From Bdellovibrionales bacterium (GTDB taxonomy: Bacteria; Bdellovibrionota; Bdellovibrionia; Bdellovibrionales; UBA1609), in the NCBI GenBank assembly GCA_050246815.1, contig JBFWVI010000008.1:10747-74746 (forward strand): 64,000 nt of DNA, in the 5' to 3' direction. Below, in pieces: positions 1 through 64,000 of this stretch. Both the position numbers and the translations under genes were made by a program. The notes under the pieces are model-generated. The model was not told the DNA's origin and did not search any database. It saw only the letters and a list, made by a program, of their open reading frames with translations. Numbering within the stretch: position 1 is the first letter of the stretch; each line of letters begins with the position of its first letter.

Positions 1-340
1 GTTCGTTGTGATACGCGCTGAAGTTCAGCAGCGCGAATGCGGGCGCGATCACCGTCGCTCCAGGCTGGGCTGGTGGCGGGGGCAGTTGAATCGTCACGGG
101 CGACAATGGGCGCACCAGCGAACTGCGACATGAGGCGCTGTTTTGTAAATGCTGGCTGATGGCGGCGGCGAATTCGTTGCTTTGATCGCGCGACTCCACC
201 AGTTTTTGCGCACGCATAAATTGGCCGATGAGGGTGCCCGTGGACACCACCACAACGCTGAGAATGCCCAGGGCCATCAGCATCTCAGCTAAGCTTAACC
301 CCTTCTTTTTTTGAATAAAACTAAATCTATTTATGGGCAT
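1..340 (-). CDS. Type IV pilin-like (prepilin N-methylation motif) protein, partial, runs off the window start
   Basis: Hand translation from ATG at 340: MPINRFSFIQKKKG|LSLAEMLMALGILSVVVVSTGTLIGQFMRAQKLVESRDQSNEF...CRSSL. It has a class III signal (G|xxxxE) and is a paralog of 331..1248. Not in the ORF track. Confidence 0.8.
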   Translation of the reverse strand, partial: MPINRFSFIQKKKGLSLAEMLMALGILSVVVVSTGTLIGQFMRAQKLVESRDQSNEFAAAISQHLQNSASCRSSLVRPLSPVTIQLPPPPAQPGATVIAPAFALLNFSAYHNE

Positions 341-1248
341 ATCACACACGAATAATAGGTTTCATGGTGGTACACGGTTCGGGTGCACTTTTTGCCACAG
401 CTATAAGAGCTTTCAAAGTCGTTACCGCCGGTCAGGCGGGGCACAGAACCGGCGGGGCACGCCTGATTGCTGGTGACCGGATTGTTCAATTGACCTGTGG
501 TCGGTGAGTCGGGTTGAGTGGGATCGCTTTTACTATAAACCGAAAAAAAACCAACCACCATGCACTTGCTTCCGCCGATCGAGGTGGTGTTGCAGGTCTG
601 CGTGGCGCTGTCCCAGTCACCCGGATTGCCGGTGGCCAGTTGGCAGGCGCTTTGCAAATCCATAGTACCCAAACAATCTTCAATGACTGCGGGCGAAGTG
701 TTGGTCACCGTAGTTACGGGCACTTCAAAATAGCGTGTCGGTAGGGGTTGCACTTGATCGCCCTTCAACAATTCGACCATCAACTGAATTTGGGCTGTCG
801 TACGATAGCGTGTCAGCATGCCCTTACGAAAGGGCATGAATTGCGTCGCGGGCTTAAGTTGAATACCCAAATTGCCGACTCGCGAGCTGCGCGAGATCAT
901 AAAGCCGTTCTGTAATGTGGGTGGGCCAGGAGTGGCCGCTGGAACTTCGCTCAAGAATCCCGTGAAATTGGCGATGGTCAAAGGGGGCGCGGCCACATAG
1001 TCGCCCGGCGTGCTCGGCGGCGTTGGCGTCATCAATGTGACTCCACCTAAGGAGGATCGGCATTGGTCTTTAAGAGAAAAATATTTAGAGAGGGCGGATC
1101 CAAATTCATTCACTTCGTCACGCGTTTGTATCAGTTGATGAGAGCTCATGAATTGTGAAATCAAGGTTGAGCTTGACAGAACAACGACACTTAAAATGCC
1201 GATAACCAGGATCAATTCGGTTAAAGTAACGCCCTTGGAACCCTTCAC
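331..1248 (-). CDS. Type IV pilin/pseudopilin-like protein with Cys-rich C-terminus
   Basis: N-terminus KG|VTLTELILVIGILSVVVL is a prepilin peptidase motif with E5 and a hydrophobic helix. Confidence 0.8.
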   Translation of the reverse strand: MKGSKGVTLTELILVIGILSVVVLSSSTLISQFMSSHQLIQTRDEVNEFGSALSKYFSLKDQCRSSLGGVTLMTPTPPSTPGDYVAAPPLTIANFTGFLSEVPAATPGPPTLQNGFMISRSSRVGNLGIQLKPATQFMPFRKGMLTRYRTTAQIQLMVELLKGDQVQPLPTRYFEVPVTTVTNTSPAVIEDCLGTMDLQSACQLATGNPGDWDSATQTCNTTSIGGSKCMVVGFFSVYSKSDPTQPDSPTTGQLNNPVTSNQACPAGSVPRLTGGNDFESSYSCGKKCTRTVYHHETYYSCVICP

Positions 1249-1304
1249 TTGCCTCGCCCGCCCATATCCATATAATAGAATACTGAGGACAATGTTGTAC
1301 AGAT

Positions 1305-2039
1305 ATGAAACAAAAACGCCGGCGCAGTCGCAAAAAAAGATATCGGCACCTCTGGGTTGCTTTGGTGCTTGTGGGTCTGCTCGTGGGTCTCAAAATGAAA
1401 CGCGATCACAACTTACGCCAAGCAAATTTAGTTCCGCGGCCGCAATCGCTCAGGTCGACTTCGAATAACGCAATTAGCCAGTCGCCTTTGGATCACCAGA
1501 CGGCCGGTTCTTCTTCGCAAGTTCGTGAACCCACGCAAGGCGAAGTGCTGATGGCCATTCGCGACAGTGTTAAGCCGATGCCCAACATGGCGCTGAATAT
1601 CGCTTTGCCAGCACACATGACATTCAACAGTTTGAGTTTGGGCAAAGGCAATTCTGGCAGCTACGCCTTCGATGCGAAAACCGGTGTGGGTATGGCCGTC
1701 GTGGCATTGGCGCAAAATTTAACTCCCGCGCAATTGATGAACCTGGTGCGCGCGCAAGAGAGCAAGCCTGAAATTCCGAATTTGCAAGGCGTGTTGGTTG
1801 GCAGCTTTTCACAGCCGCGCGAAGTGCCGGCGATTCAAGATAGCGGTTTGGCCCAAGCCCTAATTTGGAGCGGAAAAAATCGACAGGGCGCCGAGGTGCA
1901 TATCGCCTATGCCCCTCGTTTGGATCAAAAAGGCGTTCACGTGATCATCATGTCGGGGAGCAAAGACTATTTTGATCAGAACGATGATTATCTAGATTAC
2001 CTTTACCGCAATATGCGGGCGGGACCTCAAGCCAAATGA
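1305..2039 (+). CDS. Hypothetical single-pass membrane protein
   Basis: 244-aa ORF with a basic N-terminus then a TM helix; ATGA overlap with the next gene. Confidence 0.65.
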   Translation: MKQKRRRSRKKRYRHLWVALVLVGLLVGLKMKRDHNLRQANLVPRPQSLRSTSNNAISQSPLDHQTAGSSSQVREPTQGEVLMAIRDSVKPMPNMALNIALPAHMTFNSLSLGKGNSGSYAFDAKTGVGMAVVALAQNLTPAQLMNLVRAQESKPEIPNLQGVLVGSFSQPREVPAIQDSGLAQALIWSGKNRQGAEVHIAYAPRLDQKGVHVIIMSGSKDYFDQNDDYLDYLYRNMRAGPQAK

Positions 2040-2728
2040 GGGCGAGCCCACGACCTTCGGAATTTTATTTACTCAGTTTCGCCGTTTCTGCCTGCAGCTT
2101 GATTTATGAATTTGTCATCGCTCAAACGCTGGCGGCCGTTTGGGGCGGCACCTTGCTTTGCTACGCGTTGGTGATCGGTGGATTCACTTTGGCTATGGGG
2201 CTGGGATCCATGAGCGTCGCCCATGTGAAAGATCGGCAATCGGCGTGGTTTCAGCTGCTGCGGGTGGAAGTATTGCTGACCTTGGTCGGCACCTTGGGGC
2301 CTTGGTGTGTTTTGGCCCTGGACCCCGTGCATTGGCCAGAATCATTTTCGCTGGTGCTTAGGGTCGGTTCGTTCGCTCCATGTCTGGCGATTGGCTGGTA
2401 CACGGGCAAGGAGTTGCCTTTGATGATGGAGATTGTCACCAACCACTCCCAGGCGCTGAAAGTGATGGCCTGTGATTATTTGGGGATGTTTGCCGGCAGT
2501 CTTTTGTTTCCACTGTTGCTACTGCCGGAACTTGGGGTTTGGGGCACGGGCCTTTTAGTGGCGACGATTAACGCAGTCGCCGCGCTTTGGATCTTGTGGC
2601 GTGCGCCGCAAGCGATCGATCGACTATGGGGATCGTTGCAAGCACTGCAGTTCATAGCGTTGCTGGTGGCGTGGACGCAGATCGACGGGCTGACCGATTT
2701 CGCGACAAGCTGGTTCATCCATGGTTAA
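2036..2728 (+). CDS. Stand-alone membrane domain of membrane-associated spermidine synthase-like family
   Basis: Motifs CSLIYE, F..AMGLGS, G.ELPL and DYLG..AGSLLFPLLLLP are typical of the N-terminal TM module of COG4262-like proteins; no catalytic domain. Confidence 0.7.
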   Translation: MRASPRPSEFYLLSFAVSACSLIYEFVIAQTLAAVWGGTLLCYALVIGGFTLAMGLGSMSVAHVKDRQSAWFQLLRVEVLLTLVGTLGPWCVLALDPVHWPESFSLVLRVGSFAPCLAIGWYTGKELPLMMEIVTNHSQALKVMACDYLGMFAGSLLFPLLLLPELGVWGTGLLVATINAVAALWILWRAPQAIDRLWGSLQALQFIALLVAWTQIDGLTDFATSWFIHG

Positions 2729-4343
2729 AGCAAAAAGTGTCGAATGGGCTTGGATCGGCGTCGCACTATCGCTTGGTGCATGCAGCATGAGCTACGAACT
2801 CTTGTTGGCGAAACTCATGGGCGAGTTATTTGGGCAAGAGGTTTTGTGCCAAAGTTTGACGGTGGGCACATTTTTGCTGGGACTTGGTTTTGGTTCGTGG
2901 CGTGCCTCGGATCGTGCCGGCGATTCTTCGCGCCAACTGGTCGGGATTGAACTTGGCTTGGCGGTTCTTGGGGCCACCGCGCCTCTTTTGATTATGACTT
3001 TAGTGACACTCACCAAAGTGTTGATTCCAGAATTTATTATTCAGAGCGAAGACCAGCAAATCTGGATGGTGCTGGGGTTGGCTTTTTTGCAGCCGCTGCC
3101 TTTTTTGATCGGTTGGTGGTCGGGTTGGGAGCTTCCGCTAATTATCAAAGCCAGCCAAGGCGTCAGTCACGCGCGAATATTGGCGGGCAGCTACTGGGGC
3201 GGAATGTTTGGCAGCTGGTTTGTTCCATGGGCGGGGTGGCTGCACATGAGCGTGGCCCAAGCGGCCTGGCTGGTGGGCGCGGTGAATTGGGCCACGGCCT
3301 TTGTTCTATTGCTATGGCTGCTGCCAAACAAAAGCCGGGCGCTGTCGCACAGTTTGTTGGCATGGTTTGCGTTGCTGGCGGTGATTACCTTGCAGGCTCC
3401 TTTGCAGCGCGCTTATTTAGTGATTCACTACGGCCAATACGCTTTAAACCATCTCAGCCAACCTGATGTTTCGATGCTTTGGCGCATTATTCAAAGGTCT
3501 CCGCCGGTGCAACGGGTGATTTCAAGTTATCAGAACATCGATCTTGTGGACGAAAGTTTTTTTAGCAGCATGGGACTGGTTGGTGATTTCACTTTGTATT
3601 TGAACAAAAAGCCCCAATTTTCAGCGAAGACCTTTCGCTCATATCACGAGTCCATGGTCTTGGGGGCGCTTAACTTGGCCAAAATCCAACCGCGTGAAGT
3701 CGTGATTTTTGGTGGTGGCGATGGTCTGATCGCGGCAGAGCTTTTAAAGCTTCCGTTTATCGAAAAGATCACGCTGATCGAACTGGATCCCGTGGTGATT
3801 CAGTTGGCCAAGCAAGACCCGCGTTTGTTGAAATTAAATGAAAGAAGCTTGTTTGATGCAAAGGTCGAAGTGATCATAGACGACGCCTTTCGCTTTTTGC
3901 GCGAACGTCAACAACCGTTGACGGCGGTCTTCATTGACTTCCCTTACCCCGACAGTTTTGACACCACCAAACTTTTTAGTCGTGAATTTTTTGGCTCACT
4001 GCTGTCTAAGTTGGATCCTGGTGGATTCGCCGTTTTGGACGCGCCGTTTTGGCGGGTGCTGAGCGAAGACATGGTAACCCCGCGACCTTGGCCGCAGGAT
4101 CTATTACTAAGCACCATTCAAGCGGCGGGTATCAAAAACTATTTATTATTCGGCCCGATCGAGCCGTTTTTGTACATTGCGACCGACGCAGATGTAAAAT
4201 TACGCTTTGATTATTCCCTGCTGCCGGCCACCATCGAATCGCGCAGTTTGGTGAATATGACCGACATCCGGCACTTGCTCGAAGATACGGAAATACGACC
4301 GGAGTATGTGAATTCCATTTTTAAACCCAGAAGGTGGCGATGA
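2721..4343 (+). CDS. Membrane-anchored spermidine synthase-like aminopropyl/methyltransferase
   Basis: TM module plus S.YQ.I, YHE, GGGDG, IELD, DDAF and DFPYP motifs. Confidence 0.8.
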   Translation: MVKAKSVEWAWIGVALSLGACSMSYELLLAKLMGELFGQEVLCQSLTVGTFLLGLGFGSWRASDRAGDSSRQLVGIELGLAVLGATAPLLIMTLVTLTKVLIPEFIIQSEDQQIWMVLGLAFLQPLPFLIGWWSGWELPLIIKASQGVSHARILAGSYWGGMFGSWFVPWAGWLHMSVAQAAWLVGAVNWATAFVLLLWLLPNKSRALSHSLLAWFALLAVITLQAPLQRAYLVIHYGQYALNHLSQPDVSMLWRIIQRSPPVQRVISSYQNIDLVDESFFSSMGLVGDFTLYLNKKPQFSAKTFRSYHESMVLGALNLAKIQPREVVIFGGGDGLIAAELLKLPFIEKITLIELDPVVIQLAKQDPRLLKLNERSLFDAKVEVIIDDAFRFLRERQQPLTAVFIDFPYPDSFDTTKLFSREFFGSLLSKLDPGGFAVLDAPFWRVLSEDMVTPRPWPQDLLLSTIQAAGIKNYLLFGPIEPFLYIATDADVKLRFDYSLLPATIESRSLVNMTDIRHLLEDTEIRPEYVNSIFKPRRWR

Positions 4344-5203
4344 GCGAATTCAGTCGCAGACAACTGTTGCGCTATTTTTGGCTTTGCGGTTTGTCTTATC
4401 AAGCCGATGCAATTCCAATCGGCGGCATATTGGGCAATCAAAACCCCCAGCACGCGCGCTTTGTGGCGCTTCGCTATTGGGATTGGTATCAAAAAGAATT
4501 TTTCCCGTTCCAAAAACATCTGGCACAAGACGAGCAGGGCTTGATCAAACAAGGACTTGCCAGTTTGCCCAATTGGAACGAATTATTTTCGCCAATGCAG
4601 GGGATTGACCGATTTTTGGTCAGCCATCGCTTACAGGGTGGGCACGCGACTCATGGGCGGGTGGCGATCCATGTGGGCGCCGAGCTTCAAGCAGCCATGC
4701 GCACGATCTGCAAAAGGCAAGGTGTGTCGGCCTCATTTTTTGATCAGGGCGGACAGGTGTACGGCCTGGGCTGGGATTGCGATGCCGACCTCTTCAAGAT
4801 TTATTTACGCTATGATTCGCGCCAACAAATCCAAAATCAATCGATCAAAAGTTTAGAGAAAAATGCGGCCCACGAGAGCGAAGGCGATTTTTATCCGGTG
4901 CGGTTTTCAAGCCTGCGTTTTAAAAGGGGCCAGCTTTTAGAAAAAAGACTTTATCGCGTGGCGCGTGGGATTTCGTCCGCGGTGCGCGGGATCGCGAAGT
5001 TCGGTCCGCACATTTTACAAGTGACGCAAATTTTTAGTGATCAGGGGTTGCGGCCGGCCCACTGGCGTTTGTTGAATTTTCCGTCGCTGGGCCTGCCCGA
5101 GCAAGCGGAACTCGCGTTTATTAAGCAAGAAAAAGAGTTTCGTTTCGCCGCGGATTCCGTACGTTATCAGGATCCGCAAAATATCACGGTCTATTACCCT
5201 TGA
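4340..5203 (+). CDS. Hypothetical protein with twin-arginine-like N-terminus
   Basis: MSEFSRRQLL; ATG at 4340 overlaps the upstream TGA. Confidence 0.6.
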   Translation: MSEFSRRQLLRYFWLCGLSYQADAIPIGGILGNQNPQHARFVALRYWDWYQKEFFPFQKHLAQDEQGLIKQGLASLPNWNELFSPMQGIDRFLVSHRLQGGHATHGRVAIHVGAELQAAMRTICKRQGVSASFFDQGGQVYGLGWDCDADLFKIYLRYDSRQQIQNQSIKSLEKNAAHESEGDFYPVRFSSLRFKRGQLLEKRLYRVARGISSAVRGIAKFGPHILQVTQIFSDQGLRPAHWRLLNFPSLGLPEQAELAFIKQEKEFRFAADSVRYQDPQNITVYYP

Positions 5204-6230
5204 GTTTTTGAATGACCCAATCGGTCGCTTTGGTTAAGGTGTTCACCAGGGGCAGCAAAACCAAAAAATAAGCGTTCAAGATCCACGGACTCGATAGCAA
5301 AACATCGGTGAAAAAACCGAAAAAGTAATAAACGAAAATGTGCACGATAAAGGCGATACCTAATTTTTTCGCCAAGTGGGTGTGTGACACCCATTGAAAG
5401 CGCGGATGGCGCTCAAAAAATTGTTGCACTTCAATCGCTGTCGCCAGCCGCAGCAAAAACAAAACCGGCAACATTTGGAACCAAAAATCCAAAGACGAGC
5501 GGCTGAACACATAGCAATAAAACTTGTAACTCATCGGCGGATCCGCGTAGGCGCCCCAGTTGTAAAAACAAACCGCCAGCACCGGTAGCCAAGCGATCAG
5601 TTCGCGCCGTCCCTTAAAGGCATGATTCGCGCTCAAGTGTCCCCAGGCGTACATCACCCAGGATAAACCGATCCATGGCAGCAGATGCCAACCCCCGCGC
5701 CCGTCGTATTCGCAATGACCAGTCCAGATACGACGGGTCTGCACAGACAACTGAAGTTGATCGGCCACCAAATCCCAAGGCACGAAGTACAGCACTGCCC
5801 CGACCGTGCCCAGGGGCCAAACCCATTTTGGATTTTTGGTGCAAACGTAAGTGCAAAGCAGGGTGATCAGCAAATAATGATAGATGTCCCATTCCACCCA
5901 GAGTGATTGAAGCCGAAAGCCCCCTTCGGAAAAGCTGACGAACAAACAGCTAAAGGCAACCAGGATAATTAAATTGACCAAGCGTACGCGACCCTTTTTG
6001 TAGCCAGCCAAAAAAGAAAAAATCGCCAGCACGGCGAAACCAGCATAGGTCAGCGTGCGAAAAGTATAATAGTACCAGTCCCACAAAACGGCGTGGCCGG
6101 TGGGCCAAACGATGTCGTGGCTTAAGTCTTCCCAAAGAATGGCGTAGCTGTCGTACCAAATGATTAGGCTTAAAAACAAAACCTTGATGATGTCGACCAA
6201 ATACAGTCGGGACTTTGTGGGCACATCCAT
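5184..6230 (-). CDS. Polytopic membrane protein, possible acyltransferase (DUF1624/HGSNAT-like)
   Basis: Multiple TM helices; R...D..K N-terminal motif and LLPWIG motif. Confidence 0.55.
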   Translation of the reverse strand: MDVPTKSRLYLVDIIKVLFLSLIIWYDSYAILWEDLSHDIVWPTGHAVLWDWYYYTFRTLTYAGFAVLAIFSFLAGYKKGRVRLVNLIILVAFSCLFVSFSEGGFRLQSLWVEWDIYHYLLITLLCTYVCTKNPKWVWPLGTVGAVLYFVPWDLVADQLQLSVQTRRIWTGHCEYDGRGGWHLLPWIGLSWVMYAWGHLSANHAFKGRRELIAWLPVLAVCFYNWGAYADPPMSYKFYCYVFSRSSLDFWFQMLPVLFLLRLATAIEVQQFFERHPRFQWVSHTHLAKKLGIAFIVHIFVYYFFGFFTDVLLSSPWILNAYFLVLLPLVNTLTKATDWVIQKLKGNRP

Positions 6231-6324
6231 TGATTGATAGCCTAATCAGCGAAAGCAAGGCTGACAACGATCCAGACTATGGTCTGGTGAAACCAGGACT
6301 ATGGTCGCAATTGATTGGCTCAGT

Positions 6325-6352
6325 TCAAGTCGTTCACGCTGTCTCCCGATGA
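6325..6352 (+). promoter_or_regulatory. Putative sigma28 (FliA) promoter
   Basis: TCAAGTCG-N12-CCCGATGA upstream of the 6427 gene. Confidence 0.55.
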
Positions 6353-6426
6353 GAATATCAGCCAGGAAGGCATGAACAGTTCGCGACCCAAGGATGGAGC
6401 GCAAGAAATCCCACGGAGGGAATTCT

Positions 6427-7008
6427 ATGCGGCTTTTCGCTTTTTTATTTGCGGCCGTGATCACCACGGAAATGGTCCACGCCGAAGAAATTCAAATTTT
6501 CGATATGCGCAAAAGTTTGGCGCTGTCGGATCAAGAACCTGTCTATCGCGATTTCTATTTGTCGCGGGGACTGGAGGCCGGCCTGCGTCCCGGCATGATC
6601 CTGACCGTGAAACGCCGTCAACCCCTTTACGACGGCATACACAACCGCTCGGCCGGAGATTTGGGGCTGGTGGTGGCACGAATCAAAATCATTCACGCCG
6701 AAAAAGGTTTGGCCGTGGCTCGCCACCATTCCGGCTTTAACCGTGATGACCTGCCACTTTTGGAAGACAATTACATCATGATTGGCGATGAGGTCGATTT
6801 GAGCTCGGCCACGACGGAAAGCAAAGCCAAGGGTCAGAAGAAGGCCGAAGAAAAATCAGAAGAGGTTCAACCCACTGCCGACTCTCAAGACAGTGCTGAA
6901 AAACCGCCACAAACCGCCGCCTTAAATCAAAATGGCGTTGATTTTGCCTCTCAAGCCCCGGATAACAGCCTGAAAGCCCAACCCATTGATGGGCCCACGG
7001 TGCAGTAA
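6427..7008 (+). CDS. Secreted hypothetical protein
   Basis: RBS GGAGGG then ATG 6427; Sec signal MRLFAFLFAAVITTEMVHA. Confidence 0.75.
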   Translation: MRLFAFLFAAVITTEMVHAEEIQIFDMRKSLALSDQEPVYRDFYLSRGLEAGLRPGMILTVKRRQPLYDGIHNRSAGDLGLVVARIKIIHAEKGLAVARHHSGFNRDDLPLLEDNYIMIGDEVDLSSATTESKAKGQKKAEEKSEEVQPTADSQDSAEKPPQTAALNQNGVDFASQAPDNSLKAQPIDGPTVQ

Positions 7009-7035
7009 CCAACCTGCGTCGTCAGGTGAGGTGCC

Positions 7036-7923
7036 GTGAGTTCTGAAAAATACTTTCGTCTTCAGTTGCAAAACGTTCGGCGTGACCAGGAAGAAATGGT
7101 CACGCTTTGGTGCTTTGATCATGGGGCAGAAGGCCTAGCCGAAAACTTGCCCTTTCGCCAAAATCCGGAAGATTATTCGGTTGAACTGTTGCCGGCCGAC
7201 ACGTTGTCGATAGATGCTTTTTTCTCTGCGCCCTTAGCCGCCAACGATTTAGATAATCTGAAGGCCCGCTTTGCGGACGTGATTGTTTCTTTGAATGAAG
7301 AGCAGGTGCAGGATTGGATGGCCGAGTGGAAGAAGGGTTTTACGCCGTTCCCTTTGGTGGACGGGGTATGGGTCTTACCGCACTGGTTGCCCCGCCCGGC
7401 TGAGGCCAAGCAAGTGATTTTGATGGAGCCCGGCATGGCCTTTGGCACGGGCACTCACGAGACCACAAAGCTTGCGGCGCAGTTGTTGGCGGATGCACTT
7501 CGCACCCGCCCCGGTGCTCGGGTTTTAGATGTGGGCACCGGAACCGGCATTTTGGCGATCTTGGCCAAGCTTCTTGGGGCACGTGAAGTGGTGGCCACGG
7601 ACATCGATCCCGAGGCCGTGCGAGTGGCTGAAGAAAATTTTGAACTCAACCGACAAACGCAAATTCCGGTCAGCAATAAAACACTGGATCAGTTGGACGG
7701 CGAATTCGACGTAGTGGTGGCCAACATCATCGATGGCGTTTTGGCCGCCTTGCAATCGGGTTTAAAAAGGCGTACAGCCCCAGGCGGAGCGCTGGTGCTT
7801 TCGGGCATTATTGACGAACGACTGGCGGGATTTCGCGAGCGTTTTAAGCCCGAGCCCCTGCGACTGACCAAAGAGCAGCGTCTGAATGAGTGGCACGGCT
7901 GGTTGGTGGAGCGTCCACGATGA
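7036..7923 (+). CDS. prmA: Ribosomal protein L11 methyltransferase
   Basis: EPGMAFGTGTHETT, VLDVGTGTGIL, VVANI and LSGI motifs. Confidence 0.93.
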   Translation: MSSEKYFRLQLQNVRRDQEEMVTLWCFDHGAEGLAENLPFRQNPEDYSVELLPADTLSIDAFFSAPLAANDLDNLKARFADVIVSLNEEQVQDWMAEWKKGFTPFPLVDGVWVLPHWLPRPAEAKQVILMEPGMAFGTGTHETTKLAAQLLADALRTRPGARVLDVGTGTGILAILAKLLGAREVVATDIDPEAVRVAEENFELNRQTQIPVSNKTLDQLDGEFDVVVANIIDGVLAALQSGLKRRTAPGGALVLSGIIDERLAGFRERFKPEPLRLTKEQRLNEWHGWLVERPR

Positions 7924-8681
7924 GGCGCTTTTGGCTGGAGCCACAAAACTGGGATCAAGAGCAATTGCAAGTGAGTGGCGAGCTCTTTCATCACTTGATC
8001 GATGTTTGCCGTTTTGAGGTCGGCGACAAGTTTGAATTGCTCAGTACGGGCCAGGCCGTCTTTGTTGAAATTTTAAGCGTCGACAAGCGCCATGCGCAGC
8101 TGCGCCGTCTTGAGGTGCGCCAGATTGGCCAGATGCCAAAGCCCCACATTCATTTGGCACTTTCGGTACCGCGTTTTGCAAAGGTCGATTGGATTGTGGA
8201 AAAGTCCGTGGAACTTGGTATTCATGAAATTCATCCTTTTGTTTCGGACCACAGTTTTGTGCGCGATCCGGCCCAAGTGCCTGCCGCCAAGGTGGCTCGT
8301 TGGCGAAAGCTGGTACAGCAAGCCAGCCAGCAATCGGGACGTGGTGAATTGATGGGTGTCGCGCAAACAACCACCCTCCAGGCGTTGCTCACCCAGGTTA
8401 ACCAAAAGCCCAAGACATTGTGTCTATTCCCTTTTGAAGGGGAGTGCGAACTCACCCTTAAGCAGCGCCTAAAAGGCTTAAAACCCACAGATTTCGAGGA
8501 AATATGGGTTTTTGTGGGGTCCGAAGGAGGCTTTTCGCGGGCCGAGGTCGAAAGTTTCAAAGTGGCCCAAATCGCCCCGGTCAGTTTAGGCGCCCAGGTG
8601 CTGCGAGTCGAAACGGCTTGCTTGGCCCTGGCCAGCATCCTAAAGTATGAATTCGAGGTGGTGGAGCATGGATCCATTTGA
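7920..8681 (+). CDS. rsmE: 16S rRNA m3U1498 methyltransferase
   Basis: HH...V.R, EKSVELG, A.QQSGR, VGSEGGFS and LG..VLRVETA motifs; follows prmA. Confidence 0.93.
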   Translation: MRRFWLEPQNWDQEQLQVSGELFHHLIDVCRFEVGDKFELLSTGQAVFVEILSVDKRHAQLRRLEVRQIGQMPKPHIHLALSVPRFAKVDWIVEKSVELGIHEIHPFVSDHSFVRDPAQVPAAKVARWRKLVQQASQQSGRGELMGVAQTTTLQALLTQVNQKPKTLCLFPFEGECELTLKQRLKGLKPTDFEEIWVFVGSEGGFSRAEVESFKVAQIAPVSLGAQVLRVETACLALASILKYEFEVVEHGSI

Positions 8682-9567
8682 AGAATTTGAAATCAAGCCG
8701 TTATCCGAAGGTTTAGGCTTCCACAAAAAAAGTGTGCCTTTGTCCGAGCAGGTGAAAAAATCGGGCCTGGCTGAAGCCTACTCGGTGCAAATTCCGTCTT
8801 TAACCCAAGCCGACAAAGAAAAGCTGCAATCAAATACTTCGTCAAAACCACAGGCTTTTGCTGATTTGCTGAAAGCGCTTGAGTCGCCCGCCAGTGCCCG
8901 CGCGCCAGCGCCCATGCGGCCGATGGTGCCGGCACCCGTCGCCGCGTCTGAATTGATGATCACCGAGCCTTTGCCGGCTCCGGGAACGGCTAAAAAGAAA
9001 GCTGTTGAAGTGGAAATTCCGCGTCCGCAAGGGCCCGAGTTTCCAACCTTAAACCCCGCCCGCCCAAGCAACACCACGCCGCTTTCAAAGGTGGTTGAAA
9101 ACGTCGGGCTAAAGCGCGGCGCTGCGGATTCGCCCATGCGCATGCTGGAACGTGCCTCAGTCTCGATCCCCTCTGCAGTTTTGGATGGCGTAGTGGTCTT
9201 TGCGCTGTCACTGATGTTCTTGGTCACGCTGATGACCATCACCAAAGTGGATTTGGCCGCCCTGGTTTTCCAAGTGGGCATGGATGTGCCGACCAAAGTG
9301 GCTTTTGGTGTTTTGTTTGCCTCGGTTTTGTTGATGTACATCGTGGTTGTGCGCAGCTTTTATGGCCGCACTTTAGGTGAGTGGACTTTTGACCATCAAA
9401 TGGGCGATGACCAACAGCAGATGCAGGCCCTTTACCCTGTGCAGGTGATGTGGCGCGCGGTTTTGATCATGGCCACCGGCGTGATCACGATCCCGTTGTT
9501 GTCGATGATCTTTGGCCGCGACTTGCTGGCGCCGCTGACCGGCTTGCAACTTTACCGCAGTCGATAG
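8668..9567 (+). CDS. RDD family membrane protein with Pro-rich N-terminal region
   Basis: C-terminal TM helices with GRTLG; N-terminal KPLSEGLGFH motif. Confidence 0.65.
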   Translation: MDPFEEFEIKPLSEGLGFHKKSVPLSEQVKKSGLAEAYSVQIPSLTQADKEKLQSNTSSKPQAFADLLKALESPASARAPAPMRPMVPAPVAASELMITEPLPAPGTAKKKAVEVEIPRPQGPEFPTLNPARPSNTTPLSKVVENVGLKRGAADSPMRMLERASVSIPSAVLDGVVVFALSLMFLVTLMTITKVDLAALVFQVGMDVPTKVAFGVLFASVLLMYIVVVRSFYGRTLGEWTFDHQMGDDQQQMQALYPVQVMWRAVLIMATGVITIPLLSMIFGRDLLAPLTGLQLYRSR

Positions 9568-9582
9568 ATCTTTTAAGTTCAA

Positions 9583-10050
9583 ATGGGCCAAGCGCTTGCT
9601 TTACCAGAACTTTTGAAACAATTGACGGCGACCCGAAAAGGTCGCCGCGTCGTTTTTACAAATGGCTGCTTCGATATTTTGCACGTGGGCCATGTGCGCT
9701 ACCTGCAAGAGGCCCGGGCGCTTGGCGATCTTTTGGTTTTGGGCTTGAACAGCGATGCCAGCGTGAAGAAGCTTAAAGGCGAAGCCCGGCCCGTACAAAA
9801 TGAAGCGGATCGCAGTGAAATTCTGGCCAGCCTTGGGTGCGTGGATTACGTGGTGATTTTTGGTGAGGAAACCCCGTTGGAATTGATCAAACAAGTTTCC
9901 CCCGACATTCTTGTGAAGGGTGGCGATTGGCCCATCGATAAAATTGTCGGAGCCAAAGAGATTTTGGCCAAAGGTGGTCAGGTCAAATCGCTCAAGTTTC
10001 ATCCCGGTCGCAGCACCACTTCGATCCTCGAAAAAATTCAGAAGCTTTAG
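9583..10050 (+). CDS. rfaE2: D-glycero-beta-D-manno-heptose 1-phosphate adenylyltransferase
   Basis: FTNGCFDILHVGH, GLNSDASV..LKG..RP, LVKGGDW and STT motifs. Confidence 0.92.
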   Translation: MGQALALPELLKQLTATRKGRRVVFTNGCFDILHVGHVRYLQEARALGDLLVLGLNSDASVKKLKGEARPVQNEADRSEILASLGCVDYVVIFGEETPLELIKQVSPDILVKGGDWPIDKIVGAKEILAKGGQVKSLKFHPGRSTTSILEKIQKL

Positions 10051-10069
10051 TCGAAACGTTGCCGCGCAC

Positions 10070-10206
10070 TTAAGTATTTTGGTGAGTGCGGCCATGACGT
10101 ATTGCAAATGTGACGATAATTCCCACAACGGCGCCAAGCTTGATGATCAAACGGTACTTAAGCCGACCGCCTCAAGAACCTTAGAATGCTTCAAAGTGTC
10201 AAACAT
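10070..10206 (-). pseudogene. Degraded DUF1640-like gene: head and anchor only, frameshifted
   Basis: RBS AAGGAG, ATG 10206: MFDTLKHSKVLEAVGLSTV*. Another frame gives KYRLIIKLGAVVGIIVTFAI. These match the N- and C-termini of 19103..19639. Confidence 0.7.
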
Positions 10207-10316
10207 CGCCAGTCTCCTTTTATGGTTGGTAACTGCAAATCGAAAATCGGATTCGCGATGCCCTAATTTGATAAGAGCAGGTTTATTTGCGCGGCTTTCG
10301 GAGGGTGTATCCGACT

Positions 10317-10871
10317 TCAGGCTTTCGTCTTTTGATCCGCATTGCGTTCAAAAATAAAAAATTCAAGATTTTGCTGCAGAACTTTGTCGAGTTTATTTAT
10401 TTTTCTTGAAAATTGGAAACCGGCTTTGCGCAGCACTTGGATGGACGCATGATTGTCCGGATCGGTCAGGGCGACAATTTGTTTTAGACCTAAGTTTTGA
10501 AAGCCATGCTCAATCAGTGCCTTCGCGATCTCTGTGGCGTATCCCTGGCCCCAGTATTTTTTCATGATCATAAAGCCGAGTTCTGGAAACTCGAATTCAG
10601 TTCGTATCAGCATGAACCAGCCGACGAATTCGTTTGAGTTTTCTAGCTCCGCCACCCAAATCCCAAGTGGCTCGCGGGAAGTCGCTTTTTCAATCGTACT
10701 TGTAAGTCGGGCTTCGGTTTGCGCCAAGGTCTGCGGCACTCGATAGCCTGTGAACTTGGTGATCAACGGGTCAGATTCAAGCTGATTCATCGAGCTCAAA
10801 TCGGATAGACGCGGGCGGCGAAGGTGAGTTCGTTTTGTATGAATGGAAGACTTTGCTGACGTTGTGTTCAA
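10317..10871 (-). CDS. GNAT (RimJ/RimL-like) N-acetyltransferase
   Basis: T.R..LR, ELGF....YWGQGYATE and N.AS..VL.K.GF motifs. Confidence 0.88.
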   Translation of the reverse strand: MNTTSAKSSIHTKRTHLRRPRLSDLSSMNQLESDPLITKFTGYRVPQTLAQTEARLTSTIEKATSREPLGIWVAELENSNEFVGWFMLIRTEFEFPELGFMIMKKYWGQGYATEIAKALIEHGFQNLGLKQIVALTDPDNHASIQVLRKAGFQFSRKINKLDKVLQQNLEFFIFERNADQKTKA

Positions 10872-11629
10872 AAACGCAAACCCACCCGAGCGCTGTAAGT
10901 CGTATCGGGATAACGATCGATCTGCGCTGCAGCGAAAAGATCTTCGAAGTGAATGGTCAAACCCAAATAATTGTGGGTTTGCGTGACGGTGTGGCTGACG
11001 GTGTTGGATGTACCCAACTGCGGATCTGAAGGGTCCACCGTGCCGTTGGTGTTGTTGCCGCCGATAAAGGTGCCGGTGGCGCGTAGTTGGCCGACTCCAA
11101 AGTAAAGCGAGAATTGATTCACGTAAATTCCCGCCACCAGGTCCGCGCCAAGGGCCGTGCTTTCAAAGTCATTGTTGATGTTGATATGATCCGCATGCAT
11201 CAGCAGCGCCATGTTCACCGGTAAAAACCGGGCTTCATAGAACGAGTAGCGAACCGCGCCACCGAAGCTGGTCATCTCGGAACCCGCCGTCATGGGTGCG
11301 GCATGCAGGAACAGGTCTAAATTGTTGTAAAGCCCTTTGCCGACGGTCAGGCGGGCGTAGCGCAATTCCTGGTCGCCATCAGGGGTACCGGCCCCCAGTT
11401 GGTTGAGTTCCTTGATGTCGATCAGCTCGAGTGATAACCCCACCTCAAAGCCACTGTAACCACCCAGCGGAAAGGGGTTGGTCAAAAGCTTTGTGCTGGT
11501 GGTCAGCCCCAGCATTTTGACCACCGCCACACGATCTTCTTTGCTGAGTTGTTTTGGGATCGTGACGGCAAAGGCGCGACCGCAAAAGAAAAAGAGTAAA
11601 TTGAAAATGACAACTAAGCGGCTTTTCAT
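10868..11629 (-). CDS. Putative outer-membrane beta-barrel protein
   Basis: Signal peptide, alternating beta-strand pattern, C-terminal Phe (GLRF). Confidence 0.6.
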   Translation of the reverse strand: MKSRLVVIFNLLFFFCGRAFAVTIPKQLSKEDRVAVVKMLGLTTSTKLLTNPFPLGGYSGFEVGLSLELIDIKELNQLGAGTPDGDQELRYARLTVGKGLYNNLDLFLHAAPMTAGSEMTSFGGAVRYSFYEARFLPVNMALLMHADHININNDFESTALGADLVAGIYVNQFSLYFGVGQLRATGTFIGGNNTNGTVDPSDPQLGTSNTVSHTVTQTHNYLGLTIHFEDLFAAAQIDRYPDTTYSARVGLRF

Positions 11630-11671
11630 GCTTTAGGCATGATAGCGAAGGGACGATTGCCGAGTCACTGA

Positions 11672-12928
11672 TTAAGAGGCGGCTTTGATCAGATCTTGCA
11701 GGCTGCGCAGTGTCTCACGGGCTTGCAGGGATTGTTCGCCACGAGAGGTCGAGAGCTCTTGCAGCACGGCCACGAAGCGGTTGTAGTGGCTGACGTAAGG
11801 ATTGCGTGTGCTGGCGCTACCATTGCCGGGGGTGGGACGATTGTATTTGGCGTTCAGATAGCGGCGGGCCGAGTCTTCTAACTGTTTGGTGGCCCAGATC
11901 ACCGCGAAAATATCGTCGCTTGAGCGCATCACGCTTTCCAGAACCCACAAGTAAGTCACTTGTTCGTAAATATTCAGCTCGGCTTCGGCGCGTTGACGAA
12001 TGCGTGAACCAAAGGCCTCGTGCTTAATCACATCCAGTAAAATATGATAGCTGTCGGGACTTGGGGTGCGGCCGGCGGCCAAAACACCCAATTCGCGCAT
12101 TTCGATGCGCGAATCTTGAAGCATCAAATTCACTAGAGTGTAAAACAAGGCTGAGCTGATCTGGCCGCTTTGAACGGCTTCAATTAGGCGAACTGTTTCC
12201 TTGAAGTTCGGTTTGTCGAGGATGCGTTTCTTCCACTCTTCCAATCCAGCCAGCGCGGCGTTCTTGTTGTTGTTCGTGGCCAATCCGCCGCCAAAGGTGG
12301 GGGTGGCGCTATTCGCGCCCAGGTCGTCGTTGTTTTTGTCTTCGTCATCTTCTTTTTGGTTTTCATCGTCGGCTTTTGCGACCGTTTCATCTTCTTCGCA
12401 ATCGGGGAGATCTTCTTCGCCTTCTTGTTTCTGACCTTCAGCGCCGGCGGCGCCTTGGTGGGCGAGAGCGGTGGGATCAACGGCTTGTGCGTGGAGGGCT
12501 TGAAGATGGGCTGGCATCTGACCTTGTGATTCACCGCTGCCATCTTTGGGTTTGCATTTCTTTTGTCCATCTTTCGACTTATCGGCGTCCTTTTTTGTGC
12601 CTTGAGCCACTTTGTTGGCAGCCGTGGCTTGACCGGCGTTGGAATCGAATTGGCCTTGAGTCGGCGGAATCATCAGTGCTTTTTGATACGCCGGGATTGT
12701 GCGAATTGCATTCACAGTGTTGTGAGCCATCAAGGGTTTTCCCGGAATAGCACGATCCCGCATCAACGGTTGAACACGGCCGCGCATCACACTGCGGCCG
12801 GCTTTGCCGATGCCTGCCAACTCACCAGTGGCAGGGGTGCCCACCCACGACAAGCGTTTGGCAATTTCAAACGCCCCGCCGATGGCAAGAGCGATGACAA
12901 ATAAGGATGTGGTGCCTAAGCGGCCCAT
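11672..12928 (-). CDS. Hypothetical membrane-anchored protein with acidic low-complexity linker and helical C-terminal domain
   Basis: 418-aa ORF; RBS AGGAG; sigma54-like promoter upstream. Confidence 0.7.
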   Translation of the reverse strand: MGRLGTTSLFVIALAIGGAFEIAKRLSWVGTPATGELAGIGKAGRSVMRGRVQPLMRDRAIPGKPLMAHNTVNAIRTIPAYQKALMIPPTQGQFDSNAGQATAANKVAQGTKKDADKSKDGQKKCKPKDGSGESQGQMPAHLQALHAQAVDPTALAHQGAAGAEGQKQEGEEDLPDCEEDETVAKADDENQKEDDEDKNNDDLGANSATPTFGGGLATNNNKNAALAGLEEWKKRILDKPNFKETVRLIEAVQSGQISSALFYTLVNLMLQDSRIEMRELGVLAAGRTPSPDSYHILLDVIKHEAFGSRIRQRAEAELNIYEQVTYLWVLESVMRSSDDIFAVIWATKQLEDSARRYLNAKYNRPTPGNGSASTRNPYVSHYNRFVAVLQELSTSRGEQSLQARETLRSLQDLIKAAS

Positions 12929-12955
12929 GAGTGGACTCCTTCCAATCTTCTGTAT

Positions 12956-12972
12956 CGCAGGAAGCGTGCCGG
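12956..12972 (-). promoter_or_regulatory. Putative sigma54 promoter with IHF-like site (12985-12997)
   Basis: Minus strand CGGCACG-cttc-CTGC (-24/-12); AATCAAagtcTTA matches the IHF consensus WATCAANNNNTTR. Confidence 0.55.
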
Positions 12973-13120
12973 GCGTGGCATGGCTAAGACTTTGATTTTA
13001 CTTTTGATTTACGTGGAGCCAAAAACCACCCAAAGGGGGAGTGTCCAGATGCAAGACACCTGGACAGGGCGTGAAAAAAACCCTACTCTTTTTCAATAGT
13101 TATGGCTGCTTGGGAGCAAC

Positions 13121-14044
13121 TTGATGAGTGACCAATTCGGCGCGCGCTTAAAAGCGGCTTCTGATGGCGATCAGAGGGCCTTGGCGCAGCTCTTATCGTG
13201 GGTGGAAAAGCAGGGCGCCCAGGCGCTTCGCTACCCTGAGCTGCTCAAAAGCGCTCGCCCGGCTTATCGAATTGGTATTACCGGTCCTCCCGGTGCGGGG
13301 AAGTCGACCCTTGTGGGCGGTCTAATCAAAGAGCTGCGTAAAAAAAATCTGCGCGTGGCGGTTTTGGCCGTTGATCCTTCAAGCCCCTTTTCACACGGAG
13401 CAATTCTAGGTGATCGAATTCGTTACAACGAGCACGTGTTGGATGACGGCGTTTTTATCCGCTCGTTGGGAACCAGGGGAAGCCTGGGCGGCCTAAGTGC
13501 TGCGGCTTACTTGATGTTGCGGGTTTTCGATGCCGTTGGTTTTGATGTGGTGCTGATCGAAACTGTAGGGGTCGGACAAACCGAACTTGAAATCATGAAT
13601 GTAGCCGACAGCGTGGTGGTGGTTTTGGTGCCTGAGTCCGGTGATTCCGTGCAAGCGATGAAGGCCGGCCTACTTGAGATCGCCGACATCTTCGTGGTCA
13701 ACAAGGCGGACCGCCCAGGCGCCGCCAGCATGGCCAAAGAACTGCAATTTATCGGCGAAATCGGACCCGAAAATCGACCTAAACCGAAAGTATTGATGAC
13801 GAATGCGCTAAGCTTCGAAGGGGTTTTGGATTTAAGCGTTGAGTTGCTTGGCCGTCTGGGTGATTTAAATTTGATCAAGCTGCGCGAGCAGGCTTTGCGT
13901 TTGCGCCACGAGGCGCGCGCTTTGCTGCGTGCGGAATGGGAAAATTCGATCGAGACGAAGCTGAAGTCCTTGAAAAAAAACAGTGATCTGGCCAAGGTTC
14001 TTGGTGCTAAAACAGCCCCAGTGAAGAAAAAGAAACGTAAATAA
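13121..14044 (+). CDS. meaB: Methylmalonyl-CoA mutase-associated GTPase MeaB/ArgK
   Basis: GITGPPGAGKST, AVDPSSP..GAILGDRIR, ETVGVGQ, MKAGLLEIAD and NKAD motifs. Confidence 0.92.
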   Translation: MMSDQFGARLKAASDGDQRALAQLLSWVEKQGAQALRYPELLKSARPAYRIGITGPPGAGKSTLVGGLIKELRKKNLRVAVLAVDPSSPFSHGAILGDRIRYNEHVLDDGVFIRSLGTRGSLGGLSAAAYLMLRVFDAVGFDVVLIETVGVGQTELEIMNVADSVVVVLVPESGDSVQAMKAGLLEIADIFVVNKADRPGAASMAKELQFIGEIGPENRPKPKVLMTNALSFEGVLDLSVELLGRLGDLNLIKLREQALRLRHEARALLRAEWENSIETKLKSLKKNSDLAKVLGAKTAPVKKKKRK

Positions 14045-14146
14045 AAACTCTTCGCGCGCAGAATGGTTCGGTCCCCGAGCTTTCGCCGTAGGGACCATGC
14101 CCGCAGCCGATGGCCTGCCCCCCGAATTCCCAAAACGATTCACCAT

Positions 14147-14174
14147 TCAACTAAAAGTCTAGTCGGGCCGATAC
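14147..14174 (+). promoter_or_regulatory. Putative sigma28 promoter
   Basis: TCAACTAA-N12-GCCGATAC directly before the 14179 ORF. Confidence 0.45.
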
Positions 14175-14178
14175 GTTT

Positions 14179-14511
14179 ATGACGCAATACGTTATGAAGG
14201 TAACAGGAATTGGCCCCACGCTGGGCCCTCAGTCTGTGGATGACGACGACGACCAGGAACTCGAGATCGCCGGTCTAGTCAACGAAACCTACGCCCCCGT
14301 CGACGAAACGGAGGCCGGCGCAGAGCCATCGGACGAGCAGCAAACTCGTGAGGGTTTGGCGCGTCTTTATGATTTTCTCAAGGCAAAACAAGAAAAGCGG
14401 ACGTCGGGTCATCTTAAAAACAGTAGGCTAGAGCGAGCCCTTGGTGCGTATCATAAAATTATTGAGTCCGATTTAGAGTTGCGCGGACAAAATCTAAAGC
14501 GACGCGGCTAA
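14179..14511 (+). CDS. Small hypothetical protein (start may be 14194)
   Basis: 110-aa ORF immediately upstream of the flagellin cluster. Confidence 0.6.
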   Translation: MTQYVMKVTGIGPTLGPQSVDDDDDQELEIAGLVNETYAPVDETEAGAEPSDEQQTREGLARLYDFLKAKQEKRTSGHLKNSRLERALGAYHKIIESDLELRGQNLKRRG

Positions 14512-14617
14512 CTTTTTAATATTTACTCAAGTCTATAAAATATCTTTTTATTTCAATAGTTTATAATTTTTTTCTGTGTCTCAATGTTGGAAAATAACGC
14601 AAAGCGACAGAATGTGC

Positions 14618-14644
14618 TTAAGTTATAACTCAATGCGTCGAAAA
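14618..14644 (+). promoter_or_regulatory. Putative sigma28 promoter of flagellin 1
   Basis: TTAAGTTA-N11-GTCGAAAA versus consensus TAAAGTTT-N11-GCCGATAA. Confidence 0.6.
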
Positions 14645-14749
14645 GTTATAGGACTGCTGAAACGGATCTTAAGTCTTGTGTCTGTGGGCACCGCTTGTGG
14701 TGACCGGTCTGGGGAGGCCGGTGAAACGCGCAAGCAGGAGGGTGCGTTT

Positions 14750-15577
14750 GTGTCATTTCGAATCAGTACCAACGTCGCGTCGTTAGCGGCGCAACGAAAT
14801 CTGGGAAACTCCCAAAGAGCCACTGAAAAAGCGCTACTGGCCCTTTCATCAGGGTCCAGGATCAACCGCGCCTCTGACGATGCCGCCGGCTTTGCCATTG
14901 CCGAAAGCTTGCGTGGGCAATTGAGTGGCGTGAAGCAAGCTAAGAAAAATGCCGACACAGCGACATCCTTTATTCAAACCGCCGAGGGCGGACTTTCTGA
15001 GCAGAACAATATTTTAATCCGCTTGCGCGAGCTGGCAGTTTACTCGGCCAGCGACACTGTCGGCGATGAAGAGCGCGGCTATTTGAACATGGAATTCCAG
15101 CAGCTATCGGCGGAATTTGATCGCATAGCGCGCTCAACGCGCTATGGGAATAAACAGCTGCTGACTGGTAACGGGGATGAACACACCTTTCAGATCGGCG
15201 CGTACCGAGGTGAAGAGAACGAAGTGAGTTTTAAACTCGACGCCAACACCACCGCGAGTGAGGTGGGTATTTCTGGTTTGTCGATCGACGATCAAGATAG
15301 TGCGACGGATGTTCTTGAAGACCTTGATGAGGGCTTGCAAAAGGTGGCCTCGGCTCGGGCCTCGTTCGGCGCTATGCAGTCGCGCTTGCAACACGCGTCT
15401 GATCACTTGGCGGTGCAGATTGAAAACGTCTCGGCCGCCCGATCGCAGATCGTGGACGCCGACATTGCCGAAGAAGCAGCTAATCTGGCGCAAAACCAGA
15501 TCATTCAAGACGCCGGCATCGCTGTCTTGGCTCAGGCCAACGTGAACACCTCTCGCGTAGCGCGGCTGATTCAGTAA
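14750..15577 (+). CDS. fliC: Flagellin (short, 275 aa)
   Basis: RBS AGGAGG, GTG 14750: MSFRISTNVASL...LSSGSRINRASDDAAG...RA.FGA.QSRL...S.I.DAD.A.E. Confidence 0.95.
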   Translation: MSFRISTNVASLAAQRNLGNSQRATEKALLALSSGSRINRASDDAAGFAIAESLRGQLSGVKQAKKNADTATSFIQTAEGGLSEQNNILIRLRELAVYSASDTVGDEERGYLNMEFQQLSAEFDRIARSTRYGNKQLLTGNGDEHTFQIGAYRGEENEVSFKLDANTTASEVGISGLSIDDQDSATDVLEDLDEGLQKVASARASFGAMQSRLQHASDHLAVQIENVSAARSQIVDADIAEEAANLAQNQIIQDAGIAVLAQANVNTSRVARLIQ

Positions 15578-15622
15578 CTAGACCTTCGTCTTGGTTTTTG
15601 TTTTAAGTGATGGGCGGGCTTG

Positions 15623-15650
15623 GGCGGTTCTTTGTAAGAACCGCCTTTTT
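15623..15650 (+). terminator. Intrinsic terminator after flagellin 1
   Basis: GGCGGTTCT...AGAACCGCC hairpin followed by TTTTT. Confidence 0.75.
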
Positions 15651-15782
15651 AATTTTAAAGCCCACAAGTTCAACATCTCCGGATTGATAACGCGCCAAGT
15701 TATAAAATAAATTTTATTCAATAAAGCCCATCCCTTTCAAGCACAAGATGTGTCGCGTCATAAACTGGACTAGACCAAGGTC

Positions 15783-15809
15783 TAAAGCTTCCTAGACCAA
15801 AGCCGAGAA
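15783..15809 (+). promoter_or_regulatory. Sigma28 promoter of flagellin 2
   Basis: TAAAGCTT-N11-GCCGAGAA, near consensus. Confidence 0.8.
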
Positions 15810-16044
15810 GTTAAGCGAACACGTTGGAGCACCTCGGGACTCATCCGTTTCAGCAGTCACTGTAAATGGATTAGAACCGAACCAAGTATCGTGAGGAGGG
15901 GCAGTCACCCCCTCTCGCGAGAACCTCCAGCAAAACATAATTAACCAAGACTCGGATGTCGCGGATGTGCGTCTTATAGCCGGTTGGCTGTGGGTCGACG
16001 CATGTTTTGATCCTCACGGTCGGGGAAAGAACGTTGGAGGTTCT

Positions 16045-16875
16045 ATGGGCTTAAGAATCAATACTAACGTTGCCTCAATCGGAGCGCAGCGGGTATTAAC
16101 GAAGCAGCAACAACGCTTGGAGCATTCGCAACAAGCATTGGCTTCAGGAACACGTATCGTTAAAGCAGCCGATGATGCTGCCGGCTTGGCCATCTCAGAA
16201 AACATCAAGGGCCAAATGGTCGGTATCAAAATGGCTCGTAACAACTCATACAACGCACAATCGTTGATTCAGGTCAGCGAGGGCGGATTGAACGAAATCA
16301 ACAACATCTTGATTCGTTTGCGCGAACTGGGTGTGCAAGCGGCCTCGGACACAGTCAGCGATGTTGAGCGTGAATTTTTGGATCAGGAAGCGCAGCAATT
16401 GCGTATGGAGTCGGATCGGATCGCGCGTTCGACACGTTTTGGTAACAAAACTTTGCTGGATGGTTCAGGCGAAGAGTTTGAATACCATGTCGGCCCATTT
16501 GCCGATGAAGATGAAAACGTCATTCGCTATCAAATCTCGGCTGATGCCACCAACAGCACCCTGGGCATCGATGGCGTCGGAGTGTCAGATAAAGACAGCG
16601 CTCGCGACACTTTAAGTTCGGTGGACGAAGCTTTAGTGAAAATCGGTAAAATGCGCGCCGACTTCGGTGCCGTGCAAAGTCGATTGCAGACCACCACGAG
16701 CAATTTGGACATTCAATACGAGAACTTGTCCGCCGCAAAATCACGTATTTCGGATGCCGACGTGGCTTACGAGTCTTCAGAGATGGCTTCGTCGCAAATA
16801 TTGCAAAGCGCTTCAGTGGCCGTGTTGGCGCAAGCCAATCAAAACGGCTCCTTCGCGCTGCGCTTGTTAAGCTAA
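16045..16875 (+). CDS. fliC: Flagellin (short, 276 aa)
   Basis: RBS GGAGG, ATG 16045: MGLRINTNVAS...ASG.RI.KAADDAAGLAISE; flagellin C-terminal motif. Confidence 0.95.
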   Translation: MGLRINTNVASIGAQRVLTKQQQRLEHSQQALASGTRIVKAADDAAGLAISENIKGQMVGIKMARNNSYNAQSLIQVSEGGLNEINNILIRLRELGVQAASDTVSDVEREFLDQEAQQLRMESDRIARSTRFGNKTLLDGSGEEFEYHVGPFADEDENVIRYQISADATNSTLGIDGVGVSDKDSARDTLSSVDEALVKIGKMRADFGAVQSRLQTTTSNLDIQYENLSAAKSRISDADVAYESSEMASSQILQSASVAVLAQANQNGSFALRLLS

Positions 16876-17037
16876 ATTATTTCATCAGTCTTGTGAGGCT
16901 CGGCCGCACCTTGTGCGGCCGGGACTAAATCAGCTTTTTTGAGGACTCAAGATGCGGTCCTCTGTATCGCGATGCAAATGTTTTTTAAACGTTTTGAGTT
17001 TTAGACAGGTAGCCCACAGCATCCTGTCTTAAGCCCG

Positions 17038-17073
17038 CCCTGGGGTCGCCCCACGAACCCCAGGGTTTTTTTT
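17038..17073 (+). terminator. Intrinsic terminator after the long 3' UTR of flagellin 2
   Basis: CCCTGGGG...CCCCAGGG hairpin plus T8. Confidence 0.75.
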
Positions 17074-17113
17074 AAGCGGCGTCGACACTTCCTCAACCTC
17101 TCTTTTAAGACTT

Positions 17114-17728
17114 TTATTTTTTAACGAAGGTGGCTTTTTTGGCGTCGTTGACGCGAACGAGTTCGTAGCTTTTGGAGTTGAGCACTTTGAGCGTGAATTT
17201 GTAGTTGCTGCTGGTGGTGCCCTCGCAGAAATTGTCTTTGCAGGTCATTTCAACGCCGCCGCCGCAGTTGATAAAAGTGACGCTGACGTTGCTTAGGACA
17301 CTGTTGTTGTAAGCGGTTTTGATTCTCTGGTCGCAGAAATAACGGGCATTGTCGGTGTATTCGCCGTCTTCAAGAACAACGGGGGGAGCGACACTCGTGC
17401 AGACCTGACCGGCCAATAAATCCGCGGTGCTGGCGATCATTTTTTTAAGGTCGCGGCAGACCACGTCGAAATCGCCATCGGCCCGGCGTTGCAACGATAG
17501 AATACCCGAGGGCTTTGAGGTCTTTTTGTTGGGGCAAACGTTGTTCAGTTCCAAATCCAGATCGGTCACGGTCTCACGATTGCCGTTGGTGCAAACCACG
17601 TCATAGGTGCCGTCGGCCTTTTGTTGCATCACCGCAACTTCATCGATCGAAAGAATATCAAAATCGGCTTGTGCCGCGACGGCAAAAAACAGAGCGGAGC
17701 TGAGCAGGCTATAAATAAAAAATCGCAT
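17114..17728 (-). CDS. Secreted Cys-containing hypothetical protein with internal duplication
   Basis: Sec signal ending AQA; QQKADGTYDVVC / QRRADGDFDVVC repeat. Confidence 0.7.
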   Translation of the reverse strand: MRFFIYSLLSSALFFAVAAQADFDILSIDEVAVMQQKADGTYDVVCTNGNRETVTDLDLELNNVCPNKKTSKPSGILSLQRRADGDFDVVCRDLKKMIASTADLLAGQVCTSVAPPVVLEDGEYTDNARYFCDQRIKTAYNNSVLSNVSVTFINCGGGVEMTCKDNFCEGTTSSNYKFTLKVLNSKSYELVRVNDAKKATFVKK

Positions 17729-17952
17729 ATTGAGTCCTTTGTTTGTTGAGCAACGTCAGTGTTGCGAACGTAGTCTTTTAAGGAAGCCGGTCGAAGTCAA
17801 AAAAACTGGTTCACTCAGGTGCCAAATCTGTTTGGCCCTGTTCGGGCAAGGCTTTCACTTGTTTTTGGTCTCAAATCGAGACGCCCTTAAAATGAGACGG
17901 CGGTATGGGTAAGACTTCATATTTGCCGGATGAAATATGACGAAAAGCACCT

Positions 17953-18966
17953 ATGGGCGAGAGAAAACTGAAGCTTGTCCCTCAAGGCGAAGAGGCAGCC
18001 GTCAAGGAATCTCATGCAATAGATAGTGAGTTCCTTGCGGTGCCTCCGGAACAGATTTTATCCCGTGCGCATGCGCTTTCGGATCTCTTCGTTCGCTTAA
18101 GCAGCGGCCGTCTGGTCAAGGTGGCCCACAAAGACGAAAAAATCGACCGCGAACGCATCGAAAGAATGGCCCACAAAAACGTCAATGAACTCTACGTCAT
18201 GCGCCACGATTTTTCAGGGGTGATTCAAAATCTGATTTTGCATATGCGAGAAAATGCCACGGCCCCCACAGACAACGACAAATCGATCAATGAGTATTTT
18301 CAGGTGGCCCAATCGGTTTTGACTGAAGTGTCCAAGCTGCCGATTAGCGACGAAGCGATCGGGCATGCCATCGAAGTCACGCAAGAGCTGGCCACGCGCC
18401 TCAACGAAGTGGACGATATTGCAAAGGGCCTTAAATTGATTTTAGGTCTTGGCGAAAAGCATTCACGACATGCAATGGGCTGTGTTGTGGTCTCCAATTG
18501 GCTGGCCCGTGCCATGCGCTGGAGTGCTCCTCGCGTCCTGCAGCCGTTGACCTTGGGCGCCTTCATGCATGATGTCGGCCTGAAGGAGCTGCCGGTCGAG
18601 CTGCTGAATAAAGAGCGTATGCATTATAGCGCTGAAGAAGTGGCGCTTTACGAAACACATCCCACGCGGGGCGTGATGATTTTGCGCAGCTTCAACGCCA
18701 TGCCGGCCGAAGTGCTGCAAATCGTGCAAGAGCACCACGAAATGCCCAATGGGCAAGGCTTTCCAAACCACATCCGCGGCGAGCGCATGTTCCCATTGGC
18801 CAAAATCGTGTCCTTTGCCAACCTGCTGTCTCACGAAATGCTCGATGCCTTTCTTGTGCATAAATCTTTCTCGGTCGAGGGGATGATTGAACGCATCGAC
18901 TTGATTTATAAGACCATGTACGGCAGCGAGATGCACAAAGCGGCCAAATCCATCTTCAAAAAATAG
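17953..18966 (+). CDS. HD-GYP family protein (degenerate)
   Basis: HDVG, HP..G and HHE..NGQGFP motifs; IVSFAN where IxxxAD is usual. Confidence 0.8.
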   Translation: MGERKLKLVPQGEEAAVKESHAIDSEFLAVPPEQILSRAHALSDLFVRLSSGRLVKVAHKDEKIDRERIERMAHKNVNELYVMRHDFSGVIQNLILHMRENATAPTDNDKSINEYFQVAQSVLTEVSKLPISDEAIGHAIEVTQELATRLNEVDDIAKGLKLILGLGEKHSRHAMGCVVVSNWLARAMRWSAPRVLQPLTLGAFMHDVGLKELPVELLNKERMHYSAEEVALYETHPTRGVMILRSFNAMPAEVLQIVQEHHEMPNGQGFPNHIRGERMFPLAKIVSFANLLSHEMLDAFLVHKSFSVEGMIERIDLIYKTMYGSEMHKAAKSIFKK

Positions 18967-19102
18967 GGATCAAATATTTTCTTTTTAAGGCCGCGTGTCG
19001 GCAACGCTCCGAGTGGCGGACGCCGTTATATTTCTTTTTCCATTCTATTGCAGTCAGATAAGGCTTTAGAATTGCATTTTTTCCTCCGCGTAGGAGGAAA
19101 AA

Positions 19103-19639
19103 ATGTTTAATTCCCTAAAATATGCTAAAAAATTAGAAGCCGCTGGCTATTCCCGCGAACAAGCGGAAATGCATGTGCAAATTTTGAGTGAGATTATGGA
19201 AAGCAACTTGGCCTCAAAAGAAGAGATGAAAGACCTCACCGCGGTGACGCGGCAAAGCTTTAAAGACCATACTTTTGAAATGCAGCAGCTTTTTAAAGAA
19301 CATACTCATGCTATGGATCAAAGGTTTAAAGAATACACTCATGCGATGGATCAAAGGTTTAAAGAATACACGCATACTGCAGATGAAAGGTTTAAAGAGT
19401 ACACGCATACTGCGGATGAAAGGCTTAAAGAGTACACGCATACTGCGGACCAAAGATTGAAAGACCACAACATTGAAACAAATCAGAAAATTGAAGAGCT
19501 TCATCAAAAGATAGATCGCGTGCGCATCGAATTAAGCGGCGAAATCAAAATTTCCGAACAGCGTATGACGGTCAAGCTTGGCACAATTGTTTCAATCGCG
19601 ATTGGTTTGGCGGTAACTCTGGTCAAGCTTGTGGCCTGA
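19103..19639 (+). CDS. DUF1640-like coiled-coil protein with C-terminal membrane anchor
   Basis: MFNSLKYAKKLEAAGYSREQAE head, 11-aa repeat stalk, KLGTIVSIAIG anchor; RBS AGGAGG. Confidence 0.8.
   Translation: MFNSLKYAKKLEAAGYSREQAEMHVQILSEIMESNLASKEEMKDLTAVTRQSFKDHTFEMQQLFKEHTHAMDQRFKEYTHAMDQRFKEYTHTADERFKEYTHTADERLKEYTHTADQRLKDHNIETNQKIEELHQKIDRVRIELSGEIKISEQRMTVKLGTIVSIAIGLAVTLVKLVA
19259..19456 (+). repeat. Six 33-bp coding tandem repeats (FKEYTHxxDxR)
   Basis: Units start at 19259, 19292, 19325, 19358, 19391 and 19424, e.g. TTTAAAGAATACACGCATACTGCAGATGAAAGG. Confidence 0.95.
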
Positions 19640-19820
19640 TTGATCGAATTCAGAACTTCCTGGCCGCAGGCCTCAGGTCTAGGGGCTGTGACCTCGACCT
19701 TTGGTCTTGGCGACCAAGGTCCTACCGCACCGACTCCATACTTATTATTATTCCCACGGCAAAATCCCAAACTAAGGTCCAGTTCTACACCGACCATGGT
19801 CCAGTTTGACTGGACTCGAC

Positions 19821-19847
19821 TTTAGTTCGCCCCGACCTGGCCGAAAG
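19821..19847 (+). promoter_or_regulatory. Sigma28 promoter of flagellin 3
   Basis: TTTAGTTC-N11-GCCGAAAG; near-identical to 21174..21200. Confidence 0.7.
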
Positions 19848-20072
19848 GTTTGTTAGAAGCAAGAGCGGATCTTGAAAGTCCGCCAGGCGAGAGTTCATCA
19901 CTTGAGTGACTGCTTGTGATGAAATCGCTACCAGCCTGGCATGACCCATCAAAATTTGCTCCAACGTGTTCAACCAAGCGCAAAGGATGCGCGCACCCGG
20001 GGTGCGGCTCTGTGGGTAGAGCCCCTTCGGGTAGCGAAACGGATTTTGAACAAACCCAAAGGAGGACCTTTT

Positions 20073-20906
20073 ATGGGTCTCAGGGTCACAACCAATATTC
20101 CATCGATTAGCGCGCAGCGCACGATGGCCAGTTCACAGCGCGAAATTCAAAAGAGTTTCTCGCAGCTTTCTTCCGGTTCGCGGATCACCAAGGCAGCTGA
20201 TGATGCAGCCGGCTTGTCGATCAGCGAAACTTTAAAATCCACCGTTCGAGGTTACGTGCAAGCGCAACGTAACGCCAACGATGGGATCTCGATGGTGCAA
20301 GTCTCTGAAGGGGGCTTGGGCGAGATCAGCAACATCTTGACCCGCATGCGCGAGTTGGGTGTGCAAGCCGCCTCGGACACGGTCGGCGATGTCGAACGTG
20401 GCTTTATCGACAAAGAGGTTCAACAGTTGAAAAACGAAATGGAGCGTATCGCGAAAACCACTCGTTGGGGTTCGCAGAATCTGCTCGATGGCAGCGGTGA
20501 AGAATACGGCTTCCAGGTCGACATCAACAATGACGACTTCAATGACCGTATTAGCTTCGACGCCAGCCAACAAGACGCCACAATCGGCACCTTGGGTGTT
20601 GATGGCTTTGATTTTTCGACCAAAGATGGTGCACGTGATGCCCTTGAAATGTTAGAAACATCGCAACGCCAAGTGAACGGTTATCGTGCCAACTTAGGCG
20701 CGATTCAAAACCGCCTGATCTCGACCACCGAAAACTTAGGTGTCGCGATCGAAAACTTCTCGGCAGCCAATTCGCGAGTTCGCGATGCGGACGTCGCGCA
20801 GTCTTCAGCTGAACTGGCTCGCAACAACATCTTGCTGCAAGCCAACGTGGGTGTCTTGGCGCAAGCCAATCAGCAACCCGGTTTAGCAATGCGTTTGGTC
20901 TCTTAA
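20073..20906 (+). CDS. fliC: Flagellin (short, 277 aa)
   Basis: RBS AGGAGG, ATG 20073: MGLRVTTNI...LSSGSRITKAADDAAG. Confidence 0.96.
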   Translation: MGLRVTTNIPSISAQRTMASSQREIQKSFSQLSSGSRITKAADDAAGLSISETLKSTVRGYVQAQRNANDGISMVQVSEGGLGEISNILTRMRELGVQAASDTVGDVERGFIDKEVQQLKNEMERIAKTTRWGSQNLLDGSGEEYGFQVDINNDDFNDRISFDASQQDATIGTLGVDGFDFSTKDGARDALEMLETSQRQVNGYRANLGAIQNRLISTTENLGVAIENFSAANSRVRDADVAQSSAELARNNILLQANVGVLAQANQQPGLAMRLVS

Positions 20907-21173
20907 TTTATAATTTGATTTGTAAAGTGTTGGAGGGGTCTCCTTTGCCTCTCCGGTACCTACCTACCCAAGGAGGTTTTCCTCCTTGGGGTACTACATA
21001 GACTAGCCCGGACCGTCCTGAAACCAGACTGAACCGCAGTCGGTGAGATCAAGGTCGGTGAGATCAAGGGCTGGCCCCCATCGAACGACCAGGTATGATA
21101 CGTCGAAGGTCGTGAAATCCAAGATCAACGTCCAGAAATAGCACGCCTTCAGTCCAGAAACGCTGGACGCGAC

Positions 21174-21200
21174 TTCAGTTGGCCCCGACCTCGCCGAATA
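21174..21200 (+). promoter_or_regulatory. Sigma28 promoter of flagellin 4
   Basis: TTCAGTTG-N11-GCCGAATA. Confidence 0.7.
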
Positions 21201-21369
21201 ACTAGGCGTGAGTTGCATGGAACCCAGACGGTCAAGTCCAGGTCCAGGTGATCACAGGGTAACAAATATTAATAACCAGCATTACGGATAATGCCTTCTT
21301 CCGCTGGCCCAGTAGGTAGGGACATGAGGATGGAATACGGACGTTTTCGCCAACACAAGGAGAAGTACC

Positions 21370-22203
21370 ATGGGATTACGAGTTACAACGAACGTCGCGT
21401 CGATCAACGCACAGAAGTCGATGGCTTCCAGTCAGCGTGAGATCCAACGCAGTTTCGCACAATTGTCATCAGGTTCACGCATCACCAAAGCCGCCGACGA
21501 CGCAGCGGGGCTTTCGATCAGCGAAACGCTGAAGTCCACCATCCGCGGTTACACGCAGGCGCAACGTAACGCCAACGACGGTATCTCGATGGTGCAAGTC
21601 GCAGAGGGTGGCCTGGGCGAGATCAGCAATATCTTGACCCGCCTGCGGGAGTTGGGCGTGCAAGCGGCCTCAGACACGGTGGGTGATGTCGAGCGCGGCT
21701 TCATCGACAAAGAGGTTCAACAATTGAAAAATGAAATGGATCGTATCGCGCAATCGACACGTTTCGGCAAATCGAAACTCTTAAACGGCGATGGCGAAGA
21801 ATACGCTTTCCAAGTCGATATCAATAACAACGACTTTGAGGATCGAATTAACTTTAATGCCGCAGAATTGAAAGCGACCTCAGACGCTTTGGGTGTGGAT
21901 GGATTTGATTTCTCGGATAAGCTTAATGCTCGCGAAGGTTTGGAAGTGTTAGAAGACGCTCAGCGCATGGTGAACGGAATGCGTGCGAACCTTGGCGCAA
22001 TTCAAAACCGCCTGGTGTCGACCACAGAAAACTTAGGCGTGGCAATCGAGAACTTCTCGGCTGCGAACGCTCGTGTTCGCGACACAGACGTGGCGCAATC
22101 TTCGGCAGAACTGGCCCGCAACAACATCTTGTTGCAAGCCAACGTGGGTGTTTTGGCTCAAGCCAATGCCATGCCGCAAGCCGCTTTGCGCCTGATTGGT
22201 TAA
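21370..22203 (+). CDS. fliC: Flagellin (short, 277 aa), close paralog of flagellin 3
   Basis: Flagellin N- and C-terminal motifs; long stretches identical to 20073..20906. Confidence 0.96.
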   Translation: MGLRVTTNVASINAQKSMASSQREIQRSFAQLSSGSRITKAADDAAGLSISETLKSTIRGYTQAQRNANDGISMVQVAEGGLGEISNILTRLRELGVQAASDTVGDVERGFIDKEVQQLKNEMDRIAQSTRFGKSKLLNGDGEEYAFQVDINNNDFEDRINFNAAELKATSDALGVDGFDFSDKLNAREGLEVLEDAQRMVNGMRANLGAIQNRLVSTTENLGVAIENFSAANARVRDTDVAQSSAELARNNILLQANVGVLAQANAMPQAALRLIG

Positions 22204-22378
22204 TATTAAAATTGAATTTGAGAATTGAGGCGGTGGCTTCTCCGCTGCTTCAGTACTTACCTACCCGGGCGGGTTTTCTCGCCCGGGGTGCTATTTGGGG
22301 TTTGAGATGTAAGTCTTTTGTCTAGTTTCTGGATTCTAGCCTCTTCAGGCGACGGAAAGTTGCCGAATCCAAGACTGG

Positions 22379-22750
22379 ATGAATGTAAAAAGTTTGACTC
22401 CCAATTTAAGCGCGCTAGACCCTCGACTTCGCACCGAGGCCAAAGACAATGTGCGCCTGCAAAACAGCGGCGACCGCGATGCGGATGGCCGTCGGCAGCA
22501 GAATGAGCCTGAACACAAGCGCCACTTGAACGAATCCGAGTTTGAAACAGCCTTGGAAACCTTAAAGAAAAACGCCGCCGTTACCGCTCACAACCTACAG
22601 ATTCGAGTTGAACAACATGAAGATCACCGGGTCATCTTCATCGAGGATCGGGCCGGGCAAGTGATTCGCCGTCTGTCAGAGGCCGACTTGTGGCTGGTCA
22701 CTCGAGAAAATGATCGTCCCACGGGAAAAATTTTAGATAAAGCCGGCTAG
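22379..22750 (+). CDS. flaG: FlaG-like flagellar protein
   Basis: Position between fliC and fliD; I.D..G.VIRR motif. Confidence 0.65.
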   Translation: MNVKSLTPNLSALDPRLRTEAKDNVRLQNSGDRDADGRRQQNEPEHKRHLNESEFETALETLKKNAAVTAHNLQIRVEQHEDHRVIFIEDRAGQVIRRLSEADLWLVTRENDRPTGKILDKAG

Positions 22751-22877
22751 TACTACGCGCGCCTTAAGTCCTGTCACCATGCCGCCGCATCACGAATGTC
22801 CAAGCCAACTAATTGACTCACGTTTTTCCTCTTAAATCGGTGAAACTAGAAGGGTACAAGCGCCGGAGGATGCTCGC

Positions 22878-24248
22878 TTGCCAATTACGTTTGGTGGAAT
22901 TAACACAGGCTTACCCCCGAACATCGTCGACCAGTTGGTCGAAGCGGAACGCATTCCTATTCGCAATATGGAAGCGCAAAAGACCAAACAAGAAACCAAA
23001 CTCAAATTGGTTCAGGATCTTGAAAGTAAATTGGCGGCGCTCAATGGTTCTTTGGCAGGTTTAGCGTCGGCGAAGGGTTTCAAAGATATTAAGCTAAACT
23101 CGGGCAATCCAAATGTGATCACCGGGGCGGTTGATCCCGACGCCAGCGTCACGGGCAGTTGGAATGTTGAGGTGGTCGAACTGGCGCAAAAGGCCGCGGC
23201 GATCACAAATGGTTTTCCCGACAAAGATAAAACTCAAATCGGCACGGGCTACTTTCGCTTTCATACAGCGGACGGCAAAAAAGATGTTTACGTGAACGGT
23301 AAAAACAACACTCTTGAAAAGGCGGCCGAAACCATCAACGCCTCAGGCATCGGCGTGCGAGCAACCGTCTTGAATGATCGTAAAGACCCCGACAATCCCT
23401 ACCGACTGATGATTTCTGGCGAAGCCGTTGGTGGCGATAACCGCATTGATTATCCGACGCTTTATTTCTTGGACGGCGATCAGGATCTTTACTTCGATGA
23501 AGAGCGCGAGGCAAAGAACGGTCGTGTGAAGGTGGATGGCTTTGAGTTTGAAGTCAGCGACAACAAAGTCAACGATGCCATCCCAGGTGTGACGCTAGAG
23601 TTGCGCCAAGCCGCACCTGGGCAGCAAGTGAATATCTCGGTCAAAGAAGATATGGAAATCGTAACCGGCAAAGTGAAGACATTTGTAGACGGTTTGAACG
23701 CTGTGCTGGGCTTTATTCAGCAACAAAACAGAATGGACAAAGACACCGACACCTCACAGACCTTGGGCGGCGACAGCATGCTGCGTTCGATCCAAAATCG
23801 CTTAGAGAGGTTGGTGCAGGATCCGCAGTACGGAATTGACGGACCGATCAAGCGCTTGAATCAAATCGGCATCACCTTTAACCGTGGCGGCACCGTGGAT
23901 TACAAGGAAGAGGCCTTCAACCAAGTTTTGGCGCGGGACCCCGTTGCGGTACAAAAGTTTTTGGCCGGAGATGGTTTTAACACGGGCTTTATTAGTGCCG
24001 TGAAGCGCGAAGTGCAGACCGTGTTGAACGGACAGTTCGGGCAGGTGGCGATACGAAAAAAGGGCATGCAGGATCGCATCAACCAAATGGACGATCGGAT
24101 TGCAATGAAAGAACGTCAGTTGCAAACCAAAGAAGAAAGCTTACGGCGCAAGTTTAGCCGTTTGGAAGAAACCATGTCGCGACTTAAGTCCCAGGGTGGG
24201 GCTTTGGGCGGAATGGGCGGCGGCGGCGGTGGCCTGGCGCAAGGATGA
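22878..24248 (+). CDS. fliD: Flagellar filament cap protein
   Basis: FGGINTGL...IVDQLVEAER, V..LAQ, N.IPGVTL.L, L.GDS.LR and F..LE..MS.L motifs. Confidence 0.93.
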   Translation: MPITFGGINTGLPPNIVDQLVEAERIPIRNMEAQKTKQETKLKLVQDLESKLAALNGSLAGLASAKGFKDIKLNSGNPNVITGAVDPDASVTGSWNVEVVELAQKAAAITNGFPDKDKTQIGTGYFRFHTADGKKDVYVNGKNNTLEKAAETINASGIGVRATVLNDRKDPDNPYRLMISGEAVGGDNRIDYPTLYFLDGDQDLYFDEEREAKNGRVKVDGFEFEVSDNKVNDAIPGVTLELRQAAPGQQVNISVKEDMEIVTGKVKTFVDGLNAVLGFIQQQNRMDKDTDTSQTLGGDSMLRSIQNRLERLVQDPQYGIDGPIKRLNQIGITFNRGGTVDYKEEAFNQVLARDPVAVQKFLAGDGFNTGFISAVKREVQTVLNGQFGQVAIRKKGMQDRINQMDDRIAMKERQLQTKEESLRRKFSRLEETMSRLKSQGGALGGMGGGGGGLAQG

Positions 24249-24261
24249 TGAAGGAATAGAT

Positions 24262-24288
24262 TAAGTACCGAAATGAAACGGCCGATAG
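24262..24288 (+). promoter_or_regulatory. Sigma28 promoter upstream of fliS
   Basis: TAAG-N15-GCCGATAG. Confidence 0.7.
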
Positions 24289-24327
24289 AAATAGGTCTAA
24301 GTTTTGAAAAGGTGATGAGCTAAGATT

Positions 24328-24720
24328 ATGAAAAACGCGTATCAGAAATACAAAGAAACCTCGGTTCAAAGCGCAGGCCGCGAAAAGTTGCTTTTGATGC
24401 TCTACGAAGGCGCTATTCGCTTCACCAAGAAAGCCATCCTGGCCTGTGATCAAAAGGACATCGCTGAACGCGGCATGAATATCGGCAAATCTTACGACAT
24501 CATCATGGAGCTGAACAATACGCTGAATCACGAAGTCGGCGGCGAAATTTCAAAAAATCTTGAGCAGCTTTACATGTTCATGACGGATCGGTTGACCAAA
24601 GCGAATGTGACGGGCCAAAAAGCGCACCTTGAAGAGGTCCTTAAGCTTCTCGAAACTTTGTATTCGGGATGGGTCGAAGCCGTCGAAAAATTAAAACGAG
24701 ACGAAAACACCAAGCCTTAA
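24328..24720 (+). CDS. fliS: Flagellin export chaperone
   Basis: AY..Y...SV.SA..EKLLLMLYEGA and GGEIS.NL..LY motifs. Confidence 0.93.
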   Translation: MKNAYQKYKETSVQSAGREKLLLMLYEGAIRFTKKAILACDQKDIAERGMNIGKSYDIIMELNNTLNHEVGGEISKNLEQLYMFMTDRLTKANVTGQKAHLEEVLKLLETLYSGWVEAVEKLKRDENTKP

Positions 24721-24743
24721 GCCAGCATCACCACGGAGGGACC

Positions 24744-25169
24744 ATGGAAAATATTATTGGATTGCTTCAAGATAAAAATTTTCACTTGCAGCGCTTCTAT
24801 GAAATGAACGAAACCGAACTGATGAATTTCGTTGAAGGCAATTTTGACAATCTTGAAGGGTTTTACAACACCCGTGAGGCAATTTTGGACCTTATCCGTT
24901 GCATAGACCGGTTGGTCGAACAGGCCAATCTGGCGCTGGTGGAGCCTGTGTTGATTTCAAATGAACACAAGAATGCCGTGGCGCAAGCATTGACGCGCAA
25001 AAATGAAATCGTAACAAAAATTTTGGGGCAAGATCTGCAAATACTTTCAGTTCTTGAAACAGCCAAATCCAATATCATAAAAGAATTGTCACAGGTGAAG
25101 ACTGTGCGCAAAGCCGTGCGGGCTTACAAAAGTACAGGTACCGAGCCTCGCCTAGACGAAGAGGCCTAG
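24744..25169 (+). CDS. Flagellar chaperone-like helical protein (FliT/FlgN-like by position)
   Basis: RBS GGAGGG, ATG 24744; follows fliS; C-terminal AV.AY. Confidence 0.55.
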   Translation: MENIIGLLQDKNFHLQRFYEMNETELMNFVEGNFDNLEGFYNTREAILDLIRCIDRLVEQANLALVEPVLISNEHKNAVAQALTRKNEIVTKILGQDLQILSVLETAKSNIIKELSQVKTVRKAVRAYKSTGTEPRLDEEA

Positions 25170-25283
25170 TCGACACGGCTTGCTAATAACTTGATCAAGC
25201 CAGTTTCATGACGCTCGACTGAACCTCAAGTCAAAGAACCGTCGTCGAGACCCTTACTGCACCCAATCTGTTTCATTTCAGCC

Positions 25284-25299
25284 TGGCACCGGAGTTGCT
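25284..25299 (+). promoter_or_regulatory. Sigma54 promoter of the TPR-GT9 operon
   Basis: TGGCAC-cggag-TTGCT, consensus -24/-12. Confidence 0.75.
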
Positions 25300-25328
25300 C
25301 TTCATCAATCCGAAGAGAGGACCCGACC

Positions 25329-26402
25329 ATGCTAGGACTTCAGTCGCAGAATACTCCCACGACCCGACTTCCGCACAGTGCCGATCCACCCAAGGCGGCG
25401 GACTTGCACAAGGCCTTGAAAAATTTCGCCCATGATCATGGCGTAACAGAATTCGGCAATGAAGAAAGCGCGCGCTATTTTCATGCGGCCAAGCTTTTGA
25501 TGCAACACCAAGAGTTTTATCCCGCTCAGAAACTGCTTCGCCAAGTGCTCAGCGTATCGCCCCATTCTTCGGCTACGGTTTATGCCTTGGCGGAATGCGC
25601 GGGGCACCTGGGCCAAAAAGCTGAGCGTCTGCAGTTGCTCAAAGCTTTGATCACATTGGATGATCATCCGCATTACCTTTTAACGCTGGCGCAAACGTTT
25701 TACGAACAGGGTTCGGATCAAGAGGCACTCAAGTATTACCTGCAAGCTGTCCACCTGTTGCCCGAAGATGCGGGTTCGCTCTTTGAGGCGTACAAAAATA
25801 TCGGAAACATCTACGTTCGGTGCCACGATTTTGAATCGGCCGAAGAAAACTACAATCGTGCCCACACACTCAACCCTCGCTCCGCCACGTTACTGGTGAA
25901 CTTTGGCACTTTAGCCATTCAGCGCAATGACTGGGATGGGGCCATCCAACGTTTTCGCGAGGCCATTGCGGTGGACGCATCCTTCGATCGCGCATGGGTC
26001 GGCCTGTCACTGGTTCATAGGCAGTTCGGAGATTTTGATTTGAGCTGGGCAAACTTGGCGCGCGCATTGGATCTAAACCCGCTGAATACGACAGCGCTGC
26101 AGTTGGCTTTGAGCTGGGTTGTGAAAGACCAGCGCTGGGCCCTGGTCAGCGAAAGCCTCAAGCAATATATGGTGTTGAACGATCAAGATGCAGTGATGAG
26201 TTTGGCTTTGGCGCAACTTTGGTTTTTGCAAGGCCATTTTGCGTCCGCACGTTTGGAATTGACTCGCACTTTGGCATTGGATCCCGCGATTCAGGGCGGT
26301 TTGGATCTATTGAACTTGATCGAGCAAGAAGAAATGAAGAGGTCCCATGGATGGGATGAACACGGTGCCGAGTTTGGAGAAAATCACAGCCAAGAACGGT
26401 GA
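25329..26402 (+). CDS. Tetratricopeptide repeat protein
   Basis: Several TPR units, e.g. AYKNIGNIY...A...Y..A..LNP. Confidence 0.85.
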   Translation: MLGLQSQNTPTTRLPHSADPPKAADLHKALKNFAHDHGVTEFGNEESARYFHAAKLLMQHQEFYPAQKLLRQVLSVSPHSSATVYALAECAGHLGQKAERLQLLKALITLDDHPHYLLTLAQTFYEQGSDQEALKYYLQAVHLLPEDAGSLFEAYKNIGNIYVRCHDFESAEENYNRAHTLNPRSATLLVNFGTLAIQRNDWDGAIQRFREAIAVDASFDRAWVGLSLVHRQFGDFDLSWANLARALDLNPLNTTALQLALSWVVKDQRWALVSESLKQYMVLNDQDAVMSLALAQLWFLQGHFASARLELTRTLALDPAIQGGLDLLNLIEQEEMKRSHGWDEHGAEFGENHSQER

Positions 26403-27003
26403 TGTGGTTTTAAAATACAGGGGGCGTTTGCTGGCTTCTGCCATAGACCCTCGACGTGAGGCCCGCGATTGGATCAATCGTTGGCGCTTGCGCATTGCGG
26501 TTGCGGAGCGCCTGGTGATTTTGGGCGCCGGAGCCGGCTTTCATATCGACGAAGTCGTGCGCGAATGGCCCGCCTTGCGCGTTTTGGTGATTTGTTGCGA
26601 GCCTGAAGTTTTCGCGGAAATGGCAAAACAACAAGCTGCGGCTTGGCCTCTGGTGGACCTGGTACTTTATGAAGGGCACGGCGACCTTTTATCCAACCCC
26701 AAAGTGCGCCATTGGATGCGCGGCTACTTCACACTACTTGAACATTCTTCGCTCAGCAATCTGCAGACGGCTCTTTATCAAGAGTGCAAAGCGCGTCTTT
26801 TGGCTCGTGAGCCGTTGTTTTTCAGCGACTGGGTCAGGCGCGAGCCGCGTCTTAGCCAACTGTTTCCGCTGCAGGCCATACCGGGGGGCGAAAACCGCCA
26901 AATGCTTTCGATTAAGGATCTTGAAAAATTCGTCAATGTTCGTGCCGATGCGAACCCTGCGGATGTGATGATTGTGCGTGCCTTAAGAGAGTTGGTGCGA
27001 TGA
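26347..27003 (+). CDS. Protein resembling the N-terminal domain of motility-associated factor (Maf)
   Basis: LAS..DP.REA..W and VILGAGAGFHI motifs; no C-terminal Maf catalytic domain. Confidence 0.5.
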   Translation: MDGMNTVPSLEKITAKNGDVVLKYRGRLLASAIDPRREARDWINRWRLRIAVAERLVILGAGAGFHIDEVVREWPALRVLVICCEPEVFAEMAKQQAAAWPLVDLVLYEGHGDLLSNPKVRHWMRGYFTLLEHSSLSNLQTALYQECKARLLAREPLFFSDWVRREPRLSQLFPLQAIPGGENRQMLSIKDLEKFVNVRADANPADVMIVRALRELVR

Positions 27004-28556
27004 AAATTTTGGTCGTCAGCCTGCTGAGGTTAGGGGATGTGTTTCTGGCGGCGCCAGCGTTGGCCGGGATCAAGCGGCGCTATCCCGATGCCGAGCTTCA
27101 TCTTTTGGTGAACCGTCAGGCGGCCGGCGCCATCTCATTGTTGGGGATGGTCGACCGCTGGCACATCTTTGAGCGCGACCTGTTGCAGCAAGGTCTGACC
27201 GATGCCGAAAGTCCGATCTTGGAACCTTTTTATCGCCTTGAAGGCCAGCTGCAAAAATTAAGAGGTTACGATTTCGATATGGTTCTAAATTTTACACACA
27301 ACCGTCTGAGCGGTTGGTTGTGCGGCATCATTGGGGCGCGACAAACCATCGGTTTGGCTTTGGACAGTCAGGGCCGTCCGCGTTTTGGCTCGAACTGGTT
27401 TCAGTTTTTGAATGACAGGGCCGAAGAGCGCGGTCGCGAGATTTTTCATTACTCAGATGTATTTTGGTTTGGCGGCGGGATGGATCGTGAAGCACGCCAC
27501 TGGCGCTGGCAGCTGCCAGCGCAGGCCAAAGTCGAAGCAGACGCGTTGCTTCAGGGCAAAACAGGTTTTATCGCCTTGCAACCCCTGACCAGTGAAAGCA
27601 AAAAAGAATGGGGCTCCGAGCACTGGGTGCAGGCCTTGCAAATGATGCAGCAGACTCGTCCACAAAGCGAGTTTGTGATTTTGGGGGCACCCAATGAGCG
27701 TGAGCGCTGCGAAGTTCTGTTGACGTCACTACGTGAAAAGGGTGTTCGTGCGATCGTCGCCATATGCTCGTTGGGCACGGCAGTTGAAATTTTAAGCCGC
27801 GCCGAAATGCTTTTGACCGGTGACACCAGCATCAAACACTTGGCCGCGGCGTTGCCTTTAAAAGTGATCGAGATCAGCTTGGGCAGCAGTGACTGGCGAC
27901 GCACGGGCATTTACAAATCGGGTGCTTACATCGTACAGGCCCGAGTTCCCTGCGCGCCGTGCCCACACTCATTGCCTTGCAGCGAATCCTTTCACCGGTG
28001 CGGCGCAATTTTGCCGCCAGATTTCATTGCGAAATTCGGTCTTGCCGTTTTAGGCGGCGAGCCCCAGCAAATTCAAGATTTAGCGCGTGCATATGCGGGG
28101 GCTTGCGAAATTTATCAAACAAGTTTCAGCGGTGGCGGATATTGGCAGTGTTTGCCGGTGGGGCGCGCGGTGCAATCGCGCGACTTGCGTATGTGGCTGG
28201 ACAAATTGACAACCAAGCTTTTGTTGCAGGGTGAACATTTGCAAGCTTTGGGCGCATACGGCACCGAAGCTATGCGTATGGGTGAATGGATGCGAAAAGA
28301 ATTTCCGCATTTTTCGACCAATGGCTGGCAAGAATTGATCCGTCATTTGGAAGGCGATGATCAGATGCACCAGTTCAGCGCGCAGAATGCGCAAAAAAAA
28401 TTGACGCAAATGATGCAGGCCACGCGCTCTCAGTCCACCGTGCAACTCAAAGAGATGCGTGTGCTGCAGGCAAAAGTCGAAGACATCAGCCGTCGCATAG
28501 AGATTCGTCATCGGCTGGTGCGCTCATTAAGAAACATCGTGGAGGGAACTTTATGA
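27000..28556 (+). CDS. Glycosyltransferase family 9 (heptosyltransferase-like), C-terminally extended
   Basis: MKILVVSLLRLGDV...P....IKRRYP, K.W, LTGDT...HLAAA and C.PC motifs. Confidence 0.85.
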   Translation: MKILVVSLLRLGDVFLAAPALAGIKRRYPDAELHLLVNRQAAGAISLLGMVDRWHIFERDLLQQGLTDAESPILEPFYRLEGQLQKLRGYDFDMVLNFTHNRLSGWLCGIIGARQTIGLALDSQGRPRFGSNWFQFLNDRAEERGREIFHYSDVFWFGGGMDREARHWRWQLPAQAKVEADALLQGKTGFIALQPLTSESKKEWGSEHWVQALQMMQQTRPQSEFVILGAPNERERCEVLLTSLREKGVRAIVAICSLGTAVEILSRAEMLLTGDTSIKHLAAALPLKVIEISLGSSDWRRTGIYKSGAYIVQARVPCAPCPHSLPCSESFHRCGAILPPDFIAKFGLAVLGGEPQQIQDLARAYAGACEIYQTSFSGGGYWQCLPVGRAVQSRDLRMWLDKLTTKLLLQGEHLQALGAYGTEAMRMGEWMRKEFPHFSTNGWQELIRHLEGDDQMHQFSAQNAQKKLTQMMQATRSQSTVQLKEMRVLQAKVEDISRRIEIRHRLVRSLRNIVEGTL

Positions 28557-28735
28557 AAAAAGAAACAGAGGTCCATTTACGTCGAATCCTGCAAAGGCTC
28601 GAGCAAGCAACGGACAAACTGTTGAGCACGCGCGGCTACGCTCAGGATACGGCTCGTGTTCGGCTACTACAAGAATTAATCAAGGAGCAGATCAATCATG
28701 CGGATTCTAGTTCTACAACTCGCTCGGTTCGGTGA
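28553..28735 (+). CDS. Small helical hypothetical protein
   Basis: RBS GGAGGG; ATGA coupling to the upstream GT9. Confidence 0.45.
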   Translation: MKKETEVHLRRILQRLEQATDKLLSTRGYAQDTARVRLLQELIKEQINHADSSSTTRSVR

Positions 28736-30179
28736 TATTTTCATCACCTGGCCCACGCTGAGGGCTTTGCGGCGCCGCTATCCTGGCGCCGAAATCCATT
28801 TGGTCGTGCGCCAGCGCTTCAGAGCGGCGGCTGGCGACTGCGAAGCGATTGATAAGCTTTGGTGTTTAGACACGGCTCAAATATTGGAACCCCTGTTGAC
28901 CGATCAAGGCGATGTGGACGTGAGTTTGGTGCGCTTGACAGAGTGGACCGAGCTCTTGTCTGAACAGGATTTTGATTTGGTGATCAACCTTTCGTTTTCG
29001 CCGTTTTCAAGTTATCTGACGTCGCTAGTGAGTCACGGTAATGCCGTTGTGCGCGGCTACACGCGCTATAGCGATGGCTTTTTGGCCATACCGGATGACA
29101 CCAGTGCCTACTTTTATGCCCAAGTTGGTGTGGGCCTGAGTAATCGCTACCATTTAGCCGAAGTATTTGCAGCCGTGGCTGATGTCGAATTAAGTGGCGC
29201 CGATTGGAATTTGCCCATGACTTGGCATGCGCAAGAGCGGTTGGTCGGCTGGCAGGAAAAGCAGCCCGAGTTGGCGGGCGATTACATTTTGTTTCACTTG
29301 GGCGCCAGCCAAGCCGAAAAAATTTATCCGGCCTTCAAATGGCACCGGGTGATTTTGGAGCTGCAGCGCCGTTGGCCTGCGCAAATCGTTTTGATCGGCA
29401 GTGCCAGCGAGCAAAACATGGCCGAAGCCGTGCTTGGGGCCGGCGGCTGTGGAAGTGTTTTGAACTTAGTTGGCAAAACTGATTTTTCAGATGTGGGGGC
29501 GTTGATCGCAGGAGCGCAGGTGCTGATCGGGGCCGATAGCGCACCGATGCATCTGGCCGGATTTACCGCCACGCCGTGCCTGAATTTGTCTTTCGCCGCC
29601 GTCAATTTTTGGGAAACCGGACCACGTACTTTGGGCAGTCGAATTTTGGTCGCGGACTCACCCGCTGATTTGCCCTCAGATCGAGTGGTCGCCGAAATTT
29701 TAGCCATGTTGAAGAATCAAAGCAGTCAACGCCCGGTGGTTTATCGCCGATCTCACCAGCCGGTGGGTTACGAATGGCAGGTGGCCGAAGATAACAATCA
29801 ATCTTGGCGTATGATTCAAGCCATTTATTCAGGTGGCGAGTGGCCCGAGGTGCACGACCCCATCATTGTCAAGGCGCTGTGGCAAATGCGCGAAGCGGTG
29901 AATGTGGCGATCACGCAAATCCCGAACTTGCGGAATGTTGAAAAACGGCGTCTTGCCAACGGACTCATCGAGCAAGCCGATTTGGCTATTTATGCTTTAC
30001 GTCGCGTGGTGCCCGAACTTCGGCCTCTGGTTTCTTGGTTCGAAACCGAGCGCTTGCGTTTGGGTCCCATGGATCTCGAGTCGCTGATTGCGCGCACCGG
30101 GGATATCTATGGCCAGCTGCTTGGAGTTTTAAATCTTTATTTGCTACCGATCGATCAACAACGGGAGGCTGAACCATGA
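28698..30179 (+). CDS. Glycosyltransferase family 9 (heptosyltransferase-like), second copy
   Basis: MRILVLQLARFGD...P...LRRRYP, HLGAS..K, NLVGKT, GADSAPMHLA and ETGP motifs. Confidence 0.87.
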   Translation: MRILVLQLARFGDIFITWPTLRALRRRYPGAEIHLVVRQRFRAAAGDCEAIDKLWCLDTAQILEPLLTDQGDVDVSLVRLTEWTELLSEQDFDLVINLSFSPFSSYLTSLVSHGNAVVRGYTRYSDGFLAIPDDTSAYFYAQVGVGLSNRYHLAEVFAAVADVELSGADWNLPMTWHAQERLVGWQEKQPELAGDYILFHLGASQAEKIYPAFKWHRVILELQRRWPAQIVLIGSASEQNMAEAVLGAGGCGSVLNLVGKTDFSDVGALIAGAQVLIGADSAPMHLAGFTATPCLNLSFAAVNFWETGPRTLGSRILVADSPADLPSDRVVAEILAMLKNQSSQRPVVYRRSHQPVGYEWQVAEDNNQSWRMIQAIYSGGEWPEVHDPIIVKALWQMREAVNVAITQIPNLRNVEKRRLANGLIEQADLAIYALRRVVPELRPLVSWFETERLRLGPMDLESLIARTGDIYGQLLGVLNLYLLPIDQQREAEP

Positions 30180-30784
30180 GTGCCGAAAAACTGAGGTTAA
30201 CCGCCGTTGATTTGGCCGGACAAGACTTTTTAAATTGTTCGAGCCTTAAAGATCTTGTGGCGCAAATTGAGACCCAAGTTCGTTCGAAGGGGCGGGTGGT
30301 GTGTTCCGTGGCGGTCAATGGCTTGCATTTAAATGAGGCCGACGAGCTGCGCCTGGGTTCCACACTGAAGCAAGACATTGATTTTATCGAAGTTGAAATC
30401 GAACAGCCCGATCATCTTTTGCGAAGCACGGTGGTTTCTCAGATTGAGTTGATGCAGGAAATCGATCGCGTGGCCCAGGCGGCGGCCGAGGCCTTTCGTC
30501 AGCTTGACCTAAGTCGCGGTCATGATCTTTTGATTTCGATGCTGGATGGTTGTCGTTGGTTCACTGATTCCTTAGTGGCACTGCGCGATGTTTTGCGCTC
30601 GCTTAACACCGAGGGCATGAATGTGGAAGATTGGAAAAAGGCCGAAACCGAGCTGCATGCAGTTCTGAGCCAAGTGCTGGCGGCGGTTGAGAGCAGCGAT
30701 CGGGTTTTGCTGGCGGATATTTTGGAGTATGAACTCGCCAATAGTCTTGAGAAGTGGCACGAACTCCTCAGCAGTCTGCGCTAA
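30176..30784 (+). CDS. Hypothetical protein, last gene of the GT9 operon core
   Basis: D.VLLADILEYEL C-terminal motif; ATGA overlap. Confidence 0.65.
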   Translation: MSAEKLRLTAVDLAGQDFLNCSSLKDLVAQIETQVRSKGRVVCSVAVNGLHLNEADELRLGSTLKQDIDFIEVEIEQPDHLLRSTVVSQIELMQEIDRVAQAAAEAFRQLDLSRGHDLLISMLDGCRWFTDSLVALRDVLRSLNTEGMNVEDWKKAETELHAVLSQVLAAVESSDRVLLADILEYELANSLEKWHELLSSLR

Positions 30785-30798
30785 TGCTATTCTAGGGC

Positions 30799-32775
30799 GT
30801 GCAAGATCTGCAGTTGCCCAAAACAATTTATTTTCTAGGCAAGGGCTCGGTCCCGCCGGGATGGCAAGAGGGGCTTCGTCAATTGGGCGTGGAGTTTGAC
30901 ACCAAAGCGTCGGCCATTGCGCTGTTACCGCTGGATCTAAAAATTGCGAAGATTCACGAAAAAGTCCAAGCTCACCGCGATCAGCATCCCGTCGCGGTTT
31001 TGCTGGGGGTTGGCAGCAGCGCCCAGCTTAAAGATATTGGTCAAATTTTGGCGGATAATTTAATCGACTTGGTCGTGGATCAAGCCTCAAGCCCTGCGGA
31101 ACTGGCAGAAACCTTAAAAGCGGCTCAGCGCCTGCTGCAGCGCCGTCAGACGGCCTATCAGGATTTGTTGAAAACCCGGGATCACAATCGAAAGCTTGAG
31201 CAGCTAGGTGAAGGGTTGGAAGGAGCGGTTCGGGAGCGCACCCAAACCGCAGCCGATTCAAAGGCCGAAGTTGAAAAGCGCGTCACGCAGCTGCGTGAAC
31301 TGCTTCGCTTCATGCAAGATTTGGCTCACGCCACCGCGCCGGAAGATGTTTTAAAATTTCTGCGTCGCGAACTTAAAGTCTATCATCGGGTCAGTGAACC
31401 CATTTTGGCTTTTGCCCTAAGTTCTGGCGAGCGCAGGCTGATTTATTTTCGTAGCGGCCAGGTGCTTGAGCGTCGCGCGAACCAATCGTGGCCGCAAAGT
31501 TTAAGGCTCAGGCGAAACGACGCGGCGGATTCGCAGTATTTGGCGGATGAGTTTGGTCGTCCTGTGAATCGGGTGCTGGCCATTCCCTTAATCGCGCGTA
31601 AGACCGGCGGCGAGCAATTGCAGCCCACGCTGTTTTTTGAGCATCAGCTCAAGGATCACGAAATTGATCAGTTTTTGCACTTTATAGGCGATCGTTTGCA
31701 AGTGGTCAGTGTTGCCTTGGACCGCCTGCTGCTCGAATTTGACTTGCGCTCCGCCACCTACCTTTGGGAACACACCTTTGACGGTCTGGAGGACCCGGTG
31801 GCCATCGTCGATGTGGATTTTCATCTGATGCGCAGCAATCGAGCCTTTATCAGCCATGTTGGCCATCAAAGTTGTCACCTGAGCTTCAATAAGCAAGACG
31901 CAGCTTGTGCGGGCTGTCCGGTGCAGGAAGCTTTAAACAAAGGCGAAGCCGTACGTGGCGTGGTCCGTCGTGGCAGTGAAATGTTCGCGGTTCATAGTTA
32001 CCCCATTTTGATGGAGCCTGGTGAGCGCCCCACCACAGTGGTGAACCACTACCTGAATGTGACCGAGGACTTGGGACTGCATGAGCGCATGGTGCAGACT
32101 GAAAAAATGGCCGCATTGGGGCATTTGGCGGGCCACATCGCCCACGAATTGAATAATCCGTTAACAGGCATACGCAGCCTGGCGCAACTCTGGTTGCAGC
32201 AAAAAATAGAACCGACAAGCGTAAAAGAGGATTTTAGTGAAATCGAAAAGGCCGCCGAGCGTTCTCAAGCGATTATCGCCAATCTGTTGCAATTCGCCAC
32301 AGCCAATGACACTGAGCAAGTGGACAAGGTGGATTTGAAGTTGATCGTGCAGCGCACATTGCCGTTGTTAAAAACCGCTTTGAGCTCGCATCAAGTCGAA
32401 GTGGATTTGGGCGATGAGCAGGCGTGGACCCGCGTTGCACCGCAGTTGATGCAACAAGTTGTGTTTAACTTGCTTAAAAATGCCTGCCAAGCATTGTCAA
32501 GAAAAGGTCAAATTGAAGTTCAACTGTCCGCAACCGGTCAGGGTGGAAAAAACTATTGGCAATTAACCATCCGTGATAGCGGAGTCGGCATCGCGGCTGA
32601 ACACTTAGAAACTATTTTTAGCCCCTTTTACACCACCAAAACGGAAGGTGAGGGCACGGGCCTGGGCTTAAGTTTAAGCCGAAGCCTGGTGCGCCGCTTT
32701 GGAGGCGACATCGCTGTGTCCTCGACAGTGGGTGTGGGTACGGAATTTAAGGTTTTGCTGCCCAGGGAGTCTTAA
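30799..32775 (+). CDS. Sensor histidine kinase (PAS, HisKA, HATPase)
   Basis: EKMAALG.LAG.IAHELNNPL, N-box, D.G.GI and F.PFYTTK..G.GTGLGL motifs. Confidence 0.92.
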   Translation: MQDLQLPKTIYFLGKGSVPPGWQEGLRQLGVEFDTKASAIALLPLDLKIAKIHEKVQAHRDQHPVAVLLGVGSSAQLKDIGQILADNLIDLVVDQASSPAELAETLKAAQRLLQRRQTAYQDLLKTRDHNRKLEQLGEGLEGAVRERTQTAADSKAEVEKRVTQLRELLRFMQDLAHATAPEDVLKFLRRELKVYHRVSEPILAFALSSGERRLIYFRSGQVLERRANQSWPQSLRLRRNDAADSQYLADEFGRPVNRVLAIPLIARKTGGEQLQPTLFFEHQLKDHEIDQFLHFIGDRLQVVSVALDRLLLEFDLRSATYLWEHTFDGLEDPVAIVDVDFHLMRSNRAFISHVGHQSCHLSFNKQDAACAGCPVQEALNKGEAVRGVVRRGSEMFAVHSYPILMEPGERPTTVVNHYLNVTEDLGLHERMVQTEKMAALGHLAGHIAHELNNPLTGIRSLAQLWLQQKIEPTSVKEDFSEIEKAAERSQAIIANLLQFATANDTEQVDKVDLKLIVQRTLPLLKTALSSHQVEVDLGDEQAWTRVAPQLMQQVVFNLLKNACQALSRKGQIEVQLSATGQGGKNYWQLTIRDSGVGIAAEHLETIFSPFYTTKTEGEGTGLGLSLSRSLVRRFGGDIAVSSTVGVGTEFKVLLPRES

Positions 32776-32780
32776 AGGTT

Positions 32781-33161
32781 ATGAAAATTCTTGTGGTGGA
32801 TGACGAGCCCGCGGTGCGGCTTTCATTAAAACGCGTCCTGATGCTTCAAGGCCACGAAGTGCGTGAAGCCGAGGACGGACTAAAGGGTGTGCAGCTTTGG
32901 CGCGAATGGAATCCTGATCTGGTGCTGCTGGATGTTTTGATGCCGGGGCTGACGGGTCCTGCTGTGCTGCAAGAAATCGGGCAACCAAAGTTTGCGAAAG
33001 TGTTGTTGATGTCGGCCTATGCGGGCGATTATGATTTAGAAAAGGTCAAAGCGATGGGCGCGGATCATTTTCTGGCTAAACCCTTCGCGAATATTTTTGA
33101 CGTAGTCAAAGTTGTCGAGGCAATTGGAAGTGGCAAAAACGAATCAGCCCGTTCAAATTAA
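32781..33161 (+). CDS. Single-domain response regulator
   Basis: ILVVDDE, LLDV.MPG..G, SA and KPF motifs. Confidence 0.92.
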   Translation: MKILVVDDEPAVRLSLKRVLMLQGHEVREAEDGLKGVQLWREWNPDLVLLDVLMPGLTGPAVLQEIGQPKFAKVLLMSAYAGDYDLEKVKAMGADHFLAKPFANIFDVVKVVEAIGSGKNESARSN

Positions 33162-33495
33162 GAAGGTCAGCCCGTATCCGTTCACAGCCGCGCTGGAAGG
33201 CGAAGGCAAAAAAATGAACCTGCAGATTCGAAAGCTGACCATGCAGGGTTTTATCGCGCAACTGCCACAAGGTTTTGTCAAAGTCGGTGAAGAATACAAG
33301 ACCCAAATGGAGCTGCCCGTGATGGCCCACTGGGTTGTGAGCATGGTCAAGGTGATAAAAACCTATGACCAGTTTCAAAGCAAAGACAATCCGGCCACAA
33401 AGGTCGAACGCTTGGCGGAATTTCATTTTCTGAATTTAAGCGACGACCACAAGGGCAACATCAATCGATTTTTAACCGCGATTCGCCAGGTTTAG
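33112..33495 (+). CDS. Hypothetical protein, PilZ-like C-terminus
   Basis: EFHFLNLS....I..FL resembles the PilZ end; no RxxxR. Confidence 0.5.
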   Translation: MSRQLEVAKTNQPVQIKKVSPYPFTAALEGEGKKMNLQIRKLTMQGFIAQLPQGFVKVGEEYKTQMELPVMAHWVVSMVKVIKTYDQFQSKDNPATKVERLAEFHFLNLSDDHKGNINRFLTAIRQV

Positions 33496-33500
33496 ATCAA

Positions 33501-34046
33501 GTGCGCATCATTGCCGGCAAATTTAAGGGCCATCGATTGGTCAGCTTTTCGGCCCATCATTTGCGCCCGACCACGGACCGGGTCAAAGAAAGCATTTTCA
33601 ACAAATTGCAGATGACCACGCCGGGCAGCCGATTTTTGGATTTGTTCGCGGGTACCGGGGCCCTTTCGATCGAGGCGCTGTCGCGCGATGCCGCCGAAGT
33701 GGTCAGCGTTGAAAGCAATCCAAAATCACTCAAAATCATTCGTGAGAACTTAGAAAAGCTCAAAATCAGCACCGGGGTTGAAATTCAGCCCCTAGACGTT
33801 TTCAAATACCTGCAGCGTTACAAAGGGGCGGCCTTTGATGTGGTGTTGGCCGATCCGCCTTTTACCCAAAAATTGGCCGATCAAGTGATGCAGGCCATCG
33901 CCGGCTCGGCCGTCATTGGCCCCGGCACTGTTGTGGTTGTGGAGGCCAGCGCCCACGAAACTATGCAGGATTCTTACCCGCCATTGGTTTTAACTGACCG
34001 AAAAGACTACGGTGACAAATTGGTCTCCTTTTTCGCTTGTCCCTAA
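33501..34046 (+). CDS. rsmD: 16S rRNA m2G966 methyltransferase
   Basis: MRIIAG.FKG, RPT.DRVKES.FN, LDLFAG.GAL.IEALSR and DPPF motifs. Confidence 0.94.
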   Translation: MRIIAGKFKGHRLVSFSAHHLRPTTDRVKESIFNKLQMTTPGSRFLDLFAGTGALSIEALSRDAAEVVSVESNPKSLKIIRENLEKLKISTGVEIQPLDVFKYLQRYKGAAFDVVLADPPFTQKLADQVMQAIAGSAVIGPGTVVVVEASAHETMQDSYPPLVLTDRKDYGDKLVSFFACP

Positions 34047-34074
34047 ACAGGGGCCCGGTTAGAACCAGGCTCAA

Positions 34075-34587
34075 ATGTCAAAGTCTGGCGCCAAATCCAT
34101 CGCCCTCTACCCCGGCAGTTTCGACCCCATCACTTTGGGGCATGTGGACATCATTCACCGCTTGGCCGGTTTTTATCAGGAGATCGTGGTGCTGGTGGCC
34201 AACTCGCCAGCAAAATCACAGATGTTCACCACGGCCGAGCGAGCAAAGTTAATCAAGGCCAGCCTGCCCGATGTCAAAAATGTGCGAGTTGAAGTGTTTG
34301 ATGGCCTGACGGTGGATTATGCGCGCAAAGTGGGTGCCAAGGTGATCTTACGTGGACTACGCGCGGTGGTGGATTTTGAGTACGAATTCGCCATGGCCAA
34401 TATGAACCGAAAGCTGGCGCCGGATCTTGAGACCATGATTGTTTTCACCCGTACCGAGTACAGTTTTGTCTCTTCGCGCATGGTGAAAGAAGTCGCTCTT
34501 TATGGTGGCGCGTTGGATTCATTGGTGCCACCGCCGGTGGCGAAAGCATTAAATGCTCGTGTTGCAGAATTGAAAGGCAAATCATGA
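34075..34587 (+). CDS. coaD: Pantetheine-phosphate adenylyltransferase
   Basis: YPGSFDPITLGH, RGLR...DFEYE and SS..VKE motifs. Confidence 0.96.
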   Translation: MSKSGAKSIALYPGSFDPITLGHVDIIHRLAGFYQEIVVLVANSPAKSQMFTTAERAKLIKASLPDVKNVRVEVFDGLTVDYARKVGAKVILRGLRAVVDFEYEFAMANMNRKLAPDLETMIVFTRTEYSFVSSRMVKEVALYGGALDSLVPPPVAKALNARVAELKGKS

Positions 34588-35786
34588 TCAAGTTAGCCAA
34601 TCGTGCCAGCGCTTTAAAACCTTCACCCACACTGGCCTTAGCGGCCAAAGCCAAGGAACTCGCCGCAAAGGGCAATGACGTGATTTCGCTGACCGTTGGT
34701 GAACCTGATTGGGACACCTTCCCTCGCATCAAACAAGCCGCGATTGAAGCCCTTGAAAAAGGTCAAACCAAATACGCGCCAGCCAATGGTACGCCAGAGC
34801 TTCGCCAGATCATTGCCACACGCACGTCCAATGAACTGGGTGTGACTTATGGTGCCAACCAAGTCACGGTCACCGCCGGAGGCAAGATGGTGGTGTTTGC
34901 GGCACTGCAGGTGCTTTGCAATCCTGGCGACGAAGTGATTGTGCCGGCACCCTTTTGGGTTAGCTATCCACCTATGGCCGAGTTGGCGGGGGCCGTGCCG
35001 ATCATCGTGGATTGCCCGGCTGCTGCGGGTTTCAAAATGACTGCGGCTCAATTGTCGCAAGCCATCACCCCGCGCACGAAAGTTTTGATTATGAATTCGC
35101 CATCTAATCCTACAGGTGAAATGTATTCGCGCGAAGAGCTTATGGCGTTGGCCGACGTGTTGAAGCGCCACCCTCATGTGGTGGTCTTAAGTGACGACAT
35201 TTACAATCGTCTGACCTTAACTGGTGAAGAATTGGCGCCGCACCTTTTGCATGTGGCGCCTGAACTTCAGGCCCGGGTGGTGGTGATCAATGGCGCTTCA
35301 AAAACCTATTCGATGACCGGCTGGCGTTTGGGGTGGGCGGTCGGTGAGGCCGCCGTGATTGGCGCCATGACCAATTATTTTAGCCAATCGGTTTCATGTG
35401 CCGCGCCCTTCGCGCAAATCGGAATTTTAGCCGGTTTGAAAGAGGGAGACGCCGACGTGCAAAATGCGGTGAAGAAGTTGCGCGAGCGCAGTCAAAGTGC
35501 ACTTTCGGCTTTGCGCGATGTGCCCGGCATCGAAGTCGCGGCGCCCGCCGGCGCGTTTTATTTTTGGCCTTCGATTCAAAAGTACATCGGCAAATCCTTT
35601 AAAGGCCAGCGCATCAATGGCAGCCGCGAGTTCGCCGAATTTCTTTTGCAAGAAGAGATGGTGGCTGTGGTGCCCGGAGTCGAGTTTGGCTCTGAAGGTT
35701 ATGTTCGGCTCAGTTTTGTCATTGCCGAGGCGCGCTGGCAGCAGGCGATGCAGAGATTGTCTAATTTTGTTAAGAACTTAACATAG
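34584..35786 (+). CDS. PLP-dependent class I/II (aspartate) aminotransferase
   Basis: GEPD, NSPSNPTG, DDIY and SKTYSMTGWRLG motifs. Confidence 0.93.
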   Translation: MIKLANRASALKPSPTLALAAKAKELAAKGNDVISLTVGEPDWDTFPRIKQAAIEALEKGQTKYAPANGTPELRQIIATRTSNELGVTYGANQVTVTAGGKMVVFAALQVLCNPGDEVIVPAPFWVSYPPMAELAGAVPIIVDCPAAAGFKMTAAQLSQAITPRTKVLIMNSPSNPTGEMYSREELMALADVLKRHPHVVVLSDDIYNRLTLTGEELAPHLLHVAPELQARVVVINGASKTYSMTGWRLGWAVGEAAVIGAMTNYFSQSVSCAAPFAQIGILAGLKEGDADVQNAVKKLRERSQSALSALRDVPGIEVAAPAGAFYFWPSIQKYIGKSFKGQRINGSREFAEFLLQEEMVAVVPGVEFGSEGYVRLSFVIAEARWQQAMQRLSNFVKNLT

Positions 35787-35902
35787 GGCGCCCAGTCGCC
35801 CAGTTGTCTTTGACCACGATCTTTAGGCGCGGTGCGAGCCACTTGCCGTCTGGGTTCTGGTCGGCCTACACTTGCAGGCGCCACTCACACAAGAGGTGAA
35901 AG

Positions 35903-36436
35903 ATGATTCGCTTATTTACACTTTGTTCCGCGCTTGTTTTGACGCTGTTGTCAGCCACGATGGCCGAAGCTCAGGCCAAAGGTTATGCCGGTCTTTTGCT
36001 GGGTATGAGCGTGCCCGATGCCGATGACACTTCGGCGCGACCGATGTACGGCGTGCAGGGTGGAGCCCGCTTGGATGGCGAGTTCGGTCTTGGTGCTTTT
36101 TATTTAACTTCGAAGAAAGAAGAAACGGTCAATGCTGTCAAAACGGACTATGATTACAACCTCTACGGTCTTGAAGGTTCATTTCATTTCGAGGGCGTAG
36201 CCGATGGTGCTTACATCGCCGCTCGCATCGGTTTAGCCAAAGTGGATGTGGGCACGGTGAACTACAGTCCCATGATCTGGGGGCTGCTGTTCGGTTATGA
36301 CCACTTCTTAAGCGAAAAATTCTCGTTGGGCATTGAGGGTGGCTTTACCTCGGTGCAAGGTGATGACAACGGCACCAACAATTTGGACGGGTTCACGATG
36401 CTGAACTTCCTGGTCGCCGCGAAGATGTGGTTCTGA
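35903..36436 (+). CDS. Small outer-membrane beta-barrel protein
   Basis: Signal peptide ending AQA; 8-strand-like pattern; C-terminal MWF. Confidence 0.75.
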   Translation: MIRLFTLCSALVLTLLSATMAEAQAKGYAGLLLGMSVPDADDTSARPMYGVQGGARLDGEFGLGAFYLTSKKEETVNAVKTDYDYNLYGLEGSFHFEGVADGAYIAARIGLAKVDVGTVNYSPMIWGLLFGYDHFLSEKFSLGIEGGFTSVQGDDNGTNNLDGFTMLNFLVAAKMWF

Positions 36437-36542
36437 GGCGGAGGGCTGGCGCGCGTAGCCATGGTTTATAAAAGCCCAAATTCGTCACACTGTCAGGATC
36501 ATGACAGGTGAAGCAACTCGGTAAATCTGGTACTTTGGTTCC

Positions 36543-37610
36543 ATGAAAAGGTATCGGACCTTATCGGCGTTTTTTCTATGCATTTGTTGCGCGGTTGTGC
36601 AGGCCACACCTGACAACCCAAATCCACAGATGCTCTCACGGAAGCATCTGACTTCGGTGGTTCGGTATCTTTCGCATGTTGCGGAATATTATGCTTACAC
36701 AAACCAGGCTGAGCGCCAGAAAATTGCAAGCTCCGGCGAAGGTCAGCAGATGGATAGCTTCTTACAGAGATTCGGCGGGCCCGCCAACGCCCCCGTTCGA
36801 AATTCTGCGCGGTGGATACTAACGTTCTTAGAAAGAGATACTATTTTTATCAATAGACCCACGGAACTTCGGGAAGATCAAAAAAATGGCGGCAATACTT
36901 TAGCCCAGCCCCTTACACCCATGGAAAATTGGGACGCAGCCGATCGAAGTGCTCGTTATTCGTCGGATGTTCGCATCAGGGCCAAAAAGATCATTCTTGC
37001 TCAACCGGATAATGGTTACATTCTCACCTTAGAAACCCAAGGGGCCTCCTCGAGTGTCTCTGACTATGGGTACAAGGGCAGCCTTTTTCTGACAATCGCG
37101 CAACCCATAGAACAGATCTTTCAGGCTTCGAACGCGGAGTACTTGGCGTCCGCAAAACAAGTCATGGCGCCTGTGAATCAGATGAATCTTTCCAAGAATT
37201 TTAAAAATGCGGTGATGCGATATCCCGGACTCACAGCGGCTTTGCTTGAGATGGCAGACTTCGAATCTGAGCAAATGCAAAACTTTCAAATTCAATTGTT
37301 GGTTCGCGATTACAAAGCCGAAGCGGATGCGCTTTTTTCAAGCTCAATCAAGGCGGCAGAATTCTCAGGATGGCAAGTCTTGGGTTATAGTCACGGGCTC
37401 GCCCGAAGCCGTGATGGAAAGTATTATCTTTTGCATACGCTGGAATTTTTCTCCACAACCTGGGCCAACGAAGTGGTGGGCTTGATCCTTGAAATTGCCA
37501 AAAGGCTGCCGACGCAAGACAAAATCGTGCATTTCAGGCCCATTGAAAATGTATGTGGTCAGTTCTTAAAAGAAGGGTCGCACGAATCACAAAAGCCGAC
37601 TTTAAATTAG
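36543..37610 (+). CDS. Orphan secreted hypothetical protein
   Basis: 355 aa; Sec signal; visibly more AT-rich than flanking core genes. Confidence 0.65.
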   Translation: MKRYRTLSAFFLCICCAVVQATPDNPNPQMLSRKHLTSVVRYLSHVAEYYAYTNQAERQKIASSGEGQQMDSFLQRFGGPANAPVRNSARWILTFLERDTIFINRPTELREDQKNGGNTLAQPLTPMENWDAADRSARYSSDVRIRAKKIILAQPDNGYILTLETQGASSSVSDYGYKGSLFLTIAQPIEQIFQASNAEYLASAKQVMAPVNQMNLSKNFKNAVMRYPGLTAALLEMADFESEQMQNFQIQLLVRDYKAEADALFSSSIKAAEFSGWQVLGYSHGLARSRDGKYYLLHTLEFFSTTWANEVVGLILEIAKRLPTQDKIVHFRPIENVCGQFLKEGSHESQKPTLN

Positions 37611-37850
37611 AACTTCGCCAGTTCGATGGGTGCCATCAAGTCTAATAAATTCACCTGTGTCTTGATCAACATCGATGCTTTCAATTTTCACCGCATCAAA
37701 CGCTCTGTCGTAAACAATTTGTCCGACTTTGATTCCACAATAACTGTTGATCTTTGCCGGCGGATTTAAGCGAATGAATTTACCCTCTGCTTCAGATTCG
37801 TAATTGTGACCTCTCCGGATCGGTACCGTCCCCTTAAAAAATTCGCCCAA
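37602..37850 (-). CDS. Possible small protein or gene fragment
   Basis: 82-aa ORF from TTG; frame stays open upstream without an ATG. Confidence 0.3.
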   Translation of the reverse strand: MGEFFKGTVPIRRGHNYESEAEGKFIRLNPPAKINSYCGIKVGQIVYDRAFDAVKIESIDVDQDTGEFIRLDGTHRTGEVLI

Positions 37851-38003
37851 TTTGAACGGGATTGAGTAGGGGAGGACAGCTCTTTTAGAGGCGCAAAATC
37901 GTCACAGTGATCCCACGGCAGACACTAAAAGAAGGCCCTAAAACGTTATTATCCAGCATTGCGCGATATCAAATGCGGTACAGTCATTGCACTCAATCGA
38001 CCC

Positions 38004-39377
38004 ATGTTAAAAGCGACTCTATTGCGCCTCTCGCTGATGATCCTGGTTATTGGCACAGTCGCCAATTCAGAAGAGACTTCTCCACGTGGGCGTCCCCAAT
38101 TGACTTTGATTCAAGGCGGGAAGTGCGATGACATTATTATTGCCAAACCCGCAACTGATCCGCTCGCAATGGCGCTTCAATCTGTCTATCAGGCCTTAAG
38201 CATTCCCATTTCGCTGAGCTCTCCACATGCAGAATTAGAGCTCTTTGAAAAAGCGGCAGGTCAACATTCAGGAAATCGCTATTTTTTTCGTGACTCGACG
38301 GCCCCAAGCGTAGCTTCACAGTTTTTCACAAAAAAAATTGGCAATTTTTTTGGCTTTGTCTTGCGCGATTCGCCAGGCGAACTGCCGGAGTTTTCGATCC
38401 CAGGTGGCAAAGAGCTCCAGCATGCGATTGCTGAATTCAATGCAGCGGCTGTAAAATTGAGAGTTCCCAAAATCGCATTTCGTTTCAAGGAGCTGCTTGT
38501 GCCCTTAGTGCCAGGAGCTGTGCCGAGCCACCTAAGACAGGTTGAGATTGACGTCAAGCTTAAACCGGACCTGACCAACTTCAATTCATTCTTTACTTTT
38601 GAAGTGGCTTCGACCCTTCAGTCTTGGTTTCACACGATGTCGTACATAGCGCCTGCCATGGCAATGCCTCCCGCGGTCCTTGAGTTTTTAGACGAAGTCA
38701 CGACTTTTAACCTCTCATTTCATCGCTCAATGGCTTTTGGTTTAGAGATGGCCAAAGACAAACACTCTGTCGATGACATCGAGTACATTCGTAAACAAAT
38801 TGAGGATTCCGAATCTAACGCTGCGGCGTATGCGCAGGTTTTTTTGGCACAAGGCCGGGAGTATTTGCATAGTTTTCTGGATTATGAGTCAAAAAACTTC
38901 AAGGGTCGATACCGGGCCTCAGGTAATTTAATGTGGTATTTTCGGCGCATCTTGCAGCGGTCCCCTTTGGATACTGCGGCCGAGTTCTGGCTCAGAGAAG
39001 ATTTTTTTCCAGATCACAATTTGGATATACGTAGACATTTTAAATTGGATGAAAAGGGTCGTTTGCGTTTTACCCCTCAGCGGGGGGAATTCCAACCGCA
39101 TGTTCTACAGCAGATTCGGCAAATGCTTCGTGTGAGTCGGGGCGTGGTCATGAATCCGTATGTGATTTTTCGCTTCAATGAGTTTCATGATTTTGTGAAA
39201 CAGTTGACTGACGGAAAAGAGTTGGTTCGCGCCGAAGCCCACTTGCGGCTGCCCGATTCGGGGCCTGGCTTGCCGCCTGATTTGAAGGGCAAATCCGAAG
39301 AAGAAAAATTCGCAGCCCTCATGGTGGCTCGAATCGACGAGATCGAGCGAGTGATTCGATACATTCGGGATCGGTAA
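38004..39377 (+). CDS. Orphan secreted hypothetical protein
   Basis: ORF 37959..39377; signal peptide begins at MLKATLLRLSLMILVIG. Confidence 0.65.
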   Translation: MLKATLLRLSLMILVIGTVANSEETSPRGRPQLTLIQGGKCDDIIIAKPATDPLAMALQSVYQALSIPISLSSPHAELELFEKAAGQHSGNRYFFRDSTAPSVASQFFTKKIGNFFGFVLRDSPGELPEFSIPGGKELQHAIAEFNAAAVKLRVPKIAFRFKELLVPLVPGAVPSHLRQVEIDVKLKPDLTNFNSFFTFEVASTLQSWFHTMSYIAPAMAMPPAVLEFLDEVTTFNLSFHRSMAFGLEMAKDKHSVDDIEYIRKQIEDSESNAAAYAQVFLAQGREYLHSFLDYESKNFKGRYRASGNLMWYFRRILQRSPLDTAAEFWLREDFFPDHNLDIRRHFKLDEKGRLRFTPQRGEFQPHVLQQIRQMLRVSRGVVMNPYVIFRFNEFHDFVKQLTDGKELVRAEAHLRLPDSGPGLPPDLKGKSEEEKFAALMVARIDEIERVIRYIRDR

Positions 39378-39580
39378 AGCTCTCCCCGCACTGGACGGGG
39401 CATGGTTACTGCAACTAACTGCTTTAATTTGCAGGAGAACGATGGAAATCGGGACTCTTCGCTCAGTTTGCGAGGAGCTTCTTCGTTCCGCGCCTTAAGT
39501 CGAGTGTTGGGCTAGGTGCGTTGCGGCCTTGGTCCAAAGACCCTTAAAATAGAAAGTGGACTTAAGGGTGGGAGCTTTTC

Positions 39581-40606
39581 ATGAGCACAGGTTGGATGTT
39601 GCAGGTTTTTGTCGACGTGGCACTGTTTTTGGGTGTGACGGTGGCGTGGTTTCGTTTGAATCGGCCGGCGCAAGATGATCCGCGTTTAAGCCGCGGCCTG
39701 CAGCTGTTGCAAAGTAAAATCGCGGTGCTGGAAGACTTAAGCGACCGCACCGATGCGCAAGTGAAGCAGCTCACCAGCTTGATCGAGCAAAAAGCCCGGC
39801 TGCTGCAAAACAAAATCATCGAAGCCGAACATCAGATCCGCCGCGTGGATCAGGCCATGCACAAAAGCAAAGAAGTGGCCGAAATTTTTCAGGATAAAAT
39901 TCCCCATCAAGAAATTATCGAACGCCAAAACACCATCAAGTACGTGAAGGCGGCAAAGCTTGCCCATGCTGGCAAAAGCCTTCAGGAGATAGCGGCCGCC
40001 GTGGATTTGCCCATGGTTCAACTTGAGCTGATCGCCAAACTGAACAAAGACCAATTGGTGTTTGATGCCGAAGCATTGCCGGAGTGGGCGCAAAATCAAA
40101 TCGTGGCGGACGATGCGGCCAACTTCACGGCCGAAGTGTTGGCCGTGCCCAGCGCCGCGCCTGCCAGCAGCGGCGGCGATTTGGCCACTTTATTTGAGCC
40201 ACCAAAAGAGGAGTACGCCTCTCTGAAGCGATTGGGTGAAGAGTTTCGCAACGCCTGCGTCGAATTTGATCGCCAACATGAGGGCTCAGAGGCCACCATG
40301 ACAGAGGCGCCTTTCACCGAAGCCGCCAATATGCCGAGCACGGCCGAGGACCCTTCTGCCATTTACGAAGGTGCGAAAAAAGTGACGGCGAAAATCGTTG
40401 CATCCGCTGGTGAATTTTTGCAGCAAGTGGAAGCCAAGGCCAAGGACTTCATTGAACCATCAGCGGCAAAGCCTGTGGTGAAAGTCAATCCACCCAGTCT
40501 GACCACTCCGCCACTATCGCCGAAGCCGGCCCCCATTCGCACCGGCACGGTCGAAGTGCGCAAGGTTGAATTCCCACGGGTTAATATTAACCAAAACCTG
40601 CGCTAG
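39581..40606 (+). CDS. DUF2802-like membrane-anchored coiled-coil protein
   Basis: N-terminal TM, coiled coil, Y.KA.KLA..G.S..EIA HTH-like motif. Confidence 0.65.
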   Translation: MSTGWMLQVFVDVALFLGVTVAWFRLNRPAQDDPRLSRGLQLLQSKIAVLEDLSDRTDAQVKQLTSLIEQKARLLQNKIIEAEHQIRRVDQAMHKSKEVAEIFQDKIPHQEIIERQNTIKYVKAAKLAHAGKSLQEIAAAVDLPMVQLELIAKLNKDQLVFDAEALPEWAQNQIVADDAANFTAEVLAVPSAAPASSGGDLATLFEPPKEEYASLKRLGEEFRNACVEFDRQHEGSEATMTEAPFTEAANMPSTAEDPSAIYEGAKKVTAKIVASAGEFLQQVEAKAKDFIEPSAAKPVVKVNPPSLTTPPLSPKPAPIRTGTVEVRKVEFPRVNINQNLR

Positions 40607-40617
40607 GTTGAACGAGC

Positions 40618-40851
40618 ATGCAGTTCCAATTGCCACGTTTGAAGATTGGCCAGCAGGTGCAAGCCGAGGTCAGTGAAGTCTTTGCCAACGGCGATGCCTT
40701 GGTCAGCTTTAGCGGTGATTTAGTTCGGATCACCAATCAAACGACACATCGATTTCAATTGGGCGAAACACTAACCCTAAGAGTGACCGCACTAAAGCCC
40801 CTGGCGTTTCAATGGATGGGGCGCAAGCGTGGCTTGGATGTGTCGATTTAA
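40618..40851 (+). CDS. Small OB-fold-like hypothetical protein
   Basis: 77-aa ORF with L.IGQ.V.A.V pattern. Confidence 0.55.
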   Translation: MQFQLPRLKIGQQVQAEVSEVFANGDALVSFSGDLVRITNQTTHRFQLGETLTLRVTALKPLAFQWMGRKRGLDVSI

Positions 40852-40853
40852 AA

Positions 40854-41354
40854 TTATTTTGTGCTTTCGCGCACAAAGCGCGACACATAATAGCGCACCA
40901 AATAGTCCAAATTGATTTGCAATTCGTTTGAGGTCCAAACCAATTCGCCATAGGCGCCCCAACGGGCTTTTAAGGTGTCCACGGGGCCGACGGCGGGGGT
41001 CTCCACCACGGCTTGTCCCGGTACAAAGTGCGGCGACGTGGCGTTGAAGCTGATCGTGATTAGACCGGGCTGTTTCATGGAGAAAATCAACTTGTAGCCG
41101 TTTCGAAACAACATGAAATCAGATTGGGTTTTTGAAATGCCGTAAATTTTTATGGTGCCGACGGCGGAACCTTTGAGCTGATTGAAGGTGGAGGCGGATT
41201 CAATAAAGCCGGTTTTTAAGTCGGCCAAAAATTCGGTGGTGGCCAGTTCCAGTTCGCGCTCGGCATCAAAACCCGCGCTCATATCGACCATGCCGGTGTC
41301 TTCCATCTGTTGTTCAGCTAGGACGAGATCTTTAATCCAATTTAATTTTTCCAT
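40854..41354 (-). CDS. Conserved hypothetical protein
   Basis: 166 aa; RBS GGGAG; IKIYGISKT..DFMLFRNG. Confidence 0.7.
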   Translation of the reverse strand: MEKLNWIKDLVLAEQQMEDTGMVDMSAGFDAERELELATTEFLADLKTGFIESASTFNQLKGSAVGTIKIYGISKTQSDFMLFRNGYKLIFSMKQPGLITISFNATSPHFVPGQAVVETPAVGPVDTLKARWGAYGELVWTSNELQINLDYLVRYYVSRFVRESTK

Positions 41355-41452
41355 TAGAACTCCCCCGCCGCCTGCACTTAACGCTGCAGCACAGCATAAT
41401 CATCATGGGCTGCACCGCAAAAGTCAACAGGGTGGCGGGGGGAATATGGTTT

Positions 41453-41812
41453 TTAGGCTACGGATTCGCGGTTCACGCTTTGATTATTGAAAAATGAAAC
41501 CTTCTTCGCATGGATGCTGAGTTTGGTTTCTTGAGTGCCGTCTTCACGAACTTGCGAATAGGGCGACAGTTGCCCCTCGACGAAGACCAGCGCGCCTTTG
41601 GCGATGCCATCGGTGCAGATTCGGGCTAATGTTCCCCAGACCATCACCGAATGCCAGTCCGTGCTTTCGGACCATTTCTCTTCTTCTTTTTCTTTCCAGC
41701 GGCGGTGGGTGGCGATGCTTAGGCGGGTGTAGGGTTGCCCGGCCTTGGTGGTCAATAGTTCGGGGGTGTGCCCGACATGACCAAGCAGAAAAACTTTATT
41801 GAGACTGCGCAT
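41453..41812 (-). CDS. ssb: Single-stranded DNA-binding protein (short, tail-less)
   Basis: RBS AAGGAGG, ATG 41812: MRSLNKVFLLG.VG..PE, TDWH.V..WG and KG.LVFVEG.L motifs. Confidence 0.88.
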   Translation of the reverse strand: MRSLNKVFLLGHVGHTPELLTTKAGQPYTRLSIATHRRWKEKEEEKWSESTDWHSVMVWGTLARICTDGIAKGALVFVEGQLSPYSQVREDGTQETKLSIHAKKVSFFNNQSVNRESVA

Positions 41813-42010
41813 AATTTGCCTCCTTGTGGCGAGTGATTCGAAATTGCAAAAATGGATTCCGCTGCGAGTCGCGAATGTGGCTGAGGTGGCCATCGCATTG
41901 GCCGTGATCCGGATTGTGAAACTAAGGCAGTTTTTAAGTTGTGGATTTGACAAACCCAAAAGGTCACCTAGAATGGGGGATCATTTTTTGACCGCAACCG
42001 GGAGTAGCAA

Positions 42011-42520
42011 ATGAAAAAAAACGCTTTGACCATCTTGGCCGTGACCGCGGCAGTGATTTTGACCTCAGCTTGCGGCAGCAAGAAAAAAAGCGGCGACGGA
42101 GTGAATGTCGGCGGCAATCCTGATGCCGGCATTGCAGCCAAAGAAATGGCCTTTGACGCCGCTGGTAGCGACTCGGGAACGATCGCTGGATTGTCGACCA
42201 TTTTCTTTGAGTACGATCAGGCCAACATCACCACGGCCGCTCGCCGCCAATTGGCCGCCAACGCCGAATGGATTAAAAACAACACCAATGTGGCCGTGCA
42301 AGTCGAAGGACACTGTGACGCTCGTGGCACCGTTGAATACAACATCGCTTTGGGTGAACGCCGCGCTTTAGCGGTCAAAAATTACCTGATCAGCTTAGGC
42401 ATTGATGGCAAGCGTTTGTCGGTCATTAGCTATGGCAAAGAGCGTCCCATGGTCCAAGGCGACAGCGAAGACGCTTACGGCAAAAATCGTCGCGCCAATT
42501 TTGTTCCTGTTCCTAAGTAA
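42011..42520 (+). CDS. pal: Peptidoglycan-associated lipoprotein
   Basis: Lipobox LTSAC; EGHCD.RGT.EYN.ALGERRA, SYGKE.P and NRR motifs. Confidence 0.93.
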   Translation: MKKNALTILAVTAAVILTSACGSKKKSGDGVNVGGNPDAGIAAKEMAFDAAGSDSGTIAGLSTIFFEYDQANITTAARRQLAANAEWIKNNTNVAVQVEGHCDARGTVEYNIALGERRALAVKNYLISLGIDGKRLSVISYGKERPMVQGDSEDAYGKNRRANFVPVPK

Positions 42521-42532
42521 GGCGGCTGACGC

Positions 42533-42853
42533 ATGAACCGTCGCATAAGGCGTTGGGGCATGGGTCTGCTGGTGCTTGGGGGGCTTACGGCCTGCGTGGT
42601 GGCCCCTTTGCCTGTGGAAGAGTACACCTTGGCCCGCGCGGCGGTCACGGCGGCGCGAGATTCAGGCGCCGAACGATTGGCGCCGGGGCTTTGGTACAAG
42701 GCCGAAGAAAATTACCGCAAAGGCCAAAAATTTCTCAAAGACAAAGATAACGAATCCGCCAAGAGCAGCTTTTTGAAGGCGATCGAGTTTTCGGAAAAAG
42801 CTGAAAACGCCTCACGGCTGAAAAAATATGAATCAGGGGAGTCTGTGCAATGA
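42533..42853 (+). CDS. DUF4398-like lipoprotein
   Basis: Lipobox LTAC; A..A..AA..GA...AP motif. Confidence 0.65.
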   Translation: MNRRIRRWGMGLLVLGGLTACVVAPLPVEEYTLARAAVTAARDSGAERLAPGLWYKAEENYRKGQKFLKDKDNESAKSSFLKAIEFSEKAENASRLKKYESGESVQ

Positions 42854-43509
42854 AAGCCAATTCGCTTTGGACCATTTTACTGCTGAGTCTTGTTTTGCCG
42901 GGTTGTTTGGCCACGCGAGCAGAGCTGAGAGGTGAGACAGACGCCCGCCGTACTCAAGTCAGCGCGGCTCAGGAGCGACAAGCCGTGCAAAGCACGCGTT
43001 TTGACGATTACGACCAGCAGTTTCGCCAAATGAATGGGCGCATGGATCAGGTTGAAAACCAGCTCACACAAATCAATGCCGGCCACGCCGACAAATCAAA
43101 CCAAGAGCAAAAGCGCCGTGATGAAATTGAAAAACGCCTTCGCGCCTATGAAGAGGCACTCAACAAACTTGAAGCCAAAGTGGCTGAGTTGCGGGAAGAG
43201 CTTAAAGCCAGCCAAAAACCGGTCAAAAAAGAGAGCGTGCCTGCCGGTGGCTTAGGCAGCAGTCTGACCGCGGCCGAAGCGGCTTTTGAACTGAAAGATT
43301 GGAAGCTGGCCATTGTCGAATACGAGAACTACCGCAAAGAAAACCCCAAGGGTAAAAGCTACGTTTTAGCCACTTACCGCATCGGTTTGGCCTTCCAAGA
43401 GCTTGGCAAAAAAGAAGAGGCCAAGGTCTTCTTTGAAGAGGTCGTGGCCAAGTTCCCCCAAAGCAAAGAAGCGAAAAAGGCTAGCCAGAAACTCAAGAGC
43501 ATGAAATAG
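42850..43509 (+). CDS. cpoB: Tol-Pal associated coiled-coil/TPR protein (CpoB/YbgF-like)
   Basis: Lipoprotein signal, coiled coil, TPR with Y..NP and VV.KFP.S; downstream of pal. Confidence 0.7.
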   Translation: MKANSLWTILLLSLVLPGCLATRAELRGETDARRTQVSAAQERQAVQSTRFDDYDQQFRQMNGRMDQVENQLTQINAGHADKSNQEQKRRDEIEKRLRAYEEALNKLEAKVAELREELKASQKPVKKESVPAGGLGSSLTAAEAAFELKDWKLAIVEYENYRKENPKGKSYVLATYRIGLAFQELGKKEEAKVFFEEVVAKFPQSKEAKKASQKLKSMK

Positions 43510-43515
43510 AGCCTT

Positions 43516-44559
43516 ATGGCTCAAATGAACCGCATTTTAGCGATTGAAACCAGCTGCGACGACACGTCCGTGGCCGTTGTCAGCGGTTTGGGGCGGGTTG
43601 AAGCCTGTTGTTCGGCCCATCAGGATTTGGCCCATGCCCCCTTTGGTGGCGTGGTGCCCGAGATCGCCAGTCGCAACCACACCGAAGCCATTTTACCGCT
43701 GGTTGAAACGGCCTTACAAAAAGCGGATCGCACCTGGACTGAAATTGAGGGGGTGGCCGTCACCAATCGCCCTGGCCTGCTCGGCTCACTTTTGGTGGGT
43801 GTTGTGACCGCAAAAACCTTGGCGCTGACCAAAAGCCTGCCCTGGATCGCGGTCAATCACATTGAAGGTCATCTGCTGGCGCCTTGGCTTCGTGATGACG
43901 ATTATGCTCCGCCAGAGGGGTTCGCGTTTCCGTATTTGGCGCTGGCCATCAGTGGCGGACACACCCATCTTTTTTTGGTGGAGGAGCTAGGGCGCTATCG
44001 ACTGCTTGGCAAAACCGTCGACGATGCGGCTGGCGAGGCCTTTGATAAATTTGCCAAAATGATGGGGCTTGGTTACCCGGGGGGCGTGCATGTTGATCGG
44101 CAGGCCAAAAGTGGCCGAGTTGATCGCTTTCAATTTCCGCGCTCGATGCTTAGGGAAGCTCATTTGGATTTTAGTTTTTCAGGTCTTAAAACAGCCGGTC
44201 AAAGGGCCCTTGAGGGGTTGTCCGAAGAGCAATTGAGCGAAGCGATCCCGGACCTGTGCGCCAGTTTTCAAGAGGCCATTGTCGATGTGCTTTTGGCCAA
44301 GCTTGAAAAGGCCGGCCAACAGTTTGGCGTGAAGCGCGTTGTGCTGACGGGTGGGGTCAGCGCCAACTCGCGTTTGCGTGAGCGCGCACAAAGCTTGGCA
44401 AATGCGCGTGGCTGGCAGTTGGCCGTGCCGCCACTTCGCTATTGCACGGACAACGCAGCCATGATCGGCTACGCAGGCCTTTTGCGTTTGCGCCGCGGGG
44501 AATATTCGGCGCAAGATTTGGGGCCCTCGCCGTCGTCATTGCCCACGGATTTTTTATGA
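43516..44559 (+). CDS. tsaD: tRNA N6-adenosine threonylcarbamoyltransferase
   Basis: LAIETSCDDT, GGVVPEIASR.H, NHIEGH, SGGHT, DDAAGEAFDK and CTDNAAMI motifs. Confidence 0.96.
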   Translation: MAQMNRILAIETSCDDTSVAVVSGLGRVEACCSAHQDLAHAPFGGVVPEIASRNHTEAILPLVETALQKADRTWTEIEGVAVTNRPGLLGSLLVGVVTAKTLALTKSLPWIAVNHIEGHLLAPWLRDDDYAPPEGFAFPYLALAISGGHTHLFLVEELGRYRLLGKTVDDAAGEAFDKFAKMMGLGYPGGVHVDRQAKSGRVDRFQFPRSMLREAHLDFSFSGLKTAGQRALEGLSEEQLSEAIPDLCASFQEAIVDVLLAKLEKAGQQFGVKRVVLTGGVSANSRLRERAQSLANARGWQLAVPPLRYCTDNAAMIGYAGLLRLRRGEYSAQDLGPSPSSLPTDFL

Positions 44560-45383
44560 GTGAAAGCCTGCTGTCACGAACCAAAGCGCGCATGCAAGAG
44601 CTTGGGCTTCAGCCGCAAAAAGGTTTGGGGCAAAACTTTTTAATCAGCCGCCATGTGGTCGACAAAATCATTCATGCCGTGGCGGCTCAAAATCCGCGTC
44701 AGCTTTTGGAAGTGGGCCCTGGCGTCGGTTCTTTGACCGAATCGTTGTTAGAAATGAATTTGCCCCTGACAATTATCGAGCTGGATCGGAGTTTGGCCGA
44801 ATACTGGCGCAAGCGCGGTCAAAACGTACTCGAAAACGATGCACTGAAGGTCAATTGGGCCCAAGCGGCTCCGGTGGCGCCAACAGTTTTGGTCAGCAAT
44901 CTGCCTTATCAAATTTCGACCCATCTGGTGATTGATTTGAGTTTTGGTCCTGCGACCATCCCCAGCATGGTGCTGATGTTTCAAAAAGAGGTGGCCGAAC
45001 GGTTAATGGCCAGGCCGCGCACCAGCGCTTATGGGCTTTTGAGCGTGATGTTGCAAAGCCATTGGCAGATGCAACGGGTGCTTGAGGCCGGTCCCGGCGA
45101 TTTTTGGCCCGCCCCGAAGATTGCAAGTCAAGTGGTGCAGTTTCAAAGAAAGCCCGCCCCCTTTGCCGGACGCGAAAAGGCCTATTTATCTTATTTAAAA
45201 GCCGCTTTCGCCCAGCGCCGCAAGTTTTTAAGCAAAAATCTACTCGCCCGCCCCCCTAAGCCTGGGCTAAATCAAGAGGCCATTGTGGCGGCCCTTGAAG
45301 AGCTTGGTTTGGGTTCTAGGGTGCGCGCAGAGGAGTTGAGCGTGGAGCAGTTTGAAAAGCTGTTCGAACGGATTGGGCAATAA
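44556..45383 (+). CDS. rsmA: 16S rRNA dimethyladenosine transferase
   Basis: K.LGQNFL, EVGPG.G.LT, SNLPYQIS, MFQKEVA.R and F.QRRK motifs. Confidence 0.94.
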   Translation: MSESLLSRTKARMQELGLQPQKGLGQNFLISRHVVDKIIHAVAAQNPRQLLEVGPGVGSLTESLLEMNLPLTIIELDRSLAEYWRKRGQNVLENDALKVNWAQAAPVAPTVLVSNLPYQISTHLVIDLSFGPATIPSMVLMFQKEVAERLMARPRTSAYGLLSVMLQSHWQMQRVLEAGPGDFWPAPKIASQVVQFQRKPAPFAGREKAYLSYLKAAFAQRRKFLSKNLLARPPKPGLNQEAIVAALEELGLGSRVRAEELSVEQFEKLFERIGQ

Positions 45384-45838
45384 TGGGCATTAAGATCATC
45401 ACCGATAATAAAAAGGCCCGCTTCGATTACCACATCGTGGAAACCTACGAGGCCGGCTTGGTGTTGACCGGCAGCGAGGTTAAATCCTTGCGTGAAGGCG
45501 ACTGCAGTCTCAAGGATAGCTATGTCGCCTTTGTAGGCGACGAGGCTTATGTTCAAAAAATGCACATCTCGGTTTACAAAGCCTCAAGCTACAACAATCA
45601 CGAGCCTGAGCGGCGCCGTAAACTTTTACTGAATCGCCACGAACTGAATAAAATCGAAGCGGCGATCCAAGAGAAGGGCTACACCTGCGTGCCGCTAAAG
45701 GCCTACTTCAAAGAAGGCCGTGCAAAACTTGAAATTGCGTTGGCCAAGGGCAAGCTTAAGGGGGATAAGCGGGATACGGCTAAGAAACGCGACGCGAATC
45801 GCGAGATTCAGCGTTCGTTGCGCCACTCAAAGCGCTAA
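45383..45838 (+). CDS. smpB: SsrA-binding protein
   Basis: NKKARFDY, EAGLVL.GSEVKSLR, R.RKLLL and KG....DKR motifs. Confidence 0.96.
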   Translation: MGIKIITDNKKARFDYHIVETYEAGLVLTGSEVKSLREGDCSLKDSYVAFVGDEAYVQKMHISVYKASSYNNHEPERRRKLLLNRHELNKIEAAIQEKGYTCVPLKAYFKEGRAKLEIALAKGKLKGDKRDTAKKRDANREIQRSLRHSKR

Positions 45839-46448
45839 GCACCGGGTAGGGCAAATCAGCCTTCAGGTTCAATTGCATGCTTTTTTCTTCGATCAGGGTG
45901 CGCCAAGCATTGAATGACTCTTTGTCTTCGGGATCAATTTTCAGTTTTTTAATCATTTCCAAGTCGCGTTTTAAGTTGGTGCGAAAAGACTCATAAAAGT
46001 AGTTGTACGAATCCACCATGTCTTGGAACTCGTCGGTATCACGGATGCGCACGGGGGCAATGTGCCATTGGCCACGGCTTAACCGTCGCAAATGGTTGCG
46101 GATCACCTTCAGCGGGCCGACGATTCGATTGGTCAGCTTAAAACTCAAAATCATAAAAAATGTAGTCAATCCTGAAAAGCCAACGAACAGCAGGCCCGTT
46201 ACCCAAATTTGCTCGCGTTCTAAATCATCCATCAGGGCGGGGGCGAATTGGTGGGCCAAATCGATGAAAATACGATAGTTTTGATTCAAGAACATAATGA
46301 TCGGCACGAAGGCGAAGATGGCGCCAAGAGCGGCCGCGACGATCACCACGCCGGCATAGCGGACTTGAAAATCACGGTCGATAAACCGTGAGGCACGTCG
46401 CTGGTGCGACGGAAGCTGCATGTATTCAAAGCCGCGGTGCCACCACAT
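45780..46448 (-). CDS. Two-TM HAMP-domain membrane protein
   Basis: I...FQ, two TM helices, TNRIVGPL and R..DEF motifs; convergent overlap with smpB. Confidence 0.7.
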   Translation of the reverse strand: MWWHRGFEYMQLPSHQRRASRFIDRDFQVRYAGVVIVAAALGAIFAFVPIIMFLNQNYRIFIDLAHQFAPALMDDLEREQIWVTGLLFVGFSGLTTFFMILSFKLTNRIVGPLKVIRNHLRRLSRGQWHIAPVRIRDTDEFQDMVDSYNYFYESFRTNLKRDLEMIKKLKIDPEDKESFNAWRTLIEEKSMQLNLKADLPYPVLSALSGATNAESRDSRRVS

Positions 46449-46505
46449 GATCCATTAAGTTTACCCGGTGTTGTGTTTCCCCCAAAGCTTCTCTAAGCTT
46501 GTGGT

Positions 46506-47168
46506 ATGAACTCTTTGCTTAAGTCGGTCGGCAAGATTTTCCTGTTGGTCCAAATAGGCGTTGCGGCCGGCTGCAAGTCCAGCCCCGGCCCAGACGAACC
46601 CGCGCCCTCGGTCCAGGTGCGCGAGCAGCTCGAGACTGAGATTTCGTTGAAGGCAGACCGCGAGAGCCTGGCCGAGTTGCGTAAAGAAGTTCCCGAGCAA
46701 AAACGCCAAGCCAATGACGAGCTGGCTTTGGTGCTGCAACTGATGGGTGAAGTGAAGTTGAACCCGTCTGAGGTGCAGAGCCGCTATCAGCGGGCCATGC
46801 AAAAGCGCCGCGCCGAATTCCGCGACAAAGTCCGTCAATTGCGCGAGACCTATCGCCGTGAAGAAGCCAAGCGCAAAGCCCATTTTTTAGATCAACAAAA
46901 ACAATCACGTGAAGATTTTAAAAGCCAGAGCGCCAAACGTGAGCAGGTTCGTGAATTTTATTCGGGCCAGGATCGCGAGCGCCAGCACTTCTTTGCGGGC
47001 GAGCGCGACCGTCGCAAGGACTTCGAAAGCGAAATCGACACACAAAGTAAGGATTTCGATTCCTACATGCGCGAAAAGCAAAAAGAATTTTTAGAGCAGC
47101 ATAGACTCTATTCAAAACGCTTTCGCGAAGCGCCGACCACCTTGGCCCCGCAGGGAACCGGTCAATAA
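46506..47168 (+). CDS. Charged coiled-coil lipoprotein
   Basis: Lipobox-like AAGC; R/E/K-rich helix. Confidence 0.65.
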   Translation: MNSLLKSVGKIFLLVQIGVAAGCKSSPGPDEPAPSVQVREQLETEISLKADRESLAELRKEVPEQKRQANDELALVLQLMGEVKLNPSEVQSRYQRAMQKRRAEFRDKVRQLRETYRREEAKRKAHFLDQQKQSREDFKSQSAKREQVREFYSGQDRERQHFFAGERDRRKDFESEIDTQSKDFDSYMREKQKEFLEQHRLYSKRFREAPTTLAPQGTGQ

Positions 47169-48472
47169 CTTTTTTGCCAGGTATGGCGGTGGCTGTCGAC
47201 ATGCAGCTTCGCGCCCAGGCGCTGAAAGACAACTCCTAAGCCCAATAGAGTTCGATGCACCAGGGTCAGGCCCGTGCTGAAGTTCTGCAGCTGGGGATTG
47301 AATAGCTGCTGCGAAAATATCTCATGGCCCCGTCGTACAAAATCAGGTTGAGTCTTGAAATCAAAGCTTTCCTGTGCCAGCAAGGTTTGAATCCAGTCCA
47401 AATAGGGCTCGACCGCTTGCTCCAGCAGCTGGCGGTTTTGTTCAACGCCGCCGGGGGCCACTTGCATGCCGCGCTTTTCATATTGCTCAAGCAGCGGCGT
47501 ACGATCATCTCCTTTCGAAGTTCGCCACAGTTGAGTATAGAAGGTGACGTCTTCTTGAGGGATTATTTTGACCGCGCCGAAGTCGATCACGGCAATACGG
47601 TCGTCTTCGGTGATTAGGAAATTGCCTAAGTTGGGGTCCACATGCAGGCGCTGCCACTGAAACACGCTGCGAGTGAAAAAGCTGAATAAAGTGTTGGCCA
47701 CTTTGTCGATGCGGTCTTGCGAAGGGTGGCTGAGCAACCACTGATCTAAATGCTGGCCCGATACAAAATCCATGGTCAAAACGGTTGGGCAGGTCAGATC
47801 GGCGTGGACTTGGGGGATGAACATGGTGGGTGGCAATGTCTGTGCGCGAAACCAATTTGAATGTTCTTGCTCGACCATGTAGTCGACTTCTTGGCGCAGG
47901 CGATCTTGCAATTCGTCCAGGATGTTGATCAGCAGGCCGGTGTTTGCAAAGGGCTTTAAAAGTTTACGGGCCAAGGCGAAGTCATTGACGATACTTTCGT
48001 TCATACCGGGGTATTGCACTTTGACGGCCACCCAGGTGCCGTTTTTAAGTTTTGCCCGGTGAACTTGGCCCAGGCTGGCTGCGGCCAGGGCGTCGGCTTC
48101 GAATTCAGCAAACACCAAAAGGGGATCTTGCCCCAGCTCGCGGCGTAAAACCGTGCGCACCAGCGCGGCAGAAAGCGGCGACACTTTGTATTGCGCCTGC
48201 TCGAACACTTTCATGTACTCTTCGGGCAGCAATCCGGTTTCGCCGCAAAAGAGTTGCGCCAGCTTCAATGCTGTACCACGCAATTGGCTTAAGCCTTCAA
48301 AGATCATCTGCGCGATTTCAAGATTTGTGCGCTGCCTTAATGTTTGTTTGTCTTCGGGTTTTAGGAACACCGATTTGACACCGCTCGAGATTTTTTTGCT
48401 CGCGACACGGCCGGCCACTTTGCCAATTACTTTGCTGCGAGCGAGAGATGTTTTAGGGGGACTTTTTGCCAT
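47162..48472 (-). CDS. ABC1/AarF/UbiB family atypical kinase
   Basis: LRG..LK.AQ, AAASLGQVH.A, VAVKVQYPG, E.DY..E, H.DP..GNF and DFG motifs. Confidence 0.92.
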   Translation of the reverse strand: MAKSPPKTSLARSKVIGKVAGRVASKKISSGVKSVFLKPEDKQTLRQRTNLEIAQMIFEGLSQLRGTALKLAQLFCGETGLLPEEYMKVFEQAQYKVSPLSAALVRTVLRRELGQDPLLVFAEFEADALAAASLGQVHRAKLKNGTWVAVKVQYPGMNESIVNDFALARKLLKPFANTGLLINILDELQDRLRQEVDYMVEQEHSNWFRAQTLPPTMFIPQVHADLTCPTVLTMDFVSGQHLDQWLLSHPSQDRIDKVANTLFSFFTRSVFQWQRLHVDPNLGNFLITEDDRIAVIDFGAVKIIPQEDVTFYTQLWRTSKGDDRTPLLEQYEKRGMQVAPGGVEQNRQLLEQAVEPYLDWIQTLLAQESFDFKTQPDFVRRGHEIFSQQLFNPQLQNFSTGLTLVHRTLLGLGVVFQRLGAKLHVDSHRHTWQKSY

Positions 48473-48545
48473 TTCGAGCCAAAACTAAAGGTTTACTTTA
48501 ACGCTACCTGATTTATCCTAAGAAGGGAGCATTTAAGAGTCGCCT

Positions 48546-48785
48546 ATGGATCAGATTAAAACCTTCGTCGAAGATCAGATGCGTCATGTTTTGGAGCAGC
48601 AAACACTGCCCCTGAACGAAGAGACGATTTTGACCGGCTTGCCGGGCTGGGATTCGGTCAAAATGCTCAGCTTGCTTGTGACAATCGAAAAGAAATTCAA
48701 GGTGACTTTTCACGCCCGCGAAGTGACCAACCTCAAAACTCACGGCGAACTGTTGCGTTTGGTCGCTGCCAAGATGGCCCAATGA
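48546..48785 (+). CDS. Acyl carrier protein
   Basis: 79 aa; GWDSV phosphopantetheinylation motif; IE..F.V.F. Confidence 0.85.
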   Translation: MDQIKTFVEDQMRHVLEQQTLPLNEETILTGLPGWDSVKMLSLLVTIEKKFKVTFHAREVTNLKTHGELLRLVAAKMAQ

Positions 48786-50689
48786 ATGCCGAAAAGATTT
48801 TAAACACGGCTTTTTTGATCCGCCGGACCGAAGAAAAACTTCTGGAGCTGTTCACCCAAGGCAAGGTGCATGGCACGATTCACACCTGTGTCGGTCAAGA
48901 GATGGTCGGAGCTTGTCTGGCCGAACACTTAAGCGCGAGCGACTACGTGTTTTCGAACCATCGCGGCCACGGCCATTATTTGGCGGTCACCGGGGATTTG
49001 CCCGGGATGTTGGGTGAGCTACTGGGTCGAGGTATGGGTGTTGCGGGCGGCGTCGGTGGCAGTCAGCATTTGCAAAAGGGCCGCTTTTTTTCAAATGGTA
49101 TTCAAGGCGGTATCGTGCCTTTGGCTGCCGGAGCCGCATGGGGAGCCAAGCTGGAAGGTAAAAAATCCATTGCTGTGGTTCTCGTAGGGGATGGCACTTT
49201 GGGTCAGGGTGCGATTTATGAGACCATGAATCTGAGTGCACGTTGGCAATTGCCACTTTTGATTGTGAACGAAGACAATGGCTACGCTCAATCGACCAGC
49301 AAGCAGGAAACTTTTGCCGGCGATTTGAGGGCAAGAGTGCAGGGCTTTGGGTGCAGTTATGCCCAGGGTGACACCTGGGACTGGCCAACGCTGCACCAAA
49401 TTTTTGCGGATCAGATCCAGGCGCTACGCGCTGGCGGGCCGCCGTGCTTCATCGCGGTTCGCACCTATCGGTTGAAGGCACACTCAAAGGGCGACGATTT
49501 ACGTGATCCGCAGGAGGTCAAAAGGTACTTTGACCTGGATCCATTGCAAAAACTATTGAGTGCAAAGGATGCTGTGGCTTTGCATGCCGATCAAAAAGCC
49601 AGCAACGAAATTGAAAAACAAATTCAGAAAGTTTTAGCCGCCCCCGTCGCACAGCCACCGGCACTGGCGGCTTATCAAACACCAAAGTGGTTTCCTTGGA
49701 AATCTGGCCCAGAGGGGCTGTATGTTGAGGCTTTAGCCGAAGCCTTTCAGCAGGTTCTGGCCAACCATCCTCAAGTTTTGTTTATTGGCGAGGATGTGCA
49801 GGACCCTTACGGCGGATGTTTCAAGGCCAGCAAGGGCTTAAGCAGCCGGCAAGCTCAGCGTGTGCGCAACACGCCCATCTCTGAAGCCGCGATCAGCGGG
49901 GTGGGCACCGGTGTCGCTTTGGCGGGGTATCCGTGTTTTGTCGAGTATATGTTTGGCGATTTTTCGGCCTTGGCTTTCGACCAGATCGTCAATCATGCGG
50001 CAAAGTTCGATCAGATGTATCCCGGCGTGAAGGCCCAAGTGATATTCAGAACCCCCATGGGGGGCGGGCAAGGGTATGGCCCCACCCACAGTCAAAATTT
50101 AGAAAAACATTTTTTGGGCGTTCCGGGTCTGCAAGTTTATGCGATGAACGCCATGGTGGATCCTCGTCTTTTCTTGGATGATCTTGTCAAAAGACAGTCG
50201 GGGCCCGTCTTGCTGATTGAAAATAAAAAGCTTTATTTGCAAAAGACCGTGGCCAGCATCGATTCGATGTGGCAAGTGCAAACGCAAAAAGACAGCTGGA
50301 ACGTCCGCTTAAAGCCCAAGGCGGGCCCAGCGCAGGTGAATCTGGTGGGGCATGGAGCCTATGCCACGATCCTAATGAATGCCGCAAAGACGCTCTTCGT
50401 AGAACACGAAATTTTGTGCAGCTTGTTTATCGCCACGCGCTTGTCAGATTTTGATTTGCGCGAGGAATTGCAGGAATGGCTGGGAACGCCCGTCCATTTG
50501 CTGTTTGAAGAGGGCCAGGGTTACGCCAGTTTTTCAGCTGAAGTTGCGGCGCAGTTGGCCGAATACGGCGTCAAGGCGAGACGGTGGTTTCCGCCCGCAC
50601 GCGTGGTGCCGTCGGCGCCGTCACTTGAATCTGAATTTCGCTTAAGCGAGGCCAAAGTGATCGCGGAATGTCTTGAGGTGTTGCAGTGA
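48782..50689 (+). CDS. Fused ThDP-dependent E1 alpha/beta (2-oxoacid dehydrogenase / transketolase-like)
   Basis: HTCVGQE, HRGHGH, GDG...N ThDP motif, YRL.AHS; beta half GEDV, NTPISE, DQIVN.AAK, GPTHSQ. Confidence 0.9.
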   Translation: MNAEKILNTAFLIRRTEEKLLELFTQGKVHGTIHTCVGQEMVGACLAEHLSASDYVFSNHRGHGHYLAVTGDLPGMLGELLGRGMGVAGGVGGSQHLQKGRFFSNGIQGGIVPLAAGAAWGAKLEGKKSIAVVLVGDGTLGQGAIYETMNLSARWQLPLLIVNEDNGYAQSTSKQETFAGDLRARVQGFGCSYAQGDTWDWPTLHQIFADQIQALRAGGPPCFIAVRTYRLKAHSKGDDLRDPQEVKRYFDLDPLQKLLSAKDAVALHADQKASNEIEKQIQKVLAAPVAQPPALAAYQTPKWFPWKSGPEGLYVEALAEAFQQVLANHPQVLFIGEDVQDPYGGCFKASKGLSSRQAQRVRNTPISEAAISGVGTGVALAGYPCFVEYMFGDFSALAFDQIVNHAAKFDQMYPGVKAQVIFRTPMGGGQGYGPTHSQNLEKHFLGVPGLQVYAMNAMVDPRLFLDDLVKRQSGPVLLIENKKLYLQKTVASIDSMWQVQTQKDSWNVRLKPKAGPAQVNLVGHGAYATILMNAAKTLFVEHEILCSLFIATRLSDFDLREELQEWLGTPVHLLFEEGQGYASFSAEVAAQLAEYGVKARRWFPPARVVPSAPSLESEFRLSEAKVIAECLEVLQ

Positions 50690-51699
50690 ACAAACCGCTG
50701 ACGGTCCCACGTTTGAATCCGAACGACAACGAAGTCGAATTGGCAGTTTGGCACAAAAAGACCGGTGATAAAATTTCGGTGGGGGATCCCATCTGCGATT
50801 TTGCGACCACCAAGGCGGCCTTTATTTTTGAAGCTGAGAGTGAAGGTTATCTGAAGCAAAAGGCGGCAAAATCGGCGCGCTTAAGCGTCGGGGATGTGTT
50901 TGCCGAAATTTGCGCAAGTGTCGAAGAGGCCCAAAAAGTCGACGTCAAGCCGGCGGCTGCCGCATCAATCGCCACGACATTCACCCGCAAAGCGCTGCAG
51001 AAAATGCGGGAGCTGGGTTTGAGCCGTGATGACTTTCAAAATCACGCCTTCGTCACAGAAAAAACTGTGCTTGAAAGGACCAAGGGCGGTGCCGGCGGTT
51101 TGTCGATCTTGAAAGAAGCCGAGATCGCCGCTTTGAATATGAGTGGAGCAGCCTTGCGCAGCTCTTTGACAATGTTGGCGTCTGCCAAAACTTTGAAAGA
51201 CATTTCGAGCCGTACCAATGTGTCGGTTCAAGCCTATATAGCCTGGGCGACGGCTCAGACACTTCAAGAAAAAGCGCGCTTTTTGAACCGCTTTCCCGCA
51301 AGCGAGTCCACCAAAACATCCGTGGATCTGGGCTACGCTTTGGACATGGGCACGGGGACGCGCTCATTCTTGGCTAAAGACTGCCAAACATGGAGCGCAG
51401 AGCGCTGGGGCGAGCAGGTGGTGGATTGGGGTATGCGTTTATTGCGCAATCAAATCCGTCTTGAAGAGCTGGGCTCGGGGGATTTCACGCTGACCGATTT
51501 AAGCAGCGAAGGGATTTTTTCGTTTGAACCACTGTTGGTGGCCGGACAGTCGGCGATTTTAGGGGTGGCGGGTGAGCTGGGCGGGGGTGAGCCGCGTGTT
51601 TCGCTGACTCTGTCTTTTGATCACCGAGTGCACGACGGGCGGCAGGCGGCGCAGTTTTTAAAGGCAATGAGGGCAAAAATTGAAAATCCCCAGTCTTAA
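50686..51699 (+). CDS. E2-like lipoyl-domain acyltransferase
   Basis: Lipoyl domain (W.K..GD....GD.I...TTKA...EA...G), degenerate binding domain, catalytic SFDHRVHDG. Confidence 0.85.
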   Translation: MNKPLTVPRLNPNDNEVELAVWHKKTGDKISVGDPICDFATTKAAFIFEAESEGYLKQKAAKSARLSVGDVFAEICASVEEAQKVDVKPAAAASIATTFTRKALQKMRELGLSRDDFQNHAFVTEKTVLERTKGGAGGLSILKEAEIAALNMSGAALRSSLTMLASAKTLKDISSRTNVSVQAYIAWATAQTLQEKARFLNRFPASESTKTSVDLGYALDMGTGTRSFLAKDCQTWSAERWGEQVVDWGMRLLRNQIRLEELGSGDFTLTDLSSEGIFSFEPLLVAGQSAILGVAGELGGGEPRVSLTLSFDHRVHDGRQAAQFLKAMRAKIENPQS

Positions 51700-52813
51700 A
51701 TTTTCATTTGTTTATTTTTCGTCATTTGTGGCGGTCTTGTTTGTGGTGAAGATCTTGCTGCAGGTGCTGGAGCCATTCAATGGCACTAACAACATGTGGA
51801 CCAAGGATCGCATCCGTCAGTCTTTGCGGGCGCTTGACCAGTGTTTACGCCAGCCGCCTGGGTCAGGTGTCGTGCTTTTTTTAGGAACCTCGGAAATTGA
51901 AGTCGGTTTTGACCCGCGAATCTTTGATCGAACTTTAAATCGTTCGACTGAAACGCTCAACTTGGCCGTGCGCAATGTGGGTAATTTCATGCCGCTTTAT
52001 TTGGCCCGGGTGCGCCAGGAATTTTTAAAACATTCGGCCAAAGCAGATGTGATCTTTCTGCACATGCCAATTTCTAGAATGACAAAGAGGGCGCGCAATT
52101 CGGCATCCGAAGGCAACAAAACGCACGATTTGCCGACGGTCTATTTTGACCAAACCGTAGCTGGAAATTTTGAGGCCAGTGCCTATGAGCTTGGGTTTTT
52201 CTTCTTCAACAAATACTTTTTGGGTGAGCGAAGCTTAAGTCAGATGACTTATTTATTGCGCCGGCCTTTGCGTGGATGGATGGCCCAGCAAGGAGCGGCG
52301 GCAACGGCACGCATTGATCTTTGGAATCGCGCAGACCTGCATCCCCAACCCGCTTGGGAACCCAAGACACGCGGACATTTTTATTGGAACCTCGAAAATG
52401 AGGGTGCGATGTTGCAGGGGGTGTTGCAGGCCATACCGCCAGAAACCGCACTACGCAGTTCGATTGCTTTTCAAAAGACCTGCTGCGATTTTGTCGATTT
52501 AAATATTGATTGGCAGTACGTCGAACAGGTGCGGACTTCTCTGATCAGGCTGAAAGAGGTGACTCGGCATCTGATTTTGATCCATTTGCCTGAACATCCG
52601 GGTTTCAAGCGCAGCGAAGATTCTTTGATCAATATGGCATTGGTGCTTAAGCGTCTGCGCCAAGACACGGGTGTGGAGCTGTGGGAAACACAAATGTATG
52701 AATCTTACGGGCCGGAGCACTTTATTGACGTGGTCCATTTTTCGCCGTTAGGGGTTCGTCACTTCTCGGAAGAGCTGGCGAAATCGGCCATAGACCTTTT
52801 GCCGACGGAATGA
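51680..52813 (+). CDS. Membrane-anchored SGNH-like (DltD/AlgJ-type) acyltransferase
   Basis: N-terminal TM; FLGTS nucleophile block, NLA block, C-terminal FIDVVHFS..G (DxxH). Confidence 0.7.
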   Translation: MKIPSLKFSFVYFSSFVAVLFVVKILLQVLEPFNGTNNMWTKDRIRQSLRALDQCLRQPPGSGVVLFLGTSEIEVGFDPRIFDRTLNRSTETLNLAVRNVGNFMPLYLARVRQEFLKHSAKADVIFLHMPISRMTKRARNSASEGNKTHDLPTVYFDQTVAGNFEASAYELGFFFFNKYFLGERSLSQMTYLLRRPLRGWMAQQGAAATARIDLWNRADLHPQPAWEPKTRGHFYWNLENEGAMLQGVLQAIPPETALRSSIAFQKTCCDFVDLNIDWQYVEQVRTSLIRLKEVTRHLILIHLPEHPGFKRSEDSLINMALVLKRLRQDTGVELWETQMYESYGPEHFIDVVHFSPLGVRHFSEELAKSAIDLLPTE

Positions 52814-52817
52814 CCCT

Positions 52818-54233
52818 TTAGAATTGGAAATATAAGAAGCTTTGGTTGTCGAATTGACCCATGGCCAAAATTAAAACGGTTAAAACCGCATAGGCCAAAC
52901 TGAGCTTACGCCACGACGCCGCAGCGGCCCTGTGCAAATAATCCCTGGCCACGGCATTGACCAACAAGATCAGCAAGCCCACAACCGCCAGCTTGGCTGA
53001 AATCATCACATCTTGCGGCACTCGCAGCGCAAAATCCAGGCTGGTCAAAGCCGAGGCGATTTTGTTCAAGACAAGGCCCGCGCTGTTGACCGATTCCGCG
53101 CGAAAAAAGATCCAACAAAATGTCACTAAATGAAAATTCAAAAGCACCAGGATCGCCGTAGCTGCAGGGCCGCGCAGTTGACTCAGATGGCGATTGAAGA
53201 TTCGGTAAAGGCTATAGATCACGCCGTTGAGCAGGCCCCAAATCAAGAAGGTCCAATTGGCTCCGTGCCAAATTCCCGAAAGTACAAAAACCAAAATGAT
53301 GCCGACATCGGGCCCCCAGCCGGTGGGCCATCGGCGCACAAAGGGGTAATAAACGTATTCAAAGAACCACTGGGACAGGCTGATATGCCAGCGCTTCCAG
53401 AATTCGGGCAGACTTCTGGCCAAATAGGGGCGCTCAAAATTTTGCGTCAGTTGCACGCCAAACAGCAGCGAACTGCCCACAGCGATATCCGTGTAACCGG
53501 AAAAGTCACAATAGATTTGAAACGAGAAAGCATAAACGCCAAGGATCATCGTGAGCGGGGTCTGAGAGGCGGGGTTTGAAAACGCCATATCCACAAGAGG
53601 CGCCAGATTGTCCGCGATGACGATTTTTTTAAATAGGCCCCACAGCAAAATCACCAGGCCGCTGCGGATCTGCGCAAGCGTTGGCGCGTGGATGATATGC
53701 AGTTGTTTTAGCAAAGTCGCCGCCCGTTCGATCGGGCCGGCCACCATTTGTGGGAACCAGGCAATGAACAGGGCAAATTGAAAAAAGCGTCGCTCGGCCT
53801 TTTCAATCTTCAGATAGACGTCGGTGGTGTAGCTCATGGCTTGAAAAGTGTGAAACGAAATTCCGATTGGCAGCACGATGTCGGGTAGCGTGAATTGCGT
53901 GGTCGCCCCTTCCCACGCCAAAAACCAGTTCAGTTCATGGGTTAAAAACAGCAAATATTTGAAGAAGATAAGTGAACCCAGGTTGGCGGCCAACGACATC
54001 AGCCAAACAATCTGGCGCACCCGCGGATTTTTTTGGTTTTCGATCACGATGGCCGCAAAATAGTCGAACACGGTCAGTGCGATGATGACCAAAACGTACT
54101 GAGGCTTCCACGCCATGTAAAACAGGTAGGAAGCGGCCAGCAAAAAGTGCACGCGCCAGCGCGAAGGCAGCGAATAGGTCAAGCCGAAGACGAGGGGCAA
54201 AAAAAACAGAAAGGTTTGGCTGATAAAGCTCAT
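52818..54233 (-). CDS. MBOAT O-acyltransferase (AlgI/DltB-like)
   Basis: LPIGISF.TFQ..SY..DVY, FPQ.VAGPIER, DFSGYTD.A, FW.RWHISLS.W, SG.WHGA and C-terminal FLYFQF motifs. Confidence 0.93.
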   Translation of the reverse strand: MSFISQTFLFFLPLVFGLTYSLPSRWRVHFLLAASYLFYMAWKPQYVLVIIALTVFDYFAAIVIENQKNPRVRQIVWLMSLAANLGSLIFFKYLLFLTHELNWFLAWEGATTQFTLPDIVLPIGISFHTFQAMSYTTDVYLKIEKAERRFFQFALFIAWFPQMVAGPIERAATLLKQLHIIHAPTLAQIRSGLVILLWGLFKKIVIADNLAPLVDMAFSNPASQTPLTMILGVYAFSFQIYCDFSGYTDIAVGSSLLFGVQLTQNFERPYLARSLPEFWKRWHISLSQWFFEYVYYPFVRRWPTGWGPDVGIILVFVLSGIWHGANWTFLIWGLLNGVIYSLYRIFNRHLSQLRGPAATAILVLLNFHLVTFCWIFFRAESVNSAGLVLNKIASALTSLDFALRVPQDVMISAKLAVVGLLILLVNAVARDYLHRAAAASWRKLSLAYAVLTVLILAMGQFDNQSFLYFQF

Positions 54234-54271
54234 GAGCTTCTATATTAGGGGCCGGGCCTTTAAAAATCGAG

Positions 54272-55012
54272 TTAGTCTTTTTCTTGGTTCAAAAATCGCG
54301 ACTTACGTTGTTTTTGCGAATCACTTAGGTCCGTCATCTGATCGACGGCTTTGATAAAGTGCTCGCGGGCCAGAAAATAAACTAAATCGACCACGCGACT
54401 AAGCAGATTGGACTTTAAGAGCTCGTTCAACAGACCTAAACTTTTGTCTAACATCTGCAATGTGCGGACCGATTTTTTGCTGTCATCGTTCAGCCAATAG
54501 TAGGTCATGCCCAAATGAAAATCCCAAAGCAGTTCACAAAACACTTGGGGGCCGGGTGGTTTGGGGAATTCCTCGACTTCAATGGCGGCATCCAGTAGGC
54601 GACCGACAAATTCAAGATGGAGTTTGCGCTGTTCGGCTAAATAAGTAAAAGAACCAGAAAGAGTGGTCAGAAACAGTTGCTTAAAAGCATCTTGCACGAA
54701 GGTTTTGTGTTTTTCGAATTCCGAAATCTGCGCATCGAATAGCAACTGCAACTGCTCGGTGAAACTTAAAGTTGTGAAGTCGGGCAGGGCCTGCACTTTT
54801 TTGATGGCTTCGCGCAGGCTGGTGGCGAAATACTCCACCAAAAGGTGATCTTTGGTGGGGTAGTACTTGTAGATGACAGGCTCTGAAAGTCCCGCGCGCT
54901 GGGCGATTCGGCGCATGGTGGCCGACTTCAAACCCTCTTCACTCATCAGATCAAGCCCGGCCTGCAGCAGAGCTTGACGGTTGAGTTGTTTTTGTTCGCG
55001 CGAGATTTTCAT
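54272..55012 (-). CDS. TetR/AcrR family transcriptional regulator
   Basis: HTH TMRRIA..AGLS...IY.YYPTK; C-terminal YWL.DDS....T. Confidence 0.9.
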   Translation of the reverse strand: MKISREQKQLNRQALLQAGLDLMSEEGLKSATMRRIAQRAGLSEPVIYKYYPTKDHLLVEYFATSLREAIKKVQALPDFTTLSFTEQLQLLFDAQISEFEKHKTFVQDAFKQLFLTTLSGSFTYLAEQRKLHLEFVGRLLDAAIEVEEFPKPPGPQVFCELLWDFHLGMTYYWLNDDSKKSVRTLQMLDKSLGLLNELLKSNLLSRVVDLVYFLAREHFIKAVDQMTDLSDSQKQRKSRFLNQEKD

Positions 55013-55013
55013 C

Positions 55014-55757
55014 TTATTGTCTTGCCAGCGACATTTGGCCGTTGACGTCCATAATGGTCACGCCTTGTTTTGGCGCGTGATAGTAACCCGAAATGCTGCC
55101 GCCCTCTTTGGTGGCATTGGGCAGCGAGCGCGAAGTGCCGCGGCGAACAAGTAAGGTGGCCGTTCCCTCACGCAGTTTCATCAGCTCAGCGGGCGAAAAA
55201 GTAGCGCGCTGATTCGAGTAGATTGCGCTGGCGTGGCGCGAGGGCTCATTTTGACCTAGGCTTTCTTGTTGCAAACTGACCTCGACGTTTTCATCGGAAC
55301 TTAAACCTTCCACATTCAACTCCACCACATAGGGCTGACGGGCGCTGACGGTGGCGGCGGCCAAGCGCACACCAATGGGTTTTAGGTTCACACTATTGAC
55401 GTAGACCTTTTGGGCGTTGTCGGTCCACTCAAATCTTGCCTCCGGCTGAAATCCGCTGACCGAAGCCCCGTAATAGGTGCCCAACATCCATTTGCCGCTC
55501 ATTTTTTTGCCGTTCGTGGTGACTTGCGAAGGTGAACTCAAAGACAAAGTGGTCCCTGTGAAGCCCCCAGCCCGAAACTGGGCGTAGTACTCGGTGGTGT
55601 TTGAGTCGGCGTAATAATTGACAGAGTAGTTTTGGTAGACGGCTGCGGGGGACACCTCATCGGAGCCCATGGTTTCCACTGAGCAGGCCGTGTTTAAAGC
55701 TGCGCCCAAAAGCACAACAGGGAACAGGATTTTGGTTTTTAAAGAGCTGGTTTTCAT
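55014..55757 (-). CDS. Lipoprotein of unknown function
   Basis: RBS GGAGG; lipobox NTAC; 1 bp from tetR. Confidence 0.75.
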   Translation of the reverse strand: MKTSSLKTKILFPVVLLGAALNTACSVETMGSDEVSPAAVYQNYSVNYYADSNTTEYYAQFRAGGFTGTTLSLSSPSQVTTNGKKMSGKWMLGTYYGASVSGFQPEARFEWTDNAQKVYVNSVNLKPIGVRLAAATVSARQPYVVELNVEGLSSDENVEVSLQQESLGQNEPSRHASAIYSNQRATFSPAELMKLREGTATLLVRRGTSRSLPNATKEGGSISGYYHAPKQGVTIMDVNGQMSLARQ

Positions 55758-55909
55758 GACGCCTCCGTTTGCGTTATTGTTAAATTACTATCCATTGATA
55801 GCATTAAAATCGGCTTTATTAAATATGAAATTAATATAAAGCGAGAGAAATTCTCAAAAAATGACGGGCTATTTTGTGGAGACGCATTTTATTCGATTTG
55901 AGTCTGTCG

Positions 55910-55937
55910 TTAAGTCCAGGTCCAGTCTAGCCGAAGA
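55910..55937 (+). promoter_or_regulatory. Putative sigma28 promoter
   Basis: TTAAGTCC-N12-GCCGAAGA, same geometry as the fliS promoter. Confidence 0.6.
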
Positions 55938-55975
55938 GTTATTAGAGAAACTCTCTTGATTAGGAGTCTTTAGCA

Positions 55976-56059
55976 GTGAGCCGCCAAGCCTTCATCACCA
56001 CTGTCTTATGCTTGGGCGTACTCTTCTTGTTCTACCAGAACTGCTCCACAGCATTTTAA
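55976..56059 (+). CDS. Putative 27-aa small lipoprotein precursor
   Basis: RBS AGGAG at 55962, GTG start: MSRQAFITTVLCLGVLFLFYQNCSTAF*. Confidence 0.5.
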   Translation: MSRQAFITTVLCLGVLFLFYQNCSTAF

Positions 56060-56085
56060 CAACAACCAAGTGCACGAAGGCGCTG

Positions 56086-56142
56086 CCCGTATTTTATAGG
56101 CCTATAAAAGACGGGGCCCGCAGCTATTCAACTGAGGGCCCC
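56086..56142. terminator. Hairpins between the small ORF and the rnpB 3' end
   Basis: CCCGT-a-TTTTATAGG|CCTATAAAA-g-ACGGG palindrome and GGGGCCC...GGGCCCC stem. Confidence 0.5.
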
Positions 56143-56157
56143 ACAAAGATCGGTCCT

Positions 56158-56525
56158 GGAATCATATAAGCCGGATTCTGTTCTTAAGAGTTCTCCCGAT
56201 CGGATTCCTCTTAAGTGGCCATCATTCCTCTAGAGGGCTCATCGCTGAGCCCTTCAAGCAATCTACCCGAAGACTTGGCGCGGGCGCGCTCGTGACGTCT
56301 TCCTATTTGATCTTGCTCCGCGCAGAGTTTGGCTGTTTTCACTCCGGCAACTCCCTTTAAGGCTCCCGTTCCCGCCTAAAAGATCATCGTCCCGGACATT
56401 CTCTCTGTTCCACTGTTCCTCACCTTGCGGTGGAGGGGCGTTACCCCATGCGCTGCCCGATGGAGTCCGGACTTTCCTCGCCGCCGGCCGGTTGCCCTGC
56501 CGTTGCCGCGATAGCCCCTGATTCC
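56158..56525 (-). ncRNA. rnpB: RNase P RNA
   Basis: Minus strand GAGGAAAGTCCGGACTCCA near the 5' end and ACAGAATCCGGCTTAT near the 3' end; P1 ends GGAATCA/TGATTCC pair. Confidence 0.96.
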
Positions 56526-56619
56526 GCGGCTACAATAAGGTACGGCCTACCTTTTTGTAAAGAGGGGTGTTGTGAGAACGCGTATACGGCTTGGCGCGAA
56601 AGCTGCTTTGTATTGAACT

Positions 56620-57441
56620 ATGCTTTGGCGTCTAAAACAGAGCTCTTTAATGGGAGCTATTGGCTTAACAGTGCTGATCTTTTTGACAGAAGGCCCCTTC
56701 GCGGCTGTGCGTTCAGGGGGCGACTGCGATGTGGTGATCATGGAGGGGCAAGACCGCCTTGCAATTTTACGCCAAGCTGTCGAGCTTTTAAAGACCGAGC
56801 AAGAGCGAGTGTCGCGACAAGTGGATGGGGTTTGGTCTGCGCAAGACCTTTTGGCAATTCGTGAGCAGGCGAATTTACCTACGAGTCTCAGCGACCACCA
56901 GGTGATGGGTTTTTATGCTTCTAAATTGGGTTCAACTTTACGGCGTGAGGAATCGCGCTTGATCAATGAATTGGCCGGTCAGGCGCTGGCGTCTTTAAGA
57001 GCCGCGAACCAAGACCTCATTGACTTCGAAGGCGAGCCAGTGGAGCTTTTGAATAGACACTTTCGCACACTGCCCGCCGACCGGAGTCTGATTTTATTGG
57101 GCGTGATCAAAGAAAGTGGTTATCAGGTGCCCACGGCCCTGCAACTGGGAGCCGCATTAAAGTGCAAAAGTGACCTCGATCAACTGGTTTGTCTGGAACG
57201 CATGCAGAGGCATTATTCCGCAGAACAATTTCCAGATTTGAAGAGTGTCAAGCGTGCTATTTTGTATGGTGGCTATTATCAAAAACCCTGTTGTGGAAAT
57301 AGCTGCGGAAACTGCCCTTATCAGATCAACTATTACGGCGATGGCAGTCAATCATTTCCGTCTTCTTCAGAATGGGAAAAGCCACGCCTGATTTTATTCC
57401 AAGTCCTTAAAATGTTGGACGAGACAGATGACCGACAGTAA
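56620..57441 (+). CDS. Hypothetical protein with CCxxxCxxCPY motif
   Basis: Hydrophobic N-terminus; KPCCGNSCGNCPY. Confidence 0.65.
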   Translation: MLWRLKQSSLMGAIGLTVLIFLTEGPFAAVRSGGDCDVVIMEGQDRLAILRQAVELLKTEQERVSRQVDGVWSAQDLLAIREQANLPTSLSDHQVMGFYASKLGSTLRREESRLINELAGQALASLRAANQDLIDFEGEPVELLNRHFRTLPADRSLILLGVIKESGYQVPTALQLGAALKCKSDLDQLVCLERMQRHYSAEQFPDLKSVKRAILYGGYYQKPCCGNSCGNCPYQINYYGDGSQSFPSSSEWEKPRLILFQVLKMLDETDDRQ

Positions 57442-57645
57442 CAAATTGCAGTCTTGTTTGTAAGTCAGTCAGGATGTCCGTGCCTGCAGGAGTTTTTGCA
57501 AAGCTGTTCATGGGGTCGACGGCTGTACTTTTGACTGACACCTGTTTAGCCTGACATAGCTCTGTCGGGTGTTTTGTATTGAAAAACCAATAGTTCAGGC
57601 GGCGTCTGGAGCGTGTTTTGCTGCTCTTAAGCACAGGAGGTCGCT

Positions 57646-58305
57646 TTGCGGTGTCTTTTGCTCATTTTACTTGCGCTATTCGAAACGGCCCAGGCCAGCC
57701 AGCTTGAACTTTTGCGTTGTGTGCAAGAACTTGGCGCCATCCGTTCCGACAAGAACGCGACCCTGGAGTTTCAAGTTGGTCTGGCGGTGGGCAGTGGACA
57801 AGCGCCAACACGTTTGGGGCCTGTGCCGGTGCTGTATTTGGCCAATGAACGAGGAATTTACACATTTCGATTGCGAGCGGGGCAATTTAATCGCCTGCAG
57901 GTTGAAATTCCGCACGCCGACCCTCGTCGGCCACCGCGCCGACTGTTTTTGACTTACTTACAGAGTCAAATCTACGGCTCAAGGCTGCAAACCATTGACT
58001 GGGACGCGCCGCCGCTGGGCACATCCTTGTCGCAGTTCACATTGACAACAGCTTTTTCCACAACAACGACCGAAGTACAAAATCAACTTGTGCGCTTGAT
58101 CCAAAATGAATTGCTGAATTTTTCGCTGCTTTATCGGCAAGGGCAGCTTGCGCGCGCGGACCTGTTGGCGGGGAATCTTTCGTTTTGTCGGCGGTTAGAA
58201 ACAGGGGACCAGCAGTTGGCACAAAGCCTTCGCCAGCAGGTGCAAGAATTGGAAATGGTCAGCACCGCCTACCGCAGCACACGGCAACCCGCCAGCTCAC
58301 CCTAG
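57646..58305 (+). CDS. Secreted hypothetical protein
   Basis: RBS AGGAGG, TTG start, Sec signal ending AQA; C-terminal R.PAS. Confidence 0.7.
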   Translation: MRCLLLILLALFETAQASQLELLRCVQELGAIRSDKNATLEFQVGLAVGSGQAPTRLGPVPVLYLANERGIYTFRLRAGQFNRLQVEIPHADPRRPPRRLFLTYLQSQIYGSRLQTIDWDAPPLGTSLSQFTLTTAFSTTTTEVQNQLVRLIQNELLNFSLLYRQGQLARADLLAGNLSFCRRLETGDQQLAQSLRQQVQELEMVSTAYRSTRQPASSP

Positions 58306-58345
58306 TCAAATGACGCAAAGCTAAACCAAAAGGTGCCAGGCACCT

Positions 58346-59473
58346 TTAGTTTTCGAGGGATTTTTGGACGTCTTCGAGAGCTTTGTCGACGTCGATTTTT
58401 TTTGCGGGTCTGGTGCGTTTTTTGGGTTTCTTTTTCACTTTGGGTTTATCGAATAAAGATTCGTCGTATTGGGGTGGGTCCGGTTCGAAACGTTTTTCTT
58501 CACTGGAGTCGGGTTCAAGCACTTCTGGAGTAATCAGTGGCTCATGGCGTTTGGGTCGATCTGCGTTTTCGGACATTCTATACTCAAGACCCACGCTGGC
58601 TGTCCAGCCGGCTGCTGAAGCTTCACCGTTGATCGTTTGATCGTAACCAATTTTTAAGTGAAAGCTTTCGGTGATGTCGAAACCGCCCTCGGCTTTAAGC
58701 CCCAAAGTGCGGGGGTCAACGCTGTAGTACTTCCAACTGCCGCCATCAACACGTGTGGTGACCGTATCCCGGGTCACGCGTAAATCGGTATGTTCGTCTT
58801 CAAGGACGACATGTGTGCCATAGATTTTACCGCTCGCCGACCAGCGGCCCGGCGTCCATTTAGCACCGGCCTCATAAAGAGTATGCGAGGCGCGGCCGTC
58901 ATCTTGATACAAGAAGCCCACCTCAGCGAAAGGTTTGATGGTGCCAAACACCAATTCACTCCAAAGCCCGATGAAGATTTTCATCACGCCTTCACCGGTT
59001 AGTGCCTCGTCGGTGTCGTCACTAAATTCATTGAAGGGGTAAGCCAGCCAAAGTTCGGGCACGAAATTAAATCGTGAATAGGGCACCACATAGCGGGCCC
59101 CGGCGATCAGCTCTGTGGGTGAGGAGTTGGTGCGCTCAAAAAGCCCGTCGTAAGAGGCCGCGCGCGCGTAGCCCATCTGCGCCATCACGCTGACGTTGTC
59201 CAGCACCCAGTGCTCAAGGCCCACGTGACCTTCAATCAAACGGTAGTAACGGCCGCTGCCAAGACTTGTGTAGCTGCCACCACCAATGTCGTAGTTGGCG
59301 GTGGTGTTGAAATAGGACACTTCACTAAAAAAGCGTGTCAGATAGCTCGACTCGGGCTCTGGTGTGGGCAACGCCCACGCCGCAACTGGGCCCAACGCGA
59401 GTGCGAACAGCAAAAGCGCTTTTCGAATTTGGATATTGAACCCTACATCCATGCCAGGTATTGATTTTAACAT
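58346..59473 (-). CDS. Putative outer-membrane beta-barrel protein with charged tail (true start may be downstream)
   Basis: Signal peptide, beta-strand pattern, YDQTING..A.AG. Confidence 0.6.
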   Translation of the reverse strand: MLKSIPGMDVGFNIQIRKALLLFALALGPVAAWALPTPEPESSYLTRFFSEVSYFNTTANYDIGGGSYTSLGSGRYYRLIEGHVGLEHWVLDNVSVMAQMGYARAASYDGLFERTNSSPTELIAGARYVVPYSRFNFVPELWLAYPFNEFSDDTDEALTGEGVMKIFIGLWSELVFGTIKPFAEVGFLYQDDGRASHTLYEAGAKWTPGRWSASGKIYGTHVVLEDEHTDLRVTRDTVTTRVDGGSWKYYSVDPRTLGLKAEGGFDITESFHLKIGYDQTINGEASAAGWTASVGLEYRMSENADRPKRHEPLITPEVLEPDSSEEKRFEPDPPQYDESLFDKPKVKKKPKKRTRPAKKIDVDKALEDVQKSLEN

Positions 59474-59482
59474 CTAATAAGT

Positions 59483-60697
59483 ATGGAAAAGAAACCCTTT
59501 CTTGTCATCTTTATCACGGTTTTCATGGATCTGGTCGGGTTTGGGATTGTCATCCCGCTCAACCCGTATCTGGCGCGGCAATTTGGCGCCGATCCTTTGC
59601 AAGTCGGACTACTGATGACCATTTTTTCGGCGTTGCAGTTTTTGGCCTCACCACTGTGGGGACAATTGTCGGATCGTATAGGGCGTCGTCCAGTGATTTT
59701 GGTCAGCGTCTTGGGGGCGGCGATTGCCCATGTGGGTTTTGGTTTTGCTGGCACTTTGGCGGGTCTGTTTTTAGCGCGTGCCTTTGCCGGCATTTTTGGT
59801 GGCAATATTTCGGCGGCGATGGCGGCCGTGGCGGATATCACCAAACCCCAAGATCGCGCCAAAGGCATGGGCTTGATCGGAGCCGCCTTTGGCTTAGGAT
59901 TTATCTTTGGCCCGTTCTTGGGCGGGATACTGGGCGACGTGGGGCCACGCCTTGGTGAACAGGCCCCTTTTGGCGCCAGCTTTCCAGCCGTTGTCGCGGG
60001 TGGGATTTGTTTTCTTAATTTTTTACTGGCGCTGTGGATTTTGCCAGAAACCAACCCGCATGTGCTGGGCAAAAACACACAACCTTTACCAGCGCGGCGG
60101 CCGCGCCTGGCTTTGCTATGGGCTCTGCTTAGAAAGCCAGTGTTGAATCGCGTGTTGGTGATTTATTTTTTAATGAGCTTGGCCATGGCTCATATGGAAG
60201 CCGCATTGTTCATGTTGGTGCAAGATCGCTTTCAGTGGGATTTAACAAAGGCGAGCTGGGGTTTTGCTTACGTCGGCGTGATCATCGCAATGACCCAAGG
60301 TGGGCTGATTCGTAAAACTTTGCCGCGTTTGGGCGAGGCCAATTCGTTTATGATCGGCCTCGCGTTGATGGCATTGGGATTTTTTGGCGTGGCATTGTCG
60401 CCCACAGTGGTGTTGCTGGCGGTGGCCGTGACCGTGATGGCGCTGGGCAACGGTTTCGCTAACCCGGCGCTCACGGCCAGCGTCAGCTTGTTGTCGCCGC
60501 AAAATGAGCAAGGCGGCTCGATGGGCGTGAACCAAAGTCTTTCAGCCTTAGGCCGAATTTTGGGGCCGGCGGCTGGTGGTTGGCTTTATCTGAGAATGGG
60601 AATGCCATATCCATTTTTTGTTGCGGGCAGCTTAGTCACTTTGGCTGTGTTGATTGGCTTTCAGGTTCGTGGCCAGGTTCCGCATCAAGCCAAATGA
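59483..60697 (+). CDS. MFS transporter (TetA/DHA1-like)
   Basis: D.VGFGIVIP, G.LSDRIGRRPV, AD.T...RA..MG..GAAFG.GF..GP..GG motifs. Confidence 0.92.
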   Translation: MEKKPFLVIFITVFMDLVGFGIVIPLNPYLARQFGADPLQVGLLMTIFSALQFLASPLWGQLSDRIGRRPVILVSVLGAAIAHVGFGFAGTLAGLFLARAFAGIFGGNISAAMAAVADITKPQDRAKGMGLIGAAFGLGFIFGPFLGGILGDVGPRLGEQAPFGASFPAVVAGGICFLNFLLALWILPETNPHVLGKNTQPLPARRPRLALLWALLRKPVLNRVLVIYFLMSLAMAHMEAALFMLVQDRFQWDLTKASWGFAYVGVIIAMTQGGLIRKTLPRLGEANSFMIGLALMALGFFGVALSPTVVLLAVAVTVMALGNGFANPALTASVSLLSPQNEQGGSMGVNQSLSALGRILGPAAGGWLYLRMGMPYPFFVAGSLVTLAVLIGFQVRGQVPHQAK

Positions 60698-60707
60698 GGG
60701 TTTCAAA

Positions 60708-61067
60708 ATGGGTGCTGATTTTTTTCAAGTGGGCTGTTTTCAAATCGAAAATTTACTGATCAACCGCATGCAGTTTTTCGTCTTCGACTTGCGTCAACGA
60801 TCTGAAGTCCCGCCGCAAATTAATTCAAGCCTTGAACAAAAAGCGTTTTGGTCCAAAGCCAAAGCCATCAATCCCGATCAGGCCGTGACGGCGGCGAAAG
60901 AGCTTGTGCAAAGTCTAGAAGCGCCATTGATGTTGCTTTGCGAGGACGGCGAAATTTCAAGTCAAGTGGCCGCGCGTTTGGTGCGCGAGGGCTATAGCCA
61001 TTTGTTGGTGGTCGACGGCGGAATCAAACAACTGATTAGGGATTGGGAGCAGTCCATAGACTCTTGA
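60708..61067 (+). CDS. Rhodanese-like domain protein
   Basis: FDLR, LLCEDG..S and GY......GG motifs. Confidence 0.65.
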   Translation: MGADFFQVGCFQIENLLINRMQFFVFDLRQRSEVPPQINSSLEQKAFWSKAKAINPDQAVTAAKELVQSLEAPLMLLCEDGEISSQVAARLVREGYSHLLVVDGGIKQLIRDWEQSIDS

Positions 61068-62490
61068 AACCGCCTTTGAGCATCGGTAGTCCCAAAACTA
61101 AAACCAAAACAGTTGGTGAAACCAAAGCGTCACGGTGAGCGCTTTGAATTTCTTGGCGGCTGATCAACTGCTCACCTTTGGTGCTGGTCCAATGGGCCAT
61201 ATAAAGTTCGTAAGCACTTTGATAGCGTGAAATGCTTTGAGCACTGGCCCAGGTTCCGGCCACGATTGCGCCACCCATCAACGTGGCTGCCCCCACCGTG
61301 CCTAGAGCCACTGCGGCGGGTGAAAATAGCAACAAAAATGGCGCCAGGGTCGCGGTCAGTAAAATTTTATCCTTCAACGCCTCGGTTCGTTGTCGCTCAG
61401 CCAGTATGTTTTGCGCAGTTTGCGCCAGCTCAGGATTTTGCGATACGCTCAGTTCGACAAACTGGGGAAATTGCATCAGCCATTGCAGTTCGCGTTGCGC
61501 GCGGCGAGTTTTCATGTCGTTGCCTGTGCCCCGTGAGCGGCTCGGCGAAAGCGGACCATAAAACGCAACGGCGTCGTGGGCACTTTGCACGCGGGTCTGC
61601 AAAGTCAAATTGTCATCCAGCGAATGCTGCAAGGCTTGGCGAATGTCCGACAGGGTGATTTTTCTCTTTGGCAGATAAACCAAAAAACGAAACTGATTGG
61701 TGATGTTCCAAATACTTTCCATCACATTCAAGCGGGCACGATGCAGTTGGTTATTGCGAAAGCTGGTCCAAGAGGGATCAAAAATTAACATGGCCGCTCG
61801 CACGCGGTCAGCGGGTGTTTTGAATTTTCGGGTATTTTTGAATTCGGATAATTTGGCCTGCAGCTGGTCTTGCAAAGCCGGATTGTTTATGGCGCTGACG
61901 ATTTTTTGCTGCAGCAATTCGATGTATTCTTGGATCAGGCCTTTATTTTGAATGGCCTTTTGGTCATCCAATAAAAATTCGATATTTTCGATTTCTTCGC
62001 TGCTGAGGCCTTGGCCATCCCAGATCGTCAGCCATTCTTTTTGTATTTGGGCCAATTCAGCCGGATCCAAAGCTTCAAGCGAGCCTTGAAAGGGACCGCC
62101 CACCGGCTCCAGCAAAAAGGGATTGCCCGCAACGCGAAGATCGCCATCATTGAACCCGCCCATTTGCGGGGCCATCACCACGGCTGTCAGCTGACGAAGT
62201 ACGGCGTGCATGGCGGGGACCGTCCGGGTGAAGAAGCATGTGTAATCACCGATTGAATCGCGACAAGGCGTCGTGGCGGGGGTGATGGGACTGGGATTTT
62301 TCTGAATCCAGGTGAGCAAGCCTTGAATATCGGTCTGGCCGGTTCGTAAAAAGGCCCCCAAATTGCGGGCCGTTGACTGGCCTAGGGCGATTTTTAAAAC
62401 GCGATCCTGCGTTCCTGCCAAAACAGGGATGGGCCAAGCAAGGAGCAGGCTTAACAGGATTGAAATAAGGTGGCGGATATGGGTGTGCAT
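61036..62490 (-). CDS. Secreted helical hypothetical protein with C-terminal hydrophobic hairpin
   Basis: 484 aa; Sec signal; Ala/Gly-rich hydrophobic segments near the C-terminus. Confidence 0.65.
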   Translation of the reverse strand: MHTHIRHLISILLSLLLAWPIPVLAGTQDRVLKIALGQSTARNLGAFLRTGQTDIQGLLTWIQKNPSPITPATTPCRDSIGDYTCFFTRTVPAMHAVLRQLTAVVMAPQMGGFNDGDLRVAGNPFLLEPVGGPFQGSLEALDPAELAQIQKEWLTIWDGQGLSSEEIENIEFLLDDQKAIQNKGLIQEYIELLQQKIVSAINNPALQDQLQAKLSEFKNTRKFKTPADRVRAAMLIFDPSWTSFRNNQLHRARLNVMESIWNITNQFRFLVYLPKRKITLSDIRQALQHSLDDNLTLQTRVQSAHDAVAFYGPLSPSRSRGTGNDMKTRRAQRELQWLMQFPQFVELSVSQNPELAQTAQNILAERQRTEALKDKILLTATLAPFLLLFSPAAVALGTVGAATLMGGAIVAGTWASAQSISRYQSAYELYMAHWTSTKGEQLISRQEIQSAHRDALVSPTVLVLVLGLPMLKGGFKSLWTAPNP

Positions 62491-62505
62491 GCGCGTTCAG
62501 TTGGG

Positions 62506-62522
62506 TGCAGATTCAGTGCCGC
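62506..62522 (-). promoter_or_regulatory. Putative sigma54 promoter
   Basis: Minus strand CGGCAC-tgaat-CTGCA just upstream of 62490. Confidence 0.45.
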
Positions 62523-62742
62523 CAAGGGCTCTAAAGCGGGCCTTAACCCCTTAAATGTTTAAGAAAAAGGTGCCAATTTTGCGCCCAAAGTGCCAGATCT
62601 GGCCATGGCCCCATGTCATGGACCTTACGACCCTGAAATTGCTTCAGGCGGCAATCAATCTGTGGGGGCTTGATTCTTTGGGACCTTTAAGCCAGGTTTG
62701 GAACACTCAATGCACATTTCAGCAGTCGGTTGGAGGTCGGTT

Positions 62743-63720
62743 ATGAACCGCGGGTTATTTTCTTCATCTTTAGTGCGGGTCTTTTGGGCTGGGTTGATCG
62801 CCTTGCCGTCGTCCTCTTTTGCCACCGAAAGCACCGGTGAAATGGTGTTTATTGATTGCAACATACCGGCGGCCCTGCTGCCCGAGGATCACGTCAATAC
62901 GGGTGAGCGGACCATGGGCGCCGTGGTCGCCGCCGTTGGTGGAATAAGCGCTGTTTACACATTGTCTATGCACGGCGACGATGTGAAAGTGATCAAGAAG
63001 AGCACACAAATTTTGCAACTGATGGATGATGTGATCAAAGCCGACGACGCGGTTCAGGCCGCCAATCGAAGGCTGCAAGAGATTATTGAAGAAATGCGTA
63101 AGATCGGCGCTGACTACAATCTAGATCAGCGTATCAGCCAACTTAAGGCTGAGCGTGCAATGGCTGGCGGCAAATACAAAGTTGGCCCGACCGCCAAGGA
63201 TCTTTTTGCCGGAACGAATGCCCCCCAGTCTGTAGTTACTCGCTACAATGGTCTTCGTGTCGAGCAGCATACTCTCGCAGCTCAGGTGCGCGATATGGCG
63301 GGCAGTCACAAGCGCAGCCCTTTGCACTTCCGTTTGGATCAAGCCGTGTCGCGTTTGATCCGTATGGGCGGTGTTCATTTTGAATATCCGGTGAGGCGTG
63401 TGCAGTTGGGCCTAGTGCGCGAGCAGCGCCCCCTTGTCGAGCAAAAAATCAACGATGCCCGCAGCCGTATTGACAGCACTCGTCCCATGCGCCGCATGTT
63501 TGCGGCTGGCAGTGGCGCTATGGTGCTGATGGGCACCGTGATCTATTTTTCGGATGAAATCAGTGAATTGCTGAAAGGCCCCAAAGACCAAAACGGCATG
63601 ACCAAGGGTGAAGTCGCCACAGTGATCAAACACACCCGTTGTATGGCTGAGTCCTTGGACCAAATCGAGGTGCCGGACGCACAACCGGAGGCGAGTGGGG
63701 GGGGGGGCTTAAGTGAGTAA
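62743..63720 (+). CDS. Secreted/membrane hypothetical protein
   Basis: RBS GGAGG, ATG 62743; signal peptide ending SFA; two Gly/Ala-rich hydrophobic helices; TGGAAC-N5-ATGCA (sigma54-like) at 62699. Confidence 0.65.
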   Translation: MNRGLFSSSLVRVFWAGLIALPSSSFATESTGEMVFIDCNIPAALLPEDHVNTGERTMGAVVAAVGGISAVYTLSMHGDDVKVIKKSTQILQLMDDVIKADDAVQAANRRLQEIIEEMRKIGADYNLDQRISQLKAERAMAGGKYKVGPTAKDLFAGTNAPQSVVTRYNGLRVEQHTLAAQVRDMAGSHKRSPLHFRLDQAVSRLIRMGGVHFEYPVRRVQLGLVREQRPLVEQKINDARSRIDSTRPMRRMFAAGSGAMVLMGTVIYFSDEISELLKGPKDQNGMTKGEVATVIKHTRCMAESLDQIEVPDAQPEASGGGGLSE

Positions 63721-63976
63721 GTCCGTTCGACGTGTTTCTTTGATGTGGTTCATGATTTGGGCCGTGTCGGTGGTTTCGGTGATTGGCCTGGTTCGCCAAC
63801 AAACCAATCGTCCCCAAATGCCGATGGGCGAGGCCCTGGTGCATGAAATTGAAAATCTGGAAGTCATTCAGCGGATGAATGACGGGCATGGTGACGCCGA
63901 TCAAGTGGCCGTCAGCGGCTTTGAAGGGCCTAAATCACACCGTACACCGCGCCGTGCCACCTTGTCCCAACGCTAA
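63713..63976 (+). CDS. Small single-pass membrane protein
   Basis: 87 aa with N-terminal TM; overlaps the upstream stop. Confidence 0.5.
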   Translation: MSKSVRRVSLMWFMIWAVSVVSVIGLVRQQTNRPQMPMGEALVHEIENLEVIQRMNDGHGDADQVAVSGFEGPKSHRTPRRATLSQR

Positions 63977-64000
63977 TCTTAAGCTACATTGCCTCCATTG

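Follow-up and report, generated by a model that had tools for sequence, protein, structure and literature searches.

The window, by which we mean the whole stretch of 64,000 nucleotides that was analysed, comes from a Bdellovibrio-like genome and carries five adjoining genes between positions 48,546 and 54,233 (Table 1). The genes for the ACP, E1, E2 and the SGNH protein overlap successively by 4, 4 and 20 nt, and the MBOAT gene converges on the SGNH gene with the two stop codons 4 bp apart. An earlier, sequence-only reading of this DNA had listed these five ORFs with their coordinates, motifs and 4-bp convergence, and had stated that the cassette lacks a DltA-like ligase, FkbH, E3, PKS and NRPS. 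Both statements were borne out by ORF calls, a motif check and Pfam, which detected none of these five functions among the 12 ORFs scanned (45.8-58.3 kb). The match of the ACP to the Pfam PP-binding model was marginal (21.0 bits, cut-off 20.8); the protein can be aligned with W[DT]S-type ACPs, both from related cassettes and from NRPS-linked loci. The MBOAT gene is separated by 39 bp from the TetR gene on the same strand, and the two may have a transcript in common. A promoter and terminator scan gave no excess over shuffles.

Table 1. Genes of the cassette and its two flanks (window positions)
Feature	Positions	Strand	Basis and sites
Stand-alone ACP, 79 aa	48546-48785	+	PF00550; phosphopantetheine site Ser37 (GWDS; WDS motif)
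Fused ThDP-dependent E1 alpha/beta, 635 aa	48782-50689	+	Pfam E1_dh + Transket_pyr; NCBIfam; trees; RenH/Qnc-like clade
E2-type lipoyl acyltransferase, 337 aa	50686-51699	+	Biotin_lipoyl + 2-oxoacid_dh; lipoyl Lys43, short linker, catalytic His313
Membrane-anchored SGNH protein, DltD-like fold, 377 aa	51680-52813	+	One N-terminal TM; triad Ser71/Asp350/His353
MBOAT, 471 aa, AlgI/PatA-length	52818-54233	-	PF03062; His323; C-terminal FxYxxF acyl-shuttle motif (Tyr468)
ABC1/UbiB-family kinase, left flank of insert, outside the system	47162-48472	-	PF03109
TetR (TetR_C_23) regulator, right flank of insert, outside the system	54272-55012	-	

In six of the seven relatives with a TetR match, the TetR gene is followed directly by the ABC1 gene; here the five genes lie between the two. 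Because a pair that is contiguous in these relatives is interrupted by all five genes, they form one unit, inserted as a single cassette. Contigs of two runs, possibly the source data, span ABC1-ACP-E1 and E1/SGNH-MBOAT-TetR at even depth, and the cassette is therefore unlike an assembly chimera. Recent horizontal transfer was considered on the basis of composition and rejected, as there was no signal (GC3 spans 0.55-0.66 across the cassette and 0.56-0.64 across eight genes that flank it). Around the cassette, a search for target-site or terminal repeats returned nothing beyond matches of 7-8 nt.

An opposite-strand joint between positions 50112 and 53406 was also observed in two runs, at 85% likeness and with a shorter side of 43 nt. 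In the second run its depth did not follow that of the genome, and the site lacks an inverted repeat; the joint probably stems from another organism.

The E1 has a GDG motif at residues 136-138, and its N166 does not vary among 30 aligned relatives; the E2 has a DHRVHDG motif, and a TDLS sequence that replaces the SNLG of two outgroup E2s, as in RenI. An identity as housekeeping PDH or BCKDH was rejected. The two proteins do resemble PDH, BCKDH and acetoin dehydrogenase in the E1 alpha/beta fold, the lipoyl domain and the E2 catalytic His, but both fall below all PDH/E2 equivalog cut-offs (NCBIfam), they form separate clades, no E3 adjoins them, and the genome has E2+E3 loci of its own on contigs C11 and C13. 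The best plasmid match of the E1 is RenH (40% identity, 489 bits), compared with 186 bits for an acetoin dehydrogenase and 195 bits for an E1 annotated as pdhA. In the E1 tree (IQ-TREE, 38 sequences) UFBoot values were 97 for the ingroup and 98 for the node shared with RenH and the NRPS-linked cassettes, and in the E2 tree a clade including RenI (UFBoot 99) stands apart from housekeeping E2s; RenH and RenI are the named clade members in these trees, from which QncN/QncL, NapB/NapD and SclQ sequences are absent. This grouping away from PDH and AcoAB, together with the best-match scores, supports the link to Qnc/Nap-type chemistry that had been proposed at the outset. A placement of the E1 as sister of RenH, given by FastTree (0.995; 93 of 97 sequences, 4 truncated ones dropped), was not recovered by IQ-TREE with 38 sequences, and what the sequences indicate is membership of the clade with RenH, not sister status.

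QncN/QncL/QncM, NapB/NapD/NapC, RenH/RenI and SclQ1-4 are ThDP/lipoyl cassettes that lead from a ketose to glycolyl-ACP. The tabulated SclQ1-4 genes comprise an ACP-E1alpha-E1beta-E2 set in the same order as in the window (PMC6335953), and RenH and RenI are given the ketose-to-glycolyl step by homology (PMC13249901). Like these cassettes, the window has no E3 in the cluster, and its E1 and E2 fall in the clades of RenH and RenI and have signature residues in common with them. T32, Q95, Q108, Y146, Q170, S235, K236, D239, Y343, K348, Y432 and T435 of the E1 signature are kept; the departures are Cys for A346 and Gln for R430. The latter position is Arg in 118 of the 120 top matches, and the Gln could alter the donor of the E1. 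The known cassettes feed NRPSs, whereas here no NRPS is found among the 12 ORFs scanned, and an MBOAT and an SGNH protein neighbour an E1 with R430Q. Elsewhere in the genome PF00550 has three further matches. From the clade placement, a glycolyl group derived from a ketose phosphate is the leading candidate; the chance that the loaded group would be glycolyl is about even, while some other acyl group is a lesser possibility and acetyl an unlikely one. The genome holds no transketolase above the family cut-off.

The SGNH protein, whose TTG start is backed by relatives, had no Pfam or NCBIfam match, ALGX included. Its identity, first called from the motifs GTS (Ser71) and DVVH (Asp350/His353) alone, is supported by a DltD-like fold: the best Foldseek match of the AF2 model (pLDDT 80.6) was DltD (E 1.7e-4), and VIA-align gave Z 13.0 with rmsd 5.0 over 267 aligned residues, tied by another SGNH protein at 12.9. 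The family numbers 350 members at E≤0.001, and in an alignment of 143 members the triad is nearly invariant (Ser71 141/143, Asp350 137/143, His353 141/143). P0238 is a distant member. Within the phylum a family match was found in 4 of 401 genomes, this one included, and in all three others the gene adjoins an MBOAT, an ACP and an adenylation enzyme, one of these loci (L123) having a convergent layout similar to that of the window. The company of an adenylation ligase in these three relatives indicates that E1/E2 fills the ligase slot here.

The MBOAT carries a WHG motif, whose His323 aligns to DltB His336, and a C-terminal FLYFQF. Its best structural match is DltB (E 1.8e-13), and it scores 153.9 against the DltB family model TIGR04091 (cut-off 375). 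With DltABCD/DltX the cassette has in common a carrier protein, an MBOAT, a DltD-fold SGNH protein and a helix at the carrier-binding site; unlike Dlt, it lies in a Gram-negative host, has E1/E2 in place of the DltA ligase and the Tyr motif on the MBOAT itself instead of a DltX, and its acyl group cannot be an ATP-activated amino acid. A ligase encoded on contig C1 comes with an ACP and an MBOAT of its own. In its catalytic His, its C-terminal FxYxxF and its adjoining membrane-anchored SGNH partner, the MBOAT is similar to PatA/PatB, AlgIJX and WssH/I.

Failure of the five genes to co-occur elsewhere had been set beforehand as a condition that would refute the proposed system; all five were found together at L127, L009, L013 and L018. 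L127 belongs to the same family as the window (orthologous MBOAT, 46% identity; SGNH protein, E 1.5e-61). The MBOATs of the five-gene loci form separate lineages in the tree, which suggests repeated pairing. A single-protein scan of genome contigs returned only 2 loci; the metagenome scan took in 6 of 64 parts and required two motif patterns, which biases the sample behind its counts and makes conservation at these motifs a product of the search.

What the analysis shows directly is the gene content, the intactness of the catalytic residues, insertion as a single unit, recurrence at other loci, and membership of the clade. Our preferred reading, to which we give a probability of about 0.68, is that in the inserted cassette E1/E2 loads its own ACP with a short acyl group, glycolyl being the most likely one, and that the MBOAT and the SGNH protein pass the acyl group onto a cell-envelope glycan. 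As its clade suggests, the E1 with its ThDP would cleave a C2 unit off a ketose phosphate and oxidise it onto lipoyl-Lys43 of the E2. On the Qnc/Scl precedent, His313 of the E2 would then move the acyl group to the phosphopantetheine on Ser37 of the ACP, not to CoA. An E3, a LipA and a PPTase of the housekeeping kind would act in trans; the genome encodes E3 and LipA, and its PPTase matches are weak. By analogy with DltB and PatA, the docking site of acyl-ACP would be the cytoplasmic helix of the MBOAT, whose His323 would pass the acyl group to Tyr468; transfer across the inner membrane and onto the glycan would then be the joint work of the MBOAT and the DltD-fold SGNH protein.

Tentatively, the acceptor may be nascent surface polysaccharide, the most likely candidate, with peptidoglycan the next. 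Described MBOAT-SGNH pairs with FxYxxF acylate envelope polymers (PMC12148441), and L018 and L009 sit among polysaccharide genes. The cassette itself contains no glycan genes (neither glycosyltransferase nor flippase), and none adjoin L013 and L127, the latter having a membrane-anchored sulfatase-family gene in its operon. These surroundings would also suit the same loading and relay directed at a membrane lipid, a lipoprotein or a small secreted molecule, or an SGNH protein that acts as an esterase releasing or editing the acyl group. The E1-clade members that have been characterised supply small-molecule pathways, and many esterases are found among the fold neighbours of the SGNH protein; however, the Pfam search found no NRPS, PKS or exporter in the cassette, and, with the envelope targets of the described pairs, we give such an acceptor or esterase role an outside chance. 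A flagellar glycan, also offered by the sequence-only reading as acceptor, found no real support: all that speaks for it is a flagellin beside L127 and flagellar genes in the window at a distance of about 24 kb or more.

Readings also diverge on the acyl donor of the MBOAT. Non-Dlt MBOAT-SGNH pathways have no carrier protein and are evidently acyl-CoA users (PMC12148441, Discussion; 2025), acetyl-CoA being the substrate of PatA/PatB, AlgIJX and WssH/I. The window MBOAT has the length and motif of PatA/AlgI, its relatives are named AlgI in databases, and the E2 retains the canonical DHR core. The E2 might thus release glycolyl- or acetyl-CoA, or the MBOAT might use acetyl-CoA as PatA and AlgI do, with the ACP as a buffer or in another role. 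Against this stand the stand-alone ACP at all five loci, the SGNH family that travels with ACP and ligase, and the MBOAT sequence. A tree and diagnostic columns place the MBOAT in a distinct subfamily without the GG loop, and the GG loop and the Arg/Lys of WF[RK]DY, both present in all of the first 20 control MBOATs and typical of ACP-less relatives, are replaced in all 16 members of the window subfamily. In counts from loci that are kin, two rows of which were reclassified by hand, a [PS]-x-G-G type loop was present in 48 of 55 control MBOATs, none of the 48 having an ACP within 3 kb; of the seven controls without the loop, four had an ACP nearby and three had none. The loop is absent from the MBOATs of the window and of all four other five-gene loci. 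Evidence on the other side is that the ACP-linked MBOAT of L018 nests among GG-loop MBOATs in the tree, and that P0238 of the SGNH family is fused to a GG-type MBOAT. The region in its place is helical in the model and aligns to DltB 302-317, which binds DltC (PMC11035591). Both the sequence pattern and the genes around the MBOAT point to ACP rather than CoA as the donor, and we regard a CoA-fed relay as a slim prospect.

A predicted ACP-MBOAT complex scored 0.33, against 0.00 for the best control, with partner pLDDT of at least 78 and runs that agree in at least 90% of contacts. Of the solved pairs, 116 of 157 attained the mark used for this score, as did 2 of 215 mismatched ones, and at scores ≤0.60 there are only 18 solved pairs beside both mismatches. 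The score may reflect likeness to the solved DltB-DltC, and the model lends weak support to binding of the ACP by the MBOAT.

That the convergent MBOAT(-SGNH) and ACP-E1-E2 are unrelated units and chance neighbours is very improbable and largely refuted: the MBOAT does lie on the opposite strand, MBOATs of its type are widespread (found in 51 of the 401 phylum genomes) and the E1 clade favours glycan islands, where MBOATs occur too, but all five genes are within one interrupted TetR-ABC1 pair, the SGNH gene overlaps that of the E2 on the same strand, the five genes are on one strand in L009 and L013 and in one direction in L018, and a lipoyl/E2 gene was found at 0 of 55 control MBOAT loci.

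A literature search of openly accessible main texts found no paper describing the combination of a ThDP E1/E2 and an ACP with MBOAT-SGNH, and we regard the cassette as a real new pairing of two known modules. If the ACP-fed relay onto an envelope glycan is correct, it would be a counter-example to the carrier-less, acyl-CoA rule for non-Dlt MBOAT-SGNH systems (PMC12148441) and a third route of donor charging, in which a sugar phosphate or 2-oxoacid is oxidised on a lipoyl arm and no ATP is spent. The cassette would also point to the genes behind an unusual envelope substituent and connect glycan biosynthesis with the enzymes that load glycolyl in tetrahydroisoquinoline antibiotic pathways, and loss of the GG loop might serve as a sequence mark by which to predict ACP-fed MBOATs.

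Against the preferred reading, only 4 of 87 E1-clade loci (4 of 36 long ones) include an MBOAT, most feeding other outputs; in its favour, a sugar-nucleotide or glycosyltransferase-cluster neighbour was found at 47 of the 87 (27 of the 36 of at least 10 kb). A broader and more speculative reading, against which we would lay the odds, is that this E1/E2 clade, known only from antibiotic NRPS clusters, mainly supplies glycolyl groups for bacterial surface glycans through interchangeable outputs: an ACP to MBOAT-SGNH, an ACP-PPTase fusion, or a lipoyl arm fused to a NeuD/PglD acyltransferase. The cassette would then perform ATP- and CoA-independent O-glycolylation of envelope polymers, and E1/E2, FkbH and adenylation ligases would be swappable loaders for GG-less, ACP-reading MBOATs.

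Three further co-occurrences of E1 and MBOAT may be indicated indirectly. Three top E1 matches and top MBOAT matches have identical longest-contig sizes (123,459; 27,487; 12,488), the last of which is also common to the SGNH match P0005.

The sequence-only reading had described an operon of ACP, fused E1, E2 and SGNH genes converging on an MBOAT gene; the sequence does contain all five open reading frames, with the overlaps and the 4-bp gap at the convergence, along with each of the motifs listed. Pfam searches confirmed the fused E1 alpha/beta, the lipoyl-E2 and the MBOAT, and gave a marginal match for the ACP. The fourth gene had no family match in Pfam or NCBIfam searches; its SGNH identity was borne out by a structural model (pLDDT 80.6) whose best match was DltD, and its Ser/Asp/His residues were near-invariant across 143 relatives. 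Metagenome contigs bridged the cassette junctions at even depth, and DNA of the window was present in landfill metagenome runs. Contigs of two runs, of 85% likeness, displayed an opposite-strand joint (50112/53406), which probably comes from another organism.

Among 201 genomes searched, seven others had a match to the TetR gene: in six it directly adjoined the ABC1 kinase gene, and in the seventh it was broken. This adjacency indicates that the ACP, E1, E2, SGNH and opposite-strand MBOAT genes together fill a gap absent from the relatives. The kinase, parted from its regulator by the cassette, is divergent from the ACP gene, with 73 bp between them. The E1 was rare and patchy, being found in 6/401 genomes of the phylum and 4/384 of the order (self included) and in none of the three same-genus genomes searched; composition gave no sign of a recent transfer.

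Co-occurrence of all five functions elsewhere, proposed as a check on the system, was indeed observed: seven further genomes have this E1, and the set was complete in three of them (loci L009, L013 and L127), as well as in a metagenome locus (L018). In L009, L013 and L018 the SGNH protein was recognised by a TM segment at the N-terminus together with a GSS motif and a C-terminal His, with weak profile support in the first two (E about 1e-4) and none in L018. The MBOAT and SGNH of L127 are close orthologues of those in the window. Sixteen sequences, that of L127 among them, make up the subfamily defined by the window MBOAT (FastTree 1.0); it also takes in, as an indirect link, three proteins whose longest contigs exactly equal in size those of top E1 matches. 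MBOATs of the five-gene loci were scattered over different parts of the tree, suggesting that the pairing with E1/E2 arose more than once.

Features and loci discussed in the text (L, loci read for comparison; C, contigs of the window's own genome)
Feature	Location	Arrangement
Lipoprotein-like gene-TetR-ABC1 kinase, conserved trio	window 47162-48472 and 54272-55757	split by the cassette
Five-gene loci	L009, L013	MBOAT-SGNH-ACP-E1-E2, single strand
Five-gene locus	L127	E1-ACP-E2-sulfatase-MBOAT, converging on SGNH
Five-gene locus, metagenome	L018	ACP-E1-E2-MBOAT-SGNH, within polysaccharide cluster
MBOAT locus	L016	MBOAT near E1, E2 and ACP-PPTase gene
Flagellar region	window 14576-30179	
GT9 gene	window 27000-28556	
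Split E1 alpha/beta pair, another type	C63:13610-15543 (L130)	contig end, inside O-antigen-like cluster
Carrier-linked sets	L122:2861-7041, L123:7473-11690, L124:3586-9698, L185, L184, L154	
Second carrier-linked set, same genome	C1:72869-78739 (L129:6870-12740)	AMP-binding ligase, 78-aa ACP, 415-aa protein, very divergent MBOAT, rhodanese protein
Lipoyl-NeuD/PglD fusions, examples	L001:5079-6107, L083:11962-13065, L128:4760-5848	
E2, then AcpS-type PPTase gene	L010:5838-9442, L011, L012, L016, L028, others	
E2-NRPS fusion	L025:11833-17502	single ORF: E2, condensation, adenylation, two PP-binding, thioesterase
Best transketolase-like ORF	C21:20152-22011	

The phylogeny suggested for E1 and E2 set both apart from housekeeping enzymes, alongside Ren-type members. 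In the IQ-TREE analysis of E1, the window protein, RenH of the renieramycin cluster, NRPS-linked cassettes and glycan-linked E1s grouped together (UFBoot 97; 98 at an inner node) to the exclusion of all six outgroups; the E2 tree gave the same pattern (support 99). RenH was the best match of the window E1 among 123 plasmid records (40% identity, 489 bits). Split E1s of actinomycetes and Paenibacillus came next, the two annotated ones adjoining ACP, E2 and NRPS/PKS genes, and acetoin dehydrogenase and pdhA-annotated E1s scored about 190 bits. Outside the motifs used for searching, the window E1 and RenH had a dozen alignment columns in common, which were mostly present in NRPS-linked E1s too and largely missing from the outgroups. 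The window E1 is not sister to RenH, and has Gln where 118/120 matches have Arg.

Published accounts state that QncN/L/M, homologues of SclQ1-4, had been demonstrated to form a C2 glycolyl unit and attach it, with a ketose phosphate as proposed source (PMC6335953), that RenH/RenI were given this step by homology (PMC13249901), and that the same holds for DinS/DinU and NapB/NapD (PMC7570522). As the window E1 falls between such cassette members, glycolyl is the best estimate, the bracket consisting of RenH, one named member assigned by homology, and uncharacterised look-alikes. An argument from economy would also favour glycolyl: for acetyl, which ordinary MBOATs draw from acetyl-CoA, there would seem little need to set aside five genes. 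Given an ACP-fed relay onto a glycan, we put the chances of glycolyl, judged from sequence relationships, at about even. E3, LipA and PGI are encoded outside the cassette in the same genome, and PPTase matches were weak (one over cut-off within a 2,656-aa frame, one stand-alone under cut-off). The genome held no canonical transketolase; the best transketolase-like ORF was highly divergent, far under the TIGR00232 cut-off and devoid of the GPTH motif.

Three lines (SGNH context, loop loss and a predicted complex) point to the ACP feeding the MBOAT. Each of the three other SGNH-family members in the phylum is accompanied by an ACP, an adenylation enzyme (DltA-like in two cases) and an MBOAT; in the window, E1/E2 takes the place of the ligase. 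The controls were MBOATs matched elsewhere in the phylum at E<=1e-75: of 56, all but L009 were read, which left 55. A GG loop ([PS]-x-G-G type) followed the WH-x-S-L helix in 48, none of which had an ACP closer than 3 kb (in one case it lay at 5.2 kb), and four of the seven GG-less controls had an ACP within 1.4 kb, in counts that include short flanks and kindred loci; the loaders, where visible, were a ligase, a ligase fragment or FkbH. The loop is missing in the window, the four other five-gene loci, L016 and L122-L124. The corresponding window segment, modelled as a helix as far as residue 301, aligns with DltB 302-317, the helix that binds DltC (PMC11035591). The predicted ACP-MBOAT complex lent weak support, scoring 0.33 versus 0.00 for the best control; pLDDT of the partner was 78 or higher, and 90% or more of the contacts agreed between runs. 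Of the pairs that reached this mark (116/157 solved, 2/215 mismatched), however, those scoring no more than 0.60 comprised just 18 of the solved and both of the mismatched; the score may stem from likeness to DltB-DltC. Against ACP feeding stand the overall PatA/AlgI-like character of the MBOAT, the three GG-less controls with no ACP nearby, and the fusion of one distant SGNH relative to a GG-type MBOAT. Weighing both sides, we give an ACP-fed relay onto a glycan a probability of roughly two in three.

Dlt-like ligase-ACP-MBOAT-SGNH sets and one FkbH-ACP-MBOAT set, all with GG-less MBOATs, were also seen in this Gram-negative phylum, and a second carrier-linked set lies in the window's own genome.

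By analogy with the PatAB and Dlt relays (PMC12148441), His323 of the MBOAT would serve to move the acyl group from the ACP to Tyr468, and the anchored SGNH protein would hand it onward through Ser71. Glycan genes neighboured 47/87 E1-clade loci and 27/36 of the long ones, clusters being labelled by Pfam matches or recognised N-termini of representatives. This context, together with precedent, favours as acceptor an envelope polysaccharide made elsewhere, for example via the O-antigen-like gene cluster of contig C63, or else peptidoglycan; a lipid or a small molecule is a less likely candidate. The split E1 pair on C63 we take to be possibly a sugar-branching enzyme. A flagellar region in the window includes four or more flagellin-like ORFs, genes recognised by their N-termini as fliD/fliS-like, and two similar glycosyltransferase genes, one confirmed as GT9.

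The cassette resembles Dlt in logic but is without DltA or DltX; it appears to share the loading chemistry of Qnc/Ren/Scl but is without an NRPS, and thus belongs to neither as defined. A literature search (subscription papers and supplements outside its scope) found no paper on the combination of the two modules.

Across the E1 clade, an MBOAT was present in only 4/87 loci. E2 was accompanied by a PPTase or ACP-PPTase gene in 29, by a stand-alone ACP in seven, and stood alone or with an NRPS in six; 24 were truncated or had no lipoyl match. In 21 loci, and in L128, E1 is followed by a fusion of a lipoyl domain with a sugar N-acyltransferase of NeuD/PglD type in place of the E2 core, with TIGR03570 above cut-off in both fusions tested; this architecture suggests that amino sugars may be acylated directly from acyl-lipoyl. 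At a third type of output, the AcpS-type PPTase gene behind E2 often carries an N-terminal ACP, and E2 has a C-terminal Cys-rich extension (two CxxC) in the aligned rows; no acceptor-side transferase was identified at these loci, and in L010-L012 a flavoprotein (Pyr_redox_2) comes next. In L025 the E2-NRPS fusion lies directly behind a fused E1 of the same clade.
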